From an uncultured Pseudomonadota bacterium (GTDB lineage Bacteria; Babelota; Babeliae; Babelales; RVW-14): a DNA stretch of 64,000 nt. Below, piece after piece: positions 1 to 64,000 of this stretch. The notes under the pieces were generated by a model, which had not been told where the DNA came from, searched no databases, and worked only from the letters and a program-made list of their open reading frames with translations. How positions within the stretch are numbered: position 1 is the stretch's first letter; every line of letters begins with the position of its first letter. Position numbers and translations under genes: made by a program. Where the stretch lies: the NCBI GenBank assembly GCA_964388745.1, contig CAYMBP010000004.1, positions 7,430 through 71,429 of the forward strand, written 5' to 3'.

Positions 1-9691: not shown

Positions 9692-10094
9692 TCACAGAGG
9701 ATTTGAGCTTAAAGAAAACATTATCGAGTTCTATAAGAATTATGAATGGATAGATGTTGGTACAGACTCAAGTGAAGTAACCGATTATCCCTTGTATGCC
9801 CAAGCTGTTTGCGCGGCAATTCTTGAAAAAAAAGTTGATAGCGGCATTTTGCTTTGTGGGTCTGGAATTGGGATTTCAATTGCTGCAAATCGCTTTAAAG
9901 GGATATATGCAGCATTGTGCTGGTCTCCAGAAGTTGCTCGCCTTGCTAAAGAAGATGATAATGTTAACGTCTTAGTGTTGCCTGCAGATTTTATCTCATT
10001 ATCGCAAGCAGTTTCCTGTATTGATATTTGGCAAAAGACTGCTTTTAAGGGTGGGCGTTATGCAAAGCGACTTAATTTGATTGATGCTGCTTAG
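9669..10094 (+). CDS. rpiB: ribose-5-phosphate isomerase B
   Basis: The family N-terminus MKICIGSDHRGFELKE starts at the ATG at 9669 (the track ORF begins at 9612). LCGSGIGISIAANR motif present. Confidence 0.85.
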   Translation: MKICIGSDHRGFELKENIIEFYKNYEWIDVGTDSSEVTDYPLYAQAVCAAILEKKVDSGILLCGSGIGISIAANRFKGIYAALCWSPEVARLAKEDDNVNVLVLPADFISLSQAVSCIDIWQKTAFKGGRYAKRLNLIDAA

Positions 10095-11341
10095 GAAGTT
10101 TGGGTCTGTTGCATGCTTCGTACCCTTTGTATAATTTTTTCTGGAGAAAGACTTTTTTCATTTGAAGTCTGAGTGCTGGGTAAAAGTTTTATTTTGGCAA
10201 GTAAACTCATAATGCGTGTATGTTGTTCTATTGGTATATTACTTTGATTAATTGCATGACTAAGCCAGTCAATTAAAATCTCATCAATAATGCGCTGAAG
10301 TTCTTTTTCATATACTTTTACTTGCTGATTATTCAAGTGTGTGAATCGGTTAATTAAAATGCCGCTTTTGGGGTTAAGAAGATAGTTGTTAGACAAAAGT
10401 AGCCGAGCCTGAATAGAGTTCATATTGTGAAGAAGATGCGGTTGGGTGCGGTACATTTCTAGTGCCATAGAAAGTATGAACTTATCATTAAAGAGGGAAC
10501 TAATAACTTGTTGACATGAAAGGGGAGAGAGCTCTTGATAATAAAGACGATCTGCCTGATCTCGAAAGCACCATGCATTATAAAATGGAGTTCCATAAGA
10601 AAAGCTTTTGTAGCCAATGTGGTCAATAATTGATTTAGGAATAAGAATCTGAAAAAGAGTGCCTTGATCATAATGCGTTTTTTCAACAAGTTCGTTAAGT
10701 TTATTTATGTAGTGATTGGGAAGTCCAAATGAAGTGCAAATTTTATTAAGTAATGAGAAAGAGACGTCATGTTCACTATGATTTTTCAAATAATAGTTAT
10801 ATGTTGACTCGCCAGGTATGTCAAAATTCCCAAAAGGAGATAAGTTTGCAGAGAGCAAGAAAAGAAAAACATCAGACTCCATATCGTTAATGTGCTGCTT
10901 TTCTTTTAATTTTTTATTTAAAAAATCTTTAATGTTCGTATATTGAGAAAAAATAGGATCGTCAAAGCGCAAAAAAGTAAATTGTTTACCAAAAGAGGTA
11001 ACTTCAAAAAACTCCTTAAGCCACTTATAGATATCTTGAATAATGCGATATTTTCCCTGTTGAGCATGATATAGCTCATAATGACTATGGCTGTGCATAC
11101 GGGCACTTTTGGCCATTTCTTGAATGATTGGATCTTCATATGGATTAAGCCCAAAGCGAGTATGAATTTCATTGCCAAATTTATTGATGTGTGCATCAAT
11201 TTGTGTATTGTGAAATGTGGCAAAAAGCCCTTGTGTGAAAAAAAGAAAAGCTGCTGAAGTAATACCTATAAAAGATATGTGTCTATCTGACATTATAACC
11301 TCCATCATAATGATCAATTTACATAATAAATACTTATTCAT
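10091..11341 (-). CDS. hypothetical secreted protein
   Basis: 416-aa ORF with the N-terminal hydrophobic segment ISFIGITSAAFLFFTQGLFA. No family motif recognised. Confidence 0.5.
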   Translation of the reverse strand: MNKYLLCKLIIMMEVIMSDRHISFIGITSAAFLFFTQGLFATFHNTQIDAHINKFGNEIHTRFGLNPYEDPIIQEMAKSARMHSHSHYELYHAQQGKYRIIQDIYKWLKEFFEVTSFGKQFTFLRFDDPIFSQYTNIKDFLNKKLKEKQHINDMESDVFLFLLSANLSPFGNFDIPGESTYNYYLKNHSEHDVSFSLLNKICTSFGLPNHYINKLNELVEKTHYDQGTLFQILIPKSIIDHIGYKSFSYGTPFYNAWCFRDQADRLYYQELSPLSCQQVISSLFNDKFILSMALEMYRTQPHLLHNMNSIQARLLLSNNYLLNPKSGILINRFTHLNNQQVKVYEKELQRIIDEILIDWLSHAINQSNIPIEQHTRIMSLLAKIKLLPSTQTSNEKSLSPEKIIQRVRSMQQTQTS

Positions 11342-11400
11342 TGTAACATAGGTATAAAATGATGAAAGTGCCTTTTAAATAGGGTCTTTACCTCTATAAA

Positions 11401-11429
11401 AGAAGGAATAGCTGCTTAATTCCTTTTTT
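11401..11429 (+). promoter_or_regulatory. terminator-like hairpin inside the ileS 5' leader (possible attenuator)
   Basis: Stem AAGGAAT (11403..11409) / ATTCCTT (11419..11425), followed by a T-run to 11429. No + strand gene lies upstream. A second hairpin is GATCTTTT (11477..11484) / AAAAGATC (11499..11506). Confidence 0.35.
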
Positions 11430-11552
11430 ATGGCGCTTTTAGCTTGCTTGTGTAAACTAGGAGAAGGCTTAAAGTAGATCTTTTATAAGGCAAAAGTAAA
11501 AAGATCCGCTTTAAATGAAAATAATATTGTATATACGTTTATCTGCAGGACT

Positions 11553-14495
11553 GTGATTATGAGCGATAAATCATCAAAAAACCCATATCAAAATACACTA
11601 AATCTTCCTACAACTACTTTTTCAATTAGGGCAAATGCAGCAGAAAAGGAGCCTGAAATTTTATCCTTTTGGAAAGAGCATAGTATTGCGCGTAAAGTTG
11701 TTGAAAGTAATAAAAAACAACCAACTTTTTTATTACATGATGGACCTCCATATGCCAATGGCCCCATTCATATTGGTCATGCATTAAATAAAACGCTTAA
11801 GGATGTAGTAGGAAAATCAAAACGAATGGCAGGATATCATGTACCATTTGTTTGTGGATGGGATTGTCATGGTTTGCCTATTGAGCTCAAAGTTGCAGCT
11901 CAACAAAAAGAAGAGGGTGATAATCGATCATTAAAGTCTCGTTGTCGAGCATATGCGCAAAAATGGATTGATCATCAAAAGCAAGAATTTGAAGATCTTG
12001 GTGTTTTTGCAGATGAAAAATATTACAGTACCATGTCATTTGAGTATGAAGCTGCAACAGTGAAAGCTTTAGCAAGTTTTGTACAACAAGGGTTTATTGA
12101 GCGGAAAGGAAAAACTGTACCATGGTGTGCTTCTTGTCAGACAGTGCTTGCTGTTGCCGAGATTGAGTATCAAGATCGCAAGGATCCTTCTTGTTATGTC
12201 AGGTTTGAATTAACGCTTGATGATGCTCAAATGCTTTTTCCTCTGTTGTTTGAACGAGAGCAAGAGTTAACAATAAGCTTGCTTGCTTGGACAACAACAC
12301 CATGGACTTTGCCACTGAATAGAGCTATTGTATTAAATCCTTCTGCTGAATATGTTTTACTCAAAGAGGCAGATTCTACGCATGCTGTTATCATTGCTGC
12401 TGATTTAGTAGAAGCACTTGCTCAATCAACGGGAAAAGAGTTAACAGAACTCTGTCGTCTTGACTCACTTCTTTTTCAAGGAAAATTCGTTAAGCATGCG
12501 ATTGATGAGAGCCTTATGGTTCCAATATTACTTGATGATGCTGTTTTAGTCGGTGAGGGGACTGCAGTGCTGCATACTGCACCTGGATGTGGACCTGACG
12601 ATTATCATTTAGCATTGAAACATGGTATTGAAATTTTTTCTCCGCTTTCAGCAGATGGATGCTATACTACAGGTATTCAACCAGAAGAACTCGTCGGAAT
12701 GAAGGTGGCAGATGGGCAATGGTGGGTACTCAAGAGACTTAAAGAGCGGGGGCTCTTATTTCATAAGGGTTCTATAAAGCACTCCTACCCTCATTGTTGG
12801 CGGTGTCATCAGGGTTTGATGTTTCGAGCTACGGATCAATGGTTTTGTGATTTGCAAAAAAATGGATTAGTTGAAAAGGCCTTAAAGCAAATTGGTGAAG
12901 CAACGTTTATTCCAGAATGGGGAAAGACGCGTCTTAAATCATTTGTAAGTAATCGTTATGAGTGGTGTATTTCTCGGCAACGTTCTTGGGGCGTTCCTAT
13001 TCCTGCGCTTATGTGTTCTCATTGTTCATGGACTTACATGAATCATCATTTTATAGAGTCTGTTGCTCAAGGGATTGAGAAAGAAGGTATTGAGTATTGG
13101 GATCATGTAACGCTTGAAGAGCTTAAAAAGGCTGGAGCGTTACCAAGTGATTTTTCCTGTGACCAGTGCCAGGAGAGTGAACTTACATCTTTTATTAAAG
13201 AAAAAGATACCCTTGATGTTTGGTTTGACTCTGGAGTGAGTCATTATGCTGTGCTCAATGAACAATTTGGCTTAACTTGGCCTGCAGATTTATATCTTGA
13301 AGGATCTGATCAGCATCGTGGTTGGTTTCAAAGCTCTCTGTTATGCGGGATGGTATTGTTTGGCAAAGCACCTTACAAGTCGGTTTTAACTCATGGCTAT
13401 GTGCTCAATGAAGATAAGCGAAAAATGTCCAAATCATTGGGAAATGTTATTGCTCCGCAAAATGTAATTGCAAAGTTAAGCCGAGATATTTTACGCCTAT
13501 GGGCTGTGACTGTTGACTATGAGCATGACGTAGTTATTTCTGAAAAGTTATTAAATAATGTTGCTGAAGTATATCGCAAATTAAGAAACACCGCACGATT
13601 TTTACTTTCAAATTTATATGACTTTAATGTTGAGCAGAATGCGGTTAATGTTAGTCGTATGAGTTTTCTTGATCAGTTAACTCTTGCTCGTTTATATGAG
13701 ATAAATCGTCAGGTTAAAAAAGCGTATGAAGAATATAATTTTGCAGCTGTTGTTCAGTTGCTTAATAATTACTGTGTTAAAGAGCTAAGTGCGTTGTATC
13801 TTGATATTGTTAAAGATCGACTCTACTGTGATAAACAAAATGGGGAGTCTCGTAAAGCTGCCCAAACCGTGTTGTTTGCTATTCTTGATACACTTGTTCG
13901 TTTGATGGCACCGATTACTTCATTTACCGCTGAAGAGATCTTTCAATCATATCGATCTGAAGGTTTGCCAGAGTCAGTTCATTTGTTATGGTTCAGCTCT
14001 GATGTTGATATTTGGGAACATTGTATGTACAAATTTTCTCATCTAAAAACCACTGCAATGATAAAGGAAGAAGATATATCTTTAGGAACAACAACGCGAG
14101 AACTCATGCTGATGGTGCAAGAGAAGTTAGATGATCTGAGAGGGTCTGTGCTTAAATCCCTTGAAAAGATCCGTGAGAAGGGAACAATCAAGCATTCGCT
14201 TGAAGCGAGTGTTGCTTTATATTTATCTGATAATGAGCCGGCAGTTAAGTTATTAAAAGAAATTCATGAGACTTATCAGCTAGGGTCACTTGAAGACTTT
14301 TTGAAGGACTGGTTTATTGTCTCTTCTGTTAAGCTTGTTGGGGTACAAGAAGGGCTAGAGGCAACTGAGCTTGATTGGTGTATGCTATTGACCAATCATG
14401 CGCAAGGAATCAAATGCCCTCGCTGTTGGCAATGGAGTGAAAATGCTGATGCTGAAAAACAGCTTTGTCAGCGGTGTTGTGAGGTCGTAAAATAG
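11553..14495 (+). CDS. ileS: isoleucyl-tRNA synthetase
   Basis: 980 aa with HDGPPYANGPIHIGHALNK (HIGH), KMSKSLGN and a C-terminal Cys cluster CPRCWQW...CQRCC. The track start is GTG at 11553; the ATG at 11559 with AGGA 8 nt upstream is an equally likely start. Confidence 0.95.
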   Translation: MIMSDKSSKNPYQNTLNLPTTTFSIRANAAEKEPEILSFWKEHSIARKVVESNKKQPTFLLHDGPPYANGPIHIGHALNKTLKDVVGKSKRMAGYHVPFVCGWDCHGLPIELKVAAQQKEEGDNRSLKSRCRAYAQKWIDHQKQEFEDLGVFADEKYYSTMSFEYEAATVKALASFVQQGFIERKGKTVPWCASCQTVLAVAEIEYQDRKDPSCYVRFELTLDDAQMLFPLLFEREQELTISLLAWTTTPWTLPLNRAIVLNPSAEYVLLKEADSTHAVIIAADLVEALAQSTGKELTELCRLDSLLFQGKFVKHAIDESLMVPILLDDAVLVGEGTAVLHTAPGCGPDDYHLALKHGIEIFSPLSADGCYTTGIQPEELVGMKVADGQWWVLKRLKERGLLFHKGSIKHSYPHCWRCHQGLMFRATDQWFCDLQKNGLVEKALKQIGEATFIPEWGKTRLKSFVSNRYEWCISRQRSWGVPIPALMCSHCSWTYMNHHFIESVAQGIEKEGIEYWDHVTLEELKKAGALPSDFSCDQCQESELTSFIKEKDTLDVWFDSGVSHYAVLNEQFGLTWPADLYLEGSDQHRGWFQSSLLCGMVLFGKAPYKSVLTHGYVLNEDKRKMSKSLGNVIAPQNVIAKLSRDILRLWAVTVDYEHDVVISEKLLNNVAEVYRKLRNTARFLLSNLYDFNVEQNAVNVSRMSFLDQLTLARLYEINRQVKKAYEEYNFAAVVQLLNNYCVKELSALYLDIVKDRLYCDKQNGESRKAAQTVLFAILDTLVRLMAPITSFTAEEIFQSYRSEGLPESVHLLWFSSDVDIWEHCMYKFSHLKTTAMIKEEDISLGTTTRELMLMVQEKLDDLRGSVLKSLEKIREKGTIKHSLEASVALYLSDNEPAVKLLKEIHETYQLGSLEDFLKDWFIVSSVKLVGVQEGLEATELDWCMLLTNHAQGIKCPRCWQWSENADAEKQLCQRCCEVVK

Positions 14496-14503
14496 TTCAA
14501 TTT

Positions 14504-15868
14504 TTACAATTTTTTCTTCAAGGCTGTCAGTTGGTCTTTTAATTTTTCAAGATTGGTTTTAAGCCCATTGAGTTTTTGACTAAGTGATTTTATATTATTT
14601 TCGAGCGCCTCTTGTCGTACAGTAATGTGCTGTGGAGTAAGAGGCGCTGCCATTTGTGCTGCTTTTTTGCTTGGTGGCAGCAGTGTTGCTCGTTTGTATA
14701 AAAGAATATAAGGGGTCCCTATTTCTTTTTCTTGTGCAGCAATGGCTTTAATTTCAGATTTCCCTGAGTATTCAGTAACGAAATCATCGTTAAATTTGCG
14801 CCATACTTCGTCGGGTCCTTGTCCGTAGGCCCAGTAGTGTCCACCCGTAAGATCTCCTTTGTGGCAGATGATAGCGGAGAGATTGTAGGGGATATATTCT
14901 TCGGATTGAAGGTAGTGGCCAAGGTTAATTATTAAAGGAAAATTAACAGGAGTATTGTTTTTTATTAATGTGGATCCAGTTATTTGAAAACGTTTTAAGC
15001 TGATAATAACATAATCTGAAATGCTGGAGAGGTAGGCCTTTCTTGAGAGTCGGTTCTTACTAGCAACAAGGGGATAGTATACTTTTTCTGGTTGTCCTTT
15101 ATTTTTTTTCTTCAAATTTAATGCTTTAAGTTCTTGTTTGAATTGTTCTATATGATCTTTGTAAACATAGTATTTCTCTTTCTCCTGATGATCGCAAATG
15201 CCAACATCAATTTTACCTAAAGATGTAATGTCAATAAACATTGTTGAAAAATAGGCTTTTAAAAGTGCCTCTAAGTTTTTTTCTATTTTATCAGGAATTT
15301 CTAGGGTAAGTATTGAACTGGACTCAGTTTTAAAACTTGATGTTCCGCAGTTTCCACATATTGTTTCAAATGTTTCTTCAAAGAATAGTATTTCTTTAAT
15401 TTGATTATTGTATTGAGTGAGGTAATCAATAAATTTATTTAAAAATTCATGGGCATCTTCTTGTCTGCCTTCAAAAAAAAGAGGTTTCTTTTCCCAATCA
15501 ACTAGCAATTTAAGCGCAAGAGCCTGCAGTTTTTTCACCTGATTATCTCGTACATCCTTTCTTGCTGATGATTTTACTAAGGGGTCTTCTAGGTGTTTAA
15601 TTCTGAGGTGATTATTAACAAGGTTTACATAGGTTTCAATGAGTTGGTCTGTAATTTGTTGACTGAGCTCTTCAGTCAGGTGTTCAATATTTGATAAGAG
15701 TTGTATTGAAGAGTTAAAATAGCAGCTATTACCGCAATTGAGCATGCCGTATTGTCGAGGAGATTTATCCCCAGCACCTCTTAATGACCAGAAACCTACG
15801 ATAAGAAAGCCTAAAAATTTACTCAGTTTCTTGAATTTTTGGCATTTCACAATCTGGACATTTGCCAT
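14504..15868 (-). CDS. USP/UBP-type (peptidase C19-like) deubiquitinase-like cysteine protease with C-terminal coiled coil
   Basis: Cys box GMLNCGNSCYFNSSIQLL. His box YNLSAIICHKGDLTGGHYWAY followed by FNDDFV. Own AAGGA Shine-Dalgarno lies inside the upstream gene. N-terminal hydrophobic FLGFLIVGFW. Confidence 0.8.
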   Translation of the reverse strand: MANVQIVKCQKFKKLSKFLGFLIVGFWSLRGAGDKSPRQYGMLNCGNSCYFNSSIQLLSNIEHLTEELSQQITDQLIETYVNLVNNHLRIKHLEDPLVKSSARKDVRDNQVKKLQALALKLLVDWEKKPLFFEGRQEDAHEFLNKFIDYLTQYNNQIKEILFFEETFETICGNCGTSSFKTESSSILTLEIPDKIEKNLEALLKAYFSTMFIDITSLGKIDVGICDHQEKEKYYVYKDHIEQFKQELKALNLKKKNKGQPEKVYYPLVASKNRLSRKAYLSSISDYVIISLKRFQITGSTLIKNNTPVNFPLIINLGHYLQSEEYIPYNLSAIICHKGDLTGGHYWAYGQGPDEVWRKFNDDFVTEYSGKSEIKAIAAQEKEIGTPYILLYKRATLLPPSKKAAQMAAPLTPQHITVRQEALENNIKSLSQKLNGLKTNLEKLKDQLTALKKKL

Positions 15869-16913
15869 ATCTCATTCCTTGATAATAATAATGCTTGCCA
15901 CTCTTTTTGAATAAACATGTTTTATGTACAACATGGCCACACCGATAAGTTCTTTTGTTAAAATAAGATCGTCGAGGAATGCTTTTGGTACATATTGCGC
16001 ATATATTTGATTGTTGCTCCTTATAGTCTTTGATTGTATCAAGAGTAACATGGTACACTAAGTTTTCAGAGATAGGGGCTTTTCCATCAGGCTGGTGTAA
16101 AATGTTTTTGATAATTGTATGAAGCAGTTTTTCTCGTTCTTGAGGAGGAATTCCTTGCTCTCTAATCTCTTCTTGAATGGCGATGCGAGCTGATTCAATT
16201 GACTCAAAAAAGAATTCACTTTTCTTTATTTTATTTCTTGAGCGCTTTGAGCGTGAAAGGCGCTTTTTTTCTCTAAGAGCTTCTTGTTCTGTTTTGTGAG
16301 CAAACTCATGAATGCTTTGGTCTGTTGCTGGATCTATGTTTTTAAGCCGATTAATAGCGTTATTAATGATAATTTTAATATTTCGAGAGCTGAGGGCTGG
16401 ATGGCCTGAAGTAAGCATTCGTTGATGAGCAAAAATATCTTCTTTAATTGATTTGTACAAGCTTCTTTTATAGGTGCGGATGAGTTCTGGTGATTCAATC
16501 TTCATATTGTCCATAATATATTGAGTAAGTGCAAATGATATTGCTTGACGAGCATATGGTACAAGAAACATCTCTTTTGGAGCACCTTTTTGATAATTGT
16601 GTGGAAAAGTAAGAAAAAGGTATTGCTTAAGCTGTTTTTTGATTTTTTTTACTTTTTTAGGAGTAAGTCGAGGTCCATAGTGTAAGAGCATCAGGCCAGT
16701 TTTATGAAGAAGGGCTTGTTGTGTAGTAGTTTCAATCTCTATATTAAATTCTTTGATAATAGTATTGGTATAAATTTTTATTTGTTTGAATGCATCTTGA
16801 AGACTTACCCTATTGTATAACCATGGATTTAAGTTACTCTGTACAGGCCAAAGAACCATCGGTGTATCAAGAATAATGAATGCTATAAGAATCAAGCATA
16901 TTTTTTTTATCAT
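15819..16913 (-). CDS. RING-H2 finger protein (E3 ubiquitin ligase-like) with N-terminal signal/TM segment
   Basis: The C-terminus reads C-x2-C-x16-C-x1-H-x2-H-x2-C-x18-C-x2-C (CAIC...CGHVVHKTC...CPDC), the canonical C3H2C3 RING spacing. GGAG Shine-Dalgarno 8 nt upstream. The 3' end overlaps the USP-like gene by 50 nt. Confidence 0.75.
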   Translation of the reverse strand: MIKKICLILIAFIILDTPMVLWPVQSNLNPWLYNRVSLQDAFKQIKIYTNTIIKEFNIEIETTTQQALLHKTGLMLLHYGPRLTPKKVKKIKKQLKQYLFLTFPHNYQKGAPKEMFLVPYARQAISFALTQYIMDNMKIESPELIRTYKRSLYKSIKEDIFAHQRMLTSGHPALSSRNIKIIINNAINRLKNIDPATDQSIHEFAHKTEQEALREKKRLSRSKRSRNKIKKSEFFFESIESARIAIQEEIREQGIPPQEREKLLHTIIKNILHQPDGKAPISENLVYHVTLDTIKDYKEQQSNICAICTKSIPRRSYFNKRTYRCGHVVHKTCLFKKSGKHYYYQGMRYGKCPDCEMPKIQETE

Positions 16914-16984
16914 TGTTTTTCTCCGTGAATTTCTTAATAAGACTGAAATAAGGGTAGCGATATACTTTTATGCTCGTTGTTCAC

Positions 16985-17512
16985 CTACTGTCGAAGCTGA
17001 CTGTTTGTACTTTCAGCTGCTGCAAGAAGACGATCAATTTCTCGTAAAATATTTTGCATTTGATCAAATGCTGTTTTGACTTGAGTGTGGAGTACTTGAG
17101 CTCGTGTGATTTCAGCATTTGTCCGAGCCTCTTTTTTTGCATTCATTACAGCATTCATAATTTCAGTCATATTTTTTTCGGTAAATGCACGAGTATCACT
17201 AAATAATTGTTGTGATTTTTTAAGATTTTCAAGTGCAACATTCATTCGTTCATCTAGAAGTCTTTTTTCATTGATTAATGTTGTTATTTGTCGTTGCATT
17301 TCAATTGCTTGTGTGCGCGCAAGGTTAACAGCACTTTGAACTTTTGGCAGCTGCTGGGATTTTTGCTCAGCATTACGATATGATATAATCGCTTTTTCTT
17401 CTTGAGACTTCCATTCTTCTTTTTTTTGGCTATGAAGTGAAACATGAAAGCCTGAAATAAAAATAACAAAGAAGAGCATTCTCTCTTTGTCTGTTATTAT
17501 AAGATTCTTCAT
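16985..17512 (-). CDS. hypothetical secreted coiled-coil protein
   Basis: 175 aa. N-terminal MLFFVIFISGFHVSLHS; the rest is heptad-like and Gln/Glu/Lys-rich. Confidence 0.5.
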   Translation of the reverse strand: MKNLIITDKERMLFFVIFISGFHVSLHSQKKEEWKSQEEKAIISYRNAEQKSQQLPKVQSAVNLARTQAIEMQRQITTLINEKRLLDERMNVALENLKKSQQLFSDTRAFTEKNMTEIMNAVMNAKKEARTNAEITRAQVLHTQVKTAFDQMQNILREIDRLLAAAESTNSQLRQ

Positions 17513-17653
17513 AGACTGACTCCCCTTATTACAATAATTTTATTCTATTTATTTCATTATATTTTCTTAATTGTAATTTATTGCCTTAAGAAAAGTCAAT
17601 CAATTAATCATATATGAAATTTTTTATTCAGTTTTTAGTGGTGACAGAGAGGG

Positions 17654-18556
17654 TTAGAGGTCAGACTCATTGTTATAAAAAGCCTCTTCTTGCTCTACTG
17701 CATTAAGAAGCTTCTCTTTAGCTTTTTTAAGTTGCTTTTCTCCGTCAGTGCGTAGGAATTTTTTGATTTGATCAAGGTTTGCAACTTGTTGCTTGTAGGG
17801 GTTTTTGAGAATGGGGAAATATTTGTTCACGCAGACCTTCTCATTTTTTTGTAAAAATATAAGTAGATCTTTAATTGAATAGAATTTTTTTAAGTCTAGT
17901 TGTTCTATAGGTAAAGTTGTTTGTGTGTTGAGAATGGCAAGGTTAACGTCAAAAAGATAATCAGTAGCTTTAAGCTCTGCTAACAATTGTTTAAGGTGGG
18001 TATAATCTTTTTCTGGATATCGAAAAGTAAAGCTATCAATCTTCATTTCCATTTTTTTTATAAAAGCTGTGTCGTTTATTTTTAATTGGTTGCGTTGTTT
18101 ATACAGAAATTCAATTTGTCCTTCATATTGTTTAGAATAAAAGCTTAAAAAGTTTTTAATACGGTTTAAAATTTTTGCTCGTGTATTATCAGTTGGTAAA
18201 AGTTGTATTTCTTTATTATTAATTAAAACGTATGCTTTTGATGCAACCTCACCCACGAGATTTTCGGTTATATTAGCAGATCTATTTTGAATAGTAACGA
18301 GAACAGCAGGGGCTCGCTCTCGTTCTTCCATGGTACTTAATTTTGTTTTTTTCATAGACTGGAGAAGAATATTTACTCCAGCTGAAAAATCGCCTTCTGT
18401 ATAGAGTTTGTTGAGGTCTTGTAAGTTATTTCGACTTGCACTATTTATTGTATCCATGTAATGACTAGACCATGACTTAAACTCAGCAAAGCAAAAAGGA
18501 GTAAATGTAATAAAGCTGCAATAGATAATTATTTTTGTGGTATAAAAAGGCTTCAT
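17654..18556 (-). CDS. hypothetical secreted protein
   Basis: 300 aa with the N-terminal signal-like IIIYCSFITFTPFCFA. No family motif recognised. Confidence 0.5.
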   Translation of the reverse strand: MKPFYTTKIIIYCSFITFTPFCFAEFKSWSSHYMDTINSASRNNLQDLNKLYTEGDFSAGVNILLQSMKKTKLSTMEERERAPAVLVTIQNRSANITENLVGEVASKAYVLINNKEIQLLPTDNTRAKILNRIKNFLSFYSKQYEGQIEFLYKQRNQLKINDTAFIKKMEMKIDSFTFRYPEKDYTHLKQLLAELKATDYLFDVNLAILNTQTTLPIEQLDLKKFYSIKDLLIFLQKNEKVCVNKYFPILKNPYKQQVANLDQIKKFLRTDGEKQLKKAKEKLLNAVEQEEAFYNNESDL

Positions 18557-18585
18557 CTCCTACTCCTTCACATTACTACGAACGA

Positions 18586-19404
18586 CTATTGTTCATTTTT
18601 TTGCTGTTTTAAGTACTTATTTTTTATTTTTTTCATGGCAGGAACAAGGTGCTCTTTAATATATTGTTTTGCATGTGCAAGTGTAATGGTTTTTTGGGTA
18701 TCAAGATTTTTAAGGGCCTGAACTATATCTTTTTTATATAGGCCTTGATAGGGAGTCTGCTCCTTACCTATAACAAGAGCTTTTTTTAAGTCATTAACTG
18801 AATAGCTTGCGGTATTTGGAGCATCTTCTTTACTTATTTTAAAAGTCTCTTTTGCAATATTGAGAGGGGTGATGCGGATAGATTGCATGATCTTTTTTTT
18901 TTGTGTACGTAATGCCGCAAGTTTTTTTGCATCTAATTTGTTAATTTTTTCAATTTCATTTAGATTATTTTGATGATTTTTTTCAAGTTCTGTTTTTATT
19001 TTATCTGTAAGTTTGTTATATGCTTTTATATTGTTTCCAAGGATAGTTTTGCGATAGATGTTTCTCATTTTAGATAAAGTAAAAAGAGGCTCTTCATTAT
19101 TTTGAGGTGAAAAAACAATTATTTTTTCATTATTATTAAAGTTTTTAGGAAAAAGCTCTGAGCGTTGTTGTTGAAGGTCTTTGATGGATACGGTATTTTT
19201 TCTTTTTTTAGTATTTTTTCTTTTTTTTGCTTTTTTCTTTTTTTTTCTATTTAACTTCTTTTTTGCTTTTTCAAGTGTTGTTTCTTCTTCATTATTAATG
19301 TAATCATCAATCCCATCAGCTTGAAGTTGAGTTAGGGGTAAGGCCGTTTGTGTGCAAGTGAAAAGTATAAAAGCAATTAGATAGTGCTTGAATTGTTTAT
19401 TCAT
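18586..19404 (-). CDS. hypothetical secreted Lys-rich protein with NLS-like basic tract
   Basis: 272 aa. Signal-like YLIAFILFTCTQTALPL, then KKKLNRKKKKKAKKRKNTKKRKNT. The coding strand contains A10, A9 and A8 homopolymers. Confidence 0.5.
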   Translation of the reverse strand: MNKQFKHYLIAFILFTCTQTALPLTQLQADGIDDYINNEEETTLEKAKKKLNRKKKKKAKKRKNTKKRKNTVSIKDLQQQRSELFPKNFNNNEKIIVFSPQNNEEPLFTLSKMRNIYRKTILGNNIKAYNKLTDKIKTELEKNHQNNLNEIEKINKLDAKKLAALRTQKKKIMQSIRITPLNIAKETFKISKEDAPNTASYSVNDLKKALVIGKEQTPYQGLYKKDIVQALKNLDTQKTITLAHAKQYIKEHLVPAMKKIKNKYLKQQKNEQ

Positions 19405-19426
19405 TTTTTATTCCTTATACATAACA

Positions 19427-19483
19427 AAGCGCACATGTGATTTTGTAAGGGGTGGGAGCTTATTACAAATTACACGTGCGCTT
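19427..19483 (-). terminator. long imperfect hairpin between two minus-strand genes (probable terminator)
   Basis: AAGCGCAC...GTGCGCTT outer 8 bp plus about 12 further pairs, around a GGGGTGGGAGC loop. It lies 67 nt downstream of the stop of the 19550..20410 gene. Confidence 0.5.
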
Positions 19484-19549
19484 ATTTTTATGACAGTTTT
19501 TGGTTATTCCCACCCATAATTTTTGTTAACCTACTGTTCAAACATATTT

Positions 19550-20410
19550 TTATCGATGGCACTTTTTGAGCTTATTGCTACATTTTTTCCATTTTTTTTT
19601 GTGGTATTTTTTCCATGGAAAAAGAGTATACATAACTTTTTTGAGTTTTGTTTTTTCTTTGCATAGATTTTTTAACGTCTCATCATCTTTATATTTTTTC
19701 TTTATTGCATATGCTTGTTGCTTAAGATGCAGGTAAATATATTTTTTTCCACTTTTAAGATTGAGGTCACTTTCACTCTGGTCTAGGTGCTGAGCTATTT
19801 TAAGTTTTAATGCTTTTTCTTTAGCATTAGAGTTTAATTTTAATGGTGTATTCCACATGCCGCTTTTAAGCTGCTTCCAAACTTCATCAAAGGTATAAGC
19901 TTGATAGGCCTTAAAATTAAAATTTTTGAACGAAAGTTCTGTTGATAGTAGCTCATCTTTTATTTGATTTTTTTCTTGAAGAAGTTTTTTAAGAGCTTTA
20001 CCATCTTCCCTGTTGTAACTAGTGATGATGCTTAGCATAGAATCTTTGAGTCTATTTTTTTTATTTTTCCACTCTTGATAATAGTAGTCACTGGTGAGAC
20101 CAAGTTGGTTTACTCGAGCATTCCATAATGCTTCCCAAAGAACCGTTGCAGTTGGAGGAATTTGAGTATTATCAAATTTTATACTAATTTTTTTTGCATT
20201 ATTCCATTCTGGATTATCCTTGTAGTTGCAGTAACCATTTTTACTATTTTTTTTGTAATAGCAACGCTTTTTGCGGTTGTATCTGGAGGACTTATTCTTT
20301 TTTTTATGATGATGCCTCTGACCTTCGCTAGAGTGTTTACATAAAATTTTTTCAGGATTACTCATAAAAAAAGTTACAAGAAGGAGCAACTGTGATATTT
20401 TTTTATTCAT
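19550..20410 (-). CDS. hypothetical secreted Lys/basic-rich protein
   Basis: 286 aa. Signal-like ISQLLLLVTFFMS. Basic tracts HHHKKKNKSSRYNRKKR and the C-terminal KKYHKKKWKKCSNKLKKCHR. Confidence 0.5.
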   Translation of the reverse strand: MNKKISQLLLLVTFFMSNPEKILCKHSSEGQRHHHKKKNKSSRYNRKKRCYYKKNSKNGYCNYKDNPEWNNAKKISIKFDNTQIPPTATVLWEALWNARVNQLGLTSDYYYQEWKNKKNRLKDSMLSIITSYNREDGKALKKLLQEKNQIKDELLSTELSFKNFNFKAYQAYTFDEVWKQLKSGMWNTPLKLNSNAKEKALKLKIAQHLDQSESDLNLKSGKKYIYLHLKQQAYAIKKKYKDDETLKNLCKEKTKLKKVMYTLFPWKKYHKKKWKKCSNKLKKCHR

Positions 20411-20765
20411 TTTTTCCTTTCTTCCTACAAATTAAAAATAAAATTAGTCGAAGACATGTTGAAAAGACTGACAATCCAGTTGACATCGAGGTCAAGCACT
20501 CAGGGACTTTTTGTTCGTTTGAGGCCCGATACTGCACGATGCAGCAAAAGGAGAGTGTAATCTTCTCAACTTGTCTTTCTACTTTTAAACTACATAAAAG
20601 TATTACAAAAAAACAATAATTTTGTGTTTTTATATAAAAGAGGTAGGTGTTTACAGCGTGAGAATTGTCTTAATCTTATTATATAAGAGCTCTAAGTATA
20701 ATCTATTTTACACAAATATGGGGCTATTCCTCATTTAGATTTTTATGAGGTAGAAGGATGATATT

Positions 20766-20798
20766 GAGAAAAAAGATTGCAGCAATACAATCTTTTTT
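20766..20798 (-). terminator. rho-independent (bidirectional-looking) terminator after the 20842..22083 gene
   Basis: Stem AAAAGATTG (20771..20779) / CAATCTTTT (20788..20796), flanked by an A-run and a T-run. Confidence 0.6.
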
Positions 20799-20841
20799 AG
20801 TTCTATTGTCATTTTTTACAAATAATCCCATATGAAAAGAG

Positions 20842-22083
20842 TTAGCTTGCAGTTGCTTCAGGAATAATAAGACCTGAAACTTTTTTTAAGAGCTTGCTGA
20901 CTTGGCTCCTTTTTTGAGACCACTCGGTTGGCATGTTATTGGCAAGTGTATTAAGTTGGACTTGTAATTTTTGTTTAATTTGAGCAAGTTCTTGATTATC
21001 TTTAGCAGTAGGATCTTTAAGATTATTGAGAGCTCTCTCTAGGCTATTTGATGAGGATTCTATATTTTTAACAAGGCGAGATTCTTCTTGTTCAAAGAGG
21101 GATTTAAGCTTTTTATTTTCAATAAGATGTATTCCGTCATTTATAAGCATTGTCATTACTCGAGTGGCTGTAGGCTGATTTGGAGCTAGTGAAAAACGCA
21201 CAAGGTAAGGGGTTGCTTTATTAAGCTGAGCAATAAGATTTTTGTTTTCTGCTGAAAAATATTTTTTTTCAGCTTCGGGAAGCTCGTTAAGTTGTCGCAC
21301 ATAGCTGGATAAGCCTGAGGCAAGGCTTTCAAATTTATTTTGACTTGGCCGTTGAAGTTCTTCATATGCCGTCAGTAAATCTTTTTCAGGAGATGAGCTT
21401 TTTGTCTTGGTACTGATAATAGCGATAATGGTTGATAGGTCGTGATTAAGCTTTTTTACTATTTGTTGCAGTTGGTTTTCTTTTATCTCTTTTTCATCAT
21501 TACTTTTACTCTTTTTATTCTTATTTTTTGAGGTATAGCCTGGTGATGAAGGAGTGGTATTTGTTTTTTTTGTTTGAGGGGTTTGAATATTTTTGTTTTT
21601 TGATTGAGATGATTGTTGAAGTGGTTGTTTATTGAAAGCAGAGGAGTGTTCCTGATAAGGGCTTCGGCCAAAACCTCGATTAGATGAAGAAGGGCGTCCA
21701 CCACCAAAGGGTGAGTAACTTCCATAGCTGCTACGACCATGTCCGTATGAAGAGCCATATCCGCGTCCATATGAAGGCCTTCGTCCACTGCTGCGATTTC
21801 CAACAGAAGCACCTCTACTTTTGAGTCCTCCAGCCCCTACACGTTTTTGTTTTTGAGCTGCACTATCTTCTTGTTGCTTGATTCGTTTTTTTTCCGCCTC
21901 TATCGCTTGTATTGTGATTTTATCATTGCGAAGAGCGCTAAGTCGGCTAGTAATTGAATTGAGAGGTTGTAGTGCTCGCTCTGTCTCTTGTTCATAGGCA
22001 CTTACTAAAGGCTTTTGTGGTTGAGGTGATAATGTATAAACTATCGTATTTGTCATAAGAGCGATAATAAAAAGTAATGACAT
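20842..22083 (-). CDS. hypothetical secreted protein with RGG/SYG low-complexity region
   Basis: 413 aa. N-terminal MSLLFIIALMTNTIVYTLS. Central GRRPSYGRGYGSSYGHGRSSYGSYSPFGGGRPSSSNRGFGRSPY, followed by a Q/S/K/N/T-rich tract and a helical C-terminal half. Confidence 0.55.
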   Translation of the reverse strand: MSLLFIIALMTNTIVYTLSPQPQKPLVSAYEQETERALQPLNSITSRLSALRNDKITIQAIEAEKKRIKQQEDSAAQKQKRVGAGGLKSRGASVGNRSSGRRPSYGRGYGSSYGHGRSSYGSYSPFGGGRPSSSNRGFGRSPYQEHSSAFNKQPLQQSSQSKNKNIQTPQTKKTNTTPSSPGYTSKNKNKKSKSNDEKEIKENQLQQIVKKLNHDLSTIIAIISTKTKSSSPEKDLLTAYEELQRPSQNKFESLASGLSSYVRQLNELPEAEKKYFSAENKNLIAQLNKATPYLVRFSLAPNQPTATRVMTMLINDGIHLIENKKLKSLFEQEESRLVKNIESSSNSLERALNNLKDPTAKDNQELAQIKQKLQVQLNTLANNMPTEWSQKRSQVSKLLKKVSGLIIPEATAS

Positions 22084-22098
22084 ACAATATTCCTTTTT

Positions 22099-22932
22099 CT
22101 AGTATCCGCGGGGTGACCGATCGATTTTTTTCTGACGAATAGATGTGCGTCGTTCGATTGTACTCATTTGATCAAGTTTGGGGAGTGGAACTTTTATTTT
22201 TTTGAGTTGTTTATATGAGTCTTTGATATCTTGCTGTTTTATTGATGGTATTTTTTGTACCACTTTGCTTAGACTTTCAAACAATCCATAGATATCTTTT
22301 CTTAAAGAGACTCTCTCTTTATCTGATGAAAAAAAGGTTGTAAGATAGGCATTATGACTTGAAATTAACTCATATTCACTCTCAAATGTGTCGATATGCT
22401 GTTTGTAGCTTTGTTCAAATCGATCTTTAAAGCTCTGTGAAAAGACATCTCCTATAATAGCTGATTCGATAGTTCGCAGGTGCTCAACAAGATTACCCAT
22501 GTGGTAATGATATGCATGTTTTTTTAAGGAGGGTATTTCCTCTAATGTTTGCTTTGAATTTGAGCCTGTTTCTTTATTTGAAAGAGAATCAAGAAAGTTT
22601 GACTTTAGGTCATTTTTTTGAATTTTTACAGTCTGTTGAGGTAAAACAGTTTGAGGGATTTCATTGTTAGGAGGTGACCAGGTTGGTTCAGGAGAAGGGC
22701 TTTGCTGCTCTTTACGAAGCTCTTGCTCAAGTTCATTTTCTAATTCTTTAACAAATTCTCCAAAATCAAAATTTTCTCCAAACAGAGAGCCAAATGAAAA
22801 GGGGTCTTCGTTACCTTTAATCAAAGACTGTGTAAGAAGCATAGTTGTAATCAGTGCACAAAAAGAGATAATAATATTTTTATTACGGCGTAAAAGAGAG
22901 TTCATAGTGACTCCTCTTGTTTTTCCCCCCAA
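22099..22932 (-). CDS. hypothetical secreted protein
   Basis: 277-aa ORF. The likely start is at the internal MNSLLRRNKNIIISFCALITTMLL (nt 22905). It is followed 15 nt later by the next gene, so co-transcription is likely. Confidence 0.5.
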   Translation of the reverse strand: MGGKTRGVTMNSLLRRNKNIIISFCALITTMLLTQSLIKGNEDPFSFGSLFGENFDFGEFVKELENELEQELRKEQQSPSPEPTWSPPNNEIPQTVLPQQTVKIQKNDLKSNFLDSLSNKETGSNSKQTLEEIPSLKKHAYHYHMGNLVEHLRTIESAIIGDVFSQSFKDRFEQSYKQHIDTFESEYELISSHNAYLTTFFSSDKERVSLRKDIYGLFESLSKVVQKIPSIKQQDIKDSYKQLKKIKVPLPKLDQMSTIERRTSIRQKKIDRSPRGY

Positions 22933-23029
22933 GGGTATGTTATTCCTTAAAACATGTAACGTATCTTTGTAACATCATAAAAGAGTGGTGAACGGATAAT
23001 CAAGTCTATGAAAAATTGGTCTGTTTAGC

Positions 23030-23254
23030 ATGGCAAGGATTGTTTTTATGGTATCACATAATAAGTATCAAAACAAAAGGGGGTGGATTTTGTATGAACT
23101 TGCAGTGAGCATAGCAATTTTATCTTTTATGACAATAAGTATTATTTCTATGATAGGTTGTATAGAGATGCTATTTCAACAACAAAAGATGATTATTCAT
23201 AGAACGGAGCTTACGCATGAAAAGCAAAAAAAGGAAGGGGTCAAGCCTTATTGA
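23030..23254 (+). CDS. prepilin-type N-terminal domain protein (minor pseudopilin-like)
   Basis: KRG/WILYELAVSIAIL: Gly at -1, Glu at +5 and a hydrophobic helix, which is the class III (prepilin peptidase) signal pattern. Confidence 0.55.
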   Translation: MARIVFMVSHNKYQNKRGWILYELAVSIAILSFMTISIISMIGCIEMLFQQQKMIIHRTELTHEKQKKEGVKPY

Positions 23255-23714
23255 GTTATTTGTTGGTCTAGCAGGAGCTGTCAGCCTTTCGTTAATGCTT
23301 TGTCATTTGATTGTTTTTATTATGCAATATATCAAAGTTTCTCATCAAAAGGATAGTGAGCTTGATGCGCTTCTTGTTATTGATAGTCTCAAACGAGACC
23401 TGATAAGTGCTGTTCCCGCTCTTTCGATTAGCCAGCAAGGAGTATTCTGTTTACATGTTCTTGATTCAAAAAAAAGACCTATTGAAAAATTTATTAAGTG
23501 GGGGTGCAATGAATCAGGTCTTTTTCGCAAAGAGGGGAATTTCGATAGAAAAAAAGACTCTTTTTATGCCAACTCAACAATTATGATGCGTTGTCCTATT
23601 ACTTCATTGAGTATCAGTTTTAGTGATGGGAAAAGGGCACTTTGTTCTATTAATTATACAATTAGAGGTAATCAATATCAGACGAACACTTATATACTTA
23701 ATAAAATTTTTTAA
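23217..23714 (+). CDS. prepilin-type N-terminal domain protein (minor pseudopilin-like)
   Basis: KKRKG/SSLIELFVGLAGAV: Gly at -1, Glu at +5. Overlaps the previous ORF by 38 nt. Confidence 0.55.
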   Translation: MKSKKRKGSSLIELFVGLAGAVSLSLMLCHLIVFIMQYIKVSHQKDSELDALLVIDSLKRDLISAVPALSISQQGVFCLHVLDSKKRPIEKFIKWGCNESGLFRKEGNFDRKKDSFYANSTIMMRCPITSLSISFSDGKRALCSINYTIRGNQYQTNTYILNKIF

Positions 23715-23726
23715 AAGAGAGCAGCT

Positions 23727-24158
23727 ATGATTCAACGTGATGGTTTTTGCGTAGTGCTTGTTTTGCTTTCAATAACAATAATGATGGTGTTGTTAATGCA
23801 TGTTTGGGCACGACAATCATTGTCCATGTTGCTTTTACAGCATAGAGAATGTTTTTATGAAAAAAGGGACCTTCTTGCTAATGCGCTTTCTGTTGCCTGT
23901 AGACAATTAAAAAATAGGCAAGATCATGATGATCCTGGTCAGATTTCATTTATTACCAGTGATAAGGCACAAGTAAACGGAAGGAATTTTCAAGTGACAA
24001 CGTTGTTAAAGCTTGATGAAAAAAAGAAAGATCTTTATCTACTTAATATTGAATGCAAGGATAACGCTGGTAAAGAATTATCCTTGTCTGGCTTTTTATT
24101 ACGAAGGGCTGATCATGTTATTGCTGATTACATTACTCTCAGGCCTGGCATACGGTAG
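23727..24158 (+). CDS. pseudopilin-like protein lacking Glu+5 (GspK-like pattern)
   Basis: MIQRDG/FCVVLVLLSITIMMVLL: Gly then a hydrophobic helix with no Glu at +5. Third gene in the same run. Confidence 0.4.
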   Translation: MIQRDGFCVVLVLLSITIMMVLLMHVWARQSLSMLLLQHRECFYEKRDLLANALSVACRQLKNRQDHDDPGQISFITSDKAQVNGRNFQVTTLLKLDEKKKDLYLLNIECKDNAGKELSLSGFLLRRADHVIADYITLRPGIR

Positions 24159-25386
24159 CGCATTTGTTTTTCCCTATCTTCTTGGGTGGCTTGTTTTGCC
24201 ATCATTAACAGCAGTATGCCTTGTTTTATACTTTTGTATTTGTTCATCAGAGTCATTATTCAAAATTAGCTTACTTGGCCTTGCTTGGGGTTGGGCCGCT
24301 TATGCTGTTTCACACTATTGGACTTTTTTTGTTGTGATTGATAATAGTACGGTTACCACTCCTTATGCCTTTGGATTAACCATAATAATGGCATTTGTTA
24401 TGTCGCTTAGCGTTGTACTTTGGTGGTTTATTACTGGACTTCTTGCAAGGCTTTCTTCGTCACATTTTTTTTATGGTATTCTTATTTTGGTAACATCTTA
24501 CGGATACTTTTTATTAATGAATCAAAAGGGCGGAATTATTATGGGACAAGATTGTGGCTATCCACTCTTTTCACCCGCAGTGCCCTTGTCTGCCTATCCT
24601 TTATTTCTTAGTTGTGTTAGGCATCTGAGTTCTGCTACAGCTCCAGGGCATTACATGAGCAATAAACAACATAAATTGAATATTGAATTTAAACATCTTA
24701 AGCCTGTTATTAATAAGCGAACGGAGCAGAAACTTAAACATCTTCAATCAAAGCAGGGGTGTGGGCAAGGGATATACCTTGTTTTGCAAGAATTAACTAA
24801 AACAATAGATCCCAATAAAAAGACAATTATTGTCTCGCCTGAAAGTTCTTTTCCTCATTGCCTGAATGAAGCTCATGATCACCACGAATTGTGGTCAAAC
24901 GGATTTCCGTCAAATGCACACTTACTTATTGGATCCCAACATCGCAGCAATAAAAAAGGAAAAAGGACTCAAGCAATTTATCATATGACAAACGGTCGCA
25001 TAACTGATTTTTATGTAAAAAAACATTTAATGCCTTTTGGAGAAACTCCTCCACCTTGGTTTATCGCACAATTTTTACAAGAAAAATGGTTTGGACAGAC
25101 AGAATGGATGGAGCGTAATGATTGCCAAGGAGTTCATACTTTTTCTGTTGAAGGAATAACAATAATTCCTCAGGTATGTTCAGAATTTTTGGCTTGCAAT
25201 AGCCGCGCACATTTTTTTCCTTGGCGGATTAGGCAATCTGAAAATCCAACGTTTATTTTATTTTTTGTTAATGATAGCTGGTTTAGAGATTCTTTCAATG
25301 ATATTTTAAAATTATATGCGGCTCTTCGCCAAGCATGGATTGGCATTCCTGTTATTTATATTGGACATGATGATCTTATTCAATAA
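24115..25386 (+). CDS. lnt: apolipoprotein N-acyltransferase
   Basis: Multi-TM N-terminal half plus a CN-hydrolase half with the E-K-C triad contexts IIVSPESSFP, KKHLMPFGE and QVCSEF. The start is placed at the ATG at 24115 (MLLLITLLSGLAYG); the track ORF starts at 24013. Confidence 0.7.
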   Translation: MLLLITLLSGLAYGSAFVFPYLLGWLVLPSLTAVCLVLYFCICSSESLFKISLLGLAWGWAAYAVSHYWTFFVVIDNSTVTTPYAFGLTIIMAFVMSLSVVLWWFITGLLARLSSSHFFYGILILVTSYGYFLLMNQKGGIIMGQDCGYPLFSPAVPLSAYPLFLSCVRHLSSATAPGHYMSNKQHKLNIEFKHLKPVINKRTEQKLKHLQSKQGCGQGIYLVLQELTKTIDPNKKTIIVSPESSFPHCLNEAHDHHELWSNGFPSNAHLLIGSQHRSNKKGKRTQAIYHMTNGRITDFYVKKHLMPFGETPPPWFIAQFLQEKWFGQTEWMERNDCQGVHTFSVEGITIIPQVCSEFLACNSRAHFFPWRIRQSENPTFILFFVNDSWFRDSFNDILKLYAALRQAWIGIPVIYIGHDDLIQ

Positions 25387-25406
25387 TTATAAAAGCTATA
25401 GAAAAG

Positions 25407-26633
25407 GTGAGTATGAAAATATTTTTACTATTTATATCATTAATTGGATTAATGCATAATCTTGCTTATACAATGAAAATAAAAAAAAGAATTCGCTGGG
25501 CTGATGAAATAGGCTATTATGAAGGAGATAATGTGGATTGTCCTCGTGATATAGAGGAGGTCATAACCAAGAATGAAAGGGCTCTAAATTCTTTAATCAA
25601 AAGTTATTTAAGAATTCGATTGATGTTACCAAGCATATGCTCTCTATTGCCTGATGATTATACAAAAAGCATTATAGGTAAAATTTTATATAATGACGAG
25701 CACAATGAAGAAAGCTTAGCTTATTGTAAAAAAGAGTGGCATTTAATGTATCAAAGAGCAGAAGGAGCTTTAATGTTCAATATGCTTACCAACCTTCAAG
25801 AGAAATATCAATTGACTGAGGAACTTAATCTCCAATTAAAAGATATTTACGGACAATTATCTTTGCTTAAAGAAAGTGTTGAATACACATGCAAAGCATT
25901 ATATGGTGATATGCCTTTTTATGAGGAAATTTATGAAGAAATTTATGAAGAGCATTCATTACTTAAGGCATATATAAGGGAAGTAAAATATCTTGTGTCA
26001 ACATATAAAGAAGATCCATGGAGTTATCTTAATAAAACAGATAAGGGTGCACAATTGGCATGTCATTATGCTCAGTATAAAAATAAAATAACAGGAGAAG
26101 GAATATCTAGTGGAGTATTTATTGGAAAAAAACTTTTTCCAATAACCGCTTCTGTGATTGCTGATATTCATGTTAAACATATTTTTGACGTACTTTTTGC
26201 CCCTTTTGAAGTAGAGTATTATGAAGGGCTAAGTGGATGCGGATATCGTAGTAAGTGGAAGTTTGATGAAAAATTTATAGAAAAACTTGAAATCATTGAA
26301 ATGTCAATTGATGATTTTACAAGTTATGCTCTTTTTTTTAAACAAATTTATTATATACTCCATGCAAGAAAAGACTCTTGTGAGCAATCGGAAAGGTTGC
26401 TATTATCATTTGATGCATTTTGGAAAAAAGTTTGTGATCTAGCGAATAATGTCGATTTTAGGCATTACAAGGAGCATTTTTCAGCTATAATAACATTCAA
26501 AAAAAAGATGCTCGAAGAAAAAAAGCTTATAGATGCTATTTTAGAAAAAGAAGAGCAAATTTATAGCAATATAAGGCCTGAAGAAAATTTTATAAAGGCT
26601 GTTTGGAGAGATGTTAAAGCCCTTGTTTTCTGA
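25407..26633 (+). CDS. hypothetical secreted protein
   Basis: 408 aa. The signal-like MKIFLLFISLIGLMHNLAYT starts at the ATG at 25413. Contains an EEIYEEIYEE tandem. No family motif recognised. Confidence 0.5.
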   Translation: MSMKIFLLFISLIGLMHNLAYTMKIKKRIRWADEIGYYEGDNVDCPRDIEEVITKNERALNSLIKSYLRIRLMLPSICSLLPDDYTKSIIGKILYNDEHNEESLAYCKKEWHLMYQRAEGALMFNMLTNLQEKYQLTEELNLQLKDIYGQLSLLKESVEYTCKALYGDMPFYEEIYEEIYEEHSLLKAYIREVKYLVSTYKEDPWSYLNKTDKGAQLACHYAQYKNKITGEGISSGVFIGKKLFPITASVIADIHVKHIFDVLFAPFEVEYYEGLSGCGYRSKWKFDEKFIEKLEIIEMSIDDFTSYALFFKQIYYILHARKDSCEQSERLLLSFDAFWKKVCDLANNVDFRHYKEHFSAIITFKKKMLEEKKLIDAILEKEEQIYSNIRPEENFIKAVWRDVKALVF

Positions 26634-26773
26634 TTAACCTTGAAATCGAGAGGTTTCAATATCAAGTAAAAAAAGTTTTATTTCAAAAAAGGACTCTATT
26701 TTTTTATGGATCCTCTTGTTATACTAGCAAATATGCAGCTTTTAACTGCTAGTTTTAATCAAATGGATGCTAT

Positions 26774-27232
26774 ATGAAAGGGTTAATTTTGAAAGTATAC
26801 ATGCTTAAAGATATAGAAAAAATTGGAATGGCTGGTCAGATTATTAATGTTTCTGATGGTTATGCTAAAAACTACCTTTTGCCAAGAAATCTTGCAAAAG
26901 AAGTTAAAAAAGGTGAAGAAAGTTTTTTTAAAGCTCGCGAGCAAAAAGAAGTTGTAAAAAAAGAAGTTTTAGGAAGCAAAATTGCTATGCTTGCAGAGCG
27001 TATTAAAAATATGCGCCTTACAATTAAAGAAAAAACTCATGATAATGGCAAACTTTATGGTGCTGTGGGAGCTGATGAAGTTGTTGAGTTATTAAAAAAT
27101 AAAGAAGTGAGTATCAGTAAAAAGCAAGTAGAGTTTGAAAAAGCAATTAAAGAAGTTGGTGATCATAAAGTGATTATTCGCTTAACATCAAAGCTTAAGC
27201 CTCAGCTGTCACTCACCGTTGTTGCAAAGTAA
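26774..27232 (+). CDS. rplI: 50S ribosomal protein L9
   Basis: KVYMLKDIEKIGMAGQIINVSDGYAKNYLLPRNLA matches the L9 N-terminal domain. Classical rplI-dnaB adjacency. Confidence 0.85.
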   Translation: MKGLILKVYMLKDIEKIGMAGQIINVSDGYAKNYLLPRNLAKEVKKGEESFFKAREQKEVVKKEVLGSKIAMLAERIKNMRLTIKEKTHDNGKLYGAVGADEVVELLKNKEVSISKKQVEFEKAIKEVGDHKVIIRLTSKLKPQLSLTVVAK

Positions 27233-27247
27233 GGGTTAAAAAAAAAT

Positions 27248-28624
27248 ATGGCAGAGCCTACTGGTCAACTACGTGTATCATCTGTGCAGTCATCAACACC
27301 GTCGGTAACTGGTAGAGCAATGCCTGTAAGTATAGAGGCTGAAAAATCTGTACTTGCAGCTCTTTTATTAAATGATGACAACCTCACTCTTGTTGCAGAT
27401 TTTTTAAAACCTGTTGATTTTTCATTAAAATCGCATCAACTAATTTATCAAGCAATTCTTGATGTTGCTCAGCAGAGTCAAAAAGTTGATATTGTTGTAC
27501 TAAATGATTACTTTGAGCGGCAACAGCAAGTTGATGATATGGGAGGAGTGGGGTATCTTCTTGAGCTTCAAGAAGATATTCCTTCTGTTGGTCTTATTCA
27601 ACAACATGCAAAAATTGTTAAAGATAAAGCAATCTTGCGCCACTTAATTACTGCAGCTTCAGATATTATTGGTACTTGTTATGATAATAATATTGATGAA
27701 GTTGATGTTGTTCTTGACAAGGCTGAACAAAAAATATTTCAACTCGCGAGCAAGATAGCTCCACCATCATTTGTCCAGCTTAATGTTATTTTGAAGCAAG
27801 CTTTTCATAATCTTTCGCAAATGAAATCAACCCAGCAGGGTGTTACCGGTGTTTCAACAGGATTTGTGCAGTTTGATGAAATGACGTCAGGTATGCAAAA
27901 AAGTGATTTACTTATTTTAGCTGGCCGTCCATCAATGGGTAAAACTGCATTAGCTCTTAACATTGCTCTTAACTCATGGAGAAATGGTCATGCCGTTGGT
28001 ATTTTTTCTCTTGAAATGTCATCTGAGCAATTAGTGCTTCGTATGTTATCATCAGAGAGTTGCATTCCTTATCAAAAAATTCGGAATGCACAATTATCAT
28101 CTGAAGAATTTATGGAAATGACTGATACTGCAGCTCGACTAGCAGAAGCAAAAATATTTATAGATGATACGCCTTCATTAAATATTATGGAATTGCGAGC
28201 AAAAGCTCGTAAACTTAAGTCTCAAGTTGACCTTGAACTCATAGTTATTGATTACTTGCAGTTACTTAATTCACATCAGCGCCATGAAAATAGAACACAA
28301 GAAATTTCAGCTATCTCTCGTTCACTGAAGGCTCTTGCTAAAGAGCTTGATATTCCTGTGCTAGCCTTGTCTCAGTTATCTAGATCACTTGAAACGCGCA
28401 TGGATAAACGTCCTATGTTATCAGATCTTCGTGAATCTGGAGCGATAGAGCAAGATGGAGATGTTATATTTTTTGTTTATCGAGATGTGGTTTATAATCC
28501 AGATACAGAATATCCTGATCATGCAGAAATAATTATTGGCAAACAGAGAAATGGACCTGTTGGATCATTTCATGTTGGCTTTCATGGAGAAATTGCTCGA
28601 TTTGCTGATCTTCAAGGAGGATAA
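27248..28624 (+). CDS. dnaB: replicative DNA helicase DnaB
   Basis: 458 aa with PVSIEAEKSVLAALL, Walker A GRPSMGKTALALN, VIDYLQLL and QLSRSLE. Confidence 0.95.
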   Translation: MAEPTGQLRVSSVQSSTPSVTGRAMPVSIEAEKSVLAALLLNDDNLTLVADFLKPVDFSLKSHQLIYQAILDVAQQSQKVDIVVLNDYFERQQQVDDMGGVGYLLELQEDIPSVGLIQQHAKIVKDKAILRHLITAASDIIGTCYDNNIDEVDVVLDKAEQKIFQLASKIAPPSFVQLNVILKQAFHNLSQMKSTQQGVTGVSTGFVQFDEMTSGMQKSDLLILAGRPSMGKTALALNIALNSWRNGHAVGIFSLEMSSEQLVLRMLSSESCIPYQKIRNAQLSSEEFMEMTDTAARLAEAKIFIDDTPSLNIMELRAKARKLKSQVDLELIVIDYLQLLNSHQRHENRTQEISAISRSLKALAKELDIPVLALSQLSRSLETRMDKRPMLSDLRESGAIEQDGDVIFFVYRDVVYNPDTEYPDHAEIIIGKQRNGPVGSFHVGFHGEIARFADLQGG

Positions 28625-28647
28625 GCGTTAAAGAGGAAAGGATTGAA

Positions 28648-29154
28648 GTGAAAGAAGAGATTATTCTTGGAATTGACCCAGGATTTTCGGTAACAGGGTT
28701 TGGTGTTATTAAAAAAAATCATACAACAGCACAACTTAAAGATTGTGGTTATTTAAAAATGAAATCAACTGATAGCTTATCTAAGCGAATAGGGCAGTTT
28801 TATGATTTTTTTATTGAGAAAATTAAATTGCATGCAATAACAATGATAGCTTTAGAGACTCCATTTTTGGGAAAAAACACTCAGTCTTTTCTTAAGCTTG
28901 GCTATCTTCGAGGGATCTTATATTTGTTGGCAGAGCAGCATCAACTCTTATTATCCGAATTTGCCCCACGCCAGGTTAAAGCAGCCGTAACAGGTTCTGG
29001 TGCAGCAACAAAAGACCAAGTTGCCTTTATGGTCATGAGGCTTTTTCCTAAAGTTCAGGAATACAAAGCAGCTCAAAAACAAGACGTTACAGATGCTTTA
29101 GCTGTATCACTTTGTGGATTTTGGCATAGTCAGGCGCAACAACCGCGCGTATAA
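28648..29154 (+). CDS. ruvC: Holliday junction resolvase RuvC
   Basis: 168 aa with ILGIDPGFSVTGFGVI, ALETPFLGKN and the C-terminal DVTDALAVSLC. Confidence 0.9.
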   Translation: MKEEIILGIDPGFSVTGFGVIKKNHTTAQLKDCGYLKMKSTDSLSKRIGQFYDFFIEKIKLHAITMIALETPFLGKNTQSFLKLGYLRGILYLLAEQHQLLLSEFAPRQVKAAVTGSGAATKDQVAFMVMRLFPKVQEYKAAQKQDVTDALAVSLCGFWHSQAQQPRV

Positions 29155-29199
29155 AAAGAGAGAAGAGGTCTTTGATATGGTTTCTATTACGTTTTAAAT

Positions 29200-29662
29200 T
29201 TTTGATAATTTTTTGCTCCGATAATCGTTATTATGTAAACAATAGAGGGTAGGAATATTTTTAAAAGATTATTATAATGTTAAGAATAAAGACATTCGTG
29301 CCGTAGGCACGATAGGTTTCACAATACGCCTGACTCACTAATACTTATCAGTATTCCAGATCAACAGTCACAATAAAAAACAACAGAATTTACTTACGAT
29401 ACCATTTACATTACAAATTCAAACACAAAAACTCTCAATTAAAAGCAAAGACTTTACCCCTTATGCCCATGTTATTTATATTAATTTAACGATTACTGCA
29501 TCTGAACATCAACCAACCTCAAACCAATCGCACGTTAAATAACAAAATCAACAAAAATAACCTTCTCACGAAAAATAAAGAAAATAATCATAAAAAGAAA
29601 AGCTTTCGCTCCATCATCTAAGTTAAAAACTAAATACATATCGGAGCAAAAAATTATCAAAA
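29200..29662. repeat. 24-bp perfect inverted repeat bracketing a 415-bp non-coding, C>G-skewed segment
   Basis: 29200..29223 (TTTTGATAATTTTTTGCTCCGATA) is the exact reverse complement of 29639..29662. No ORF of 60 aa or more lies inside on either strand. The interior also has a perfect hairpin TCGTGCC-GTA-GGCACGA (29296..29312). Confidence 0.6.
29214..29241. other. candidate dif-like Xer recombination site
   Basis: TGCTCCGATAA-TCGTTA-TTATGTAAACA has the ATAA-N6-TTAT core. Its right arm matches the canonical XerD-arm TTATGT(T/A)AA. It overlaps the inner end of the left inverted-repeat arm. Confidence 0.3.
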
Positions 29663-29758
29663 GCTAATAAAAATAACAACTAAAAGACTCTTACTTTGTT
29701 AGTCAAATCTTATCGTTCACAGGACAGCAAGAACTTATCTATCAAATTTAAGGGTAAA

Positions 29759-30391
29759 TTATATCCAATAAATAACATTACCCAGCCTATCTCCTGTAGC
29801 AAAGCCTCTTCCATTAGGTGAAAATACAATTTTGGTAATATTTGTATGGTGGCCTTCAAGTATTTGATAATAATTTTCATTATCAAATACACCAATGAGT
29901 CCACTCTCAAATCCAACAATGAGTTGATTATTATTGGGGGAAAAAGCCATTGTACTTACTTTAGAGCCTTCTGGTATATCTATTTTCTTTCTGATTGTTA
30001 TATTGTTTTCAGTAATTAAAATATTATTTTTATATACAAAGGCACAAACTCCATTATTAATTATATTATCAATAAGACGAGGCTTTTTGTGTTGAGGGGG
30101 ATTACATGCACAAATCCATTTTCCACTGATTAAACAAAAAGTTTCCATTTCTATAGAATTAGTAACACGTATTTTTTGTGATTCAAGGAAAAATTCTATA
30201 TCAATAACAGGATCTTGATCAACTGTTGTGTGAGATGACTTAAATGTCGTACAATGTCGATATAATACGCTTTGCTCTTGTTTTCCTGAAGAGCTACACT
30301 TTATAGAGTCTAATAACTGATTTTTCATTGAATGAAGCAACAAAGCTGGCATAAAAGAAATAATAAGAAATAATAATAATTTCATTATCAA
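29759..30391 (-). CDS. secreted WD40-repeat-like mini-protein
   Basis: 210 aa. Signal-like MKLLLFLIISFMPALLLHS. The C-terminus KVSTMAFSPNNNQLIVGFESGLIGVFD...LEGHHTNITKIVFSPNGRGFATGDRLGNVIYW matches the WD40 GH...FSPdG...D..i..W pattern. Confidence 0.6.
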   Translation of the reverse strand: MIMKLLLFLIISFMPALLLHSMKNQLLDSIKCSSSGKQEQSVLYRHCTTFKSSHTTVDQDPVIDIEFFLESQKIRVTNSIEMETFCLISGKWICACNPPQHKKPRLIDNIINNGVCAFVYKNNILITENNITIRKKIDIPEGSKVSTMAFSPNNNQLIVGFESGLIGVFDNENYYQILEGHHTNITKIVFSPNGRGFATGDRLGNVIYWI

Positions 30392-30876
30392 ATTCCTTAT
30401 AAAATGTTAAAAATAAGTTCTTTTTATTAAGAAAATTGATTATATAAGTTGTTATCATGCAATATATTTTTTTTTTTAATCAAATAATTTATAAAGTTCT
30501 TTATTTTCAAAAGATATAATTGATAATTTTGTTATAAAGAAATTTGTTGATTAAAAAGTGTCTCTTAGGCTTGTTCAATTATTTGCTCAATAAGCTGAGC
30601 AACGAACATTACATATGCTAAGCACTGATCATTATTCATATTAATCACAGCATACTTGCTTAGTCCAAACTTTTCCTTTATAAGATAGCGCAAAAACTTT
30701 AGTTGTATTTTTTGCTCTATCTTCTTTGTCATTAGAATAGGACTCAAGAATGAAGCTTGATTTTTTATATCAATTGAGAGAAGATTTTAGCTTTTGCTCA
30801 AGTGCTTAATAAAGAAAACCACTCACAATAAAAAAGTAAATAAAAATAATTGTCAAGGTGTTGATTTCATTTTTCA

Positions 30877-30904
30877 TTGCAAGAGAAGTGGTTCGTGGTA
30901 TACT
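30877..30904 (+). promoter_or_regulatory. sigma70-type promoter for proS
   Basis: TTGCAA (30877..30882), 16-nt spacer, TATACT (30899..30904), with TGG immediately upstream (extended -10 like). It lies 57 nt before the proS ATG. Confidence 0.5.
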
Positions 30905-30960
30905 CTTTTCAATTATATTTGTTAGTTAGATTATACCTGAACTACTTGTAGAAAGCTGCT

Positions 30961-32394
30961 ATGAAAAAACTTCCATCAATAAAAGATGACTTTGCTCAAT
31001 GGTATCAAGAGGTGCTTATCCAAGCTGAACTTATTGATCAATCTGAAACACGTGGATGCTTTGTTATTAGGCCTTATGGATATTCACTTTGGGAAAATAT
31101 TGTTAAAGAACTTGATGAGCGCATTAAATCCGAAGGTGCCTTAAACGCGTATTTTCCTCTTCTTTTGCCCGAATCCTTTTTAACCAAAGAGGCTGAGCAT
31201 GTAGAAGGTTTTGCACCCGAGCTTGCAGTCGTAACACATGGTGGAGGGAAAAAACTTGAAGAACCGCTTGTTGTCAGGCCAACTTCTGAGACAATGTTTT
31301 ACAGTATGTTTGCCCGCTGGATTAAATCTTGGCGTGACTTACCTATGAAGATTAATCAATGGGCAAATGTTGTTCGATGGGAAATGAGAACTCGCCCTTT
31401 TTTAAGAACTCTTGAGTTTTTATGGCAAGAGGGCCATACAGCTCATGCAACGCATGAAGAGGCTGTTAAAACTGCTGAAAAAATGCTTTCTCACTACAAA
31501 ACACTTTATGAAGATTATTTAGCAATACCTGTTTTTTCAGGGATAAAATCAGATTCAGAACGATTTGCAGGAGCTGAGCGAACTTACACAATTGAAGGAA
31601 TTATGCCTGATGGTAAAGCCTTACAAATGTGCACTTCTCATGTACTCTCACATAGCTTTCCTCAATCATTTGGTATTAAGTTTCAAAATAAAGATGGTGT
31701 GGAAGAAGTCCCTTTTTGTACAAGTTGGGGATTCACTACACGAGCAATTGGTGCATTAGTAATGGTTCATGGTGATGAAAAAGGACTTATTATCCCTCCC
31801 AAAATTGCCCCAATAAAAGCAGCAATTGTTCCCATATTTAAAACAGAAGAAGAAAAAAATATTGTTTTTGAATCTGCTGAAAAAATAAAAAAATTACTTA
31901 GTAAGTCATATAGCGATGTCATTATTGATACAAGTGATAATAAGTCTCCTGGAGCCAAATTTTATCACTGGGAGTTGAGAGGAGTTCCTCTTCGAATTGA
32001 AATTGGTCCTCGTGATGCTGCTGCTGGTAATGTTGTATTAGTTGATCGTGCAGAACAAGACAAAGAAAAGAAAAAGAAAATAATACCAATGAGTCAGCTT
32101 GAAGCTGCGTACACATCAACCCTAACGGCTATACAGCACAAATTATTCAAACAGGCACAAGAAAAAATTGCTCAACACATGCATAAAGAGAGAGAGTTAA
32201 ATACATTTGCACAAAAGCTTGAAAATGAAAATGGACTATATCATGTTGGATGGTGTAAAAAAACATCATGCGAGGCACTTCTTAAAAAATATAAAGGCAC
32301 TATTCGCTGCTTACTAGATAAGAAGGAAATGATAAAGTGCTTTGCTTGTGGAGAAAAAAGTCAGGCAGATATTTTTGTTGCAAAAGCATACTAG
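30961..32394 (+). CDS. proS: prolyl-tRNA synthetase, archaeal/eukaryote-like (no insertion-domain) type
   Basis: 477 aa. N-terminal FAQWYQEVLIQAELID...RGCFVIRPYGYSLWE. C-terminal Cys-containing domain (CKKTSCE...CFACGEK) ending in a terminal Tyr, as in the Thermus/archaeal-type enzyme. Confidence 0.95.
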   Translation: MKKLPSIKDDFAQWYQEVLIQAELIDQSETRGCFVIRPYGYSLWENIVKELDERIKSEGALNAYFPLLLPESFLTKEAEHVEGFAPELAVVTHGGGKKLEEPLVVRPTSETMFYSMFARWIKSWRDLPMKINQWANVVRWEMRTRPFLRTLEFLWQEGHTAHATHEEAVKTAEKMLSHYKTLYEDYLAIPVFSGIKSDSERFAGAERTYTIEGIMPDGKALQMCTSHVLSHSFPQSFGIKFQNKDGVEEVPFCTSWGFTTRAIGALVMVHGDEKGLIIPPKIAPIKAAIVPIFKTEEEKNIVFESAEKIKKLLSKSYSDVIIDTSDNKSPGAKFYHWELRGVPLRIEIGPRDAAAGNVVLVDRAEQDKEKKKKIIPMSQLEAAYTSTLTAIQHKLFKQAQEKIAQHMHKERELNTFAQKLENENGLYHVGWCKKTSCEALLKKYKGTIRCLLDKKEMIKCFACGEKSQADIFVAKAY

Positions 32395-32485
32395 AGCGGT
32401 CAGAGCTTCAGTATTCTAGTTTCTTAGTCATTATTTTTGTATTCTATTGCCTGTTAATTATCCTGAAAGCATCGTGATACAATCT

Positions 32486-32516
32486 ATCGGCGCCACACGA
32501 ACAATAGGGCGCCGAT
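32486..32516 (+). other. GC-rich hairpin between proS and xerD
   Basis: 9-bp stem ATCGGCGCC (32486..32494) / GGCGCCGAT (32508..32516) with a 13-nt loop. No U-tract follows on either strand. Confidence 0.4.
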
Positions 32517-32565
32517 CTTAAAAAGCAGACAATCCCTATAAGTTTAATTATAAAAGGAGAGCATC

Positions 32566-33477
32566 ATGACGAATGAAGAATATGTAGTTCAATTTCATAC
32601 TTATTTATTAACAGAAAAGCGAGTCTCAAAGAATACGCTTGATGCTTATAATCGAGATATTCAGCAATTTGTTATCTATTGTCAAGAACATGAGCTAGAG
32701 TTTAACACTCTGAAAAAAAATGATTTAACAAAATTTCTTGCTTTTCATAAAAGAAGTGGAATTAAATCTCGCAGCATTGCACGAAAGATATCTTCACTTA
32801 AACAACTATTTGCTTATCTGCATGAAAATTATCAAATAGAAAACATTGCAAGCCTACTCTCAACACCTAAAATAGAACAACACTTGCCCACTTATTTAAC
32901 AGAACAAGAAGTTCAAAAATTACTTATTGCAGCACAAAAAGATATAACTCCAAAAGGAGTCCGTGATAAAGTTATGCTCTACCTTTTATATGCATCTGGA
33001 CTTCGTGTCTCAGAACTTGTTGAATTAACGGTTAATCAAATTCGCTTTGATACAGGATTTGTACAACTTATGGGCAAAGGAAAAAAAGAGAGACATGTGC
33101 CACTGCCTCGTAATATGATTGATCTTTTACGTCATTACTGTGATACGATCAGGCCGGAGTTTACTAAAAGTTTTCAGGAATCTCCTGATCACATGTATCT
33201 CTTTCCTGTTATATATCGCAAAAGTATTAAGCCAATCTCGCGACAACTTTTTTGGCTTTCACTCAAAAAATTATTGGCACAAGCTCAATTATTTAAAAAT
33301 GTCTCTCCCCACACTCTACGACATTCGCTTGCAACTCATTTACTAAAAAATGGAGCAGACATTAGATCACTTCAAATGCTTTTGGGACATGAAAGTCTTG
33401 CAACCATTCAGATTTACACCCACCTAGATAAAAGCGATATCAGAAAAGTATACGACAAAAAACATCCAAGAGCATAA
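32566..33477 (+). CDS. xerD: tyrosine site-specific recombinase XerD
   Basis: 303 aa with NTLDAYNRDIQQF, ASGLRVSELVELT, HTLRHSLATHLLKNGADIRSLQMLLGHESLATIQIYTH and a C-terminal ...KKHPRA like E. coli XerD. Confidence 0.85.
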   Translation: MTNEEYVVQFHTYLLTEKRVSKNTLDAYNRDIQQFVIYCQEHELEFNTLKKNDLTKFLAFHKRSGIKSRSIARKISSLKQLFAYLHENYQIENIASLLSTPKIEQHLPTYLTEQEVQKLLIAAQKDITPKGVRDKVMLYLLYASGLRVSELVELTVNQIRFDTGFVQLMGKGKKERHVPLPRNMIDLLRHYCDTIRPEFTKSFQESPDHMYLFPVIYRKSIKPISRQLFWLSLKKLLAQAQLFKNVSPHTLRHSLATHLLKNGADIRSLQMLLGHESLATIQIYTHLDKSDIRKVYDKKHPRA

Positions 33478-34581
33478 CTATTGCTTGTTAAGATAAACTC
33501 GCTGAGCCGTAACAGCATCAAGAATAGGTGTATTAATTGGACAAGTAAGAAAAACTTGAAATTGTAATGAATTAATTAAATTAAGGCACGAGCCAATACG
33601 CTGTGCATCAAAATCTGTTACAAAATCATCAAGAAGTAAAACGCCAGCCTCTCCTGTACTATTTGTCTCTTGAATTTGGGCAATTTTTAAGAGAAAAGTT
33701 AATAATTTTTGCTGACCACGAGACGCAAAAATGCGTGCCTTTTTATGCTCAAAAAGCAAGATAAAGTCATCAAGGTGGGCCCCAAAAAGAGTTCTTCCAT
33801 AACGCAACTCTTGCTCTAAGTTACGATTACTCCATCTACTCCAAAAAACATCAAAATCACTTTCATCCTTCATGCCTTTTTTTTGATATTGAGTACTAAA
33901 GCTTTGTTCATCAAATCCAGGAAAATAATCACTCAGCAATAAACTAATTCTTTTTTCAAGTGAATCAAGGTAATGACATCTCAATTTTTGAAGCTCGAAA
34001 GAAGCTTCCCATAATTTGTTGCTCCACAAATACATTTCTTTATGAAAATAACTATCCCTTAGACTAGATTGGCCACGATGAATAAGTGCATTACGATGAG
34101 CAAGTATTTGCTTATACTCTTTGAATGTAGCCAAAATTGATGGATCAATTAAAAATAAGGAATAATTTAAGAAATCACGTCGATATTCAGGAGCCCCACT
34201 TACCAATTCACTATCTTGGGCACAGAGCGTAACAATGCGATGCTGATTGATTAATTCTTTATATGAGGAAATTTGCTTGCCATTGAGAAGAACCTGCTTC
34301 CCTGTTTTTTGTGAAAAACCAGCCTTAATACTCTCATCAATATCGTGAGAAGTATTGTTGGCCTGAATTTCAATAAAAAAATGGTCTCCATCAATCTTAA
34401 CAAGATCTCGATTCAGATGAGTACGAAACGAGCGAAGATAACAGCTATAATGAATAGCTTCCAGCAAAGAGCTTTTACCTGAGCCATTATCTCCTTGAAT
34501 AATGATACATCGCTCACTAAAGGAAAACAACGCATCATCAAAACATCTAAAATTTTTAAGTCGAACTGAGTTAATAATCAC
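33478..34581 (-). CDS. recF: DNA replication and repair protein RecF
   Basis: 367 aa with VRLKNFRCF and Walker A GDNGSGKSSLLEAI. Lies directly downstream of dnaN. Confidence 0.9.
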   Translation of the reverse strand: MIINSVRLKNFRCFDDALFSFSERCIIIQGDNGSGKSSLLEAIHYSCYLRSFRTHLNRDLVKIDGDHFFIEIQANNTSHDIDESIKAGFSQKTGKQVLLNGKQISSYKELINQHRIVTLCAQDSELVSGAPEYRRDFLNYSLFLIDPSILATFKEYKQILAHRNALIHRGQSSLRDSYFHKEMYLWSNKLWEASFELQKLRCHYLDSLEKRISLLLSDYFPGFDEQSFSTQYQKKGMKDESDFDVFWSRWSNRNLEQELRYGRTLFGAHLDDFILLFEHKKARIFASRGQQKLLTFLLKIAQIQETNSTGEAGVLLLDDFVTDFDAQRIGSCLNLINSLQFQVFLTCPINTPILDAVTAQRVYLNKQ

Positions 34582-34589
34582 GTAACTAA

Positions 34590-35711
34590 TTAATTCGGGC
34601 TACTCATTGAAATGGGCATAACCAAGTAGGTAAAATGATAATCTTCTGTTTCAGTCTCAAAAATAATAGGTTTAGCACCACTTTTGATATAAAAATTTAC
34701 TTGCTCATCGGGAAAAACATGAAGTCCATTAAGCAAATAAGGAGAATAAAATCGACTTTCTACAGGATCTGCTTCATATGCCTCAAGCGCAATGTTTTCT
34801 TCGAGCTTTCCTACATCTTTATTATATAGCTTAACATTCATGATTCCTGGTGAAAACGTAAAGCTTGTTGAAACAAATTGCCCAGAAAGTAAGCAGCCTG
34901 TCCGCTTAAGTGTCTTGACAAACGGATCCCGGGCTAGTCGAGCTGGAACAAAATCTTTTTTGTCCATAACAGCTTCATATTGAGGAAAAGCATCTGCAAT
35001 GAGCTTGGTAAAGAAATTAAAATGTTCGCCCGAAAAAACAAGCTGGTTGCCACACATTCCAAGAAAAATTGGAACTGAAGGATTACTCTCAACAAGTTTT
35101 TTTACTTCCATGACTGCTCGCTTTGGAATGAGCCACTTCTTATTTTCATTAAGGGAATATTGTGATGACTCAATTTTGGCAAGACAATGGCCATCAGTTG
35201 CCACCATAGACATTTTTTCTTCATTAACTTCTAACAACATACCATTAAGTGCATTGTTCGCATTATTTTGAGGAATAAGAAATGCAACTTTATTGAGCAA
35301 TTTAAGTAAACCTGCACCTTCAATTCCCATCATATTTTCAATTCGCTCTGGAAAGGGAGGAAAATCTGATGAATCCTTAATGTTCAAAGCAAGGTCAACA
35401 CCATTTGAAGAGAGGTGAAGTTGACTATCTTTAAGGCTAAACAATATCTCACCATCCATCTCTTTGACAATATCAAATATACGCTTTCCCGGAATAAGAA
35501 AACTTGTTGTCTCATTTGAATTGCTTTCAATAGCCATTGTTGACTGCAAACTAATCTCAAGATCTGTTGCCTTAAGAGTAAGCTCTCGTGGTGTAATTTG
35601 AAATAGAACAGTCTCTGTTACCGAAAGCGTTGTACGTTTATTACAAATGGGTTGCATTGAGGAAAGCAAAGTAAGAAGCTCTTTCTGCTTTGTAGTAAAA
35701 GTTACATTCAT
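34590..35711 (-). CDS. dnaN: DNA polymerase III beta sliding clamp
   Basis: 373 aa. The N-terminal region ...LTLKATDLEISL is typical of beta clamps. dnaN-recF synteny. Confidence 0.9.
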   Translation of the reverse strand: MNVTFTTKQKELLTLLSSMQPICNKRTTLSVTETVLFQITPRELTLKATDLEISLQSTMAIESNSNETTSFLIPGKRIFDIVKEMDGEILFSLKDSQLHLSSNGVDLALNIKDSSDFPPFPERIENMMGIEGAGLLKLLNKVAFLIPQNNANNALNGMLLEVNEEKMSMVATDGHCLAKIESSQYSLNENKKWLIPKRAVMEVKKLVESNPSVPIFLGMCGNQLVFSGEHFNFFTKLIADAFPQYEAVMDKKDFVPARLARDPFVKTLKRTGCLLSGQFVSTSFTFSPGIMNVKLYNKDVGKLEENIALEAYEADPVESRFYSPYLLNGLHVFPDEQVNFYIKSGAKPIIFETETEDYHFTYLVMPISMSSPN

Positions 35712-35903
35712 AATACGTTATGATGCCTCGTTAAAAGGTGGAAAATACGAACAAGCTACGACAGCAAAGTGTATCATGATCAGACATAAAATTAAAGCAT
35801 TATCACAATAGATAACCATACTTTTTTCTATCTGTTTATTAACCCTTTGTACGTTACAATATTTTATACTTATATAATTTACACAATCTTAAAAAGATAA
35901 TCA

Positions 35904-35931
35904 TTGACTTTCAATAATTAGTCGTTATAAT
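35904..35931 (+). promoter_or_regulatory. near-consensus sigma70 promoter with no ORF downstream
   Basis: TTGACT (35904..35909), 16-nt spacer, TATAAT (35926..35931). The next + strand ORF is more than 600 nt away. The first terminator downstream is at 36174..36207. Confidence 0.5.
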
Positions 35932-36093
35932 TTGTAGACATTTTCATATTTCAATGGTTTTACCAACTTTTCAATACTGTATCATTTATATAATTTTGAA
36001 AAAATCAGGTTATCATACTCAATCATTAATATAAAAATTATATTAGAATAATTTTCTTGAAATGCACGATAAATAAAAGATTTTAAAAAAAAT

Positions 36094-36121
36094 TTGATTT
36101 TTTAAAAAGTATAAGTAAACT
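36094..36121 (+). promoter_or_regulatory. promoter of candidate sRNA copy 1
   Basis: TTGATT (36094..36099), 16-nt spacer, TAAACT (36116..36121). Confidence 0.4.
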
Positions 36122-36127
36122 TGTATT

Positions 36128-36207
36128 CAAGATCTTAAATAAGACTTCATTACTACTCTCCTTTCTCCTTTTTCCGCCATACAAGTTTTCTTGTGTGGCG
36201 GTTTTTT
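36128..36207 (+). ncRNA. candidate ~80-nt sRNA, copy 1 (CU-rich anti-SD-like core plus intrinsic terminator)
   Basis: A 44-nt block at 36141..36184 is identical to 36380..36423 and contains CTCTCCTTTCTCCTTTTTCC. The terminator is a 12-bp stem at 36174..36201 with loop TTTT, followed by T6. Confidence 0.45.
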
Positions 36208-36329
36208 ATGCTTGCCTTCATATAAACCAGATATTTTGCTTCTTAAGCTGCCTACAAGGGGCGGTAATTAATTTCTATGGTTAAATTTTCACCAATTACG
36301 GCTTTTTTTAAGCATTTTAACTATTTCCC

Positions 36330-36357
36330 TTGATTTTTTTATGTAATCATGTACAAT
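36330..36357 (+). promoter_or_regulatory. promoter of candidate sRNA copy 2
   Basis: TTGATT (36330..36335), 16-nt spacer, TACAAT (36352..36357). Confidence 0.45.
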
Positions 36358-36363
36358 ATAAAC

Positions 36364-36446
36364 ATATTCATTTGAAATAAAGACTTCATTACTACTCTCC
36401 TTTCTCCTTTTTCCGCCATACAAATTCTTTTGTATGGCGGTTTTAT
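36364..36446 (+). ncRNA. candidate ~80-nt sRNA, copy 2 (paralog of copy 1)
   Basis: Same 44-nt core (36380..36423). The terminator is a perfect 12-bp stem at 36413..36440 with loop TTCT, followed by TTTTATTTT. The innermost stem pair, adjacent to the loop, differs from copy 1 by a compensatory G-C to A-T change. Confidence 0.45.
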
Positions 36447-36553
36447 TTTATTTATAAGAGACTTGCTTGAACTTTTTTACGTATTATGCCAAAATACGCT
36501 CGTTAGCATTGTAGGTTTAAGGTGGGCTAAAAAAAGTAAAGGGGAATAAAATA

Positions 36554-38251
36554 ATGAATCTCTATGTCAAAAGCATAATTCAGTTCTTTTTATCTTTTAC
36601 AATGTTCGCTCATAGCCTTCTTCAAGCAAATAATCTATCTGTTCAGGTAGTGCAAAAATCTCAAAAAAAGAACCAGATCCCTTATCAAGCAAAGCTTTTT
36701 TTACTGTCTCAAGGGCTTGAAAGAGACGAAGATATAAGACAGATAGAGACAATTGATAAATATGCACCATTACCAATTTCTTCTTATCTTAAAAATGCTT
36801 CATTTGAAGGAAAGTATGAGCAAATAGCTCAAGTTCCCCTTGTCGTCAATGGGGAGATTATTAACCACATCTTTATTGGTTTAGGAAAGCCTGCAAAAAA
36901 TATAGATGACTCTTGTGAATATCTTAGGCGATCCATAGCCTCGGTTATGCCTCTTGTTAAAAATCTTAAAATAGCCCATCTACTGGTAGAAATTCCACGA
37001 TATCTTGAAGAAATTTGTAAGCGGACTTATGAGGAGTTAGTTCGAGAGTGCAGCTTAGCAACTCTCATGCATGATTATAGTTATGACGAATTTAGACAAT
37101 CAAAAAAAAATGATAACGATTTTCATCCAATTATTACATTTCTTATACCAGAGAATAAAGAGATGGAGTTTGTTGAAAAAGCATGCAAAGAAGCTAGTAT
37201 TATTGCAAGCTCATTAAATGAAGCTCGATGTTGGATGGATGGTCCAGCCAACAAGGTGACACCTACCTTCATGGCAGAGCAAGCAAAAAAAATTGCAGCA
37301 AGAAATGAGAATCTTGTTTGCCATATTCTTGAAGAATCTGATGCAAAAAATCTTGGGATGGGGGCTTTTCTTGCTGTAAGTAAAGGATCATCACAATCTG
37401 GAAAAATTGTTATTCTTGAATACAAAAGTGACAGCCCACATGCTCAAACAATTGCCCTATGTGGTAAAGGAATTACGTATGACACAGGAGGGGTTTCACT
37501 TAAAACTCCTGGAGCTATGCTTGGCATGAAGTATGACATGTGTGGTGGTGCGTCTGTTTTAGCGATTATGAATCTTGTTGCTCAATTTAAGCCACATTGC
37601 AATGTTATTGGCATTGTCCCATTTGCTGAAAATATGCCAGATGGCAATGCGTATCGTGAAGATGATATTTTAACAGCCATGAACGGCAAAACAATTGAAG
37701 TAATCACAACGGACGCAGAAGGTAGGCTTGTTTTAGCAGATGCTTTATGTTATGCAGAAAAGGTATATCATCCGGATATTATAATTGATATTGCTACACT
37801 AACAGGAGCTTGCCCTAATGCTGTTGGTCGTTTTTATACAGCCTTCATGACAAAAGACTCTGACCTCATGCAATTACTTCAATTCTATGGGTATAAAACA
37901 GGGGACCGCATGTGGCCACTTCCATTTCATGATGATTATAAAAAAGCTAATAAATCTGATATTGCCGATGTAAAGAATAAGGGATCTTATCAATATCAGG
38001 CTTATTGCATTGAGGCTGGAAAATTTCTTGAAAACTTTGTTGAAAATGCTCGGTGGGCACATCTTGATATTGCAGGATCTGGATGGAGTGCCCCTGGTAT
38101 TAATTATTTAGGTAATGGAGCAACTGGGGCGGGCATAAGAACTATTTTATATGTTATTATGAATTACAGCGCTCAAGCTCGCTTATATAAAGAAATCAAT
38201 GAATTTCATTACTCACAGGCAAAGGAGAAAGAAGCTGCTCTTGCGGCTTAA
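36554..38251 (+). CDS. pepA: M17 leucyl aminopeptidase with N-terminal signal-like segment, paralog 1
   Basis: 565 aa with GKGITYDTGGVSLK and TTDAEGRLVLADAL (variant of the NTDAEGRL signature). N-terminal IIQFFLSFTMFAHSLLQA. Confidence 0.9.
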   Translation: MNLYVKSIIQFFLSFTMFAHSLLQANNLSVQVVQKSQKKNQIPYQAKLFLLSQGLERDEDIRQIETIDKYAPLPISSYLKNASFEGKYEQIAQVPLVVNGEIINHIFIGLGKPAKNIDDSCEYLRRSIASVMPLVKNLKIAHLLVEIPRYLEEICKRTYEELVRECSLATLMHDYSYDEFRQSKKNDNDFHPIITFLIPENKEMEFVEKACKEASIIASSLNEARCWMDGPANKVTPTFMAEQAKKIAARNENLVCHILEESDAKNLGMGAFLAVSKGSSQSGKIVILEYKSDSPHAQTIALCGKGITYDTGGVSLKTPGAMLGMKYDMCGGASVLAIMNLVAQFKPHCNVIGIVPFAENMPDGNAYREDDILTAMNGKTIEVITTDAEGRLVLADALCYAEKVYHPDIIIDIATLTGACPNAVGRFYTAFMTKDSDLMQLLQFYGYKTGDRMWPLPFHDDYKKANKSDIADVKNKGSYQYQAYCIEAGKFLENFVENARWAHLDIAGSGWSAPGINYLGNGATGAGIRTILYVIMNYSAQARLYKEINEFHYSQAKEKEAALAA

Positions 38252-38327
38252 TATTATGGGGGTGCATCAATGTATCCCCATAAGCTCAAAATATAAAGTA
38301 CGGTTAATTTTTAGAAAGGACTAAGTT

Positions 38328-39971
38328 ATGAACAAGCATTTTTGCTTAATAGTTTTTCTATTTCTTTTTCCTGGAGTAATACCTTTTAGCAATGGCAAGG
38401 CTGCACCATTTAATGAAAATCATCTCTTCTTGGAAGTTAAAGAGTGTCAACAGCTCCCAGTTACTCACCATATTTCCTATGAAGCAAAGCTATTTTTAAT
38501 GAGTGAAGGATTTAAATATGCAGATGATGCTCAAACGATTGAAGAAATTAATGCATATTCTTCAACCCCGATAGAAGAATATTTTAAAATAAAGAACTTT
38601 GAAGGAAAATATGAGCAGGTAATCGAAATTCCTTTAAATGTTGATGGTAAGTTGATTGATCATATTTTTGTTGGGCTTGGAAAACCAAACACCTATCCTG
38701 ATACAGCATGTGAGTATTTTCGTCGATCATTTTCATCAGTTATTCCTCTTATGAAAAAAAACAAAATAATAGACCTTGCAACTTGTTTGCCAAAATTCTT
38801 AGAAAAATGGTGTAACCGATCATATGCAGATCTTATTTATGAAGCGGGCCTTGCAGCACTTCTCCACTATTATGATTATGATGACTATAAAAGCGAAAAA
38901 AATAGGCATAATGCTTCTATCACATTTTGTCTTTCTGAAGAAGATTTTGAGTATCAAAGAGAGGCTGAGCAATCTTCTATAATTGCAACAACAGTTGCGC
39001 ATTCAATGAACGCAGCAAGGAATTGGATGGATGGTCCAGCAAATTTAGTTACACCTTTATTTATGGCACAACAAGCTGAAATGATTGCGAAAAAACATGA
39101 TAACTTAACATATCGGGTTCTGAATGAAGAAAGTGCTACAAAGCTTGGAATGGGAGCTTTTATGGGTGTATCACAGGGCTCTTCAAATCCTGGCAATATT
39201 GTCATTCTTGAATATTATTGTGATGATGATGCACCAACAATTGGGTTATGTGGTAAAGGAATTACATATGATACTGGTGGCGTTTCACTCAAACCACCGA
39301 GTGCTATGCTTGGCATGAAATATGACATGTGCGGTGGCGCATCTGTTTTGGCTATTATGGACCTTGTTGCCCAGTTTAAACCACATTGTAATGTTATTGG
39401 CATAGCCCCATTTGCTGAAAATATGCCAGACGGTAAATCTTACCGAGAAGATGATATTTTAACAGCTATGAACGGAAAAACAATCGAAATTATTAACACA
39501 GATGCTGAAGGCCGATTAGCTCTAGCCGATGCATTATGCTACCTTGAACAAGAATATAGACCTGACGTAATTTTTACTATTGCAACACTAACAGGAGCAT
39601 GCTTACATGCAGTTGGTCATGAATACACAGCCTTTATGACTCAAGACACAGAGCTCTTGCAACTTCTACAACGATATGGAAATAGAACAGGAGATAAAAT
39701 GTGGCCACTGCCATTTCATGATGACTATATGAAAGCCAATCACTCAAGCGTTGCTGATGTTGCTAATGCTGGTTCAAAAAAATATCAAGCTGGCAGCATT
39801 GTTGCTGGAAAATTTCTTCAAAATTTTATTGAAAATGCACGCTGGGCACATCTTGATATAGCCGGTGCTGCATGGGGCTCAACTGATATAAATTACGTAG
39901 GACAAGGAGCAACAGGAGCGAGTATCAGAACGCTTATTCATGTAATTATGGATTTCAGTCAATATAATTAG
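38328..39971 (+). CDS. pepA: M17 leucyl aminopeptidase with N-terminal signal-like segment, paralog 2
   Basis: 547 aa with GKGITYDTGGVSLK and NTDAEGRLALADAL (exact M17 signature). N-terminal FCLIVFLFLFPGVIPFSNG. Collinear with paralog 1 over its whole length. Confidence 0.9.
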   Translation: MNKHFCLIVFLFLFPGVIPFSNGKAAPFNENHLFLEVKECQQLPVTHHISYEAKLFLMSEGFKYADDAQTIEEINAYSSTPIEEYFKIKNFEGKYEQVIEIPLNVDGKLIDHIFVGLGKPNTYPDTACEYFRRSFSSVIPLMKKNKIIDLATCLPKFLEKWCNRSYADLIYEAGLAALLHYYDYDDYKSEKNRHNASITFCLSEEDFEYQREAEQSSIIATTVAHSMNAARNWMDGPANLVTPLFMAQQAEMIAKKHDNLTYRVLNEESATKLGMGAFMGVSQGSSNPGNIVILEYYCDDDAPTIGLCGKGITYDTGGVSLKPPSAMLGMKYDMCGGASVLAIMDLVAQFKPHCNVIGIAPFAENMPDGKSYREDDILTAMNGKTIEIINTDAEGRLALADALCYLEQEYRPDVIFTIATLTGACLHAVGHEYTAFMTQDTELLQLLQRYGNRTGDKMWPLPFHDDYMKANHSSVADVANAGSKKYQAGSIVAGKFLQNFIENARWAHLDIAGAAWGSTDINYVGQGATGASIRTLIHVIMDFSQYN

Positions 39972-40025
39972 ACGAACTTCCTCTTTCTTCCACTCGGAAT
40001 TAGAAAAAAGCTACTCATGATAATA

Positions 40026-40057
40026 AGAGATAGGATCTATTGCAAGATCCTATCTCT
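40026..40057. terminator. hairpin between convergent genes (probable bidirectional terminator)
   Basis: 12-bp perfect stem AGAGATAGGATC (40026..40037) / GATCCTATCTCT (40046..40057). It lies between the stops at 39971 (+) and 40118 (-). Confidence 0.6.
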
Positions 40058-40117
40058 GCTTGATCGTTTTAGTTTTATTGCTTGTTATTTTAATGAGCTA
40101 AAAAACATCCACTTTTT

Positions 40118-41623
40118 TTAAAGGAAATCATCAGAACTCTGCGGAAAAAGCATGGTGCTCATCTGCTCAATGCGCAAGCGAATATCTCTAAAATTGGGAT
40201 TGCTATAATATTGTTCTGCAACATTTATTGCAATGATTAAGTTTTCTTGAGCTTGTGGAATATTGCCTCGATCAAGACTCTCTTGTGTAGCAGCTAGCTC
40301 ATTAATAACAATTGCCATCTGAAAAGAAACAAGAGGGCTCTCTATAAAAAGCATTTGGGTAATACCCTGAATTAGATGAAAATACCTTTCATAAGAATTA
40401 TTAAGTGAGTCAATAAATATAATGTTTTGTTCTCTTTTTTGTGCAATAAGAGAGACCCAGTGACCTGGAGTATTTGCAATAACACAGATCTGACTTGAAG
40501 CTTCGTCACGAAACTGTTGCATGCCTTGAGCATCTTCATCACTGAAGGCAAAAGCTGCTGATCGCTCAAAGGCATCCTGTTCAAGAATATAAATGTTGGC
40601 AAGTTTATTATCTGAACGAAATTGAAGAGCATTCTCATTAACACCAAGTACTTTTAAGTAAGGACGTACTTGCTCTATATTTTCACGTGACATTAATCTT
40701 TCAATTTCATCCCTTACTAAATGGTCAAAGGTTCCATTTGAACGATGTTGTTGTATATTGTTTTTCCATATATTAATAACTTCAGAAAAAGCTTCTGGGT
40801 GTTGGGCGGTGTTCTTTATCAACTCTCCAGAGGGGTCCGCTTGAATAAGAATACCATTTATTAAGGCAAAGTAACCACAATCTAGTCCTGACTGTGGTTG
40901 ACTGAAAATTTGTTGAACATTAAGCGCGATATTGTTCTCAAGATCATTTTTACTATTTATATTAATTACACCACAAGCAGCTACTCTACCTGTTCGAGAT
41001 GATGTCATATAACAATATCCTTTGTATGCAAAATAAGTTCCGATCCCTAAACCAATAACAGAGGGAACAATCGGAAACTCTATCATAAGCTCCTTGGGCC
41101 AATGCCATATATAATCAAAAAATGATTCCTTAAATCCCATATCTTTATAACAAAGAGGAAAGACTGTTGATTGCATAATTTCTATAAGGGTACGAAGGTA
41201 AATAATTGAAGGACTTGGTGAATAACTGTTAGATAACTCTTGAAGAATTTTTTTACATCTTTTTTCAAAAATTCTTATCTGGTGTGGTAGTGCTAGATGC
41301 TTCTTTTGATTTAATGAATAAAAAAGCTTGCCATATAAACGAATACCTTGATCTACATAAGGATTTTTTGATTTGCTAATGAGCAAATCCATTGAGTTAG
41401 TAAGCTCTAAACCTTGATCAAGTAGTGCTATATCTCTATTATAATCTTCATCTTCATATTCTTTTTTTAAATGTTTTTCCAAATAAATTGAAGCCCTGAG
41501 CTCAGAAAACATTTTTTTTAAAGAAAGGGTTGCAAGATCAAAAGTAGGTGTCGCACTTATAATTGTGACAGATAACAACGAAACAACAAACATTGTCACA
41601 AAAATTATTTTTATTGATTTCAT
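40118..41623 (-). CDS. secreted/membrane papain-fold cysteine protease-like protein, Josephin-like motif order
   Basis: 501 aa with an N-terminal signal-like segment and one internal TM. Has QSGLDCGYFALINGIL (Gln at -5, then Cys). About 139 residues later comes GHWVSLIAQKREQNIIFIDSLNN, comparable to the ataxin-3 Josephin motifs QEGSLCAQHCLNN and HWFTVRKLGKQWFNLNSL. Confidence 0.45.
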   Translation of the reverse strand: MKSIKIIFVTMFVVSLLSVTIISATPTFDLATLSLKKMFSELRASIYLEKHLKKEYEDEDYNRDIALLDQGLELTNSMDLLISKSKNPYVDQGIRLYGKLFYSLNQKKHLALPHQIRIFEKRCKKILQELSNSYSPSPSIIYLRTLIEIMQSTVFPLCYKDMGFKESFFDYIWHWPKELMIEFPIVPSVIGLGIGTYFAYKGYCYMTSSRTGRVAACGVININSKNDLENNIALNVQQIFSQPQSGLDCGYFALINGILIQADPSGELIKNTAQHPEAFSEVINIWKNNIQQHRSNGTFDHLVRDEIERLMSRENIEQVRPYLKVLGVNENALQFRSDNKLANIYILEQDAFERSAAFAFSDEDAQGMQQFRDEASSQICVIANTPGHWVSLIAQKREQNIIFIDSLNNSYERYFHLIQGITQMLFIESPLVSFQMAIVINELAATQESLDRGNIPQAQENLIIAINVAEQYYSNPNFRDIRLRIEQMSTMLFPQSSDDFL

Positions 41624-41732
41624 AGATTCTTCCTGTTATGTAAAATAGTAGAAACAGATAAAGTATAGCTTTTTTTGCAACACCATTCAAACATAGACAA
41701 ATATTAAATATTTAAAAAAAGATCATTATTTT

Positions 41733-42305
41733 ATGAAAAAATTATTTGTTATATCTGCCCCATCTGGAGCCGGGAAGACTTCTCTTGTTCAAGCTCTTTT
41801 AGACAAGTACGCTAACGACTATGCTCTATCTCGTGTTGTTACTTATACAACCCGAGCGCCACGGCTTAATGAAAGAGATGGGATTGATTATCATTTTATT
41901 AGTAAAGACAGATTTAAAAACCGTATCAAAGAAAATTTTTTTATTGAAATCACAGAGTATAATCAATCATTATATGGAACAGCACGAAAGAGTCTTGAAG
42001 TAAAAAATTCAACGCATCATAAAATTGCCATTCTTGACCGAAACGGTGCATCTACACTTAAAGAAGAATATCCCAAGGCAGTATTAATTTGGATTTATCC
42101 GCCAAGCATTAATGAATTGCAAAAGAGACTTCTTTTGCGAAAAAGTGAAAATACTAATGAAATTAATAAGAGAATAGCTATTGCTCAACAAGAAATCCAA
42201 AAAGAAAAAAATCAACCTATTTATAATCATCATATAAAAAATGACTTCTTTGACGTCGCCCTCAAAGAATTAGTAACAATTATAAAAAAGCATATTAATT
42301 CTTAA
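41733..42305 (+). CDS. gmk: guanylate kinase
   Basis: 190 aa with the P-loop ISAPSGAGKTSLVQAL and TTRAPRLNERDGIDYHFIS. Confidence 0.9.
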   Translation: MKKLFVISAPSGAGKTSLVQALLDKYANDYALSRVVTYTTRAPRLNERDGIDYHFISKDRFKNRIKENFFIEITEYNQSLYGTARKSLEVKNSTHHKIAILDRNGASTLKEEYPKAVLIWIYPPSINELQKRLLLRKSENTNEINKRIAIAQQEIQKEKNQPIYNHHIKNDFFDVALKELVTIIKKHINS

Positions 42306-42309
42306 TGTA

Positions 42310-43218
42310 TTAGCTCTCTTTGTAAAAAACAAATAGTCCTGTTGTTACACAGACTAAACAAAAGAGATGATGCCAAGTAATAACGCCATCCATTAAAAGC
42401 CATTCAAAAATAGTAGAAAAAACAGGACACAAGAATCCACTTAGTGAAACAAAGGTAATAGAATATCGCTTGATAAGAAACGCATACAAATTATAAAATA
42501 TGACATTTGAGAGCAAGATAAGTAACGTAAGCCAACCAACAAAAGGAGCGACTGCTGTTACAGGCGTTGCTTGCACTCCGTCAACAAATAAAAATGTTAC
42601 ACCGCACATAACCCCCCCAAGTAACATGGCAACTCCGTTAACAAAAACAATGCTGTAATTTTTTTCAGAAAGTTTTTTTACGTGAAACCAAGCATAAGCA
42701 GCAGATAACATTGCACAAGCAAGCGCTGCCTCTGGGATTGAAATACCGAATAAAGAAAAGGCTGGGGCAACACCTGAAAGAAGTGTTTCTCCTGTCTCAG
42801 CAAGTGCTTGTGATGCTAGTAAAGGGGCAAGTCCAATAACACCAAGAAGAATTCCTGTAATATTGTATAAAGTAAGCCGCTCATTAAGAACAAGATACGA
42901 AAGAAACGCCGTTGCAAATGGAGTTGCTGAATAAATTAGAACTGTTTTAAGTGCAGATACATATTGTAAGGCCCAAAACTCTAATACAAAAACAACATAA
43001 ATATGTAAAAAAGCAACAGTGAGAAAAGGCCACCAGTCTTTAAGTGCTCGTGAAAAATTATTCCGATCTCCAGTAACCCATTGATATCCTAAAAGAGCTC
43101 CACCAGAAATTATCATTCGAACAGTAAGAAGAAAAAGAGGTGTTGAATAAAAAATAGTATTTTTAGCAGCAACAAAGGAGAGAGCTAAAATCATATACAT
43201 GAAAATAATAAGAATCAT
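42310..43218 (-). CDS. EamA/DMT-superfamily transporter
   Basis: 302 aa with about 10 predicted TM helices in two similar halves, the typical drug/metabolite transporter architecture. Confidence 0.6.
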   Translation of the reverse strand: MILIIFMYMILALSFVAAKNTIFYSTPLFLLTVRMIISGGALLGYQWVTGDRNNFSRALKDWWPFLTVAFLHIYVVFVLEFWALQYVSALKTVLIYSATPFATAFLSYLVLNERLTLYNITGILLGVIGLAPLLASQALAETGETLLSGVAPAFSLFGISIPEAALACAMLSAAYAWFHVKKLSEKNYSIVFVNGVAMLLGGVMCGVTFLFVDGVQATPVTAVAPFVGWLTLLILLSNVIFYNLYAFLIKRYSITFVSLSGFLCPVFSTIFEWLLMDGVITWHHLFCLVCVTTGLFVFYKES

Positions 43219-43235
43219 AGATGCTCCTTAATGAT

Positions 43236-44270
43236 CTATTGTTTATTATAATATAGTAATAGCAAAGTGACTGTTATAATAATTAGTGGGCCATACAATA
43301 TAGCCACACTTGCTACAGGATTCTGAACAAGTGCTTGCGCACACAAGCTACATGCGTAAGATATAAAAAATAATATTCCACTTGAAGAGAATGTAATTAA
43401 AAACCCTCTTCCCTTGCTTAAACCCCATAAAAATGTGAAAAAGAATCCTAAAAATGGAAGCATTAAAAGCCAAATAGATTGCGATATGCGCTTGTTATAT
43501 TCTAACATGACCTCCATTTTTTTACAATTTTCACCATAAAGCTCAACAATATTCATTGACCTTATAGCTTTAGTAGTACTTTTTTGCAATGGTGTGACAA
43601 ATTGCTTAAGATCAATAATAATTGTATCAAATACTCCTTTTTTATGACTATTCTGATTAGAGAATGATCCATTAAAAAGAGTAATGCTCTGATCTTTTAA
43701 AGAGCCTGTAGTTGCTACAAAAACAAATATATCTTGTTGATTTTTAAAGGGAAGTGTAAAAAATAAACGTTCAAAATGTATACTTTGATCAATAATCTTT
43801 TTCTTCGCAAACCATAACGAAACACCATCTGTTAACTTATGCATTACACCTGGCTCAAACTGCTCAATCTGTTTTGTTGCAATATCAACAAGAAGTACTC
43901 GCAAATGATTTTGGCTGGAAGGAATAATAAAGAAAATAAGAGGTATAAATAAAGTAGTAAGTGATAATGAGAAAAGAAAAAGAGCTACAAAAAATGATTT
44001 CCTTAAACGATGAAAAAAATAAAAAATGAGCAAATCTGTACGTACAAAAATATCAATACAGACCAACTGAACAGCACTGCAAGCAGCAAGAGGGATAATA
44101 TACCCTGATAATGTAATAAACATTGATGCTAACAGTGCCGGTAAAAGAGCAATCGAAAAAATAAAAGATAGTCGTGTTAACAATGTTGTTACAATTAATA
44201 AAAAAGAAAAAATGGTACAACAAAAAACAAATTTTTTATAAAATCGAAAGAGAAAAAAAGAGATGATCAT
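43236..44270 (-). CDS. LptF/LptG (YjgP/YjgQ)-family permease-like protein
   Basis: 344 aa: N-terminal TMs, a ~130-aa soluble middle domain, then three C-terminal TMs. LEYNKRISQSIWLLMLPFLGF resembles the family E.h.R...P motif. Confidence 0.5.
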   Translation of the reverse strand: MIISFFLFRFYKKFVFCCTIFSFLLIVTTLLTRLSFIFSIALLPALLASMFITLSGYIIPLAACSAVQLVCIDIFVRTDLLIFYFFHRLRKSFFVALFLFSLSLTTLFIPLIFFIIPSSQNHLRVLLVDIATKQIEQFEPGVMHKLTDGVSLWFAKKKIIDQSIHFERLFFTLPFKNQQDIFVFVATTGSLKDQSITLFNGSFSNQNSHKKGVFDTIIIDLKQFVTPLQKSTTKAIRSMNIVELYGENCKKMEVMLEYNKRISQSIWLLMLPFLGFFFTFLWGLSKGRGFLITFSSSGILFFISYACSLCAQALVQNPVASVAILYGPLIIITVTLLLLYYNKQ

Positions 44271-44279
44271 TAATAACAG

Positions 44280-45101
44280 CTACGTCACAGACATATCAGG
44301 ATCAATATGTCGAATGCGCTCAATATGCAAAGCCTTACCTGTTTTTGCATCAACATCAACAACAATGCCTGAAAGTACAAATGGTGGCTCATGAGAAACA
44401 ACAAATCTTCCCATTTTAGGGTGGTACAAAAAGCGACTTATAACCCCCTCTTTTTGAAATCCAATAACTGAATGAACAGAGCAAGAAGCCCCAAGGTCTG
44501 TAATATAACCAGTTCCCTTTGGTAAAATACGCTCATCTGCAGTTTGTACATGAGTATGCGTTCCCACCAAGCAAGATACTTTACCATCAACAAAAAGCCC
44601 CATAGCATTTTTTTCAGATGTTGCCTCAGCATGAAAGTCAACAAGAATGATAGGAGTTTTTGACTTAAGCATTAAAATTAACGATTCAATCGTGCGAAAT
44701 GGACAATCAAGCGAATCTCGCACAAAAACACGACCATGTAAGTTAACAATCGCAACTAAATGATTACTCGCAGTAGAAAAAAGAGAATATCCTTTTCCCT
44801 GACAACCAGATGGATAATTTGCTGGTCGAATAAAGTCATCACGACTTTCAAAACTGTTAAAAACCTCCTTATTGTCCCAAGCATGATTGCCGGTGGTGAT
44901 TACATCAGCACCGGCATCTTTCAACGTTGTTATAATTTTAGGAGAAATTCCTCGACCATCTTTTGCAGCATTTTCTCCATTCACCACAAGTACATCAGCT
45001 TTATACTGCTTTTTAAGCTGCATACCCCATTTTTTAAAAAGTTGTTGACCGGGCAATCCAACAAGATCCCCAATAATCATGATGCGCACTGATGTACTCA
45101 T
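44280..45101 (-). CDS. ymdB: YmdB-like metallophosphoesterase (2',3'-cyclic-nucleotide phosphodiesterase family)
   Basis: 273 aa with IMIIGDLVG, VVNGENAAKDGRGI and TTGNHAWD. Lies immediately downstream of rny, as in Bacillus. Confidence 0.8.
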   Translation of the reverse strand: MSTSVRIMIIGDLVGLPGQQLFKKWGMQLKKQYKADVLVVNGENAAKDGRGISPKIITTLKDAGADVITTGNHAWDNKEVFNSFESRDDFIRPANYPSGCQGKGYSLFSTASNHLVAIVNLHGRVFVRDSLDCPFRTIESLILMLKSKTPIILVDFHAEATSEKNAMGLFVDGKVSCLVGTHTHVQTADERILPKGTGYITDLGASCSVHSVIGFQKEGVISRFLYHPKMGRFVVSHEPPFVLSGIVVDVDAKTGKALHIERIRHIDPDMSVT

Positions 45102-45113
45102 AGATAATTCCTT

Positions 45114-46673
45114 TTACCGAGCTGCTTGAATAAAACGTTTTTCTCGAATAACATTAACTTTAATTTCACCAGGAAAGGCCATCTCTTTTTCAATACGAGC
45201 AGCTATGTCTCGAGCAAGAAGTCCTGCACGAGAGTCATCAAGTCGATCTTCGTCTACAATAACACGAATCTCACGTCCAGCTTGCAAAGCATAAGCTTTT
45301 TTGACCCCTTCAAAGCCTTGAGATATTTCTTCTAACTGTTCAAGTCGTTTGATATAAGTTGACAAGGTTTCTTTACGAGCCCCAGGGCGAGAAGCTGAAA
45401 TTGCATCTGCAATATGAACAATAAACCCATATATTGAGATAGGAGGAACTTCTTCATGGTGAGCAGCTATAGCGTTAACAGTGATAGGGTCTTCACCATA
45501 TTCTTTTGCAAGGTTTCCTCCAATAATTGCATGAGGACCCTCAACTTCTGCTGAAATAGCTTTACCAATATCATGAAGCAAACCACCACGTGCTGCAAGG
45601 TCGCCATCTAATTTCATTTCAGAAGCAATCATGCGAGCAAAGTAGGCAACCTCTTTGCTGTGAACCAAATTATTTTGTGTATAACTTGTTCTAAAATGTA
45701 ATTTACCAAGAAGCTTTACAATCTCTTGATGCACTCCTTGAAAACCAAATTCAAGAATAGTTTGATGACCAATATCAGTAATAGTTGCATCTAGGTCAAC
45801 TTCAACCTTTTGAACAGTCTCTTCAATTCTTGTTGGATTAATTCGGCCATCTTGAATAAGTTTATTTAAAGAACGTTTTGCAACTTCGCGTCGAATCGGA
45901 TTGAAACCAGAGATTGTAATGATTTCAGGAGTATCTCCAATAACAAACTCCATTCCTGTTGCAAGCTCTAAAGCTTTTATATTGCGGCCCTCTTTTCCTA
46001 TAATTCTTCCCTTCATTTCTTCATTAGGAAGAGTAACAACACTTGATGAATGAAGTGTTACTTGCTCAGTAAGATACCGCTGCATTGCCGTTGCAAGTAT
46101 CGCCCCAGATTTTTGCTTAGCAGTCTCACGCGCTTCGTGCTCAATTTTAGCAATTAGTTTTTGATTAGCAAGCTTAACCTCTTTTTCAAGTGATTCAAAA
46201 AGAACACGCTTTGCTTCATCTTGCTTCATAACGCTAACTCGCTCAAGCTTTGCTACAAGTTCACTGTATAATCGCTTTATTTTTGCTTCATTAGCATTGA
46301 GATCATCAAGACGTGAAAGTAAATCACGCTCTTTTTTTTGAAGATCTTTGCGCATATCATCAAGCATATCTTCTCGATGAGCAACAGCATCTTCTCTTTT
46401 TTGATACTTTGTCTGTAGCTGCTGCATTTCAACACGCGTTTTTTTTACTTCAATTTCAAATTCACTTCGTCGACGATAAATTTCATTTTTTAAATCAAGA
46501 AGCGCTTCTTTTCTTTCACGATCTATATCTTCTCGTGTTTTTTTAAGCAACTGATCAGCAGTTGTTTGCGTCTTTAAAAGACTTCTTTTTTTTAAGAAAA
46601 TATAGAGTAATATCCCAATACTTCCAGCAACAATACCCGTTAAGAAGCATAAAGATTGGTACAACATATTCAT
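45114..46673 (-). CDS. rny: ribonuclease Y
   Basis: 519 aa: N-terminal TM, coiled coil, KH motif GRIIGKEGRNIKALE and HD motif GLLHDIGKA. Confidence 0.9.
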   Translation of the reverse strand: MNMLYQSLCFLTGIVAGSIGILLYIFLKKRSLLKTQTTADQLLKKTREDIDRERKEALLDLKNEIYRRRSEFEIEVKKTRVEMQQLQTKYQKREDAVAHREDMLDDMRKDLQKKERDLLSRLDDLNANEAKIKRLYSELVAKLERVSVMKQDEAKRVLFESLEKEVKLANQKLIAKIEHEARETAKQKSGAILATAMQRYLTEQVTLHSSSVVTLPNEEMKGRIIGKEGRNIKALELATGMEFVIGDTPEIITISGFNPIRREVAKRSLNKLIQDGRINPTRIEETVQKVEVDLDATITDIGHQTILEFGFQGVHQEIVKLLGKLHFRTSYTQNNLVHSKEVAYFARMIASEMKLDGDLAARGGLLHDIGKAISAEVEGPHAIIGGNLAKEYGEDPITVNAIAAHHEEVPPISIYGFIVHIADAISASRPGARKETLSTYIKRLEQLEEISQGFEGVKKAYALQAGREIRVIVDEDRLDDSRAGLLARDIAARIEKEMAFPGEIKVNVIREKRFIQAAR

Positions 46674-46781
46674 GCCAAATACTCTTTCTAGTTAATATTA
46701 CAAATAAACAAGGAAAATTTTGGCATGAAAATGTTAAGGATGATCCTCCAAGAAGAGAAGATACTTTCAATTGTACTCAGA

Positions 46782-47036
46782 CTATGAAGCGTCTGCTATA
46801 TGAAGAAGCTGCTTTATTCGAGCAGCACAATTATCAAGTTGTTTATTTGCTTTTTCAAGCTCAATAGCCAGCTCAAGAGCCGTGATGATAGCGAGCTCTC
46901 CTTGTGAGAGAGCATCTTTATCTTTTACCAAATCATCGATACGCTCAATAGCCTTACATACTAAATCCTCTTGCTCATCAGTTACAAGAGAATATTGTTT
47001 GTTAAAAATTGAAATTTTTAGCTTATTTTGCATCAT
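46782..47036 (-). CDS. zapA: cell division protein ZapA-like
   Basis: 84 aa. KISIFNKQYSLVTDEQEDLVCKAIERIDDLV followed by a helical tail, which is the ZapA-like pattern. Confidence 0.55.
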   Translation of the reverse strand: MMQNKLKISIFNKQYSLVTDEQEDLVCKAIERIDDLVKDKDALSQGELAIITALELAIELEKANKQLDNCAARIKQLLHIADAS

Positions 47037-47047
47037 GCATCGTTTAT

Positions 47048-64000: not shown

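Follow-up and report, generated by a model that had tools for sequence, protein, structure and literature searches.

Does an intracellular bacterium carry a ubiquitin writer and a ubiquitin eraser as neighbouring genes, and if so, do the two work as a unit? This question is raised by a 64-kb stretch of DNA (the window, meaning the whole stretch that was analyzed), in which a sequence-only reading had noticed a RING-H2 gene overlapping a gene for a USP-type deubiquitinase-like protein. The window derives from a Dependentiae (TM6) bacterium, the relatives of its ileS gene being Dependentiae/Babeliales MAGs, and the organism is an obligate intracellular parasite of this phylum. The pair is flanked by housekeeping genes, among them ileS, dnaB, dnaN, recA and infC, which points to a bacterial origin and bears out the bacterial setting assumed before. 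The GC content of the pair is that of the flanks. The genes and elements of the locus are as follows.

11553-14495, plus strand: ileS, convergent with the USP gene at a gap of 9 nt; synteny anchor
14504-15868, minus strand: USP/C19 deubiquitinase-like gene (454 aa) with a predicted signal peptide, a USP catalytic domain and a C-terminal coiled coil
15819-15868, minus strand: overlap of 50 nt between the 3' end of the RING gene and the 5' end of the USP gene
15819-16913, minus strand: RING-H2 protein gene (364 aa) with a signal-like N-terminus, an all-alpha domain and a C-terminal RING-H2 finger
15876-15880, minus strand: AAGGA Shine-Dalgarno-like motif
16985-22932, minus strand: island of six same-strand orphan genes upstream of the pair (175, 300, 272, 286, 413 and 277 aa)

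All six orphan proteins have a hydrophobic N-terminus and many are Lys-rich; a Pfam search assigned none of them to a family. The RING-USP pair closes this island of signal-bearing orphan proteins. Small neighbouring genes gave weak, sub-threshold matches to minor pseudopilins.

The USP-like and the RING-H2 protein

The assignment of the downstream gene to the USP/C19 family is firm. Pfam UCH (PF00443) matched its product with E=2.1e-36 and 126.3 bits (cut-off 23.9) over model positions 2-254 of 254, and PDB matches were found to USP15 and USP2 (E ~1e-13), aligned across the Cys and His boxes. Both signature boxes named in the sequence-only reading are present, together with a third one.

15782-15817, minus strand: h-region FLGFLIVGFWSL (residues 18-29), followed by RGAG
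15695-15748, minus strand: Cys box GMLNCGNSCYFNSSIQLL (residues 41-58) with oxyanion-hole N44 and catalytic C49 (codon 15722-15724)
14825-14887, minus strand: His box YNLSAIICHKGDLTGGHYWAY (residues 328-348) with catalytic H344 in GGHYWAY (codon 14837-14839)
14777-14803, minus strand: third catalytic box WRKFNDDFV with N360/D361, aligning with the F(N/D)D motif of USP2 and USP15
14507-14614, minus strand: coiled-coil-like tail (residues 419-454) with a heptad L/K pattern and weak coiled-coil Pfam matches

N44 and C49 in GMLNCGNSCYFNS align with GNTCFMNS of USP15 and USP2, the Asn standing five residues before the Cys. The catalytic Cys is kept in 7 of 7 related USPs, and the G-H-Y of the His box as well as the Asp/Asn box are kept in all full-length relatives (6/6 each). 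Judged by its sequence, the protein is a complete cysteine protease. Its fingers zinc ribbon has one CxxC (residues 171-174), the second pair being replaced by C-D-H. The orthologues are short USPs from two loci of a related clade (L008:11351-12682 and L009:11465-12661), and the coiled-coil tail is common to all three proteins. Outside the Dependentiae, plant and insect proteins are the best matches of the USP, at ~25% identity.

The upstream gene encodes a protein with three recognizable parts.

16869-16901, minus strand: h-region ICLILIAFIIL (residues 5-15) after MIKK; Kyte-Doolittle 11-residue maximum 3.73
16014-16817, minus strand: family-specific all-alpha domain (residues ~33-300, ~270 aa) with predicted helices
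15849-16001, minus strand: RING-H2 finger (residues 305-355), CAIC-x16-CGH-x2-H-x2-C-x18-CPDC

The C-terminal finger shows the canonical C3H2C3 motif and is assigned to RING-H2 on sequence grounds. Its putative zinc ligands are C305, C308, C325, H327, H330, C333, C352 and C355, with spacings of 2, 16, 1, 2, 2, 18 and 2, as originally described. The pattern C-x2-C-x9-39-C-x1-3-H-x2-3-H-x2-C-x4-48-C-x2-C has a single match in the six-frame translation of the window, and shuffling the residues of the protein regained the motif in none of 200,000 trials. 6 of the 7 Cys residues of the protein lie inside the motif. The profile HMM check proposed for both proteins had a divided outcome: the USP scored above the UCH cut-off, whereas the RING models all stayed below their gathering scores. 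For the window protein, the best RING model reached 18.9 bits (gathering score 27.3). Models of the RING clan matched 5 of 5 family members tested, with 5-10 models per sequence, and the best E-value among the members (4.6e-5) was still below gathering score. When the family profile was compared with the PDB, RING-H2 E3s came first (synoviolin, ARK2C; E=1.5e-3) and made up most of the top 20; the top matches are active RING-H2 E3s, aligned over all eight ligands. AlphaFold gave pLDDT <50 for residues 313-364, with and without a 5-sequence alignment. Foldseek on the finger was uninformative.

Of the features that engage E2~Ub, 2/4 are present in the finger. The family keeps I, V or L before C2, where a hydrophobic residue is an E2-contact position (PMC12591485), and the Pro after C7 (CPxC). 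The helix position occupied by Trp in typical active RING E3s is K or N in the family, and E, M, I, A, V or G stands at the linchpin Arg/Lys position that follows C8. Across six RING homologues, HKTCL and CPxC do not vary. For the all-alpha domain, AlphaFold with the 5-sequence alignment predicted helices (pLDDT ~65-89); Foldseek against the PDB returned no match for it, and neither did Pfam. We infer that it is the putative target- or membrane-binding part of the protein.

By exhaustive HMMER search, the RING protein belongs to a small, previously unrecognized RING-H2 family of Dependentiae with six members. Conservation of the zinc ligands in homologues had been set beforehand as a refutation test; all eight are invariant in 6 of 6 members, at 21-34% identity. 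Between the RING orthologues of L008 and L009, dN/dS is 0.07, a value indicating strong purifying selection on the gene. At 90% clustering, both window proteins are singletons.

Gene order, overlap and export

In five loci of one related clade (clade A, L007-L011), the RING gene is directly followed by one or two USP genes. These loci are close kin, with ileS 88-92% identical; since they represent a single closely related clade, there are only two independent cases of adjacency. The ileS of the window is only ~55% identical to that of clade A. Downstream of the closest RING homologue, in locus L012, 3.1 kb of sequence contain no USP; the genes that follow encode a different RING-like protein, a toxin-antitoxin pair and Hen1. 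Adjacency thus occurs in 2 of 3 deep lineages: the synteny to be looked for in relatives was recovered in a second, distant clade, but not in L012. In six other Dependentiae ileS loci examined, the RING-USP cassette was absent. The type of partner also varies: the window has a short coiled-coil USP, L007 and L011 have an ankyrin-fused one, and L008 and L009 have two USPs. Between the window lineage and clade A, turnover of the island's interior was complete; the 277-aa gene is kept in clade A, and the 300-aa and 175-aa genes are kept in L012. Adjacency of USP and ileS is approximately as conserved as that of RING and USP, and synteny by itself is therefore no proof of functional coupling. Independent assemblies from NCBI, Logan and JGI data show the same arrangement.

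The overlap encodes C352 and C355 of the finger (15849-15860), i.e., the last RING Cys pair as claimed, and, of the USP, only the non-conserved n-region of its predicted signal peptide. The AAGGA motif, also noticed before, lies within the coding region of the RING gene, 7 nt ahead of the ATG that starts the USP. Motifs of this kind were found at -16 to -7 in 26 of the 47 ORF starts of the window, which is the usual position in this genome. The only other USP start before the Cys box is a GTG at 15850, which would still leave an overlap of 32 nt. In the window the genes are spaced by -50 nt, in the other loci by -4 (L007), +12 (L011), +27 (L010) and +30 nt (L008 and L009). The 50-nt overlap is restricted to the window among these six loci, so that the proposed translational coupling via the overlap is not conserved. 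The overlap looks like a lineage-specific, incidental by-product of an N-terminally extended USP signal peptide. Because both genes lie on the same strand, are spaced by -50 to +30 nt in six loci and have an SD-like motif before the USP, they probably form one operon.

Signal peptides were called by eye and by hydropathy. An n-h-c organization is visible in all USPs and all RING proteins, with hydropathy peaks only at the N-termini. The hydrophobic start attributed to both proteins was found again: the Kyte-Doolittle 11-residue maximum of the USP is 2.1 (residues 19-29), that of the RING protein 3.7. The RING N-terminus is probably a Sec signal peptide or signal anchor, and all RING homologues have an equivalent basic and hydrophobic N-terminus. 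In 7 of 7 related USPs, a signal-peptide-like N-terminus stops a few residues short of the Cys box; one of them reads MKSIRVLVAIFSIFLSTGQAGA, then INRG, with ...STGQAGA before the presumed cleavage site. These predicted Sec-type N-termini fit type II secretion. Babela has the T2SS as its sole secretion system, and its C19 hydrolases have been described as secreted (PMC4378268); T2SS components belong to the core of TM6 genomes (PMC4776705). TssM is a USP secreted by a T2SS (PMC10719079).

Possible roles of the pair

We consider it reasonably probable that the pair represents co-transcribed, exported, eukaryote-like ubiquitin-system effectors of an obligate intracellular Dependentiae bacterium. 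Both proteins would pass the inner membrane via Sec, and their delivery into the host cytosol is assumed. In a protist host, the RING finger would recruit host E2~ubiquitin and the all-alpha N-domain would pick targets, while the USP would strip conjugates of ubiquitin, the simplest case being ubiquitin that the host has deposited on the parasite or on its compartment. The linkage is judged to reflect mainly that two host-ubiquitin effectors are regulated together; they might act as direct antagonists on common substrates. Ankyrin and WD40 proteins encoded elsewhere in the window and the ankyrin-fused USPs of clade A provide a host-interaction context.

The sequence-only reading went further and saw a writer/eraser cassette. 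Such coupling is plausible, while the self-limiting or substrate-editing mechanism attached to it is purely conjectural. In a true module of this kind, the RING E3 and the USP would share their substrates or target each other, the USP trimming or editing RING-built chains or guarding the RING protein from autoubiquitination, like eukaryotic E3-DUB pairs, and operon linkage would fix the stoichiometry of both. Adjacency persisted across lineages with only ~55% identical ileS while the island interior turned over completely, and the spacing is tight or overlapping in 6 of 6 loci. The idea also has precedents: the authors of the Cardinium genome independently proposed a USP together with a "counteracting ubiquitin ligase" (PMC3486910), and Legionella has writer/eraser effector pairs such as SidE-family ligases with DupA/DupB (PMC6941232). 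However, the type of USP partner is not fixed across loci, L012 lacks an adjacent USP, and the similarly kept USP-ileS adjacency means that regional synteny could explain the linkage. Neither overlap nor translational coupling is conserved, and no RING-USP fusion protein or interaction evidence was found. We regard a true module as a tentative and less likely reading. The more specific version, an operon-encoded, co-secreted E3-DUB machine of two eukaryote-derived folds, in which the USP edits or limits RING-made chains or shields the RING protein from autoubiquitination and the linkage is the selected reason why the pair stayed together during island turnover, appears rather unlikely. It is also improbable that the RING-like finger is no ligase at all and serves as a zinc-stabilized binding module, either to sequester host E2 or ubiquitin or as an anchor, which would leave the USP as the sole enzyme. 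Pointing that way are the missing linchpin Arg and helix Trp, the long loop of 18 residues between ligands 6 and 7, the Pfam RING scores below threshold and weak PHD-like matches of the family. Yet the ligand order and spacing (C-x-H-x2-H) fit RING-H2 and not PHD, the best PDB profile matches are active E3s over all eight ligands, and the E2-contact hydrophobic residue and Pro are kept. Furthermore, SneRING is active despite atypical ligands and without the canonical hydrophobic contact (PMC12591485).

Two further explanations do not involve host manipulation by a bacterial pair. The sole support for an endogenous bacterial system of ubiquitin-like conjugation or of defence (Bil-, CBASS Cap2/Cap3- or Bub-like) is a weak likeness of RING-protein residues 87-158 to the SAVED-domain entry 9r8s_A (E=0.018 with the single sequence, 0.004 with the profile). 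The neighbourhood of the pair contains no E1, E2 or ubiquitin-like gene according to its ORFs and Pfam, PADLOC matched 0 of 8 island proteins, and both proteins carry predicted export signals. The protease of such systems is of the JAB type, from which the USP fold differs. This explanation is highly improbable. One might suspect eukaryotic contamination, a chimeric assembly, or pseudogenes that were acquired horizontally and are decaying, from the plant and insect matches of the USP (~25% identity) and from the singleton status of both proteins at 90% clustering. An artefact is nevertheless barely conceivable: both ORFs are intact, have bacterial SD-like motifs and lie between ileS and a syntenic bacterial block, the arrangement was assembled independently from three data sources, selection is purifying and the GC content is as in the flanks.

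Very few bacterial USP-type deubiquitinases have been studied, and the same is true of bacterial RING ligases. To these, the locus adds a RING-H2 family, Dependentiae USPs with predicted signal peptides and a recurrent, probable RING-then-USP operon, in a phylum reported to have type II secretion only. The pair is small and experimentally tractable, and could serve to find out if opposing ubiquitin activities are used by a parasite as one unit, and by what route Sec/T2SS substrates get to the ubiquitin of the host. The E3-DUB machine, if it existed, would be the first case in bacteria of a writer/eraser operon for ubiquitin that relies on canonical eukaryotic chemistry, with delivery through a type II system. 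Should the proteins be independent, the locus would simply be one more case of the eukaryote-like effector repertoire known from Babela.

Comparison with known systems

The sequence-only reading considered the arrangement undescribed. We found no earlier description of adjacent RING and USP genes in this order, but the domain kinds themselves are known and their combination in one genome, although not in the form of an operon, has been reported for Babela massiliensis and Cardinium hertigii. The best sequence matches are eukaryotic, namely the RING-H2 E3s synoviolin/HRD1, Arkadia/RNF111, ARK2C/RNF165 and RNF38, and USP2/USP15. Ligand spacing and catalytic boxes are the same at ~25-30% identity; however, helix Trp and linchpin Arg are missing from the window RING, its 6-7 loop is longer, and both window proteins bear predicted bacterial signal peptides.

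Burkholderia TssM is described as the only biochemically characterized bacterial USP-type deubiquitinase (PMC10719079). Like the window USP, it combines a bacterial USP catalytic domain with an N-terminal hydrophobic region. It is exported by type II secretion and not by T3SS, T4SS or T6SS, which compares with the predicted Sec-type N-terminus of the window USP. TssM has no Fingers subdomain and contains an Ig-like domain, whereas the window USP shows a full-length UCH alignment, one fingers CxxC and a C-terminal coiled coil. To our knowledge, TssM has no RING neighbour.

SneRING (SNE_A12920) of Simkania negevensis is an active E3 with host E2s and was presented in 2025 as an initial study characterizing a RING ligase from a bacterium; S. 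negevensis encodes further RING-like proteins (PMC12591485). SneRING resembles the window RING in being a eukaryote-type RING of a bacterium that lives inside protists. Its RING is N-terminal and has His and Asn ligand substitutions, and it further shows a C-terminal alpha/beta domain and T3SS biology, in contrast to the C-terminal canonical C3H2C3 finger, the all-alpha N-domain and the predicted Sec signal of the window family. A sequence relationship between the two was not detected.

Writer/eraser pairs are also known from Legionella, for instance MavC/MvcA. These pairs share the concept that one pathogen encodes ubiquitin-attaching and ubiquitin-removing activities acting in sequence. Their chemistry is non-canonical, their folds are bacterial and their antagonism is demonstrated, while the window pair has canonical eukaryotic folds and its antagonism is a hypothesis. 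In C. hertigii, the RING-like CAHE_p0026 and the USP CAHE_0028 were proposed to have "counteracting" activities (PMC3486910). As in the window, a RING ligase candidate and a USP occur in one symbiont genome, but the two genes are divided between the plasmid and the chromosome, which excludes adjacency and an operon, and the phylum is Bacteroidota. B. massiliensis (Dependentiae) encodes a single RING finger protein (COG5574) along with three C19 hydrolases described as secreted (COG5533), reported without the gene order of the RING and C19 genes (PMC4378268). Phylum, the two domain types and predicted secretion are the same as in the window, and the ubiquitin genes of B. massiliensis are probably the same kind of effector set as the pair described here.

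Genomic setting of the RING-H2 and USP genes

The window is a stretch of ordinary bacterial chromosome with a GC content of 30-40%. It carries the housekeeping genes pgk, rpiB, ileS, rplI, dnaB, ruvC, proS, recF, dnaN and an xerC-like gene, and also gmk, infC, recA, miaA, carD, an RNase Y gene and two M17 peptidase genes. The nearest ileS relatives (51-58% identity) were found in MAGs of Candidatus Dependentiae/Babeliales or in MAGs loosely labelled Pseudomonadota, and NCBI annotates one homologue of the RING protein as belonging to a Candidatus Dependentiae bacterium. Members of the Dependentiae (TM6) live as obligate intracellular parasites in protists (PMC6561590, PMC4378268, PMC4776705). 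The genes considered here are located as follows.

14504-15868, minus strand: USP gene, 454 aa
15819-16913, minus strand: RING-H2 protein gene, 364 aa
16985-22932, minus strand: six consecutive orphan genes upstream of the RING gene, all with hydrophobic N-termini
57786-60092, plus strand: ankyrin-repeat protein
60753-61661, minus strand: ankyrin-repeat protein
29759-30391, minus strand: WD40-repeat ORF

The ankyrin and WD40 proteins represent further eukaryote-like interaction domains, which are typical of Dependentiae. The WD40-repeat ORF has a TTG start and is possibly a fragment. Cumulative GC skew reaches its maximum at about 30-40 kb (window 28000-40000), where dnaN and recF (33478-35711, minus strand) lie beside an 840-bp non-coding gap (35712-36553). 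A dnaA gene was not seen next to dnaN. The segment 28000-40000 may be the replication origin region. The two M17 leucyl-aminopeptidase genes are tandem paralogues (36554-39971, plus strand; 565 and 547 aa, both E about 1e-111). Scanning the window for Rfam families and tRNAs gave no matches, and a promoter and terminator scan found no more sites than in shuffled sequence.

Domain assignment of the two proteins

The C-terminus of the RING protein reads CAIC-x16-CGH-x2-H-x2-C-x18-CPDC (residues 305-355), so that the RING-H2 spacing described in the sequence-only reading was recovered by regular expression. When the 64 kb were translated in all six frames, this finger alone matched the RING expression. 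Shuffling the residues of the protein 200,000 times never produced the pattern, and six of the protein's seven cysteines lie inside the motif. A word-indexed search returned the query alone and made the protein look like an orphan; this was overturned by HMMER, run exhaustively over 1.84 billion representatives, which revealed two relatives, and a profile search, which added three more. The resulting family of six, including the window protein, shows 21-34% identity to the latter. All six members share the eight zinc ligands, the HKTCL helix start and CPxC. Several Pfam models of the RING clan match all five members tested (best E 4.6e-5), none of them reaching the gathering score. A profile of the finger region, compared with PDB sequences, returned RING-H2 ligases as most of the top 20 (E from 1.5e-3), among them synoviolin, ARK2C/RNF165, Arkadia, ZNRF3, PEP5, RNF24, AMFR and RNF13, with alignments covering all eight ligands. 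Judged from the sequence, ligand order and spacing fit a RING-H2 finger and not a PHD finger. Of the residues that usually take part in E2~Ub binding, the family keeps the hydrophobic one ahead of C2 and the proline after C7 but lacks the helix tryptophan and linchpin arginine. SneRING, an active bacterial ligase, likewise departs from the RING canon (PMC12591485).

AlphaFold models of the RING protein reached a pLDDT of 40 from the single sequence and 64 from a five-sequence alignment. Since the finger did not reach 50 in either model, its RING membership is argued from sequence and conservation, on which the call appears right. A Foldseek search of the protein against the PDB gave nothing with E below 0.3. 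Residues 33-300 are predicted, at moderate confidence, to be all-helical, without a PDB match by Foldseek. Within this part, residues 87-158 weakly resemble a SAVED-domain (SMODS-associated) protein (PDB 9r8s_A; E 0.018 with the single sequence, 0.004 with the family profile). The stretch is short, helical and Lys-rich and has no supporting context; the similarity was set aside as probably due to chance. The RING gene is under strong purifying selection, with a dN/dS of 0.07 between the orthologues on contigs L008 and L009, at a dS of about 1, which is near saturation. No relatives turned up when viral contigs were scanned with the RING family.

The USP call is firm. Pfam UCH (PF00443) matches at E=2.1e-36 over the whole model with 126 bits (cut-off 23.9), and the two signature boxes noticed from the sequence are present. 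Both boxes align with USP15 and USP2 in the PDB, and the catalytic residues are N44, C49, H344 and N360/D361. This protein, too, looked like an orphan in a word-indexed search, which gave only eukaryotic USPs of about 25% identity. Comparison with the retrieved loci overturned this view: the window USP is an orthologue of the short USP of the related loci, with a full-length alignment and a common C-terminal coiled-coil tail. The original observation is real and its domain calls are right, the RING call on the strength of sequence and conservation.

Conservation of the gene pair and of the overlap

Contigs were retrieved for all RING homologues. Five of them, L007 to L011 (clade A), carry a RING gene followed by USP genes, every one of which exceeds the Pfam UCH cut-off.

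Genes following the RING gene in clade A, with the distance from RING stop to USP start
L007 (Logan): USP with ankyrin repeats, region 9077-11506, -4 nt
L011 (JGI): USP with ankyrin repeats, region 6937-9333, +12 nt
L008 (NCBI GCA_018266175.1): long USP, then short USP, region 9069-12682, +30 nt
L009 (Logan): long USP, then short USP, region 9063-12661, +30 nt
L010 (2-kb contig): truncated USP, +27 nt

The clade A region is syntenic with the window from dnaB and rplI through an Lnt-like gene, small divergent genes and a putatively secreted protein of 277-287 aa to the RING gene, the USP genes and the convergent ileS. The ileS genes of L007 to L011 are 88-92% identical among themselves (55-57% to the window ileS), and the five loci therefore count as one clade and one independent case. 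On L012, the contig of the closest RING homologue (P0014), upstream genes of 300 and 175 aa are in common with the window. Downstream of P0014 come a different RING-like protein of 205 aa and C3HC4 type, then an MNT/HEPN-type pair and Hen1; the 3.1 kb beyond P0014 contain no USP gene. Adjacency of the pair was found in clade A but not in L012. In six Dependentiae-like MAG loci (ileS identity 51-58%) neither USP nor RING was found in the 10-kb flanks of ileS, so the cassette is clade-restricted.

USP and ileS are adjacent about as consistently as RING and USP, and regional synteny alone could explain the linkage of the pair. However, the interior genes of the island formed by the pair and the six orphans have no detectable homologues between window and clade A; the island therefore turns over quickly, yet RING and USP are kept together, which speaks in favour of more than regional synteny.

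The sequence-only reading saw a translationally coupled unit in the overlap of the two genes. Its details hold exactly: the overlap is 50 nt long and encodes C352 and C355 of the finger, and AAGGA lies 7 nt upstream of the USP ATG at 15868. An SD-like motif stands at the equivalent distance in 26 of 47 ORF starts of the window. A start at M42, which would remove the overlap, was rejected because of the SD-like motif before ATG 15868 and because in all homologues a signal-peptide-like segment immediately precedes the Cys box. The sole other start before this box is GTG 15850, with which the overlap would still be 32 nt. The coupling itself did not find support from the relatives: spacing varies from -50 nt in the window to between -4 and +30 nt in the other five loci, and therefore the operon organisation, unlike the overlap, is conserved. 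The overlapping segment of the window covers no more than USP residues 1-17, a basic n-region without counterpart in homologues, and the hydrophobic core begins at 15817, directly past the RING stop codon (15819-15821). This is most simply explained by recruitment of an ATG further upstream that had a usable SD, which lengthened a tolerant part of the signal peptide. The overlap is explicable without a designed coupling device and appears incidental. Direct coupling of RING and USP is rather improbable in our view.

Within clade A, at about 90% ileS identity, the USP partner itself differs, being one ankyrin-fused USP or a long plus a short USP. Between L008 and L009 the short USPs are 35% identical and the adjoining RING proteins 88%; on its DUB side the pair is evolving very rapidly. 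Different ATPase genes lie between the USP genes and ileS (AAA-ATPase_like/PDDEXK_9 at L008:12864-14531, AAA_14/DUF4143 at L011:9450-10685), and the junction of USP and ileS looks like a hotspot for insertions. The second RING-like protein of L012 (9246-9863), found also on contig L013 (1971-2627), is unrelated to the RING-H2 protein and has no homologue in the window. Its pattern is C-x2-C-x19-(C)-x-C-x3-H-x2-C-x2-C-x7-C-P-x-C (C3HC4 type). Both its N-terminus and its C-terminal half are hydrophobic, and it precedes the MNT/HEPN-like pair and Hen1.

Proposed export and function, and known systems

All USPs of the family have an n-h-c N-terminus ending a few residues before the Cys box, e.g. 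MKSIRVLVAIFSIFLSTGQAGA followed by INRG. A hydrophobic segment also opens every RING protein and all eight island proteins of the window, as judged by eye and by hydropathy, and the hydrophobic start noted for both proteins of the pair was borne out. None of the six orphans has a Pfam match; several contain poly-Lys or Gly/Ser/Arg low-complexity stretches. Their region (16985-22932) drops to a GC of 0.30 and has a strongly negative AT skew. Small genes diverge from the island (window 23217-24158, plus strand; L007:2777-4166, minus strand). One begins with a prepilin-like KGSSLIEL motif, and weak sub-threshold matches link them to GspK, a minor pseudopilin (E=0.029), and to ComGF, a minor pilin (E=1.6e-4). 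Perhaps these genes encode minor pilins of a T2SS or type IV pilus beside the island.

The C19 hydrolases of Babela were described as secreted, and T2SS is the sole secretion system detected there (PMC4378268). T2SS components are core genes in TM6 (PMC4776705), 44% of Chromulinavorax proteins bear signal sequences (PMC6561590), and TssM, the only characterised bacterial USP, is a T2SS substrate (PMC10719079). From the N-termini and these reports we infer export via Sec plus T2SS, after which both proteins would act on ubiquitin of the host. Recruitment of host E2~Ub would fall to the RING finger, target selection perhaps to the alpha domain, and removal of ubiquitin from conjugates to the USP. 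The description as a writer/eraser cassette is fair for gene content but unproven for function. A ubiquitin-like or defence system endogenous to the bacterium is unlikely: the neighbouring genes include no E1, E2 or Ubl, PADLOC gave no matches for the eight island proteins, and both proteins have N-termini that look like export signals.

In the literature searched, there is no description of this RING-H2 family, its all-alpha domain or an operonic RING-USP arrangement. The gene arrangement appears not to have been noted before; both kinds of domain are known. RING/U-box families were reported in Parachlamydiaceae, and Simkania has SneRING (PMC12591485). Babela combines a RING finger protein with three secreted C19 hydrolases in one genome (PMC4378268). 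In Cardinium, a plasmid-borne RING protein and a chromosomal USP were discussed as counteracting each other (PMC3486910). Both domain types, and also their joint presence in one symbiont, have been published before.

Follow-up and report, generated by a model that had tools for sequence, protein, structure and literature searches.

Organization of the locus

The stretch of DNA analysed here (64,000 nucleotides; hereinafter, the window) contains, at positions 14504-22932, eight long open reading frames (ORFs), denoted O1 to O8, all on the minus strand and bounded by ileS (11553-14495, plus strand) on the O1 side and by pseudopilin-like genes on the other. A preliminary description made from the sequence had pointed to eight consecutive minus-strand ORFs between ileS and a pseudopilin operon, none with a housekeeping motif; the ORFs and their coordinates check out, and no product of the block has a housekeeping function. 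A run of eight genes in one direction is, in itself, nothing unusual, and the window also contains one of ten (42310-54855).

The context anchor of the locus (23030..25386, plus strand) consists of three minor-pseudopilin-like genes (23030-23254, 23217-23714 and 23727-24158), with prepilin-like G↓xxxxE motifs at the N-termini of their products, and the gene for a divergent Lnt-like membrane protein (24013-25386). In profile searches, the pseudopilin-like genes yielded weak but consistent matches to ComGE, GspI and GspK, and the Lnt-like protein matched TIGR00546 (lnt; E 2.4e-17, under the cutoff). This pseudopilin/Lnt-like block is syntenic in all relatives, and the flanks beyond the pseudopilins encode the Lnt-like protein, L9 and DnaB. 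Between the two divergent gene groups lies, as judged from the sequence, a common promoter region of 124 bp (22906..23029, assigned to neither strand) that serves the O8-O7 operon and the pseudopilin-like operon and contains, on the minus strand, a sigma-70-like site (23003-22974) that is a match to the consensus only.

O8 (22099..22905, minus strand) leads the O8-O7 operon. Its most likely start is the ATG at 22905, served by the Shine-Dalgarno sequence AAGAGGAG, and not the TTG at 22932; 15 nt separate O8 from O7 (20842..22083, minus strand). Just past O7, folding reveals the operon terminator, a hairpin composed of an A-tract, a stem and a T-tract (20766..20798, minus strand; -11.5 kcal/mol, z -3.8), and a 430-bp intergenic region (20411-20841) is found at this end of the operon. 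A strong terminator occupies the equivalent place past the O7 orthologue in the related loci L002, L007, L009 and L010. The long hairpin in the O6/O5 gap (19427..19483, minus strand; -21.3 kcal/mol, z -5.9, with none of 200 shuffles equally stable) is a likely terminator or attenuator. Both hairpins had been proposed in the preliminary description, and both fold well.

The O8-O7 pair

O8 (family F8) comprises a signal, an acidic helix with the pattern FxDLF..DFEQ, a Pro-rich linker and a helical domain. It is recognized by a profile made from its relatives only (E 1.8e-13), and its family in the protein database (P0016-P0025) is retrieved with E-values from 1e-44 to 1e-96. The O8 orthologue adjoins pseudopilin genes in L002, L004, L007, L009, L010, L012, L013, L014, L016, L022 and L025, and in L003 it is fused to F7.

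O7 (family F7) consists of a signal, a coiled coil, a low-complexity tract and a helical C-terminal domain. The tract, 63 aa of G, S, R and Y (aa 82-144; 21652-21840), bears out the earlier label of an RGG/SY low-complexity protein. O7 is 32% identical over 120 aa to the product of L022 6089-7423 (E 1.8e-9; phmmer 3e-12). The profile of more distant relatives, run with filters off, ranks O7 first in the window (E 6.8e-4, a compositionally biased match), and in every related locus a gene with the O7 architecture lies immediately past the O8 orthologue. The orthology of O7 to the more distant relatives depends in part on architecture and on a biased composition. O8-O7 is an operon of two genes that ends in a terminator, and the pair is present beside the pseudopilin genes in each of the related loci examined.

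The middle of the block

O3 (16985..17512, minus strand), a signal-bearing coiled-coil protein of 175 aa, has homologues that immediately precede the O2 slot or follow the O4 slot in L022 (10918-11430; E 3e-13) and L023 (7779-8399; E 1.5e-9), to which the family profile adds L004 14051-14530 (2.3e-12) and L012 18147-18740 (2.1e-8); the order of O3 and O4 is conserved. O4 (17654..18556, minus strand), a signal-bearing protein of 300 aa, belongs to a very small family: the sole matches in an exhaustive search of 1.84 billion representatives were P0036 (36% identity, E 2e-32) and P0037 (38%, 9e-31), both with signal peptides and both encoded at the same locus in other Dependentiae contigs, and no relative of O4 was found in Pfam or the PDB. 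The database copy of O4 begins at M34 and lacks the signal; the long form is favoured because the homologues carry signals.

O5 (18586..19404, minus strand) combines a signal, a polybasic tract (KKKLNRKKKKK, KKRKNTKKRK) and a helical domain, and O6 (19550..20410, minus strand) a signal, a His/Lys-rich tract, a helical domain and a Lys-rich tail. With 19% and 21% Lys, respectively, they are indeed the two Lys-rich proteins noted previously. Since both match the same gene (L022 8257-9015; E 1e-7 for O5 and 4.5e-14 for O6), O5 and O6 are likely to be tandem paralogues; their direct alignment shows only 28% identity over 123 aa (E 0.07), the start context ATGAATAAA is common to the two, and a joint profile finds L022 9066-9995 and a tandem array in L023. 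In the stretch from O6 to O3, genes for small, basic, putatively secreted proteins are duplicated in tandem and turn over.

The USP and predicted RING-H2 proteins

O1 (14504..15868, minus strand; 454 aa), previously described as USP-like, proves to be a true member of the USP/C19 family. It matches PF00443 (USP/UCH) over profile positions 2-254 of 254 (E 2.1e-36), scoring 126.3 bits where the cutoff is 23.9, and 89 USP chains in the PDB are matched at E<=1e-3, including USP15 and USP2 at 1e-13 with the Cys and His boxes aligned. The boxes are GNSCYFNS from aa 46 (Cys49), GGHYWAY from aa 342 (His344) and FNDDFV from aa 359, and they agree with the family patterns GNxCYxNS (Cys box), GGHY (His box) and F(N/D)D (Asp/Asn). 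O1 is, by these features, a signal-bearing USP deubiquitinase with intact catalytic boxes and predicted activity. Its h-region spans aa 18-29, the USP domain aa 41-391 (14696-15748) and a C-terminal coiled coil aa 413-454 (14507-14632); the ATG has an AAGGA Shine-Dalgarno sequence upstream, and the start of the gene overlaps the 3' end of O2 by 50 nt. The positional orthologue in L012 (14341-16737; 26% identity, E 1e-22) has a clear signal, MAFNKTTLALILFLTMGMHAVRA, the same terminal coiled coil and all three (Cys, His and Asp) boxes. No close sequence relative was found outside Dependentiae, the best non-self matches being about 25% identical, and the USP was found in two of the sampled lineages only.

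O2 (15819..16913, minus strand) consists of a signal, a helical, repeat-like domain (aa 36-306) characteristic of a conserved family of about 330 aa, denoted F2, to which O2 belongs, and a predicted C-terminal RING-H2, as indicated by profile searches and orthologues. A profile built from the relatives only matches O2 alone among the 49 ORFs of the window (E 1.5e-6), and the family search retrieved P0026-P0034. The predicted metal ligands at aa 305-355 (15849-16001) follow the pattern C-x2-C-x16-C-x-H-x2-H-x2-C-x18-C-x2-C (CAIC-x16-CGH-VV-H-KT-C-x18-CPDC), within the RING-H2 definition that we used, C-x2-C-x(9-39)-C-x(1-3)-H-x(2-3)-H-x2-C-x(4-48)-C-x2-C. The RING-H2 assigned to this ORF earlier thus has its eight-ligand pattern complete, with the Pfam RING score under the cutoff in O2 itself (zf-RING_2, 18.9 bits against 27.3). 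RING-bearing orthologues are encoded in L023 (8563-9606; E 6e-37) and L012 (16750-17799; E 4e-22), and both retain all eight ligands and the HKTCL motif; that of L023 passes the zf-C3HC4 cutoff (21.6 against 21) and falls under that of zf-RING_2 (26.5 against 27.3), and that of L012 is under the zf-RING_5 cutoff (24.2 against 27.9). With a profile of the three RING sequences, RING domains top the PDB list at marginal E-values (0.003-0.05), those of RCHY1, Arkadia and RNF24 coming first (0.003-0.02). The AlphaFold model of aa 305-364, made without homologous rows for that region, has a pLDDT of 33-38. The RING is present in three sampled lineages only and apparently was lost in one clade of the F2 family. 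In both of the genomes that carry O2 and O1 together, the two genes are co-oriented and overlap.

Signal peptides and probable export

Signal peptides were scored solely with our own heuristic, which looks for a positively charged n-region, an h-region of 7-15 hydrophobic residues and a c-region with small residues at -3 and -1. By this measure, the earlier claim of signal- or TM-like N-termini holds for all eight products, the USP-like O1 included: each has an N-terminal hydrophobic segment (11-residue Kyte-Doolittle maximum of 2.05-3.73) with an h-region of 10-15 residues, and the n-region is positively charged in all except O7. Plausible cleavage sites are GAG↓D in O1, LHS↓Q in O3, CFA↓E in O4, TQT↓A in O5, ILC↓K in O6 and IKG↓N in O8; in O2, the heuristic found no clear signal-peptidase site, and the product could remain membrane-anchored. 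The orthologues of O1 and O4 possess clearer signal peptides than the window copies. Signal-like N-termini occur in 28 of the 49 ORFs of the window, that is, in 8 of 8 in the block versus 20 of 41 elsewhere (hypergeometric p 0.007); outside the block too, nearly all non-housekeeping ORFs carry such an N-terminus.

The products of the block look exported, as far as their N-termini can tell, and export probably proceeds by Sec and then by the type II secretion system (T2SS). The T2SS link we infer only from adjacency to the weakly scoring pseudopilin-like genes; the divergent arrangement with these genes, seen in every related locus examined, is an association only, and we know of no sequence signature of T2SS substrates. 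In Babela massiliensis, the T2SS is the sole secretion system (Pagnier et al. 2015, PMC4378268), and T2SS genes are core in TM6 (PMC4776705).

The Sec route would place the Cys-rich zinc RING of O2 and the Cys protease O1 in the periplasm, from where they would still have to pass the outer membrane and any host membrane, considerations that count against this proposal.

Conservation of the locus in Dependentiae

The window comes from a genome of Dependentiae (TM6), widespread and almost uncultured parasites of protists. Its IleS is 51-58% identical to those of Dependentiae metagenome-assembled genomes, so the genomes compared extend up to 58% identity in IleS. The ORFs had been considered orphans; on the contrary, all eight have homologues in syntenic positions in other Dependentiae contigs, and their families are restricted to Dependentiae-like contigs and have no Pfam model. 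These contigs also share the flanks, namely ileS at one end and the pseudopilins, the Lnt-like gene, L9 and DnaB at the other. The gene order is F8, F7, coiled-coil genes, F2 with RING, USP and ileS in L012; O8, O7, O6-like, O4, O3 and ileS in L022; and O8, F7, a tandem array, O4, O3 and RING in L023-25. Between genomes, the block proteins are only 25-37% identical, compared to 65-72% for DnaB and 61-67% for L9, which indicates fast evolution, as expected of host-facing proteins. Elsewhere in the window, genes for signal-bearing WD40, ankyrin and Ulp1-like proteins (the last exemplified by 40118-41623) are scattered throughout, so the block is not a special compartment.

Interpretation

The best explanation of these observations, and one that we hold to be fairly probable, is that the block represents a secretome locus, specific to its lineage, inherited vertically and diverging fast, in a Babeliales-like member of Dependentiae, with export via Sec and T2SS and with O2 and O1 as ubiquitin-editing effectors. 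Under this scenario, the proteins of the block would cross the inner membrane via Sec; inside the protist, a host E2 recruited by O2 would ubiquitinate targets held by the helical domain of O2, and O1 would take ubiquitin off, the two forming an exported ubiquitin-editing pair; O7, O8 and O3-O6 would be secreted or located at the surface and share their regulation with the pseudopilus. To be of any use, a USP and a RING-H2 must reach a eukaryotic host, and O2 and O1 are likely to be effectors acting on host ubiquitin. Weighing against this scenario are the sub-cutoff Pfam scores of the RING in O2, the replacement of its E2-contact Trp, the pLDDT below 40 of that region, and the restriction of USP and RING to two and three of the sampled lineages, respectively.

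The preliminary description went further, to an accessory host-interaction locus. The exported-looking products and the USP and RING-H2 sustain the host-interaction part, and the accessory, acquired status is contradicted by synteny, by GC3 and by the lack of mobility hallmarks in the block. A horizontally acquired island of orphan effector genes would account for the eukaryote-like content, for the gene content between ileS and the O8 orthologue, which varies among genomes, for the toxin-antitoxin and AAA_14 genes at the edge of the locus in relatives, and for the synonymous codon usage of O1, the most deviant in the window and the only one in the block that is even somewhat unusual. However, presence and absence, when compared, speak for the opposite: at 51-58% IleS identity, all eight genes have syntenic homologues, located at the same site in L012, L022, L023-25 and others, and the USP and RING orthologues of L012 fill the same slots. 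The composition of the block likewise matches that of the window (GC 0.29-0.39 versus 0.27-0.41 elsewhere; GC3 0.22-0.30 versus 0.19-0.33); there is no tRNA in the 64-kb window, no repeats were found flanking the block, and profile searches detected no integrase-like ORF within it. On these grounds we rejected a pathogenicity island, and acquisition as an accessory island, largely refuted by synteny, appears improbable. The converse outcome, conserved core genes of known bacterial function, had also been envisaged; conservation within the lineage was found, known function was not. The possibility that not all of the ORFs are genes, some being open merely by chance in A+T-rich DNA, might be suggested by the absence of four of the eight exact sequences, as translated here, from the protein collection, but this is because other starts are annotated there; ORFs of 175-454 codons are very unlikely in DNA of 35% G+C, where stop codons are frequent, and Shine-Dalgarno sequences and a conserved homologue for every ORF leave this possibility practically no room.

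A more serious, if clearly less probable, alternative is that only O1 and O2 act on the host, and that the greater part of the block, O8, O7 and perhaps also O3-O6, specifies structural proteins of the cell envelope or surface, or unrecognised parts of the pseudopilus or type II system. The O8-O7 pair lies beside pseudopilin-like genes, with a divergent promoter region in common, in all 11-12 related loci examined, a universality that fits machinery better than effectors; Pro-rich spacers in these bitopic-like or coiled-coil proteins recall those that span the envelope, and canonical GspC, GspL and GspM are not seen near the pseudopilin genes. Nevertheless, none of the known components of T2SS, T4P, Tol or Ton was found to resemble these proteins in sequence or fold, the AlphaFold models being of low confidence; the h-regions of 10-15 residues suggest cleavable signals, not anchors; and the very fast divergence (22-36% identity) and the disordered G/S/R/Y tract are unlike known machine parts. 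Conceivably, although this is a speculative and rather unlikely proposition, O8-O7 and the often-linked O2-family gene might make up a module of Dependentiae, hitherto unrecognised and associated with the type II pseudopilus, such as a scaffold that is secreted or placed at the surface, in which the conserved FUS-like G/S/R/Y tract of O7 would serve for condensates or mimicry of host RGG proteins at the parasite-host interface, and to which one subclade would have recruited the RING-H2 and the USP as a Sec/T2SS-exported ubiquitin-editing pair.

The block offers a defined, syntenic group of candidate exported proteins to follow throughout Dependentiae. The co-transcribed RING-H2/USP pair provides direct candidates for ubiquitin ligase and deubiquitinase activity, and O8-O7 is a pair linked to the only secretion system that Dependentiae are known to have. 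More generally, in very divergent lineages, an "orphan island" called from a single genome can vanish under profile searches and synteny.

Comparison with known systems

The RING of O2 shares with eukaryotic RING-H2 E3 ligases (RNF24, Arkadia/RNF111, RCHY1 and EL5) the eight-ligand C3H2C3 spacing, a hydrophobic residue behind the first two Cys and a Pro ahead of the final pair. It differs in the 18-residue loop between ligands 6 and 7, in the replacement of the Trp that RING domains usually employ for E2 contact, and in being preceded by a signal sequence of bacterial type and a helical domain specific to the lineage.

Among bacteria, Amoebophilus asiaticus, a symbiont of amoebae and an obligate intracellular bacterium of protists, encodes F- and U-box proteins and eukaryote-like USPs (e.g. 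Aasi_1805), the USPs being expressed early in infection and presumably targeting host ubiquitin (PMC8831229). Like O1, these USPs are UCH-type deubiquitinases by Pfam, but Amoebophilus belongs to Bacteroidota, with T6SS-like delivery, and its USPs lack the Sec-signal architecture. In Chromulinavorax destructans, a cultured member of Dependentiae, signal peptides are present in 44% of the coding sequences, and ORFans and ankyrin proteins are over-represented in this set (Deeg et al. 2019, PMC6561590); the window is likewise rich in signal-bearing ORFs, although what is a genome-wide property in that study is seen here at one locus that is syntenic across genomes.

The closest parallel is Babela massiliensis, whose secreted ubiquitin-system proteins comprise three C19 ubiquitin C-terminal hydrolases with signal peptides, one RING finger protein and one F-box protein, along with Ulp1-like peptidases (PMC4378268). 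It belongs to the same phylum and shares with the window the domain types (C19/USP, RING and Ulp1-like), the N-terminal signal peptides and the proposed Sec and type II export into a protist host; the deubiquitinase and RING-finger genes of the block are thus of a kind previously described in Dependentiae. Three features of the present locus go beyond the Babela paper: its constant location next to the pseudopilin operon, a RING that is fused to a conserved family of about 330 aa and apparently was lost in one clade, and the overlapping RING-USP gene pair.

A probably inherited, fast-evolving locus

The block consists of eight minus-strand ORFs (O1 to O8; 175-454 codons), exactly as laid out in the preliminary description, namely, O1 (14504-15868), O2 (15819-16913), O3 (16985-17512), O4 (17654-18556), O5 (18586-19404), O6 (19550-20410), O7 (20842-22083), and O8 (22099-22932 as an ORF, the most likely start being the ATG at 22905, with AAGAGGAG upstream). 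It is flanked by plus-strand genes on both sides, with ileS (11553-14495) at one end and, at the other, three small genes whose products have prepilin-like N-termini (from 23030 on). The G+C content of the window is ~35%, and its IleS is 51-58% identical to those of metagenome-assembled genomes labelled Dependentiae or Babeliales, which places the source within the TM6/Dependentiae phylum; in scans of genomes and metagenomes, no relative exceeded 58% IleS identity.

The eight ORFs had been described as orphans. A plain tblastn search of their products against the first six related loci gave no match, while synteny was clear in both flanks, with ileS at one end and the Lnt-like gene, L9 and DnaB at the other. 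This null result would have wrongly confirmed the orphan status, hence the need for profiles and closer contigs. When the ORFs between the flanks were read, those of the relatives were found to encode proteins with a block-like architecture. For O8, a four-sequence alignment retrieves a family that has no Pfam model (database proteins P0016-P0025, E 1e-44 to 1e-96) and whose members occur in a fixed array, with RuvC, DnaB, L9, the Lnt-like gene and three pseudopilin-like genes followed, divergently, by the O8 family, the O7 family, a ~500-bp gap and a ~330-aa protein. Profiles built from the relatives only matched just two of the 49 window ORFs, O8 (1.8e-13) and O2 (1.5e-6, aa 36-306); with filters off, such a profile puts O7 first in the window (6.8e-4, compositionally biased).

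The metagenome contig L012 (IleS 56%) has almost the layout of the window: from ileS, it encodes an AAA_14 ATPase, a USP, an O2 homolog with RING-H2, two coiled-coil proteins and homologs of O7 and O8, followed by the pseudopilin genes. The USP of this contig is a signal-bearing protein of 798 aa with ankyrin repeats and, as in O1, a terminal coiled coil, and is 26% identical to O1 (E 1e-22). For O4, an exhaustive search of 1.84 billion representatives yielded only two relatives (36% and 38% identity); each has a signal peptide and lies in the matching locus of its contig. The gene order in L022 is O8, O7, x, O6/O5-like, x, O4, O3, x, ileS, and that in L023-25 is O8, O7-like, a tandem array of five paralogs, O4, O3, O2 with RING, and a second RING protein. 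The same L022 gene (8257-9015) is matched by O5 (1e-7) and by O6 (4.5e-14), so these two are probably tandem paralogs, the direct similarity between them being marginal (28% identity over 123 aa, E 0.07); a joint O5/O6 profile extends to the L023 array, and a profile of O3 detects the coiled-coil genes in L004 and in L012. Given these profile and contig matches for each gene, all eight have positional homologs in Dependentiae contigs, and the orphan label is wrong.

Between genomes, the block proteins are 25-37% identical, compared to 65-72% for DnaB and 61-67% for L9. On these comparisons, the locus appears to be inherited but fast-evolving, with gain, loss and duplication in its center. Small signal-bearing paralogs (104-255 aa) lie in tandem, five or six to an array, between ileS and the O8 ortholog in L023 (3297-6646) and in L013 (8030-10624); L013 has six of them in the center of the locus. 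This interval is a duplication hotspot for small secreted proteins. AAA_14/DUF4143 ATPase genes, along with PIN and nucleotidyltransferase genes of the toxin-antitoxin type, recur in relatives at the outer edge of the locus (L012 12989-14224, L007 14086-15960, L010 8853-10022, L023 10567-11270) and are absent from the window.

The view of the block as an accessory island fails: neither GC nor GC3 sets it apart from the rest of the window, the window contains no tRNA or tmRNA gene and has no Rfam match, and neither flanking repeats nor an integrase were found for the block. The synonymous codon use of O1 is the most unusual in the window; despite this, an O1 ortholog fills the matching slot in L012.

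Transcription units and flanking genes

Both previously noted hairpins proved real: the one at 19427-19483 folds at -21.3 kcal/mol (z -5.9), and the one at 20766-20798, after O7, at -11.5 kcal/mol (z -3.8). The O7 hairpin matches a strong terminator at the equivalent position in four relatives, and the hairpin at 19427-19483 bounds O6. O8 and O7 are spaced by 15 nt (their orthologs overlap by 4 nt), O5 to O1 are tightly spaced, and O2 and O1 overlap, with AAGGA preceding the O1 ATG within the 3' end of O2. A divergent region of 124 bp is common to O8 and the pseudopilin-like genes. Consensus scans performed no better than shuffles (29 promoters vs 33 expected; 8 terminators vs 5.9), and the two genuine hairpins escaped them.

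In these relatives, the O7 and O2 orthologs are separated by ~500 bp (L002 15793-16297, L009 10910-11398, L010 7121-7645, L007 10925-11458). Besides the strong terminator, this gap harbors a highly conserved ORF of 35 codons that has a ribosome-binding site of its own and encodes a single-helix peptide (MRSNNRAFIKIIALKLLWMISIITIILSIVKKFKI); it is probably a micro-protein gene that annotation has missed. Within the 430 bp that separate O7 from O6 in the window, a hydrophobic 27-codon ORF (MSTGLSVFSTCLRLILFLICRKKGKNE; about 20404-20487, minus strand), the end of which overlaps the O6 start codon, could be a leader peptide or a chance occurrence.

The pseudopilin label is based on N-termini of the G|xxxxE type together with weak but consistent matches to ComGE, GspI and GspK. 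The gene downstream (24013-25386), which encodes a polytopic membrane protein, appears to be a divergent Lnt (TIGR00546, E 2.4e-17, 63 bits vs a cutoff of 133; no Pfam match). In every related locus, this gene forms one operon with the three minor-pseudopilin-like genes (23030-24158 in the window), an unusual, conserved pairing. Inserted between the Lnt-like gene and rplI is a gene for a signal-bearing protein of 408 aa that matches no family (25407-26633); the same slot holds an unrelated signal-bearing 434-aa protein in L022 and no such gene in L004 and L009. Further along, the cumulative GC skew reaches its maximum at about 29000-33000, beside recF (33478-34581) and dnaN (34590-35711); a skew maximum in this position is the reverse of what is usually seen beside genes of the origin type.

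Ubiquitin-type domains and the other products

The USP-like assignment of O1 is upheld by a match to Pfam UCH/USP (E 2.1e-36), by an alignment to structures of human USP15 and USP2 that takes in the Cys and His boxes, and by the presence of Cys49, His344 and the FNDD motif. In O2, the RING-H2 ligand pattern is complete at the C-terminal end (aa 305-355), though all Pfam RING models score below cutoff. In the RING-bearing orthologs (window, L023, L012), the eight ligands are kept and the HKTCL core is identical; the L023 protein passes the Pfam zf-C3HC4 threshold (21.6 vs 21), and a three-sequence RING profile run against PDB has the RING domains of RCHY1, Arkadia, RNF24 and AMFR as its top matches (E 0.003-0.05). 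RING-less members of the O2 family are more numerous (P0026-P0034; L002, L007, L009, L010) and align at both edges of the RING, the middle and the cysteines being absent, which looks like decay of an ancestral RING. The AlphaFold model of O2 has a pLDDT of 58.8 overall, 60-80 in the helical domain and below 40 in the RING, so that its helical, repeat-like N-terminal domain is modeled with moderate confidence and the RING with none; a Foldseek search of this model against PDB had no match at E<0.4 or TM>0.3. In L023, the O2 ortholog is directly followed by another signal-bearing protein, whose Cys/His pattern resembles that of a RING (9757-10425), in the slot held by the USP in the window.

O3 to O8 have no Pfam or NCBIfam match, and the O8- and O4-family profiles have no meaningful match among PDB sequences. 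An AlphaFold model of O8 from 10 family sequences (pLDDT 40.8, all helices) was unusable. We considered O8 as a lipoprotein, on account of a conserved Cys in the h-region, and dropped this reading given that Phe occupies position -1 and that L013 and L016 lack the Cys; the reading of O7 as the "mitofilin-like" protein mentioned for C. destructans was dropped as well, having no Pfam support. The reported composition is as described, with 19% lysine in O5, 21% in O6, and a low-complexity G/S/R/Y tract of 63 residues in O7.

Export signals

All eight ORFs have a hydrophobic, signal-like N-terminal segment (11-residue Kyte-Doolittle maximum 2.05-3.73). By a simple n/h/c heuristic, as distinct from a trained predictor, the h-regions span 10-15 residues, a signal-peptide rather than membrane-anchor length, the n-region is positive in seven of the eight, and the -3/-1 sites are plausible in most; the products are predicted to carry Sec-type N-termini. 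A comparable N-terminus is present in 20 of the 41 other window ORFs, so that eight in a row has a hypergeometric p of 0.007. This enrichment mostly reflects the lack of housekeeping genes in the block: elsewhere in the window, nearly all ORFs of unknown function are likewise signal-bearing. A co-directional run of eight genes is ordinary as well, a run of ten being found in the same window. In the cultured Dependentiae bacterium Chromulinavorax destructans, 44% of the CDS have signal peptides, and this set is enriched in ORFans (PMC6561590).

Eukaryote-like secreted candidates are spread over the window, not concentrated in the block; they include signal-bearing proteins with WD40 (29759-30391) and ankyrin repeats (57786-60092 and 60753-61661). 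A signal-bearing 501-aa protein (40118-41623) with a borderline match to Ulp1/C48, the SUMO protease-like family (21.0 bits vs a cutoff of 20.7), is a second candidate effector acting on ubiquitin-like modifiers, outside the block. Two adjacent M17 leucyl aminopeptidase paralogs (36554-38251 and 38328-39971; 61% identity) both have N-terminal signal-like segments; this enzyme is normally cytosolic.

Possible functions and comparison with known systems

The preliminary observation was largely right, and O1 and O2 plausibly fit its proposal of a host-interaction locus; they are the two block products with domains, USP and RING-H2, whose substrates exist only in a eukaryote. Probably, the block products cross the inner membrane by Sec and then exit by a type II system or in vesicles. 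In Babela, no secretion system other than type II has been found (PMC4378268), and type II is core in TM6 (PMC4776705); vesicles have been observed for Chromulinavorax (PMC6561590). The helical domain of O2 would bind targets, and O2 would recruit a host E2, whereas O1 would deubiquitinate; being encoded by co-transcribed genes, the two would act as an editing pair. The constancy of O7, O8 and O3-O6 beside the pseudopilin genes is compatible both with co-regulated cargo and with an envelope or surface structure, the second being the chief competing reading.

Babela massiliensis encodes three secreted C19 hydrolases, a RING finger protein, an F-box protein and signal-bearing Ulp1-like peptidases, for which type II export has been proposed, so the secreted C19/USP and RING proteins of the block are of types already reported there (PMC4378268); USPs are known in Amoebophilus, too (PMC8831229). 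The block is, accordingly, not the first of its kind. What is new is a syntenic, phylum-level locus that adjoins a pseudopilin operon, a RING that is joined to a conserved family and has apparently been lost from some of its members, and the pairing of RING and USP genes.

Follow-up and report, generated by a model that had tools for sequence, protein, structure and literature searches.

We found that t413, the gene of a protein with an Arg/Tyr/Gly/Ser low-complexity segment (LCR), represents, in the window, a core protein family not described before; the window is the whole 64,000-nucleotide stretch of DNA that was analyzed and belongs to a genome of the phylum Dependentiae (TM6). The composition of the LCR is extreme and under selection. 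We tentatively propose, at somewhat less than even probability, that t413 is an exported self-associating scaffold at the bacterium–host interface, nearer to secreted glycine-rich adhesive proteins than to FUS. The phylum is widespread and consists of obligate protist parasites; for nearly all of the genes specific to it, no role is known. The features of the locus are listed in Table 1.

Table 1. Features of the t413 locus, in window positions; residue numbers refer to the t413 protein.
Feature	Position	Strand	Basis or remark
LCR protein gene (t413)	20842..22083	minus	ORF, 413 aa, ATG start
Ribosome-binding site AAGGA	22091..22095	minus	7 nt upstream of the t413 ATG at 22083; read from the sequence
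Putative N-terminal hydrophobic export signal, residues 1 to ~29, possible cleavage after VSA29	21997..22083	minus	Hydropathy heuristic; orthologue signal peptides
Pre-LCR helix, residues 29–84	21832..21999	minus	AlphaFold2 pLDDT 84–95; most widely conserved sequence block of the family
Arg/Tyr/Gly/Ser low-complexity disordered segment (LCR), residues 81–146	21646..21843	minus	Composition, pLDDT <50, family-wide conservation
Second disordered tract, K/S/N/Q/T-rich, residues 147–185	21529..21645	minus	Ordinary for an AT-rich genome
All-alpha C-terminal domain, residues 186–403	20875..21528	minus	AlphaFold2 pLDDT 88–97
Partner gene n277	22099..22932	minus	277 aa from a TTG start; likelier start ATG at 22905; directly upstream of t413
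Three small pilin-like genes	23030..24158 (23030–23254, 23217–23714, 23727–24158)	plus	Divergent from n277; context, not a proven system part

The translation of the t413 ORF included exactly the peptide quoted in the initial annotation, and the identical protein (P0001) was a singleton in the NCBI-derived protein collection. The stop codon of n277 and the start codon of t413 lie in the same frame, 15 nt apart. However, t413 has its own AAGGA site; therefore, we concluded that it is translated separately from n277 despite the shared frame. A pseudogenized fusion or readthrough of n277 and t413 was rejected as the main reading, as t413 carries its own ribosome-binding site and signal sequence, like other split lineages.

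The AlphaFold2 model of t413, built with 39 homologues, placed disorder (pLDDT <50) at residues 86–181, between confidently predicted helical parts. The helical C-terminal half proposed in the initial annotation was recovered in this model as the all-alpha domain of Table 1. Across the family, the pre-LCR helix followed the consensus 'I.PIA..L.K...SKE....IE..KK.R...EK.A', and the core of the C-terminal domain contained the conserved motif 'KATPYLVRFSLAPNQP', with the family pattern hydrophobic-x-P-x-[LIV]...A..P. Neither t413 nor n277 matched a Pfam or NCBIfam entry, with no Pfam match for t413 at E<=0.1. The folded parts of t413 had no PDB sequence match, the C-terminal domain had no PDB fold match at E<=1e-3, and n277 returned nothing in PDB sequence and profile searches. 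The protein had also been called secreted. Its N-terminus is indeed hydrophobic, scoring 2.8 in a 10-residue Kyte–Doolittle window, and the closest orthologues, P0106 and P0120, carry canonical signal peptides with n-, h-, and c-regions and the cleavage sites SSA and LNA; signal-like N-terminal segments were found across the family. The t413 segment itself is atypical and lacks a basic n-region; export of t413 is thus a prediction.

The LCR comprises 66 residues (G17 S15 R10 Y6 P4, among others), with 8 aromatics in total. Gly, Ser, Tyr, and Arg together account for 48 of the 66 residues, compared with a maximum of 24 in the background of 14,856 66-aa windows from the other large ORFs of the window; i.e., the Gly-Arg-Ser-Tyr low-complexity region noted initially is real. 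Its description as an RGG plus [G/S]Y[G/S] region stood for the second element, of which five triplets lie within 20 residues, and fell for the first: t413 contains no RGG tripeptide in the LCR or outside it, and the LCR holds one GGR and eight RG/GR dipeptides. The tract behind the LCR had been described as rich in Q, S, N, K, and T, in agreement with its counts (K12 S10 N8 Q7 T6 in residues 147–205). This Lys-rich linker illustrates the makeup of a disordered region that is free of constraint in this genome.

Local G+C reached 0.475 vs about 0.33 nearby, and this rise, correctly noted at the outset, had been read as an argument for selection. The LCR has a G+C of 0.52 and a GC3 of 0.258 vs a GC3 of 0.239 for the rest of the gene, and the rise lies entirely in codon positions 1 and 2. 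Therefore, it only reflects the amino-acid composition and adds no evidence of its own. The codon-position pattern also argues against a recent foreign origin; recent horizontal transfer or a eukaryotic origin of the LCR was ruled out, as the LCR matches the remainder of the gene in GC3 and the family is inherited vertically throughout the phylum. The LCR has no DNA tandem repeat and no regular repeats at the DNA or protein level, and microsatellite expansion was rejected as its source for lack of such a DNA repeat.

Relatives of t413 were reached only via synteny around dnaB and a profile search of all representatives. With t413 alone as the query, the word-indexed protein search returned only t413 itself, and both the genome contig scan and the exact-sequence contig look-up were empty; the word-indexed search with the n277 alignment returned only 4 proteins. 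The profile search recovered 119 representatives among 1.84 billion proteins, only from Dependentiae (TM6), and the family takes three forms: the partner (n277) only, the LCR protein only, and the two fused. Against the family profile, t413 scored E=2e-120, a value that is partly by construction as t413 was in the profile, and it aligned with P0084, P0106, and P0120. No description of the t413/n277 family was found in the literature.

Overall identity in the family is only 15–25%; yet a disordered segment of 40–100 aa was kept in every member. An Arg/aromatic/Gly-Ser-Pro disordered segment occupied the same place in all 60 members carrying the LCR-bearing part, and it was partly alignable among the closest orthologues. 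Loss of the region in orthologues had been named beforehand as grounds for abandoning the initial claim, and the segment was kept in 60 of 60. With related sequences counted as independent, R/(R+K) was 0.84 in the family LCRs vs 0.21 elsewhere in the same proteins, which belong to an AT-rich, Lys-rich proteome; acidic residues made up 2.3% vs 14.8% and aromatics 15.2% vs 5.4%, in each of the 50 members compared, the aromatics were more evenly spaced than in shuffles, and 18 adjacent aromatic pairs were observed vs 72 expected. The strings YRP, RPS, GYRP, and PSSY were enriched over composition-preserving shuffles. Some lineages (L027, L031, L032) have Gly-poor, Pro-rich, or diluted versions of the segment. 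Conservation in all 60 members at such low identity, with Arg preferred over Lys in a Lys-rich proteome, upholds the earlier view that the composition is selected and not a product of drift.

We also considered that the LCR might be functionally neutral, i.e., that drift or the expansion of repeats produced it, or that the annotation is mistaken because the stretch is non-coding or was read in the wrong frame. A 109-aa shadow ORF does lie in another frame within the LCR region (21483..21812), and low-complexity regions often arise from slippage. However, neither the repeat content nor the GC3 of the segment points that way, the composition was maintained in 60 distant members against the AT bias, and the ORF is preceded by a ribosome-binding site, with conserved, confidently predicted domains on either side of the segment. 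The family-wide conservation effectively refutes this reading, to which we assign a negligible probability.

The FET-like low-complexity composition, with its five [G/S]Y[G/S] triplets, raises the alternative that t413 is a host-directed effector whose Arg/Tyr segment partitions into, binds RNA in, or scaffolds host RNA–protein condensates (stress granules, nucleolus, P-bodies). At least three such triplets occurred in 24 of 60 members, or 40 of 60 with Trp and Phe allowed; Gln was not enriched in the segment. In the PDB, the family profile matched only the RG-rich disordered region of SERBP1, an RNA-binding protein (E=4e-4), which would suit an effector; however, the match is compositional and driven by low complexity. 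Rapid evolution, frequent in surfaces that interact with a host, was seen in the C-terminal domain. In addition, t413 is the first gene in a series of signal-bearing orphans on one strand, the last members of which are a eukaryote-type USP deubiquitinase (Pfam E=2e-36) and a RING-like protein, and signal-peptide-bearing proteins of Dependentiae are presumed to get to the host cytoplasm (PMC4378268). However, these effector-like neighbors are common to only one other locus (L010), whereas t413 itself is a strictly syntenic core gene beside envelope/secretion genes. No RRM, zinc finger, or other RNA-binding domain was found in t413 (Pfam, E<=0.1), and an NLS-like pattern followed the LCR in only 22 of 60 members, with no conserved NLS. 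Tri-RGG and Di-RGG, as reportedly defined by Thandapani et al. 2013, consist of RGG separated by 0–4 residues. With this definition, Tri-RGG, Di-RGG, and Tri-RG occurred in none of the 60 members and Di-RG in 4; that is, 56–60 of 60 lacked RGG or RG motifs by standard definitions, and all four patterns were absent from t413. We consider the effector reading unlikely. Targeting of host RNA granules by t413, as suggested in the initial annotation, is neither supported nor excluded.

The genomic neighborhood was highly conserved. The order [LCR protein <- n277] <-> [3 pilin-like genes -> lnt -> rplI -> dnaB] was found in 27 of 29 loci, and all 25 of the Dependentiae loci that extend 6 kb or more upstream of dnaB contained the family, each time in an unchanged position. 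The pilin-like genes contain the prepilin-type motifs G|WILYE and G|SSLIE, and orthologous genes at other loci matched PF07963 N_methyl. The partner n277 comprises a signal peptide, an acidic Phe-rich motif (FDFGEFVKELE), a Pro-rich linker, and a helical domain. It is fused to the LCR protein in about half of the lineages, and these fused forms link the two genes functionally. Matches to the STI1/HOP DP-domain at the N-terminus of some n277 orthologues were not used, as they fell below the Pfam threshold (23 vs 29.1 bits) and covered 24 of 55 positions.

The syntenic core position next to the pilin-like genes and lnt is no less compatible with a function linked to the envelope or to secretion than with one as an effector. 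The second alternative is that t413 is a component of the envelope or secretion machinery in the periplasm or on the outer membrane, e.g., of a type II secretion/type IV pilus-like apparatus or an envelope tether, without self-assembly. A periplasmic or cell-wall structural protein, the other outcome that the initial annotation had named as refuting its claim, is thus a live competitor. The segment would then be a flexible or elastic spacer (cf. TonB or LpoB linkers, or a resilin-like spring) or a binder of anionic envelope polymers (LPS phosphates, peptidoglycan). The gene is phylum-universal at a fixed position, divergent from the pilin-like genes that precede lnt, which encodes a lipoprotein-maturation enzyme, and type II secretion and type IV pilus components belong to the TM6 core genes (PMC4776705). 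The succession of helix, long disordered spacer, and helical domain, together with tandem duplication of the C-terminal module in P0077, P0078, and P0096, suggests an elongated structural protein. Strings of the type 'GRPS..SYG' are reminiscent of resilin repeats. However, a passive spacer would have no need for Arg over Lys, exclusion of acidic residues, or even aromatics against the mutational bias of the genome, and the adjacent Lys-rich tract is already an ordinary linker. Further, no lipobox, transmembrane anchor, beta-barrel, or known peptidoglycan-binding domain was found, and neither the sequence nor the fold of the protein resembles any known component of secretion systems or pilus assembly. 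We rate a role of this kind as rather unlikely.

The reading we favor, that of an exported self-associating scaffold, assumes that the LCR protein, after Sec export, probably exits the cell via the type II secretion system. We infer this exit because no secretion system other than type II has been reported from cultured Dependentiae and because the pilin-like genes are conserved divergent neighbors. A precedent is Klebsiella pulA, a type II secretion substrate gene divergent from pulC-O. In both cases, the gene of a signal-peptide protein is divergent from pseudopilin-type genes; however, only three minor pilin-like genes and no full secretion operon adjoin t413, t413 is not an enzyme, and its secretion is a prediction from gene neighborhood and this analogy. 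The site of action of the protein may be the periplasm, the surface of the bacterium, or the cytoplasm of the host.

Once the protein has left the bacterial cytoplasm, its disordered segment would form a multivalent 'sticker-and-spacer' module, in which Arg-aromatic (cation-pi) and aromatic-aromatic contacts would drive self-association into a condensate, gel, or adhesive coat. The segment has the features of this class, which is defined by function and not by homology: it is predicted to be disordered, it is enriched in aromatics set at even intervals, Arg is their partner, and charged spacers are few. Judging from composition and patterning, the LCR protein probably self-associates. However, elastomeric or structural repeat proteins would likewise show evenly spaced aromatics. 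The window LCR is short, with 8 aromatics and 10 Arg in 66 aa, and its valence is low unless the helical parts oligomerize; the helical domains may provide the scaffold and extra valence. Joint assembly of the LCR protein with n277, via the acidic, Phe-rich N-terminus of the latter, may occur as well. A bolder and distinctly improbable extension is that all Dependentiae secrete, via the type II system, a two-component condensate scaffold of the basic Arg/Tyr LCR protein and the acidic Phe-rich n277, forming a gel-like compartment or adhesive coat around the bacterium in its eukaryotic host. Such a scaffold could also recruit host RNA–protein material or tether host organelles, e.g., the mitochondrion that Chromulinavorax wraps around, and, if true, would be a bacterial counterpart of viral factories or animal bioadhesives.

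The t413 family is one of very few phylum-specific Dependentiae proteins shown to be universal and syntenic, and its sequence signature has a clear physical meaning that can be tested. If self-association is borne out, t413 would stand for the first conserved family of exported bacterial proteins with an Arg/aromatic sticker-and-spacer segment at its core. Condensate and bioadhesive chemistry would then extend to the bacterium–host interface, and the family would offer a handle on how Dependentiae attach to, coat themselves within, or reorganize their hosts. If the segment is instead an envelope spacer, t413 would still be a new core envelope component of the phylum.

Among known systems, the FET proteins (FUS/EWS/TAF15) resemble t413 in their [G/S]Y[G/S] triplets within a Gly/Ser background, in predicted disorder, in the even spacing of their aromatics, and in Arg and Tyr, which probably make the contacts. 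However, t413 has no RGG boxes, Gln-rich SYGQ repeats, RRM, RanBP2-type zinc finger, or PY-NLS, and it carries a predicted export signal and would thus leave the bacterial cytoplasm. Its segment is 3–4 times shorter than that of FUS and of far lower valence, with 8 aromatics, whereas the FUS LC domain has about 27 Tyr. Insect resilin and the glycine-rich proteins of plant cell walls are exported, as is predicted for t413, and are likewise disordered and rich in Gly, Tyr, and Ser, and the t413 strings GGGRPSSS and SYG recall the resilin repeat GGRPSDSYGAPGGGN. However, the t413 family has far less Gly (LCR median 25%), no regular tandem repeats, and no chitin-binding domain; plant-type structural glycine-rich proteins have roughly 40–70% Gly and (GGX)n-type repeats, and the t413 LCR, at 26% Gly, lies outside this range. 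The glycine-rich protein of Ixodes scapularis saliva (tick-GRP77) is a 77-aa disordered protein with a signal peptide that phase-separates via periodic Arg and aromatics and ages into an adhesive gel (PMC11794139). The two proteins are not homologous: the tick protein is a disordered segment only, whereas the t413 segment is bacterial, sits between a conserved helix and a folded all-alpha domain, has a partner protein, and shows only a predicted phase behavior. Nevertheless, both have an N-terminal signal peptide, predicted in the case of t413, followed by a Gly-rich disordered segment of similar length, with ~9–15% aromatics and Arg as the main cation.

t413, the 413-aa target in the ORF listing, is a real gene encoding an extreme low-complexity region (LCR) with selected chemistry, predicted to be disordered and flanked by helical domains. 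The peptide quoted in the initial annotation was found in its translation. Its ATG is preceded at 7 nt by an AAGGA ribosome-binding site, and the partner gene n277 ends with TAG 15 nt before this ATG. The stop and the t413 start share one reading frame, whereas roughly half of the lineages fuse the two genes; the arrangement may reflect a past gene fission or be coincidental. The ribosome-binding site and a putative signal sequence belong to t413 itself. In the LCR (residues 81–146; G17, S15, R10, Y6, P4), G, S, Y and R account for 48 of 66 residues, compared with a maximum of 24 among 14,856 same-length windows from the window's other large ORFs. Five [G/S]Y[G/S] triplets were confirmed there, as was the Q/S/N/K/T-rich tract following it (residues 147–205). 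The dense RGG region described initially was not borne out: the LCR contains 0 RGG tripeptides, one GGR and eight RG/GR dipeptides, and a motif scan returned none of the standard Tri-RGG, Di-RGG, Tri-RG and Di-RG patterns.

The AlphaFold2 model of t413, built with a 39-sequence family alignment (mean pLDDT 77.6, pTM 0.56), consists of a helix at residues 29–84 (pLDDT 84–95), disorder at 86–181 (pLDDT <50) and an all-alpha domain at 186–403 (pLDDT 88–97), in agreement with the helical C-terminal half noted earlier. A 3-sequence run gave identical topology with lower confidence, and Foldseek searches of the PDB with both models gave no match at E ≤ 1e-3. Elevated G+C had also been offered as an argument for selected composition. 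The local rise is real (peak 0.475 versus about 0.33 around it; LCR 0.52), but it is confined to codon positions 1 and 2 and therefore restates the amino-acid bias rather than adding independent evidence. GC3 was 0.258 in the LCR versus 0.239 in the remainder of the gene, indicating that the segment is native and not a recent import, and no DNA tandem repeat was found beneath it. The G+C-rich codons of the LCR also create a shadow ORF of 109 aa on this strand in a different frame, which is almost certainly spurious.

As a single query, t413 recovered only itself from a word-indexed database of 5.8 billion proteins and nothing from the genome collection; relatives emerged by way of synteny. tblastn over 48 loci around dnaB detected n277 homologues, each directly followed downstream by a positional counterpart of t413 that shares its layout; certain loci have both fused into a single ORF of 600–1,050 aa. 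When all 1,675 ORFs from the window and these loci were scanned for composition, each Dependentiae locus yielded a single Arg/Gly/Ser/Tyr/Pro-rich ORF; in every case it lay on the minus strand, upstream of lnt, rplI and dnaB, and other positions gave no match. An HMM of the n277 domain placed it in about 30 loci, beside the LCR protein or fused to it. For 25 Dependentiae loci, the sequence reaches 6 kb or more upstream of dnaB; n277 and the LCR protein were both present in 24 of them by automatic criteria, and in the remaining one (L032) the two are fused and the LCR is more diluted. The profile from alignment A2 (window proteins and a few database homologues) matched only 119 proteins at E ≤ 1e-3 among 1.84 billion cluster representatives. 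Members occur as the partner only (about 260–330 aa), the LCR protein only (about 370–500 aa) or a fusion (600–780 aa), the closest relatives of t413 being P0106, P0084 and P0120 (22–29% identity).

Pfam domains and informative names are lacking throughout the family. In NCBI, the fused member P0002 (candidate division TM6 bacterium GW2011_GWF2_38_10) bears the name "Vitellogenin-2", evidently a mis-annotation driven by low complexity. The n277 profile found nothing among PDB sequences, and the sole match of the LCR family profile there, the RG-rich disordered region of SERBP1 (E = 4e-4), is compositional. The family is restricted to the phylum Dependentiae, universal and syntenic within it, with the partner fused in about half of its lineages; it has putative export signals throughout and no known fold or family. 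The best DnaB matches of the window (64–72% identity) came from metagenome-assembled genomes carrying the labels candidate division TM6, Dependentiae or Babeliales, which assigns the window to a member of this phylum. Many third-party-annotated metagenome genomes, L001, L002, L005–L007, L009, L010 and others, are labelled "uncultured Pseudomonadota bacterium" and L036 "Campylobacterota"; their DnaB proteins are 59–72% identical to that of the window and the Dependentiae-specific family is present, and these labels look wrong.

Conservation of the LCR among orthologues, on which the initial annotation had made its reading depend, was upheld: the LCR is conserved in chemistry, not in sequence. 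Across the 60 members bearing an LCR (median length 57 aa), R/(R+K) was 0.84 within it versus 0.21 outside, acidic residues 2.3% versus 14.8%, and aromatic residues 15.2% versus 5.4%; t413 itself has R10 and K1 in the LCR and R11 and K41 elsewhere. Gly content ranged from 2 to 59% (median 25%), and in some lineages Pro replaced Gly, and Trp or Phe replaced Tyr. Therefore, the conserved theme is spaced aromatics and Arg on a small-residue, acid-free disordered background, and is neither RGG nor Gly richness as such. Aromatic spacing was more even than in composition-preserving shuffles in 50/50 members (mean z −1.6), with inexact p-values since the sequences are related, though representatives of clusters at 50% identity. 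Adjacent aromatic pairs numbered 18 against 72 expected, and YRP, RPS, GYRP and PSSY strings exceeded shuffled expectation. The Lys-rich tract right after the LCR shows what a disordered region becomes in this AT-rich genome where only disorder is needed, and the contrast between the two inside one protein is the strongest argument that the LCR chemistry is selected. Neutral drift as the origin of the LCR is effectively excluded.

Outside the LCR, conservation is wide in three blocks: the helix preceding it, which is the best conserved; the n277 domain, whose N-terminus bears an acidic, Phe-rich motif (F.F.DF.K.LE); and a short core motif in the C-terminal domain (KATPYLVRFSLAPNQP in the window). 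The remaining C-terminal domain is alignable within sub-lineages only. Two or three tandem copies of the C-terminal alpha module, including the "F.P.L" core motif, are present in P0077, P0078, P0096, P0113, P0102 and L007:3544-5394, orthologues of 580–730 aa. Some n277 orthologues (L001:5914-6882 (-), residues 80–103; L024, L021, L029, P0052 and P0062) carry an N-terminal NDPEFQQMMNDPEFQKIV or PEEIEEIMKSPEFKQMM motif with a sub-threshold match to the eukaryotic STI1/HOP DP domain (best E = 7.7e-5, 23 bits; cut-off 29.1).

Features of the window around the target gene and candidate effectors
Feature	Position	Strand	Remark
USP/UCH deubiquitinase, eukaryote-type	14504-15868	-	Pfam PF00443, E=2e-36
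RING finger protein, weak, C-terminal	15819-16913	-	E about 2e-3
Signal-bearing orphan	18586-19404	-	just downstream of t413
Signal-bearing orphan	19550-20410	-	just downstream of t413
t413	20842-22083	-	LCR protein
Shadow ORF	21483-21812	-	
n277 stop and t413 start	22084-22101		
n277	22099-22932	-	partner gene
Three small pilin-like genes, then directly lnt	23030-25386	+	lnt, apolipoprotein N-acyltransferase
Signal-bearing orphan, 408 aa	25407-26633	+	inserted between lnt and rplI
WD40-repeat protein	29759-30391	-	eukaryote-type candidate effector
M17 leucyl-aminopeptidase paralogues, tandem	36554-38251; 38328-39971	+	Pfam E about 1e-111 each
Ulp1-like (C48) peptidase, weak	40118-41623	-	eukaryote-type candidate effector

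In 27 of 29 loci, 35–130 nt separate the n277 start from a plus-strand series of three small genes (about 110, 180 and 155 aa) and then lnt, rplI and dnaB. Prepilin-type G|(F/W/S)xx(L/I)E motifs occur in the first two of the three, and the orthologues of these two match Pfam N_methyl (PF07963) at or near threshold. This order is phylum-wide, and pseudopilins beside a lipoprotein-maturation enzyme are an unusual pairing. None of the 48 loci has a positional counterpart of the 408-aa orphan or a tblastn match to it. A secretion substrate next to secretion genes would suit the divergent arrangement, by analogy with Klebsiella, in which pulA is encoded beside pulC-O; a structural link to a pilus-like apparatus or the envelope would suit it equally well. 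TM6 core genes include type II secretion and possibly type IV pilus components (PMC4776705). A non-assembling role in the envelope or secretion machinery, with the LCR as a spacer, spring or binder of anionic polymers, would fit the synteny and universality of the family, but leaves the Arg-over-Lys preference and aromatic patterning unexplained, and we regard it as rather improbable.

The window contains no tRNA genes; its housekeeping genes include IleRS, L9, DnaB, ThrRS, PGK, RuvC, ProRS, RecF and DnaN, together with Gmk, RNase Y and a SurA-like protein. The minus-strand genes running from 22932 to 14504, t413 included, all open with a hydrophobic signal-like segment, and the deubiquitinase, RING, WD40 and Ulp1-like proteins each have such an N-terminus. 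The deubiquitinase and RING ORFs overlap by 50 nt, with homologues in matching order in locus L010 only. Of the two orphans downstream of t413, one has a polybasic run, KKKLNRKKKKKAKKRKNTKKRKN, resembling a nuclear localisation signal and the other a basic tract rich in His, Lys, Tyr and Cys; the fetched loci contain no homologue of either. Published work on the phylum agrees with this: in Chromulinavorax destructans, a signal peptide is predicted in 44% of coding sequences and 78% of ankyrin-repeat proteins (PMC6561590); in Babela massiliensis, no secretion system other than type II was detected, and ankyrin and Ulp1-like proteins with signal peptides are presumed to reach the amoeba cytoplasm by secretion (PMC4378268). 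A signal peptide in Dependentiae therefore cannot tell envelope from host-directed proteins. The initial annotation envisaged a host-cytoplasmic effector entering RNA-protein condensates; for Dependentiae, secretion into the host is plausible, and clear ubiquitin-system effectors stand among the neighbours, yet the searches gave no RGG motifs, no RNA-binding domains and no conserved NLS, and this version appears unlikely.

The original observation was largely right; its "RGG/FUS-like RNA-binding" label is unjustified. The family, specific to Dependentiae and with a conserved, putatively exported segment of a proposed sticker-and-spacer type, is previously undescribed. We tentatively propose that the exported protein could self-associate via the LCR, with Arg and aromatic residues acting as a sticker-and-spacer module, possibly in co-assembly with the acidic, Phe-rich N-terminus of n277. 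The product would be a condensate, gel or adhesive layer at the interface between bacterium and host. The closest functional precedent, also a secreted one, is a glycine-rich protein of tick saliva: it combines a signal peptide with a disordered region of 77 aa, and its periodic Arg and aromatic residues lead to phase separation, followed by ageing to an adhesive gel (PMC11794139). If the proposed function holds, the family would be a new bacterial variant of a protein type known from eukaryotic condensates and animal bioadhesives.

Follow-up and report, generated by a model that had tools for sequence, protein, structure and literature searches.

A previously undescribed small RNA family of the Dependentiae predicted to pair with translation-initiation regions, with ruvC as the best candidate target

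What is encoded by two short sibling units that lie between dnaN and an aminopeptidase gene, and on which mRNAs might their products act? The question arises in the Dependentiae (TM6 or Ca. Babelota), a widespread, nearly uncultured phylum of obligate intracellular protist parasites whose genomes are reduced and encode few regulators that can be recognised. The units lie in a 64-kb stretch of DNA from a genome of this phylum (Babeliales), all of which was analyzed and which is called the window here. A first-pass annotation had read them as two paralogous, independently transcribed small RNAs (sRNAs) with an anti-Shine-Dalgarno-like core, or alternatively as a leader of the aminopeptidase gene.

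Two units and their relatives

The identical 44-nt block that the first-pass annotation described in two ~80-nt units was borne out. Two exact copies of the block, AAGACTTCATTACTACTCTCCTTTCTCCTTTTTCCGCCATACAA, and no more are found on the + strand, at 36141-36184 and 36380-36423, with 0 such repeats expected (100 shuffles), and the repeat stretches to 65 nt between the copies at 94% identity. The features of the units, with the transcript ends of both copies inferred from consensus motifs, are as follows.

36128..36207, + strand: predicted small RNA copy 1, ~80 nt; the -10 hexamer sets the presumed 5' end and the T-run the presumed 3' end
36364..36446, + strand: predicted small RNA copy 2, ~83 nt
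36094..36121, + strand: promoter-like site of copy 1, TTGATT-N16-TAAACT, by consensus match
36330..36357, + strand: promoter-like site of copy 2, TTGATT-N16-TACAAT, by consensus match
35904..35931, + strand: third promoter-like site, TTGACT-N16-TATAAT, 11 of 12 consensus positions
36145..36173, + strand: conserved core of copy 1, CUUCAUUACUACUCUCCUUUCUCCUUUUU, predicted single-stranded; antisense to SD + 7 nt + AUG-AAG
36384..36412, + strand: conserved core of copy 2, identical to that of copy 1 and predicted unpaired
36174..36207, + strand: intrinsic terminator of copy 1, 12-bp hairpin at 36174-36201 followed by TTTTTT
36413..36444, + strand: intrinsic terminator of copy 2, 12-bp hairpin at 36413-36440 followed by TTTT

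Each unit closes with the claimed hairpin and T-run, and the hairpins of both copies are G+C rich. The compensatory change reported for the loop-proximal pair is present (G-C in copy 1, A-T in copy 2), and the stems differ at a second place, with U.G in copy 1 where copy 2 has U-A. In the model-fitted alignment of the family, all 12 hairpin pairs show changes on both sides and pairing is kept in 98.7% of cells, compared to 28-47% in slid alignments; 0 of 500 shuffles were as good. RNAalifold, applied to an independent MAFFT alignment, found compensatory changes at 6 of the 12 pairs. Both copies fold into an unpaired core plus the terminator (z = -6.3 for copy 1 and -6.8 for copy 2), the terminator being the sole stable fold of either predicted RNA.

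Both proposed pairs of promoter hexamers are in place. They had been placed at equal distance from the block; measured from the -10 hexamer, the block starts after 19 nt in copy 1 and after 22 nt in copy 2, a similar but not an identical spacing. Promoter-like matches overall are at chance level in this AT-rich region (9 found versus 10.6 expected). Among homologous units, a TTG..-N15-18-TA...T element is found upstream of 89 out of 104, versus 6.8% of random windows, and TTGATTTT is found upstream of 32%, versus 1.4% in the background. The third near-consensus promoter was also found at the position claimed, and its TTGACTTT recurs in L003 and L004. No terminator lies between this site and copy 1, and a longer isoform may start there. 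The opposite strand holds an overlapping TTGAAA-N17-TAAGAT, a candidate dnaN promoter.

A covariance model of related intergenic regions, which the first-pass annotation had suggested as a check, was built and used to search Dependentiae genomes and metagenomes, yielding 112 matches at E < 1e-5, 107 of them distinct. Across the 64-kb window, the model finds exactly two copies, at 36134-36212 (95.4 bits, E = 3e-21) and 36373-36451 (96.5 bits, E = 1.5e-21). A long form of the core is found in 33 Dependentiae-type genome loci and a short form in >54 metagenome loci, and a locus carries 1 to 3 copies at a single syntenic site. In the closest relative, L002 (DnaN 85% identical), the contig ends before the expected position of the units. 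An Rfam scan of the whole window found no family at gathering score, and a scan of the unit region at relaxed E value gave chance-level matches only. The window contains no tRNA or tmRNA, and no 16S rRNA sequence was found in the window or in 170 loci. A search of the literature on small or noncoding RNAs of Dependentiae or TM6 found nothing relevant. On these sequence comparisons, we conclude that the units represent a previously undescribed RNA family, without an Rfam match, that is distributed across the Dependentiae.

The family also has a preferred genomic address, for which the window provides the following genes.

34590..35711, - strand: dnaN, flanking gene, a conserved neighbourhood marker together with recF
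33478-34581, - strand: recF, a conserved neighbourhood marker together with dnaN
36554..38251, + strand: M17 leucyl aminopeptidase gene (pepA1), the first of two tandem paralogs, downstream of the units

The usual gene order is recF → sRNA → ← ruvC ← dnaB. The sRNA is co-oriented with recF and directly follows it in 55 of ~80 informative units; ruvC and dnaB lie on its far side. In the window, the dnaN-recF orientation is inverted, and despite this inversion the units keep their own promoter, which is sigma-70-like by consensus match. The presence of the same layout of promoter, core, and terminator at more than 100 Dependentiae loci, together with the overwhelming covariation of the hairpin and the conserved position beside recF, supports the original claim of two paralogous sRNAs. 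We infer transcription from these features and consider the two units to be real, independently transcribed sRNA genes. The intergenic region was also considered as a replication origin and rejected as such, as DnaA-box matches number 9 versus 18 expected and none falls in the intergenic region.

The conserved core and its candidate targets

The CU-rich stretch, which had been described as single stranded, is predicted to be unpaired in both copies, in minimum-free-energy and centroid folds alike. The family sequence of this stretch is the near-invariant GCUUCAUUACUACUCUCCUU(UCUCCU)UUUUCC. Column identity is at least 95% over 26 nt in the 107 distinct homologs, and this 26-nt stretch spans lineages in which DnaN is only ~50% identical and GC content ranges from 20 to 49%. 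When homologs are ascertained via one half of the core, the other half proves to be conserved too, and this holds in both directions. The core carries CUCCUUUCU, as expected from the anti-Shine-Dalgarno resemblance first noted. Conservation reaches a further 12 nt 5' of the SD-complement (CUUCAUUACUA), indicating that the entire stretch is antisense to an SD, a spacer, and AUG-AAG. In the clade of the window, a CUCCUUU motif is internally duplicated within the core, and the gene itself often occurs as two tandem copies. In one lineage (L010, L015, and L049), the 5' half of the seed is replaced and the SD-complementary half and the terminator are retained.

The claim that the core is complementary to the ribosome binding sites of many genes held up, since GGAG, GAGG, or AGGA is found at -22 to -4 in 22 of the 46 large ORFs of the window versus 9% of random positions. 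Pairing with specific initiation regions was assessed for genes up to ~10 kb away from the sRNA in the retrieved loci. Two candidates emerged, listed here as they occur in the window.

28613..28658, + strand: candidate target, dnaB-ruvC junction and ruvC translation-initiation region; predicted duplex of -20.9 kcal/mol
32551..32579, + strand: candidate target, xerD translation-initiation region, AAAAGGAGAG ... AAUGAAG; predicted duplex of -17.6 kcal/mol

Across species, ruvC initiation regions (n = 33) had a median predicted duplex energy of -19.5 kcal/mol, compared to medians of -7.7 to -9.6 for recF, dnaN, proS, and dnaB and -7.7 for random windows. The real seed beat 100 of 100 composition-matched shuffles of the whole seed at ruvC, and also 100 of 100 shuffles of the non-SD half alone. 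In an unbiased comparison of nine ORF clusters, 76% of ruvC regions reached -16 or lower versus 22% of the background. Furthermore, the ruvC regions of long-seed species gained more from the long seed than did those of short-seed species (p = 0.02), with the proviso that the species are phylogenetically related, so that p-values overstate independence. The ruvC initiation regions have an unusually strong SD (anti-SD control of -11.4), so part of the ruvC signal is generic, and about one quarter of them pair poorly. The cross-species median for xerD was -13.5 versus approximately -8 for other genes, and 0 to 3 of 100 shuffles were as good. Within the window, ruvC ranks only 5th and xerD only 7th of 46 initiation regions. 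Together, these comparisons point to ruvC, which encodes the Holliday-junction resolvase, as the best candidate target and an outlier among the conserved neighbours, and to xerD as a weaker, second candidate.

Some ruvC sites lie partly inside the 3' coding end of dnaB and are possibly constrained otherwise. A duplex scan of the whole window placed the best non-self site at 60430-60455 on the - strand (-30 kcal/mol), which is not an initiation region. A search of 1.1 Mb of relatives' loci for an extended complement (15 or more of 19 positions matching AAGGAGAGTAGTAATGAAG) found nothing conserved.

Predicted mode of action and competing explanations

The reading that we favor, with a probability of about 0.6, is that the two units encode sibling copies of a trans-acting, base-pairing sRNA that blocks translation initiation, with ruvC as its best-supported conserved candidate target. 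Each gene would use its own sigma-70-type promoter and intrinsic terminator to produce an RNA of ~80 nt. The terminator hairpin would be the only stable structure of this RNA, which would leave a 29-nt pyrimidine-rich stretch unpaired. This stretch, being antisense to a translation-initiation region, 5'-AAAAAGGAGAAAGGAGAGUAGUAAUGAAG-3', would most likely pair with the SD and start-codon region of target mRNAs, and the resulting duplex would presumably prevent 30S binding and repress translation. The ruvC message would be targeted at the dnaB-ruvC junction, with xerD as a second candidate. Duplication of the CUCCUUU motif and tandem gene copies would raise pairing strength or dose.

More tentatively, and at odds that we would put below even, the family may act as a phylum-wide RNA brake on recombination resolution, in which the sRNA would directly repress translation of RuvC, uncoupling it from dnaB in the dnaB-ruvC operon, as well as that of XerD, while seed and ruvC co-evolve. 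XerD is a dimer-resolving recombinase and RuvC resolves Holliday junctions, and we know of no sRNA control of ruvC or xerD in any bacterium. Both are, like the sRNA gene itself, members of a replication and recombination cluster with the order xerD-dnaN-recF-[sRNA]-ruvC-dnaB. On this reading, the long seed accompanies doubled purine boxes at the ruvC initiation region.

The first-pass annotation had proposed an anti-SD mimic, and the complementarity of the core to the SD stands. What changes this proposal is the additional 12 nt at the 5' end, which are equally conserved and add complementarity specific to ruvC and xerD, suggesting that the RNA pairs with particular targets and is more than an imitation of the 16S tail. 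A global mimic, i.e., an abundant RNA without specific targets that competes with the 16S 3' tail for many SDs, for example at a developmental or stress transition, is unlikely. It would account for the CUCCUUUCU in the core, for the use of SD motifs by about half of the genes here, and for the retention of the SD-complementary half and terminator in the lineage whose 5' half is lost; the doubled CUCCUUU and the gene duplication would both suit a stoichiometric, dose-dependent mode. Genuine SD-AUG regions of unrelated bacteria also contain the reverse complement of the core 18-mer. Such a mimic is difficult to reconcile with the result that most of the conserved genes examined, namely recF, dnaN, proS, and dnaB, pair no better than random sequence. 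Quite unlikely as well is a protein-binding RNA, a sponge or RNP component whose pyrimidine tract would bind S1, Hfq, a KH-domain protein, or a cold-shock protein. Near-invariance of 26 nt across distant lineages is unusually strong for a regulatory sRNA, and the lack of an extended complement elsewhere in the 1.1 Mb would also fit protein binding. However, the locus has no linked candidate protein, the core is exactly antisense to SD, spacer, and AUG, and protein binding does not predict specific complementarity to ruvC and xerD.

The remaining explanations are improbable to differing degrees. The first-pass alternative of a tandem attenuator or cis-acting leader that controls read-through into the downstream gene is refuted as the primary function, and we consider it very improbable, despite a pepA1 start that lies on the same strand 108 nt past the second terminator with no strong promoter detected between them, a predicted pairing of the pepA1 initiation region with the seed (-18.0), and a 385-aa gene that is conserved ~50 nt downstream of the unit in a short-seed subclade. 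The gene pepA is next to the units in this window only and not in relatives; the downstream gene varies by lineage and is encoded on the opposite strand in 20 of the 41 long-seed and 16 of the 45 short-seed cases. In ~40-50% of relatives, the units are followed by a different gene or by one of opposite orientation. Since the downstream gene is not conserved, the units are not a pepA leader. The constant neighbour is recF, upstream; no alternative antiterminator pairing is evident; and short-seed examples have promoter-like sites between the terminator and the downstream gene. Still less probable is coding on the opposite strand, where the block would hold the ribosome binding site and the beginning of a small protein (MKS...) or of a type I toxin. 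The - strand does read AAAGGAGAAAGGAGAGUAGUA-AUG-AAG, a textbook initiation region, and no ATG-initiated ORF is present on the + strand of the units. The - strand mini-ORFs span 4 to 30 codons, and we reject them because neither their length nor their sequence is conserved and because the ATG is missing in one lineage (L010, L015, and L049); moreover, every homolog has its T-run and promoters on the + strand. An antitoxin RNA of a type I toxin-antitoxin pair was rejected separately, as no conserved small ORF lies beside the units on either strand. The least probable explanation is a nonfunctional dispersed repeat or duplicated terminator remnant. The units are indeed repeated and break short-read assemblies (L004, L005, L016, L017, and L038), but a low copy number (1 to 3 per locus and exactly two in 64 kb), fixed synteny, a core under purifying selection, compensatory stem evolution, and conserved promoters would not be expected of a generic repeat.

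With none in the literature found and no match in Rfam 15, this would be the first regulatory RNA for the Dependentiae. An invariant 26-nt seed, a fixed genomic address, and >100 homologs place it among the best-supported sRNA predictions made from sequence only, and the covariance model is ready for annotating Dependentiae genomes. If the link to ruvC and xerD is true, it would represent conserved RNA-level control of recombination-resolving enzymes, and this link can be tested in heterologous reporters without culturing Dependentiae.

Comparison with known systems

The canonical 16S rRNA 3' tail, the anti-Shine-Dalgarno, is ...CACCUCCUUUCU-3'. It has CUCCUUUCU in common with the core, although the 16S rRNA of this organism may end differently. 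In contrast to the tail, the units are not in an rRNA gene, the tract precedes its hairpin whereas helix 45 of 16S rRNA precedes the tail, and the core is flanked by ACUACU where 16S rRNA has GAUCAC.

Repeated CCUCC-type anti-SD motifs, tandem sibling genes, and repression by SD occlusion are features of the alphaproteobacterial sRNAs CcsR/'cuckoo', NfeR1/alpha-r14, and AbcR. Their motifs are in hairpin loops, whereas the Dependentiae RNA presents a 26- to 33-nt linear antisense of the whole initiation region, and Rfam scans of the window and unit region revealed no homology to CcsR, NfeR1, or AbcR. The Chlamydiae have a phylum-wide sRNA of obligate intracellular bacteria, IhtA, which represses hctA translation by pairing around the start codon. 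The sequence and candidate target of the Dependentiae RNA are unrelated to IhtA and hctA, with no Rfam match.

RsaE/RoxS (RF01820) of the Bacillales, ~100 nt in length, is likewise taxonomically wide and ends in an intrinsic terminator. The unpaired C/U-rich motifs of RsaE pair with G-rich SD regions, and its pyrimidine-rich seed blocks formation of the initiation complex (PMC9266662). The RsaE/RoxS covariance model gave 17.1 bits (E = 4.3) on the unit region, below its gathering score of 79, indicating no homology. The UCCC motifs of RsaE are in the loops and linkers of two hairpins, whereas here one linear tract covers the spacer and start codon as well, and the Dependentiae family belongs to another phylum and a recF-ruvC neighbourhood. 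Judged by its sequence, the family is most likely a base-pairing translational repressor sRNA, a kind that is already known.

Twin units in the dnaN-aminopeptidase spacer

The AT-rich, 842-bp spacer at 35712-36553 separates dnaN from an M17 aminopeptidase gene and contains two predicted sRNA units on the + strand, copy 1 (36128-36207) and copy 2 (36364-36446).

Features of the locus
33478-34581, - strand: recF, next after dnaN
34590-35711, - strand: dnaN, flanking the spacer
35904-35931, + strand: third promoter-like site, TTGACT-N16-TATAAT
36094-36121, + strand: promoter-like site of copy 1, TTGATT-N16-TAAACT
36174-36201, + strand: terminator hairpin of copy 1, 12 bp, G+C-rich, T-run after
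36330-36357, + strand: promoter-like site of copy 2, TTGATT-N16-TACAAT
36413-36440, + strand: terminator hairpin of copy 2, 12 bp, G+C-rich, T-run after
36554-38251, + strand: M17 leucyl-aminopeptidase gene 1 (pepA1), first of a tandem pair
38328-39971, + strand: M17 leucyl-aminopeptidase gene 2, second of the pair

The 44-nt block that the first-pass annotation found in both units occurs exactly twice in the window (36141-36184 and 36380-36423), with no occurrence expected by chance, and the likeness between copies spans 65 nt at 94% identity. The closing hairpins with T-runs were confirmed, as was the compensatory difference in the pair nearest the loop (G-C in copy 1, A-T in copy 2). This hairpin is the sole fold predicted for either RNA (z = -6.3 and -6.8), which leaves the pyrimidine-rich core unpaired in both, as had been proposed. 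All three promoter-like sites are present, including the near-consensus third one, but the two TTGATT-N16 sites lie at similar, not equal, distances from the shared block: its start is separated from the -10 hexamer by 19 nt in copy 1 and by 22 nt in copy 2. As a class, promoter-like matches are not enriched in this spacer (9 versus 10.6 expected).

The third site overlaps an opposite-strand TTGAAA-N17-TAAGAT (35914 to 35886), which may serve as the promoter of dnaN. TTGACTTT and ATATTAGAA (35904-35914 and ~36040-36050) are common to the upstream regions of the window and of two related loci, L003 and L004, the three genomes with inverted dnaN-recF. The tandem aminopeptidase paralogs (36554-39971) are 565 and 547 aa long; in each, the Pfam match to the M17 N-terminal domain begins only at about residue 65 to 75, and the segment before it may be an export signal.

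Homologs, conservation, and genomic address

The closest proteins to the window DnaN are labelled Candidatus Babeliales, Dependentiae or candidate division TM6, and the window has ~34% GC. Homologous units were first met on contigs carrying DnaN relatives, with two copies upstream of dnaN in L003 (DnaN 73% identical), two downstream of recF in L006 (a 1.35-Mb contig), and one each in L008 and L010; contigs L004 and L005 break within the unit. Short-read contigs (L004, L005, L016, L017, L038) repeatedly terminate there, consistent with assembly breaks at a tandem repeat, so automated MAG annotation will often miss the sRNA locus.

The pattern CTCCTTTCTCCTTTT-N0-2-CCGCC, searched for in one genome per GTDB species, returned 39 loci, of which 33 are low-GC Dependentiae-type MAGs with DnaN and RecF 41 to 73% identical to those of the window, and 6 are high-GC chance matches without the hairpin. 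A metagenome scan for TCATTACTACTCTCCTTT, from the 5' side of the core, gave at least 120 matches. Roughly three quarters of the 80 metagenome loci searched with a covariance model (L051-L130) contain family members, mostly of the shorter form (GGCUUCAUUACUACUCUCCUUUUUUCC, hairpin, T-run) and from more distant Dependentiae (DnaN 46 to 60% identical); the rest come from unrelated bacteria, where the 18-mer matches the reverse complement of a genuine SD-ATG region. The covariance model, an analysis that the first-pass annotation had proposed, was built from 42 units and yielded 112 instances (E < 1e-5) across 100 sources, 107 of them distinct (51 with a long seed, 56 with a short one). In the window it finds exactly two matches (96.5 and 95.4 bits); the next (≤21 bits) are just the palindromic hairpin read from the opposite strand. 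Rfam 15 gave no gathering-level match in the whole window, and a relaxed scan of the sRNA region gave nothing better than E = 2.

Terminator pairing is maintained by covariation. In the 107-sequence alignment, which is model-fitted and hence biased toward structure, 98.7% of cells are paired and both sides change at 12 of 12 pairs; an independent MAFFT alignment concurs, with compensatory changes at 6 of the 12. None of 500 shuffles paired as well, and slid controls reached 28 to 47%. In every member the T-run lies on the + strand, 3' of the hairpin. Of 104 distinct units, 89 have a sigma-70-type element upstream, versus 6.8% of random windows, and TTGATTTT lies upstream in 32% versus 1.4%. 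The -10 hexamer is 18 to 100 nt from the conserved core across the family, and the window copies lack an additional 5' hairpin that is present in many relatives. Per-column identity in the unpaired core is ≥95%. The pattern used in each scan specified one half of the core, and conservation of the other half provides an ascertainment check: CTTCATTACTACT is present in 39 of 42 units retrieved by the 3' pattern, and TTTTCC plus the hairpin in units retrieved by the 5' pattern.

Three other readings of the units were weighed. The - strand of the core reads as a perfect SD plus ATG; the ORFs there are 4 to 30 codons long and unconserved, and the ATG is missing in L010, L015 and L049, so this candidate was rejected. 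A generic dispersed repeat does not fit the promoter-like elements and terminators kept across the family. The first-pass annotation also considered a leader or attenuator for the aminopeptidase gene, which does follow the units in the window; pepA occupies this position in the window alone, the gene 3' of the unit differs between relatives (a 385-aa protein without a Pfam match in a short-seed subclade), and in 36 of 86 informative cases it is encoded on the opposite strand. This variability excludes a dedicated pepA leader, and terminator read-through could feed whichever gene is downstream. By comparative sequence criteria, the twin units, first described as candidate paralogous sRNAs, represent an sRNA family of Dependentiae that is both new and widely conserved.

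The upstream side of the address is steadier. Relatives usually have the arrangement (proS-xerD-)dnaN-recF → sRNA → ← ruvC ← dnaB(-rplI); among ~80 informative units, 55 have recF as the co-oriented upstream neighbor. The clade of the window (window, L003, L004) has dnaN-recF inverted, so the units point away from dnaN; dnaB-ruvC lies 7 kb from the units, at 27248-29154. Tandem pairs with ~225-290 nt spacing recur across several lineages, and the paralogs of one genome have common stem sequences, a pattern suggestive of concerted evolution or of repeated duplication.

Several further observations concern the family. The window order over 27248-35711 is dnaB-ruvC ... proS-xerD-<recF-<dnaN-sRNAs, compared with proS-xerD-dnaN-recF-sRNA-<ruvC-<dnaB in most relatives (L006, L008, L010 and L034 among others). 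Cumulative GC skew climbs to a peak at ~30-42 kb and declines beyond it, a leading-strand switch of terminus-like polarity near the xerD/dnaN/sRNA locus; the window has no DnaA-box cluster. The ~385-aa gene of the short-seed subclade is conserved and lies ~50 nt 3' of the unit on the same strand (L051, L096, L116, L088, L105 and others), its product has an N-terminus that looks hydrophobic by eye, and some of its initiation regions complement the seed, e.g., AAGGAGAGUAUAUG in L116. Many long-seed homologs (including L013, L014, L022, L032, L034, L037 and L040) have a conserved promoter spacer, TTGATT-TTCTTATAGAAT-N4-TAnAAT, with a TTCTnnnAGAA palindrome that may be a regulator-binding site; the two window copies retain only TTGATTTT of it. 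In several homologs a GA-rich 5' hairpin or segment (e.g., GAUAGGUGAGU or GGAGAGG; L013:7582-7700, - strand, and the L023 upstream region) is predicted to pair with the seed and may be a self-masking element, which the window copies lack. A short-seed paralog (CAUUACUACUCUCCUUUUU, a different hairpin, a TTGACT promoter) is retained as well in some long-seed genomes, where it lies between recF and the main copy (L031:2803-2880; L047:5245-5317; L022:6968-7042, - strand), so both seed types coexist there. In the closest relative, L002 (DnaN 85% identical), dnaN is preceded by a promoter-to-terminator unit of another kind (1-250, locus - strand), consisting of TTGACA-N17-TAAAAC, ~110 nt, and a hairpin, CCAGAGAG...CTCTCTGG, with a T-run; it is possibly another small RNA, and the contig stops short of the expected position of the CU-rich units.

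Predicted pairing with initiation regions and candidate targets

The core, CUUCAUUACUACUCUCCUUUCUCCUUUUU, is antisense of AAAAAGGAGAAAGGAGAGUAGUA-AUG-AAG, which reads as an A-rich enhancer, SD, 7-nt spacer, start codon and lysine codon. SD motifs lie upstream of 22 of 46 window ORFs versus 9% of background positions, in keeping with the earlier statement that the core complements SD sites used here. Duplex energies were computed between the 26-nt family seed and positions -40 to +30 of homology-defined starts, in all loci, for conserved genes neighboring the sRNA only.

Median duplex energies with the family seed (kcal/mol)
ruvC (n = 33): -19.5
xerD (n = 35): -13.5
dnaN (n = 58): -9.6
dnaB (n = 22): -9.3
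proS (n = 14): -8.3
recF (n = 71): -7.7
random windows (n = 1500): -7.7

The 5th percentile in a 591-window random control was -13.8 kcal/mol. For ruvC, the real seed was better than 100 of 100 composition-matched shuffles (-15.25 ± 1.06) and 100 of 100 shuffles of the non-SD half alone (-16.45 ± 0.83); for xerD, 0 of 100 whole-seed and 3 of 100 half-seed shuffles were as good. The ruvC/xerD signal thus exceeds mere purine richness or SD strength. At least one of GAGAGT, GAGTAG and AGAGTA is present in 14 of 33 ruvC regions versus 2.2% of random windows. Individual ruvC regions include AAAAAGAGAGUAGUAGUAUG (L124), AAAAAAAGGGAGAGUAGU (L133), AAAAAGAAAGAGUAGGGAAUGAAG (L121) and AAGGAGAUAAGGAGAGAGUAUG (L021, a long-seed species, with the box doubled). 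In an unbiased check, function-blind ORF clustering gave 9 clusters of 8 or more loci, among which ruvC was the outlier (76% of regions at or below -16 versus 22% of background; xerD, 46%). The median gain of the long seed on ruvC regions was 2.6 kcal/mol in long-seed species versus 0.4 in short-seed species (one-sided P = 0.02), so co-evolution of the seed with the ruvC initiation region is possible.

Predicted seed-pairing sites in the window, ranked among 46 initiation regions
28613-28658: dnaB-ruvC junction, -20.9 kcal/mol, 5th
36530-36562: pepA1, -18.0 kcal/mol, 6th
32551-32579: xerD, -17.6 kcal/mol, 7th

The species compared are non-independent, ruvC initiation regions also have strong SD sequences, some ruvC sites overlap the 3' coding end of dnaB, and about one quarter of ruvC regions pair poorly with the seed. 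Because of these caveats, we put the probability that the sRNA represses translation by pairing at initiation regions at about 0.6, and ruvC as a genuine target at somewhat less than even odds. The best non-self complement of the seed in the window, GGGAGAGTGGGGAGAGTAGTG (60430-60455, - strand; -30.2 kcal/mol versus a mean of -7.3, SD 3.8), lies just 3' of a 66-codon ORF (60666 to 60469), is not an initiation region, and could be a target or sponge site.

Comparison with known pyrimidine-rich-seed sRNAs

With strong comparative support, the family would be the first regulatory RNA for the Dependentiae phylum, and its ruvC/xerD target hypothesis is testable. Alphaproteobacterial anti-SD-motif sRNAs and IhtA of Chlamydiae are repressors with pyrimidine-rich seeds, and the Dependentiae sRNA likely acts as they do. 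RsaE/RoxS is also a repressor sRNA of this type (PMC9266662). The Dependentiae sRNA belongs to none of these groups (for RsaE, 17 bits versus a gathering score of 79); its kind is already known, while the family itself is new. Unlike these three systems, the Dependentiae RNA presents a single extended linear tract antisense to a complete initiation region, is conserved phylum-wide, and occupies a fixed address in a replication/recombination cluster.

Follow-up and report, generated by a model that had tools for sequence, protein, structure and literature searches.

A probable circularly permuted CE-type ubiquitin/ubiquitin-like isopeptidase, with a signal-like N-terminus, encoded by a Babeliales bacterium

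To which family of proteases does an orphan protein belong whose catalytic residues are arranged as in one clan of cysteine proteases, while its sequence resembles another? The question is raised by P0001, the product of a gene in the window, by which we mean the whole stretch of 64,000 nucleotides analysed. The host is a Babeliales (Dependentiae) bacterium, amoeba-associated, whose RecA is best matched by that of a Candidatus Babeliales MAG (74% identity). A preliminary description, made from the sequence alone, had read the protein as a Josephin-like deubiquitinase; its picture of a cysteine-protease signature in a signal-bearing orphan of a USP-encoding genome stands, but the Josephin family does not. 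The orphan status was borne out, as a word-index protein search with P0001 returns only the protein itself and its cluster is a singleton among ~15 billion proteins; looking P0001 up by exact match in the contig index likewise gave no record. The features of the locus are as follows:

40118..41623, minus strand: whole gene of the orphan protein P0001 (501 codons and a TAA stop; ORF list)
41662..41690, minus strand: sigma-70-like promoter match (TTGAAT, 17-nt spacer, TATACT; consensus scan) in the 109-bp divergent intergenic region shared with gmk
41629..41634, minus strand: Shine-Dalgarno-like AGGAAG, 5 nt upstream of the ATG, read from the sequence
41552..41623, minus strand: signal-peptide-like segment, residues 1-24 (MKSIK, a hydrophobic core, then ISA followed by T; Kyte-Doolittle hydropathy 2.5 over residues 6-24)
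41090..41551, minus strand: N-terminal domain, residues 25-178, with conserved blocks PHQIR, DMG and FFDYxWHxPKE, shared with P0002 and P0003 only (alignments)
41012..41089, minus strand: moderately hydrophobic segment and possible membrane anchor, residues 179-204 (hydropathy 1.47 over residues 179-197)
40334..40990, minus strand: catalytic domain, residues 212-430, read as a circularly permuted CE-clan (Ulp1-like) fold (AlphaFold model, Pfam C48 match, PDB profile matches, hhalign permutation scan)
40856..40894, minus strand: Gln/Cys box QSGLDCGYFALIN, residues 244-256, with Q244 as presumed oxyanion Gln, C249 (codon 40877-40879) as putative nucleophile, and the invariant N256
40400..40465, minus strand: His/Asp box GHWVSLIAQKREQNIIFIDSLN, residues 387-408, with H388 (codon 40460-40462), W389 as putative aromatic gatekeeper, and D405 (codon 40409-40411)
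40121..40333, minus strand: C-terminal three-helix bundle, accessory, residues 431-501 (secondary structure of the model; conserved with P0002)

The gene lies among housekeeping genes, and its location between EamA and gmk is conserved with that of the orthologue P0003. The promoter match is weak evidence, because matches in this region are as numerous as expected from shuffled sequence. A terminator-like inverted repeat at 40873-40899 was dismissed as coincidental; it falls inside the codons for QPQSGLDCGY, and no gene ends after it.

Searched exhaustively, 1.84 billion representative proteins yielded four true homologues (P0002, P0003, P0007 and P0008), and a fifth is the tandem paralogue at locus L082. 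The family thus comprises six sequences, all from uncultured bacteria, with overall identities of 18-35%. In word-index protein searches the family profile in native order returned P0007 alone and the re-ordered profile nothing; scans of genome contigs with the P0001 and P0002 alignment, and of viral contigs with P0008 and with the family profile, also found nothing, while the metagenome scan found only the locus of P0008 itself. P0003 is ~25-30% identical to P0001, against 67% for the neighbouring ProRS and 42% for Gmk, as would be expected of a gene that interacts with the host and evolves fast.

The catalytic signature is that of a cysteine protease. QSGLDCGYFALINGIL begins at residue 244 and places Q244 at position -5 from C249, and GHWVSLIAQKREQNIIFIDSLNN begins at residue 387 and supplies H388, W389 and D405; the distances of 139 residues from Cys to His and 17 from His to Asp, the order Gln-Cys-His-Asp, and the aromatic residue after the His are all as the preliminary description had given them. 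Eight positions (C249, G250, N256, H388, W389, D405, S406 and N408) are invariant across the six family members, and the Gln of the Gln/Cys box is present in five. In alignments it corresponds to the catalytic Q...CG box of RickCE and its Megaira relatives, of SENP1 and of Pfam C48. The catalytic order in CE enzymes is His-Asp-Gln-Cys; since Cys249 precedes His388 in every one of the six proteins, P0001 is not a canonical CE member.

Is this order then a mark of Josephin ancestry, as first proposed? P0001 does have the Josephin-like linear order, Gln(-5)-Cys...His-Trp...Asp/Asn-Ser, and its spacing of 17 residues from His to acid is close to the 15 of ataxin-3. The order and the aromatic residue are non-discriminating, however, because several classes of deubiquitinase have them; the HW gatekeeper, common to Josephin and P0001, belongs to an HW...(D/N)S pattern generic to most such classes (PMC7391069), and the parallel with Josephin motifs fails as evidence of membership. 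Pfam Josephin (PF02099) gave no match at E <= 10 to the full protein, to five native domains or to five re-ordered domains. Likewise, three family profiles searched against all PDB sequences recovered no ataxin-3 or JOSD chain at E <= 10, and neither Josephin nor any other CA-clan protease appears in the top 50 PDB matches of a Foldseek search, although a Josephin should align colinearly with the model. It is CE profiles that both catalytic blocks match. At the level of sequence, then, a Josephin-like (MJD, MEROPS C86) deubiquitinase is effectively refuted, and we regard it as very improbable.

Three further families were considered. OTU proteases (PF02338, including the permuted EschOTU and EmcB) gave no Pfam, PDB sequence or Foldseek match, and the acid of P0001 lies at His+17, not His+2; Peptidase C39 (PF03412) was matched neither in Pfam and PDB sequences at E <= 10 nor among the Foldseek hits; and UCH/USP proteases found no support from profiles, PDB sequences or Foldseek.

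All of the sequence matches point to the CE clan (Pfam Peptidase_C48, RickCE, SENP1 and Ulp1), with the two catalytic halves swapped. Peptidase_C48 (PF02902) is the only meaningful Pfam match, at 21-25 bits against a gathering cut-off of 20.7: in native order P0001 scores 21.0-23.1 bits and P0007, which carries a precomputed PF02902 match, scores 25.1, and the match covers only the half with the His/Asp box (profile positions 86-131). P0002 and P0003 alone have no Pfam C48 match. When residues 297-430 were placed before residues 212-296, so that the same residues were rescored in another order, the C48 score rose from 23.1 to 26.3 bits for P0001, from 25.1 to 29.8 bits for P0007 (the best Pfam score of any single sequence), and from no match to 14.9 bits for P0008, and the match grew to profile positions 86-177/192, through the Gln/Cys box. 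Against all PDB sequences the family profile matched RickCE (E 2e-4) in two pieces of swapped order, query 115-217 corresponding to RickCE 77-192 and query 23-49 to RickCE 202-226, and PDB chain 7fiu shows the same swapped pattern; the best PDB profile match reaches 27.3 bits. With the re-ordered profile seven of eight PDB matches are CE clan, and the alignment with SENP1 and Ulp1 is colinear across His, Asp, Gln and Cys.

Profile-profile comparison by hhalign, against a CE reference built from RickCE 77-226 and three Megaira homologues, gave the same picture. The native domain produces two local matches in swapped order, the Gln/Cys block scoring 30.9 (P 9e-4) and the His/Asp block 26.3 (P 5e-3), against a column-shuffled null of 12.4 +/- 2.1 (maximum 17.9, n=100) and 15.0 for the reversed alignment, so that each half separately stands more than 6 SD above the null. 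Wherever the circle is cut between the Cys helix and the His strand, the result is a single colinear alignment with a score of 44.8-44.9 and a probability of 86%, whereas native-like cuts score about 31. Beyond the catalytic residues the match takes in N256, at Cys+7, and a 'PEA' helix after the Cys helix, and the Cys-first USP of the same window, used as a negative control, scores 17.1 (P 0.17). Each half is thus significantly similar to CE profiles, and the two are colinear with those profiles only after circular permutation.

The similarity scores are modest throughout: at most 29.8 bits in Pfam and 27.3 bits in the PDB profile searches, and an hhalign probability of 86%, not >95%.

An AlphaFold model of the catalytic domain (pLDDT 82, pTM 0.76) places C249 as the first residue of a helix (model residues 40-53), H388 at the start of a strand and D405 at the end of the following strand, with a beta-hairpin immediately before Gln/Cys, as in CE enzymes. 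In the Foldseek search 11 of the top 50 PDB matches are CE-clan proteases (SENP1/2/3/5/8, PopP2 and poxvirus I7L); none is significant, the best E-value being 0.06 and TM-scores about 0.2. The artificially re-ordered domain, modelled from an input alignment with dragged, misaligned tails, reached a pLDDT of 45, a result that is void, not negative.

Taking the sequence comparisons and the model together, we propose that P0001 is probably an exported, circularly permuted CE-type isopeptidase for ubiquitin or a ubiquitin-like modifier, a papain-superfamily cysteine protease with a catalytic domain, approximately residues 212-430, homologous to the CE clan. The domain is most likely permuted relative to every described CE member, and so a rare natural circular permutant: the module of beta-hairpin, Gln and Cys helix, C-terminal in CE enzymes, would come first, and the helical subdomain with the His and Asp strands second. 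There is also a small chance that the family is a surviving lineage, one that kept an ancestral Cys-first threading with CE-type catalytic motifs instead of being secondarily re-permuted, and that the His-first CE topology arose from something similar.

Outside the catalytic domain, the N-terminal signal-like segment had been noted before and proved strong, with the hydropathy of 2.5 given above, and such a segment starts each of the six family members; the -3/-1 rule predicts a cleavage site between ISA and T. Residues 25-178 have no Pfam match. Of the one internal transmembrane segment proposed earlier, a hydrophobic segment is indeed present, at the same position in the closest homologues P0002 (hydropathy 1.27) and P0003 (1.98), but at 1.47 in P0001 it is marginal; it is missing from P0007, P0008 and the L082 paralogue, in which the catalytic domain follows directly after the signal segment. 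We also looked by hhalign for traces of an ancestral tandem duplication, namely a degenerate copy of the His/Asp half within the N-terminal domain or of the Gln/Cys half within the C-terminal bundle, and detected neither (all P > 0.3).

The genomic background is rich in eukaryote-like, signal-bearing proteins. Hydrophobic N-terminal segments are also found on the USP and the ankyrin proteins of the window and on most of its orphan ORFs; in Dependentiae signal peptides occur on 44% of CDS, and effectors have been proposed to leave by Sec (PMC6561590). Export of CE domains through Sec has a precedent in the Megaira CE proteins, which combine a Sec signal with a CE domain and an autotransporter. 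As for the ubiquitin-system neighbours named in the preliminary description, the USP is real (14504-15868, minus strand; PF00443, E 2e-36), but the RING candidate (15819-16913, minus strand; residues 303-357) is sub-threshold, at E 2e-3 and with every RING model below its cut-off.

How might such an enzyme act? C249, H388 and D405 would form the putative triad, with Q244 at the oxyanion hole, and W389 would limit the P2 position to glycine, so that cleavage is predicted just behind the terminal Gly-Gly of ubiquitin or a ubiquitin-like protein, the most likely kind of target. Export would proceed via Sec, with possible retention in the membrane by residues 179-204 in the orthologue group of P0001, and while the bacterium grows inside a protist the putative enzyme may strip host proteins of ubiquitin, NEDD8 or SUMO-type marks. 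The predicted membrane topology is ambiguous: if a cleaved signal peptide were followed by a stop-transfer at residues 179-204, with K/R behind it, the protease domain would stay in the cytoplasm of the bacterium.

That topology is the starting point of one alternative, in which P0001 is a bacterial membrane protein whose protease domain, in the cytoplasm or periplasm, serves bacterial and not host substrates. The signal-like N-terminus followed by the internal hydrophobic segment and K/R predicts an out-in topology for P0001-P0003, and the conserved position of the gene among housekeeping genes would fit. Yet the internal segment is marginally hydrophobic in two of the three orthologues and absent elsewhere in the family, the bacterial CE enzymes that have been characterised are effectors directed at the host (PMC4961225), the gene is evolving much faster than the genes around it, and the genome encodes other eukaryote-directed genes (the USP, the RING-like ORF and the ankyrin proteins); we consider bacterial substrates unlikely. 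The chemistry may also be different, as CE enzymes include acetyltransferases and protease activity of the putative enzyme is thus not guaranteed. The same triad serves acetyl transfer, ChlaDUB1 carries out both reactions (PMC4961225, PMC7391069), and PopP2 is among the weak Foldseek matches, which would suit a YopJ/LegCE-like acetyltransferase or a dual-activity enzyme. Against this, the best sequence relatives, RickCE, SENP1 and Ulp1, are all isopeptidases, RickCE reacting with ubiquitin and NEDD8 probes (PMC4961225), and Pfam YopJ (PF03421) has no match; the Trp that invariably follows the His is consistent with a Gly-Gly-directed protease, although lpg1949 shows that this motif is by itself non-decisive. 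The chance of an acetyltransferase or dual-activity enzyme seems slim.

The other alternative concerns ancestry: P0001 may represent an independent, natively Cys-first papain-like (CA-clan) lineage, either a distant relative of the C39 Gly-Gly leader peptidases or an undescribed class of deubiquitinase, its likeness to CE enzymes being due to convergence or to deep common ancestry of the two clans. Its threading is CA-like; the CE clan has itself been viewed as a permuted papain fold (PMC7391069, PMC7396840), so that some motif similarity across the clans is expected; and the generally modest scores and the want of a significant Foldseek match suit this reading. It is nonetheless improbable, given that each half stands clear of the shuffled null and the halves are colinear with CE only when permuted, that the match includes N256 and the 'PEA' helix, and that the Cys-first USP control is negative. 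Moreover, no CA-clan family was matched at E <= 10 in Pfam or PDB sequence searches, and a colinear CA fold, which Foldseek should find easily, does not appear.

If the permuted CE-type isopeptidase were confirmed, the CE fold would be seen to tolerate the reverse permutation in nature, and P0001 would offer a test case for how the ubiquitin-binding VR-1, located at the junction of the canonical termini, is rebuilt once those termini are closed. It would be the first ubiquitin-like-protease candidate described for Dependentiae, with a genuine USP elsewhere in the 64-kb window, and searches by motif order would be expected to miss such deubiquitinases in the effector sets of uncultured protist parasites. 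The searchable literature yielded no description of a Cys-first CE-type enzyme.

Among known systems, Josephin/MJD proteins (ataxin-3, JOSD1/2; PF02099) share with P0001 the order Gln-Cys-His-(Asn/Asp), the Trp after the His and a likely ubiquitin-directed papain type, but no detectable similarity of sequence or structure. Peptidase C39 has a Q...DCG motif opening a helix, a later His and an Asp about 16 residues on, and cleaves after Gly-Gly; for all the colinearity expected with P0001, neither PF03412 nor a PDB chain nor a Foldseek match connects the two. The closest known kin are the CE-clan proteases (PF02902 Peptidase_C48, MEROPS C48/C79: yeast Ulp1, human SENP1/2/8, Rickettsia RickCE, Chlamydia ChlaDUB1 and Salmonella SseL), with which P0001 shares a G-H-W motif on one strand, D-S closing the strand that follows, a helix opened by Q-x-x-G-x-x-C-G-[FY]...N, the aromatic gatekeeper, a hairpin before Gln/Cys and a helical subdomain before the sheet. 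The bacterial members are secreted effectors of intracellular bacteria, the Megaira/RickCE type with Sec signal and autotransporter. P0001 differs in its order, Gln-Cys...His-Asp against His-Asp...Gln-Cys, in its new termini between the post-Asp helix and the hairpin, and in its added signal peptide, N-terminal domain of 150 aa, hydrophobic segment and C-terminal helical bundle, and the sequence similarity is marginal.

The separation of CE from CA in MEROPS is largely a matter of whether His or Cys comes first, and an ancient circular permutation is believed to connect the two clans (PMC7396840, PMC7391069). The naturally permuted OTUs EschOTU (PMC7396840) and Coxiella EmcB/CoxDUB (PMC12501173) are likewise papain-fold deubiquitinases of host-associated bacteria with the catalytic helix moved to the opposite end of the domain, and engineered re-permutation kept activity in both systems, which makes permutation mechanistically plausible for P0001 as well. 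OTU enzymes have their acid at His+2 and no sequence similarity to P0001, whose acid is on the strand following that of the His, 17 residues further along. P0001 would be their mirror case: EschOTU and EmcB went from a Cys-first OTU (CA-clan) order to His-first, whereas the CE-like P0001 would have gone from His-first to Cys-first.

We hypothesize that P0001, an orphan protein encoded by a 501-residue open reading frame on the minus strand of the window (40118-41623), is an exported, circularly permuted isopeptidase of the CE clan (the His-first Ulp1/SENP/RickCE cysteine proteases) from a Babeliales bacterium, a reading that we hold with moderate confidence. Both motifs reported in the preliminary description are present: QSGLDCGYFALINGIL starts at residue 244 and supplies Q244 and C249, and GHWVSLIAQKREQNIIFIDSLNN starts at residue 387 and supplies H388, W389 and D405, with 139 residues from Cys to His and 17 from His to Asp, as claimed. 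The reported N-terminal signal-like segment is strongly hydrophobic (Kyte-Doolittle 2.5 over residues 6-24); the internal transmembrane segment exists as a hydrophobic stretch, but a marginal one (1.47 over residues 179-197). Short features next to the gene are:

5 nt upstream of the P0001 ATG: AGGAAG box
109-bp divergent spacer common to the P0001 gene and gmk: weak sigma-70-like match

The codons of the catalytic Cys box, QPQSGLDCGY, are exactly overlapped by a 10-bp-stem inverted repeat, AACCACAgtcaggactagatTGTGGTT (window 40873-40899, minus strand), which a scan marked as terminator-like but which is probably a chance occurrence.

The earlier idea of a ubiquitin-system cysteine protease is kept, and the Josephin label attached to it is rejected: Pfam and PDB similarity lies with the CE clan (C48, RickCE, SENP1, Ulp1). 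The single meaningful Pfam match of P0001 is to Peptidase_C48 (Ulp1), at 21 bits against a cut-off of 20.7, and places residues 380-421, the His/Asp box, on profile positions 87-133; Pfam matches to Josephin, OTU, UCH and C39 were absent even at E <= 10. CE-clan enzymes, C48 included, all have the catalytic order His, Asp, Gln, Cys. P0001 has no cysteine after H388 and carries upstream of it QPQSGLDCGYF, which resembles the CE Gln/Cys box, and circular permutation was therefore suspected. The best match of the family profile among all PDB sequences is RickCE, the Rickettsia CE deubiquitinase (5ham, E 2e-4), which HMMER aligned in two swapped pieces, query 115-217 to RickCE 77-192 (His/Asp) and query 23-49 to RickCE 202-226 (Gln/Cys). 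The same swapped two-piece pattern is given by 7fiu, a ULP-domain chain.

For re-ordering, family domains were cut after the second helix past the Cys (residue 296 in P0001), such that the re-ordered P0001 domain runs 297-430 then 212-296. Re-ordering lifted the Pfam C48 score of P0001 from 23.1 to 26.3 bits and that of its homologue P0007 from 25.1 to 29.8 bits, and gave P0008, which has no match in native order, 14.9 bits; two further homologues, P0002 and P0003, were below C48 detection in re-ordered form as well. The aligned stretch of the C48 profile lengthened from positions 86-131 to 86-177/192, through the Gln/Cys box. The re-ordered profile is colinear with SENP1 (VHW, DSM, QQMNGSDCGMF) and with Ulp1 over residues 18-190, raises RickCE to 27.3 bits (E 3e-5), and has CE-clan proteins as seven of its eight PDB matches, with the native-order profile as control.

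A CE profile was also built from RickCE 77-226 aligned with three CE-domain autotransporter proteins of Candidatus Megaera plasmids, recovered by tblastn with the RickCE segment given by HMMER. Against this profile, the native family alignment matched in hhalign as two separate local stretches, their order swapped: the Gln/Cys block with the next 'PEA' helix scored 30.9 (P 9e-4) and the His/Asp block 26.3 (P 5e-3), while the column-shuffled null (n=100) scored 12.4 +/- 2.1 (maximum 17.9), the reversed alignment 15.0, and the window's USP, a Cys-first CA-clan deubiquitinase taken as negative control, 17.1 (P 0.17). When circular cut points were tested every 15 alignment columns, native-like cuts scored ~31, and all cuts that fell past the Cys helix and before the His strand gave one colinear alignment of 44.8-44.9 (probability 86%). 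The CE domains found on Candidatus Megaera polyxenophila plasmids (L085-L087) are RickCE-like (NNSHW...NDSFG...HQQNDGSSCGAF), with a signal peptide directly before and an autotransporter beta-barrel after, and their proteins are annotated merely 'membrane protein' or 'autotransporter domain-containing protein'.

An AlphaFold2 model of residues 210-501 from a five-sequence alignment (mean pLDDT 82, pTM 0.76) has a long beta-hairpin (residues 214-240) running into Q244, a helix that opens with C249 as its first residue, and four helices, followed by a strand, a helix and a run of three strands, H388 lying where the second of these begins and D405 where the third ends; one more helix and a three-helix bundle make up the C-terminal part. 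As modelled, this layout would be the CE arrangement from another starting point: hairpin, Gln, Cys helix and terminal helix, then N-terminal helical subdomain, His/Asp sheet and helix. Foldseek against the PDB returned nothing significant (best E 0.06, TM-scores ~0.2), as expected where a sequential aligner meets a permuted domain; CE proteases nevertheless account for 11 of the best 50 matches (SENP1, 2, 3, 5, 8, PopP2 and poxvirus I7L) and CA-clan proteases (the Cys-first papain type, including Josephin) for none of those 50, and a colinear CA fold should be an easy Foldseek target. The AlphaFold model of the re-ordered domain reached pLDDT 45, and its fragments were not cleanly aligned by MAFFT. 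The best viral structural match (Foldseek BFVD) is the Hyperionvirus fragment A0A3G5ADB8_2, annotated 'putative amidoligase' (E 1e-3, probability 0.99, TM 0.40 over 357 columns), followed by a Hokovirus protein (E 0.016). Both are giant viruses of protists, and a colinear relative of the permuted-protease family may be encoded in them.

The family is small. A word-index search of 5.8 billion proteins matched P0001 itself alone, and an exhaustive scan with HMMER, covering 1.84 billion cluster representatives, added four genuine relatives: P0002 (E 6e-60, 35% identity over the full length) and, more weakly, P0003, P0007 and P0008. Other matches of the scan were repeat proteins and spurious. A tandem paralogue adjoining P0008 is the sixth member, and every family cluster is a singleton (~15 billion sequences). 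The six sequences share 18-35% identity; C249, G250, N256, I307, H388, W389, D405, S406 and N408 are invariant in all, the Gln at Cys-5 is present in five, and the Gln/Cys/His/Asp set stands in CE-type contexts with the Trp after the His. Invariance across such divergent sequences therefore indicates that the motifs are the conserved core of a real, very rare family. The P0007 and P0008 genes are likewise on bacterial contigs. On one MAG contig (SDBT01000419.1, locus L082), the two tandem paralogues (6240-7436 and 7509-8948, both plus strand) adjoin two signal-bearing orphan paralogues (8974-9927 and 9942-10928, both minus strand), with an LRR protein and two HtrA-type proteases near.

All family members have a signal-like N-terminus, and in P0007, P0008 and the L082 paralogue the catalytic domain follows directly after the signal segment, P0008 having a C-terminal anchor instead of the internal hydrophobic segment. 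In P0001-P0003, segment 179-204 and the K/R residues after it would by ordinary rules act as a stop-transfer and so keep the protease domain cytoplasmic in the bacterium; export of the catalytic domain is preferred as the reading for the whole family, though with limited confidence. P0001 would be exported by Sec, and its predicted triad C249/H388/D405, with Q244 at the oxyanion hole, would cleave on the C-terminal side of the Gly-Gly with which host ubiquitin, or a ubiquitin-like modifier, ends, the linker from closure of the old termini (about residues 262-300) adding to the S1 site. In ChlaDUB1 the C-terminus takes the space of the N-terminal VR-1 (PMC4961225); canonical CE termini are therefore close together, and closing them is sterically plausible. 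Ub and NEDD8 probes both react with RickCE, the nearest relative of solved structure, and K63 chains are preferred by most bacterial CE DUBs (PMC4961225).

The neighbours of the gene are bacterial housekeeping genes, among them two M17 aminopeptidases, gmk, an EamA transporter, dnaN, recF, a Xer-type recombinase, proS, recA and RNase Y. Among 185,579 species genomes, the best RecA match came from a Candidatus Babeliales MAG (74% identity), which places the organism in Dependentiae, obligate intracellular parasites of protists. The USP gene reported elsewhere in the window (14504-15868, minus strand) does encode a genuine deubiquitinase of the USP type (PF00443, E 2e-36); the reported RING gene (15819-16913, minus strand) is RING-like but sub-threshold, with all RING matches in its C-terminal part (residues 303-357, best E 2e-3) under Pfam cut-offs. 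This orphan lies directly upstream of USP and overlaps its start by ~50 nt, both begin with a hydrophobic segment, and the two may form an E3/DUB gene pair. Other features of the window are:

10091-11341, 20842-22083, 25407-26633 and 53515-54855: examples of the many other Pfam-less ORFs with a signal-like N-terminus
36554-38251 and 38328-39971, plus strand: tandem M17 leucyl-aminopeptidase paralogues, each E ~1e-111
57786-60092, plus strand: larger ankyrin-repeat protein with a signal-like N-terminus
60753-61661, minus strand: ankyrin-repeat protein

The N-terminal signal-like segment is clear in the second M17 paralogue (hydropathy 1.95) and weaker in the first, where it stays under the 1.5 cut-off used; the M17 family is normally cytosolic, and such a segment is unusual. 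A signal-like hydrophobic start is found in most of the USP, RING-like and ankyrin ORFs and in most orphan ORFs of the window, and the ankyrin and signal-bearing orphan set is a typical Dependentiae effector-like repertoire. In the cultured member Chromulinavorax, 44% of CDS and 78% of ankyrin proteins carry signal peptides, and Sec has been proposed as the route for host-directed proteins in Dependentiae (PMC6561590).

Cumulative GC skew (window ~28000-36000) is positive leftward and negative rightward of a maximum near 30-32 kb, which adjoins dnaB (27248-28624), the Xer-type recombinase (32566-33477) and recF with dnaN (33478-35711). A skew maximum usually marks the terminus; dnaN and recF usually mark the origin.

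The orthologue P0003 sits at the corresponding position of a related genome, beside EamA and a divergent gmk, and proS, the recombinase, recF and dnaN are close by. Between that genome and the window ProRS is 67%, Gmk 42% and the protease ~25-30% identical, a rapid divergence of the kind typical for genes of host interaction. Two related-genome loci (L083 and L084; Logan SRR33465438 and SRR33465417) have the protease between gmk and proS and EamA, the recombinase, recF and dnaN near, in a block that, compared with the window, is rearranged or inverted, has ankyrin genes scattered through it and does not include the two M17 genes.

P0001 is like a CE-clan Ub/Ubl protease in predicted action, but it lacks the His-before-Cys threading that defines the clan and is therefore not a canonical member. 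As CE has itself been described as a circularly permuted papain fold (PMC7391069, PMC7396840), the family could have arisen by a secondary 'back-permutation' or, with lower likelihood, be left over from the pre-permutation state; hhalign of the N-terminal domain and C-terminal bundle of P0001 gave no sign of a tandem-duplication intermediate. A literature search found no paper on a Cys-first CE-type enzyme. Conceptually, the closest precedents are EschOTU and EmcB, permuted OTUs in which a Cys-first fold has turned His-first and activity is kept after engineered re-permutation (PMC7396840, PMC12501173); the P0001 family would be their mirror case.
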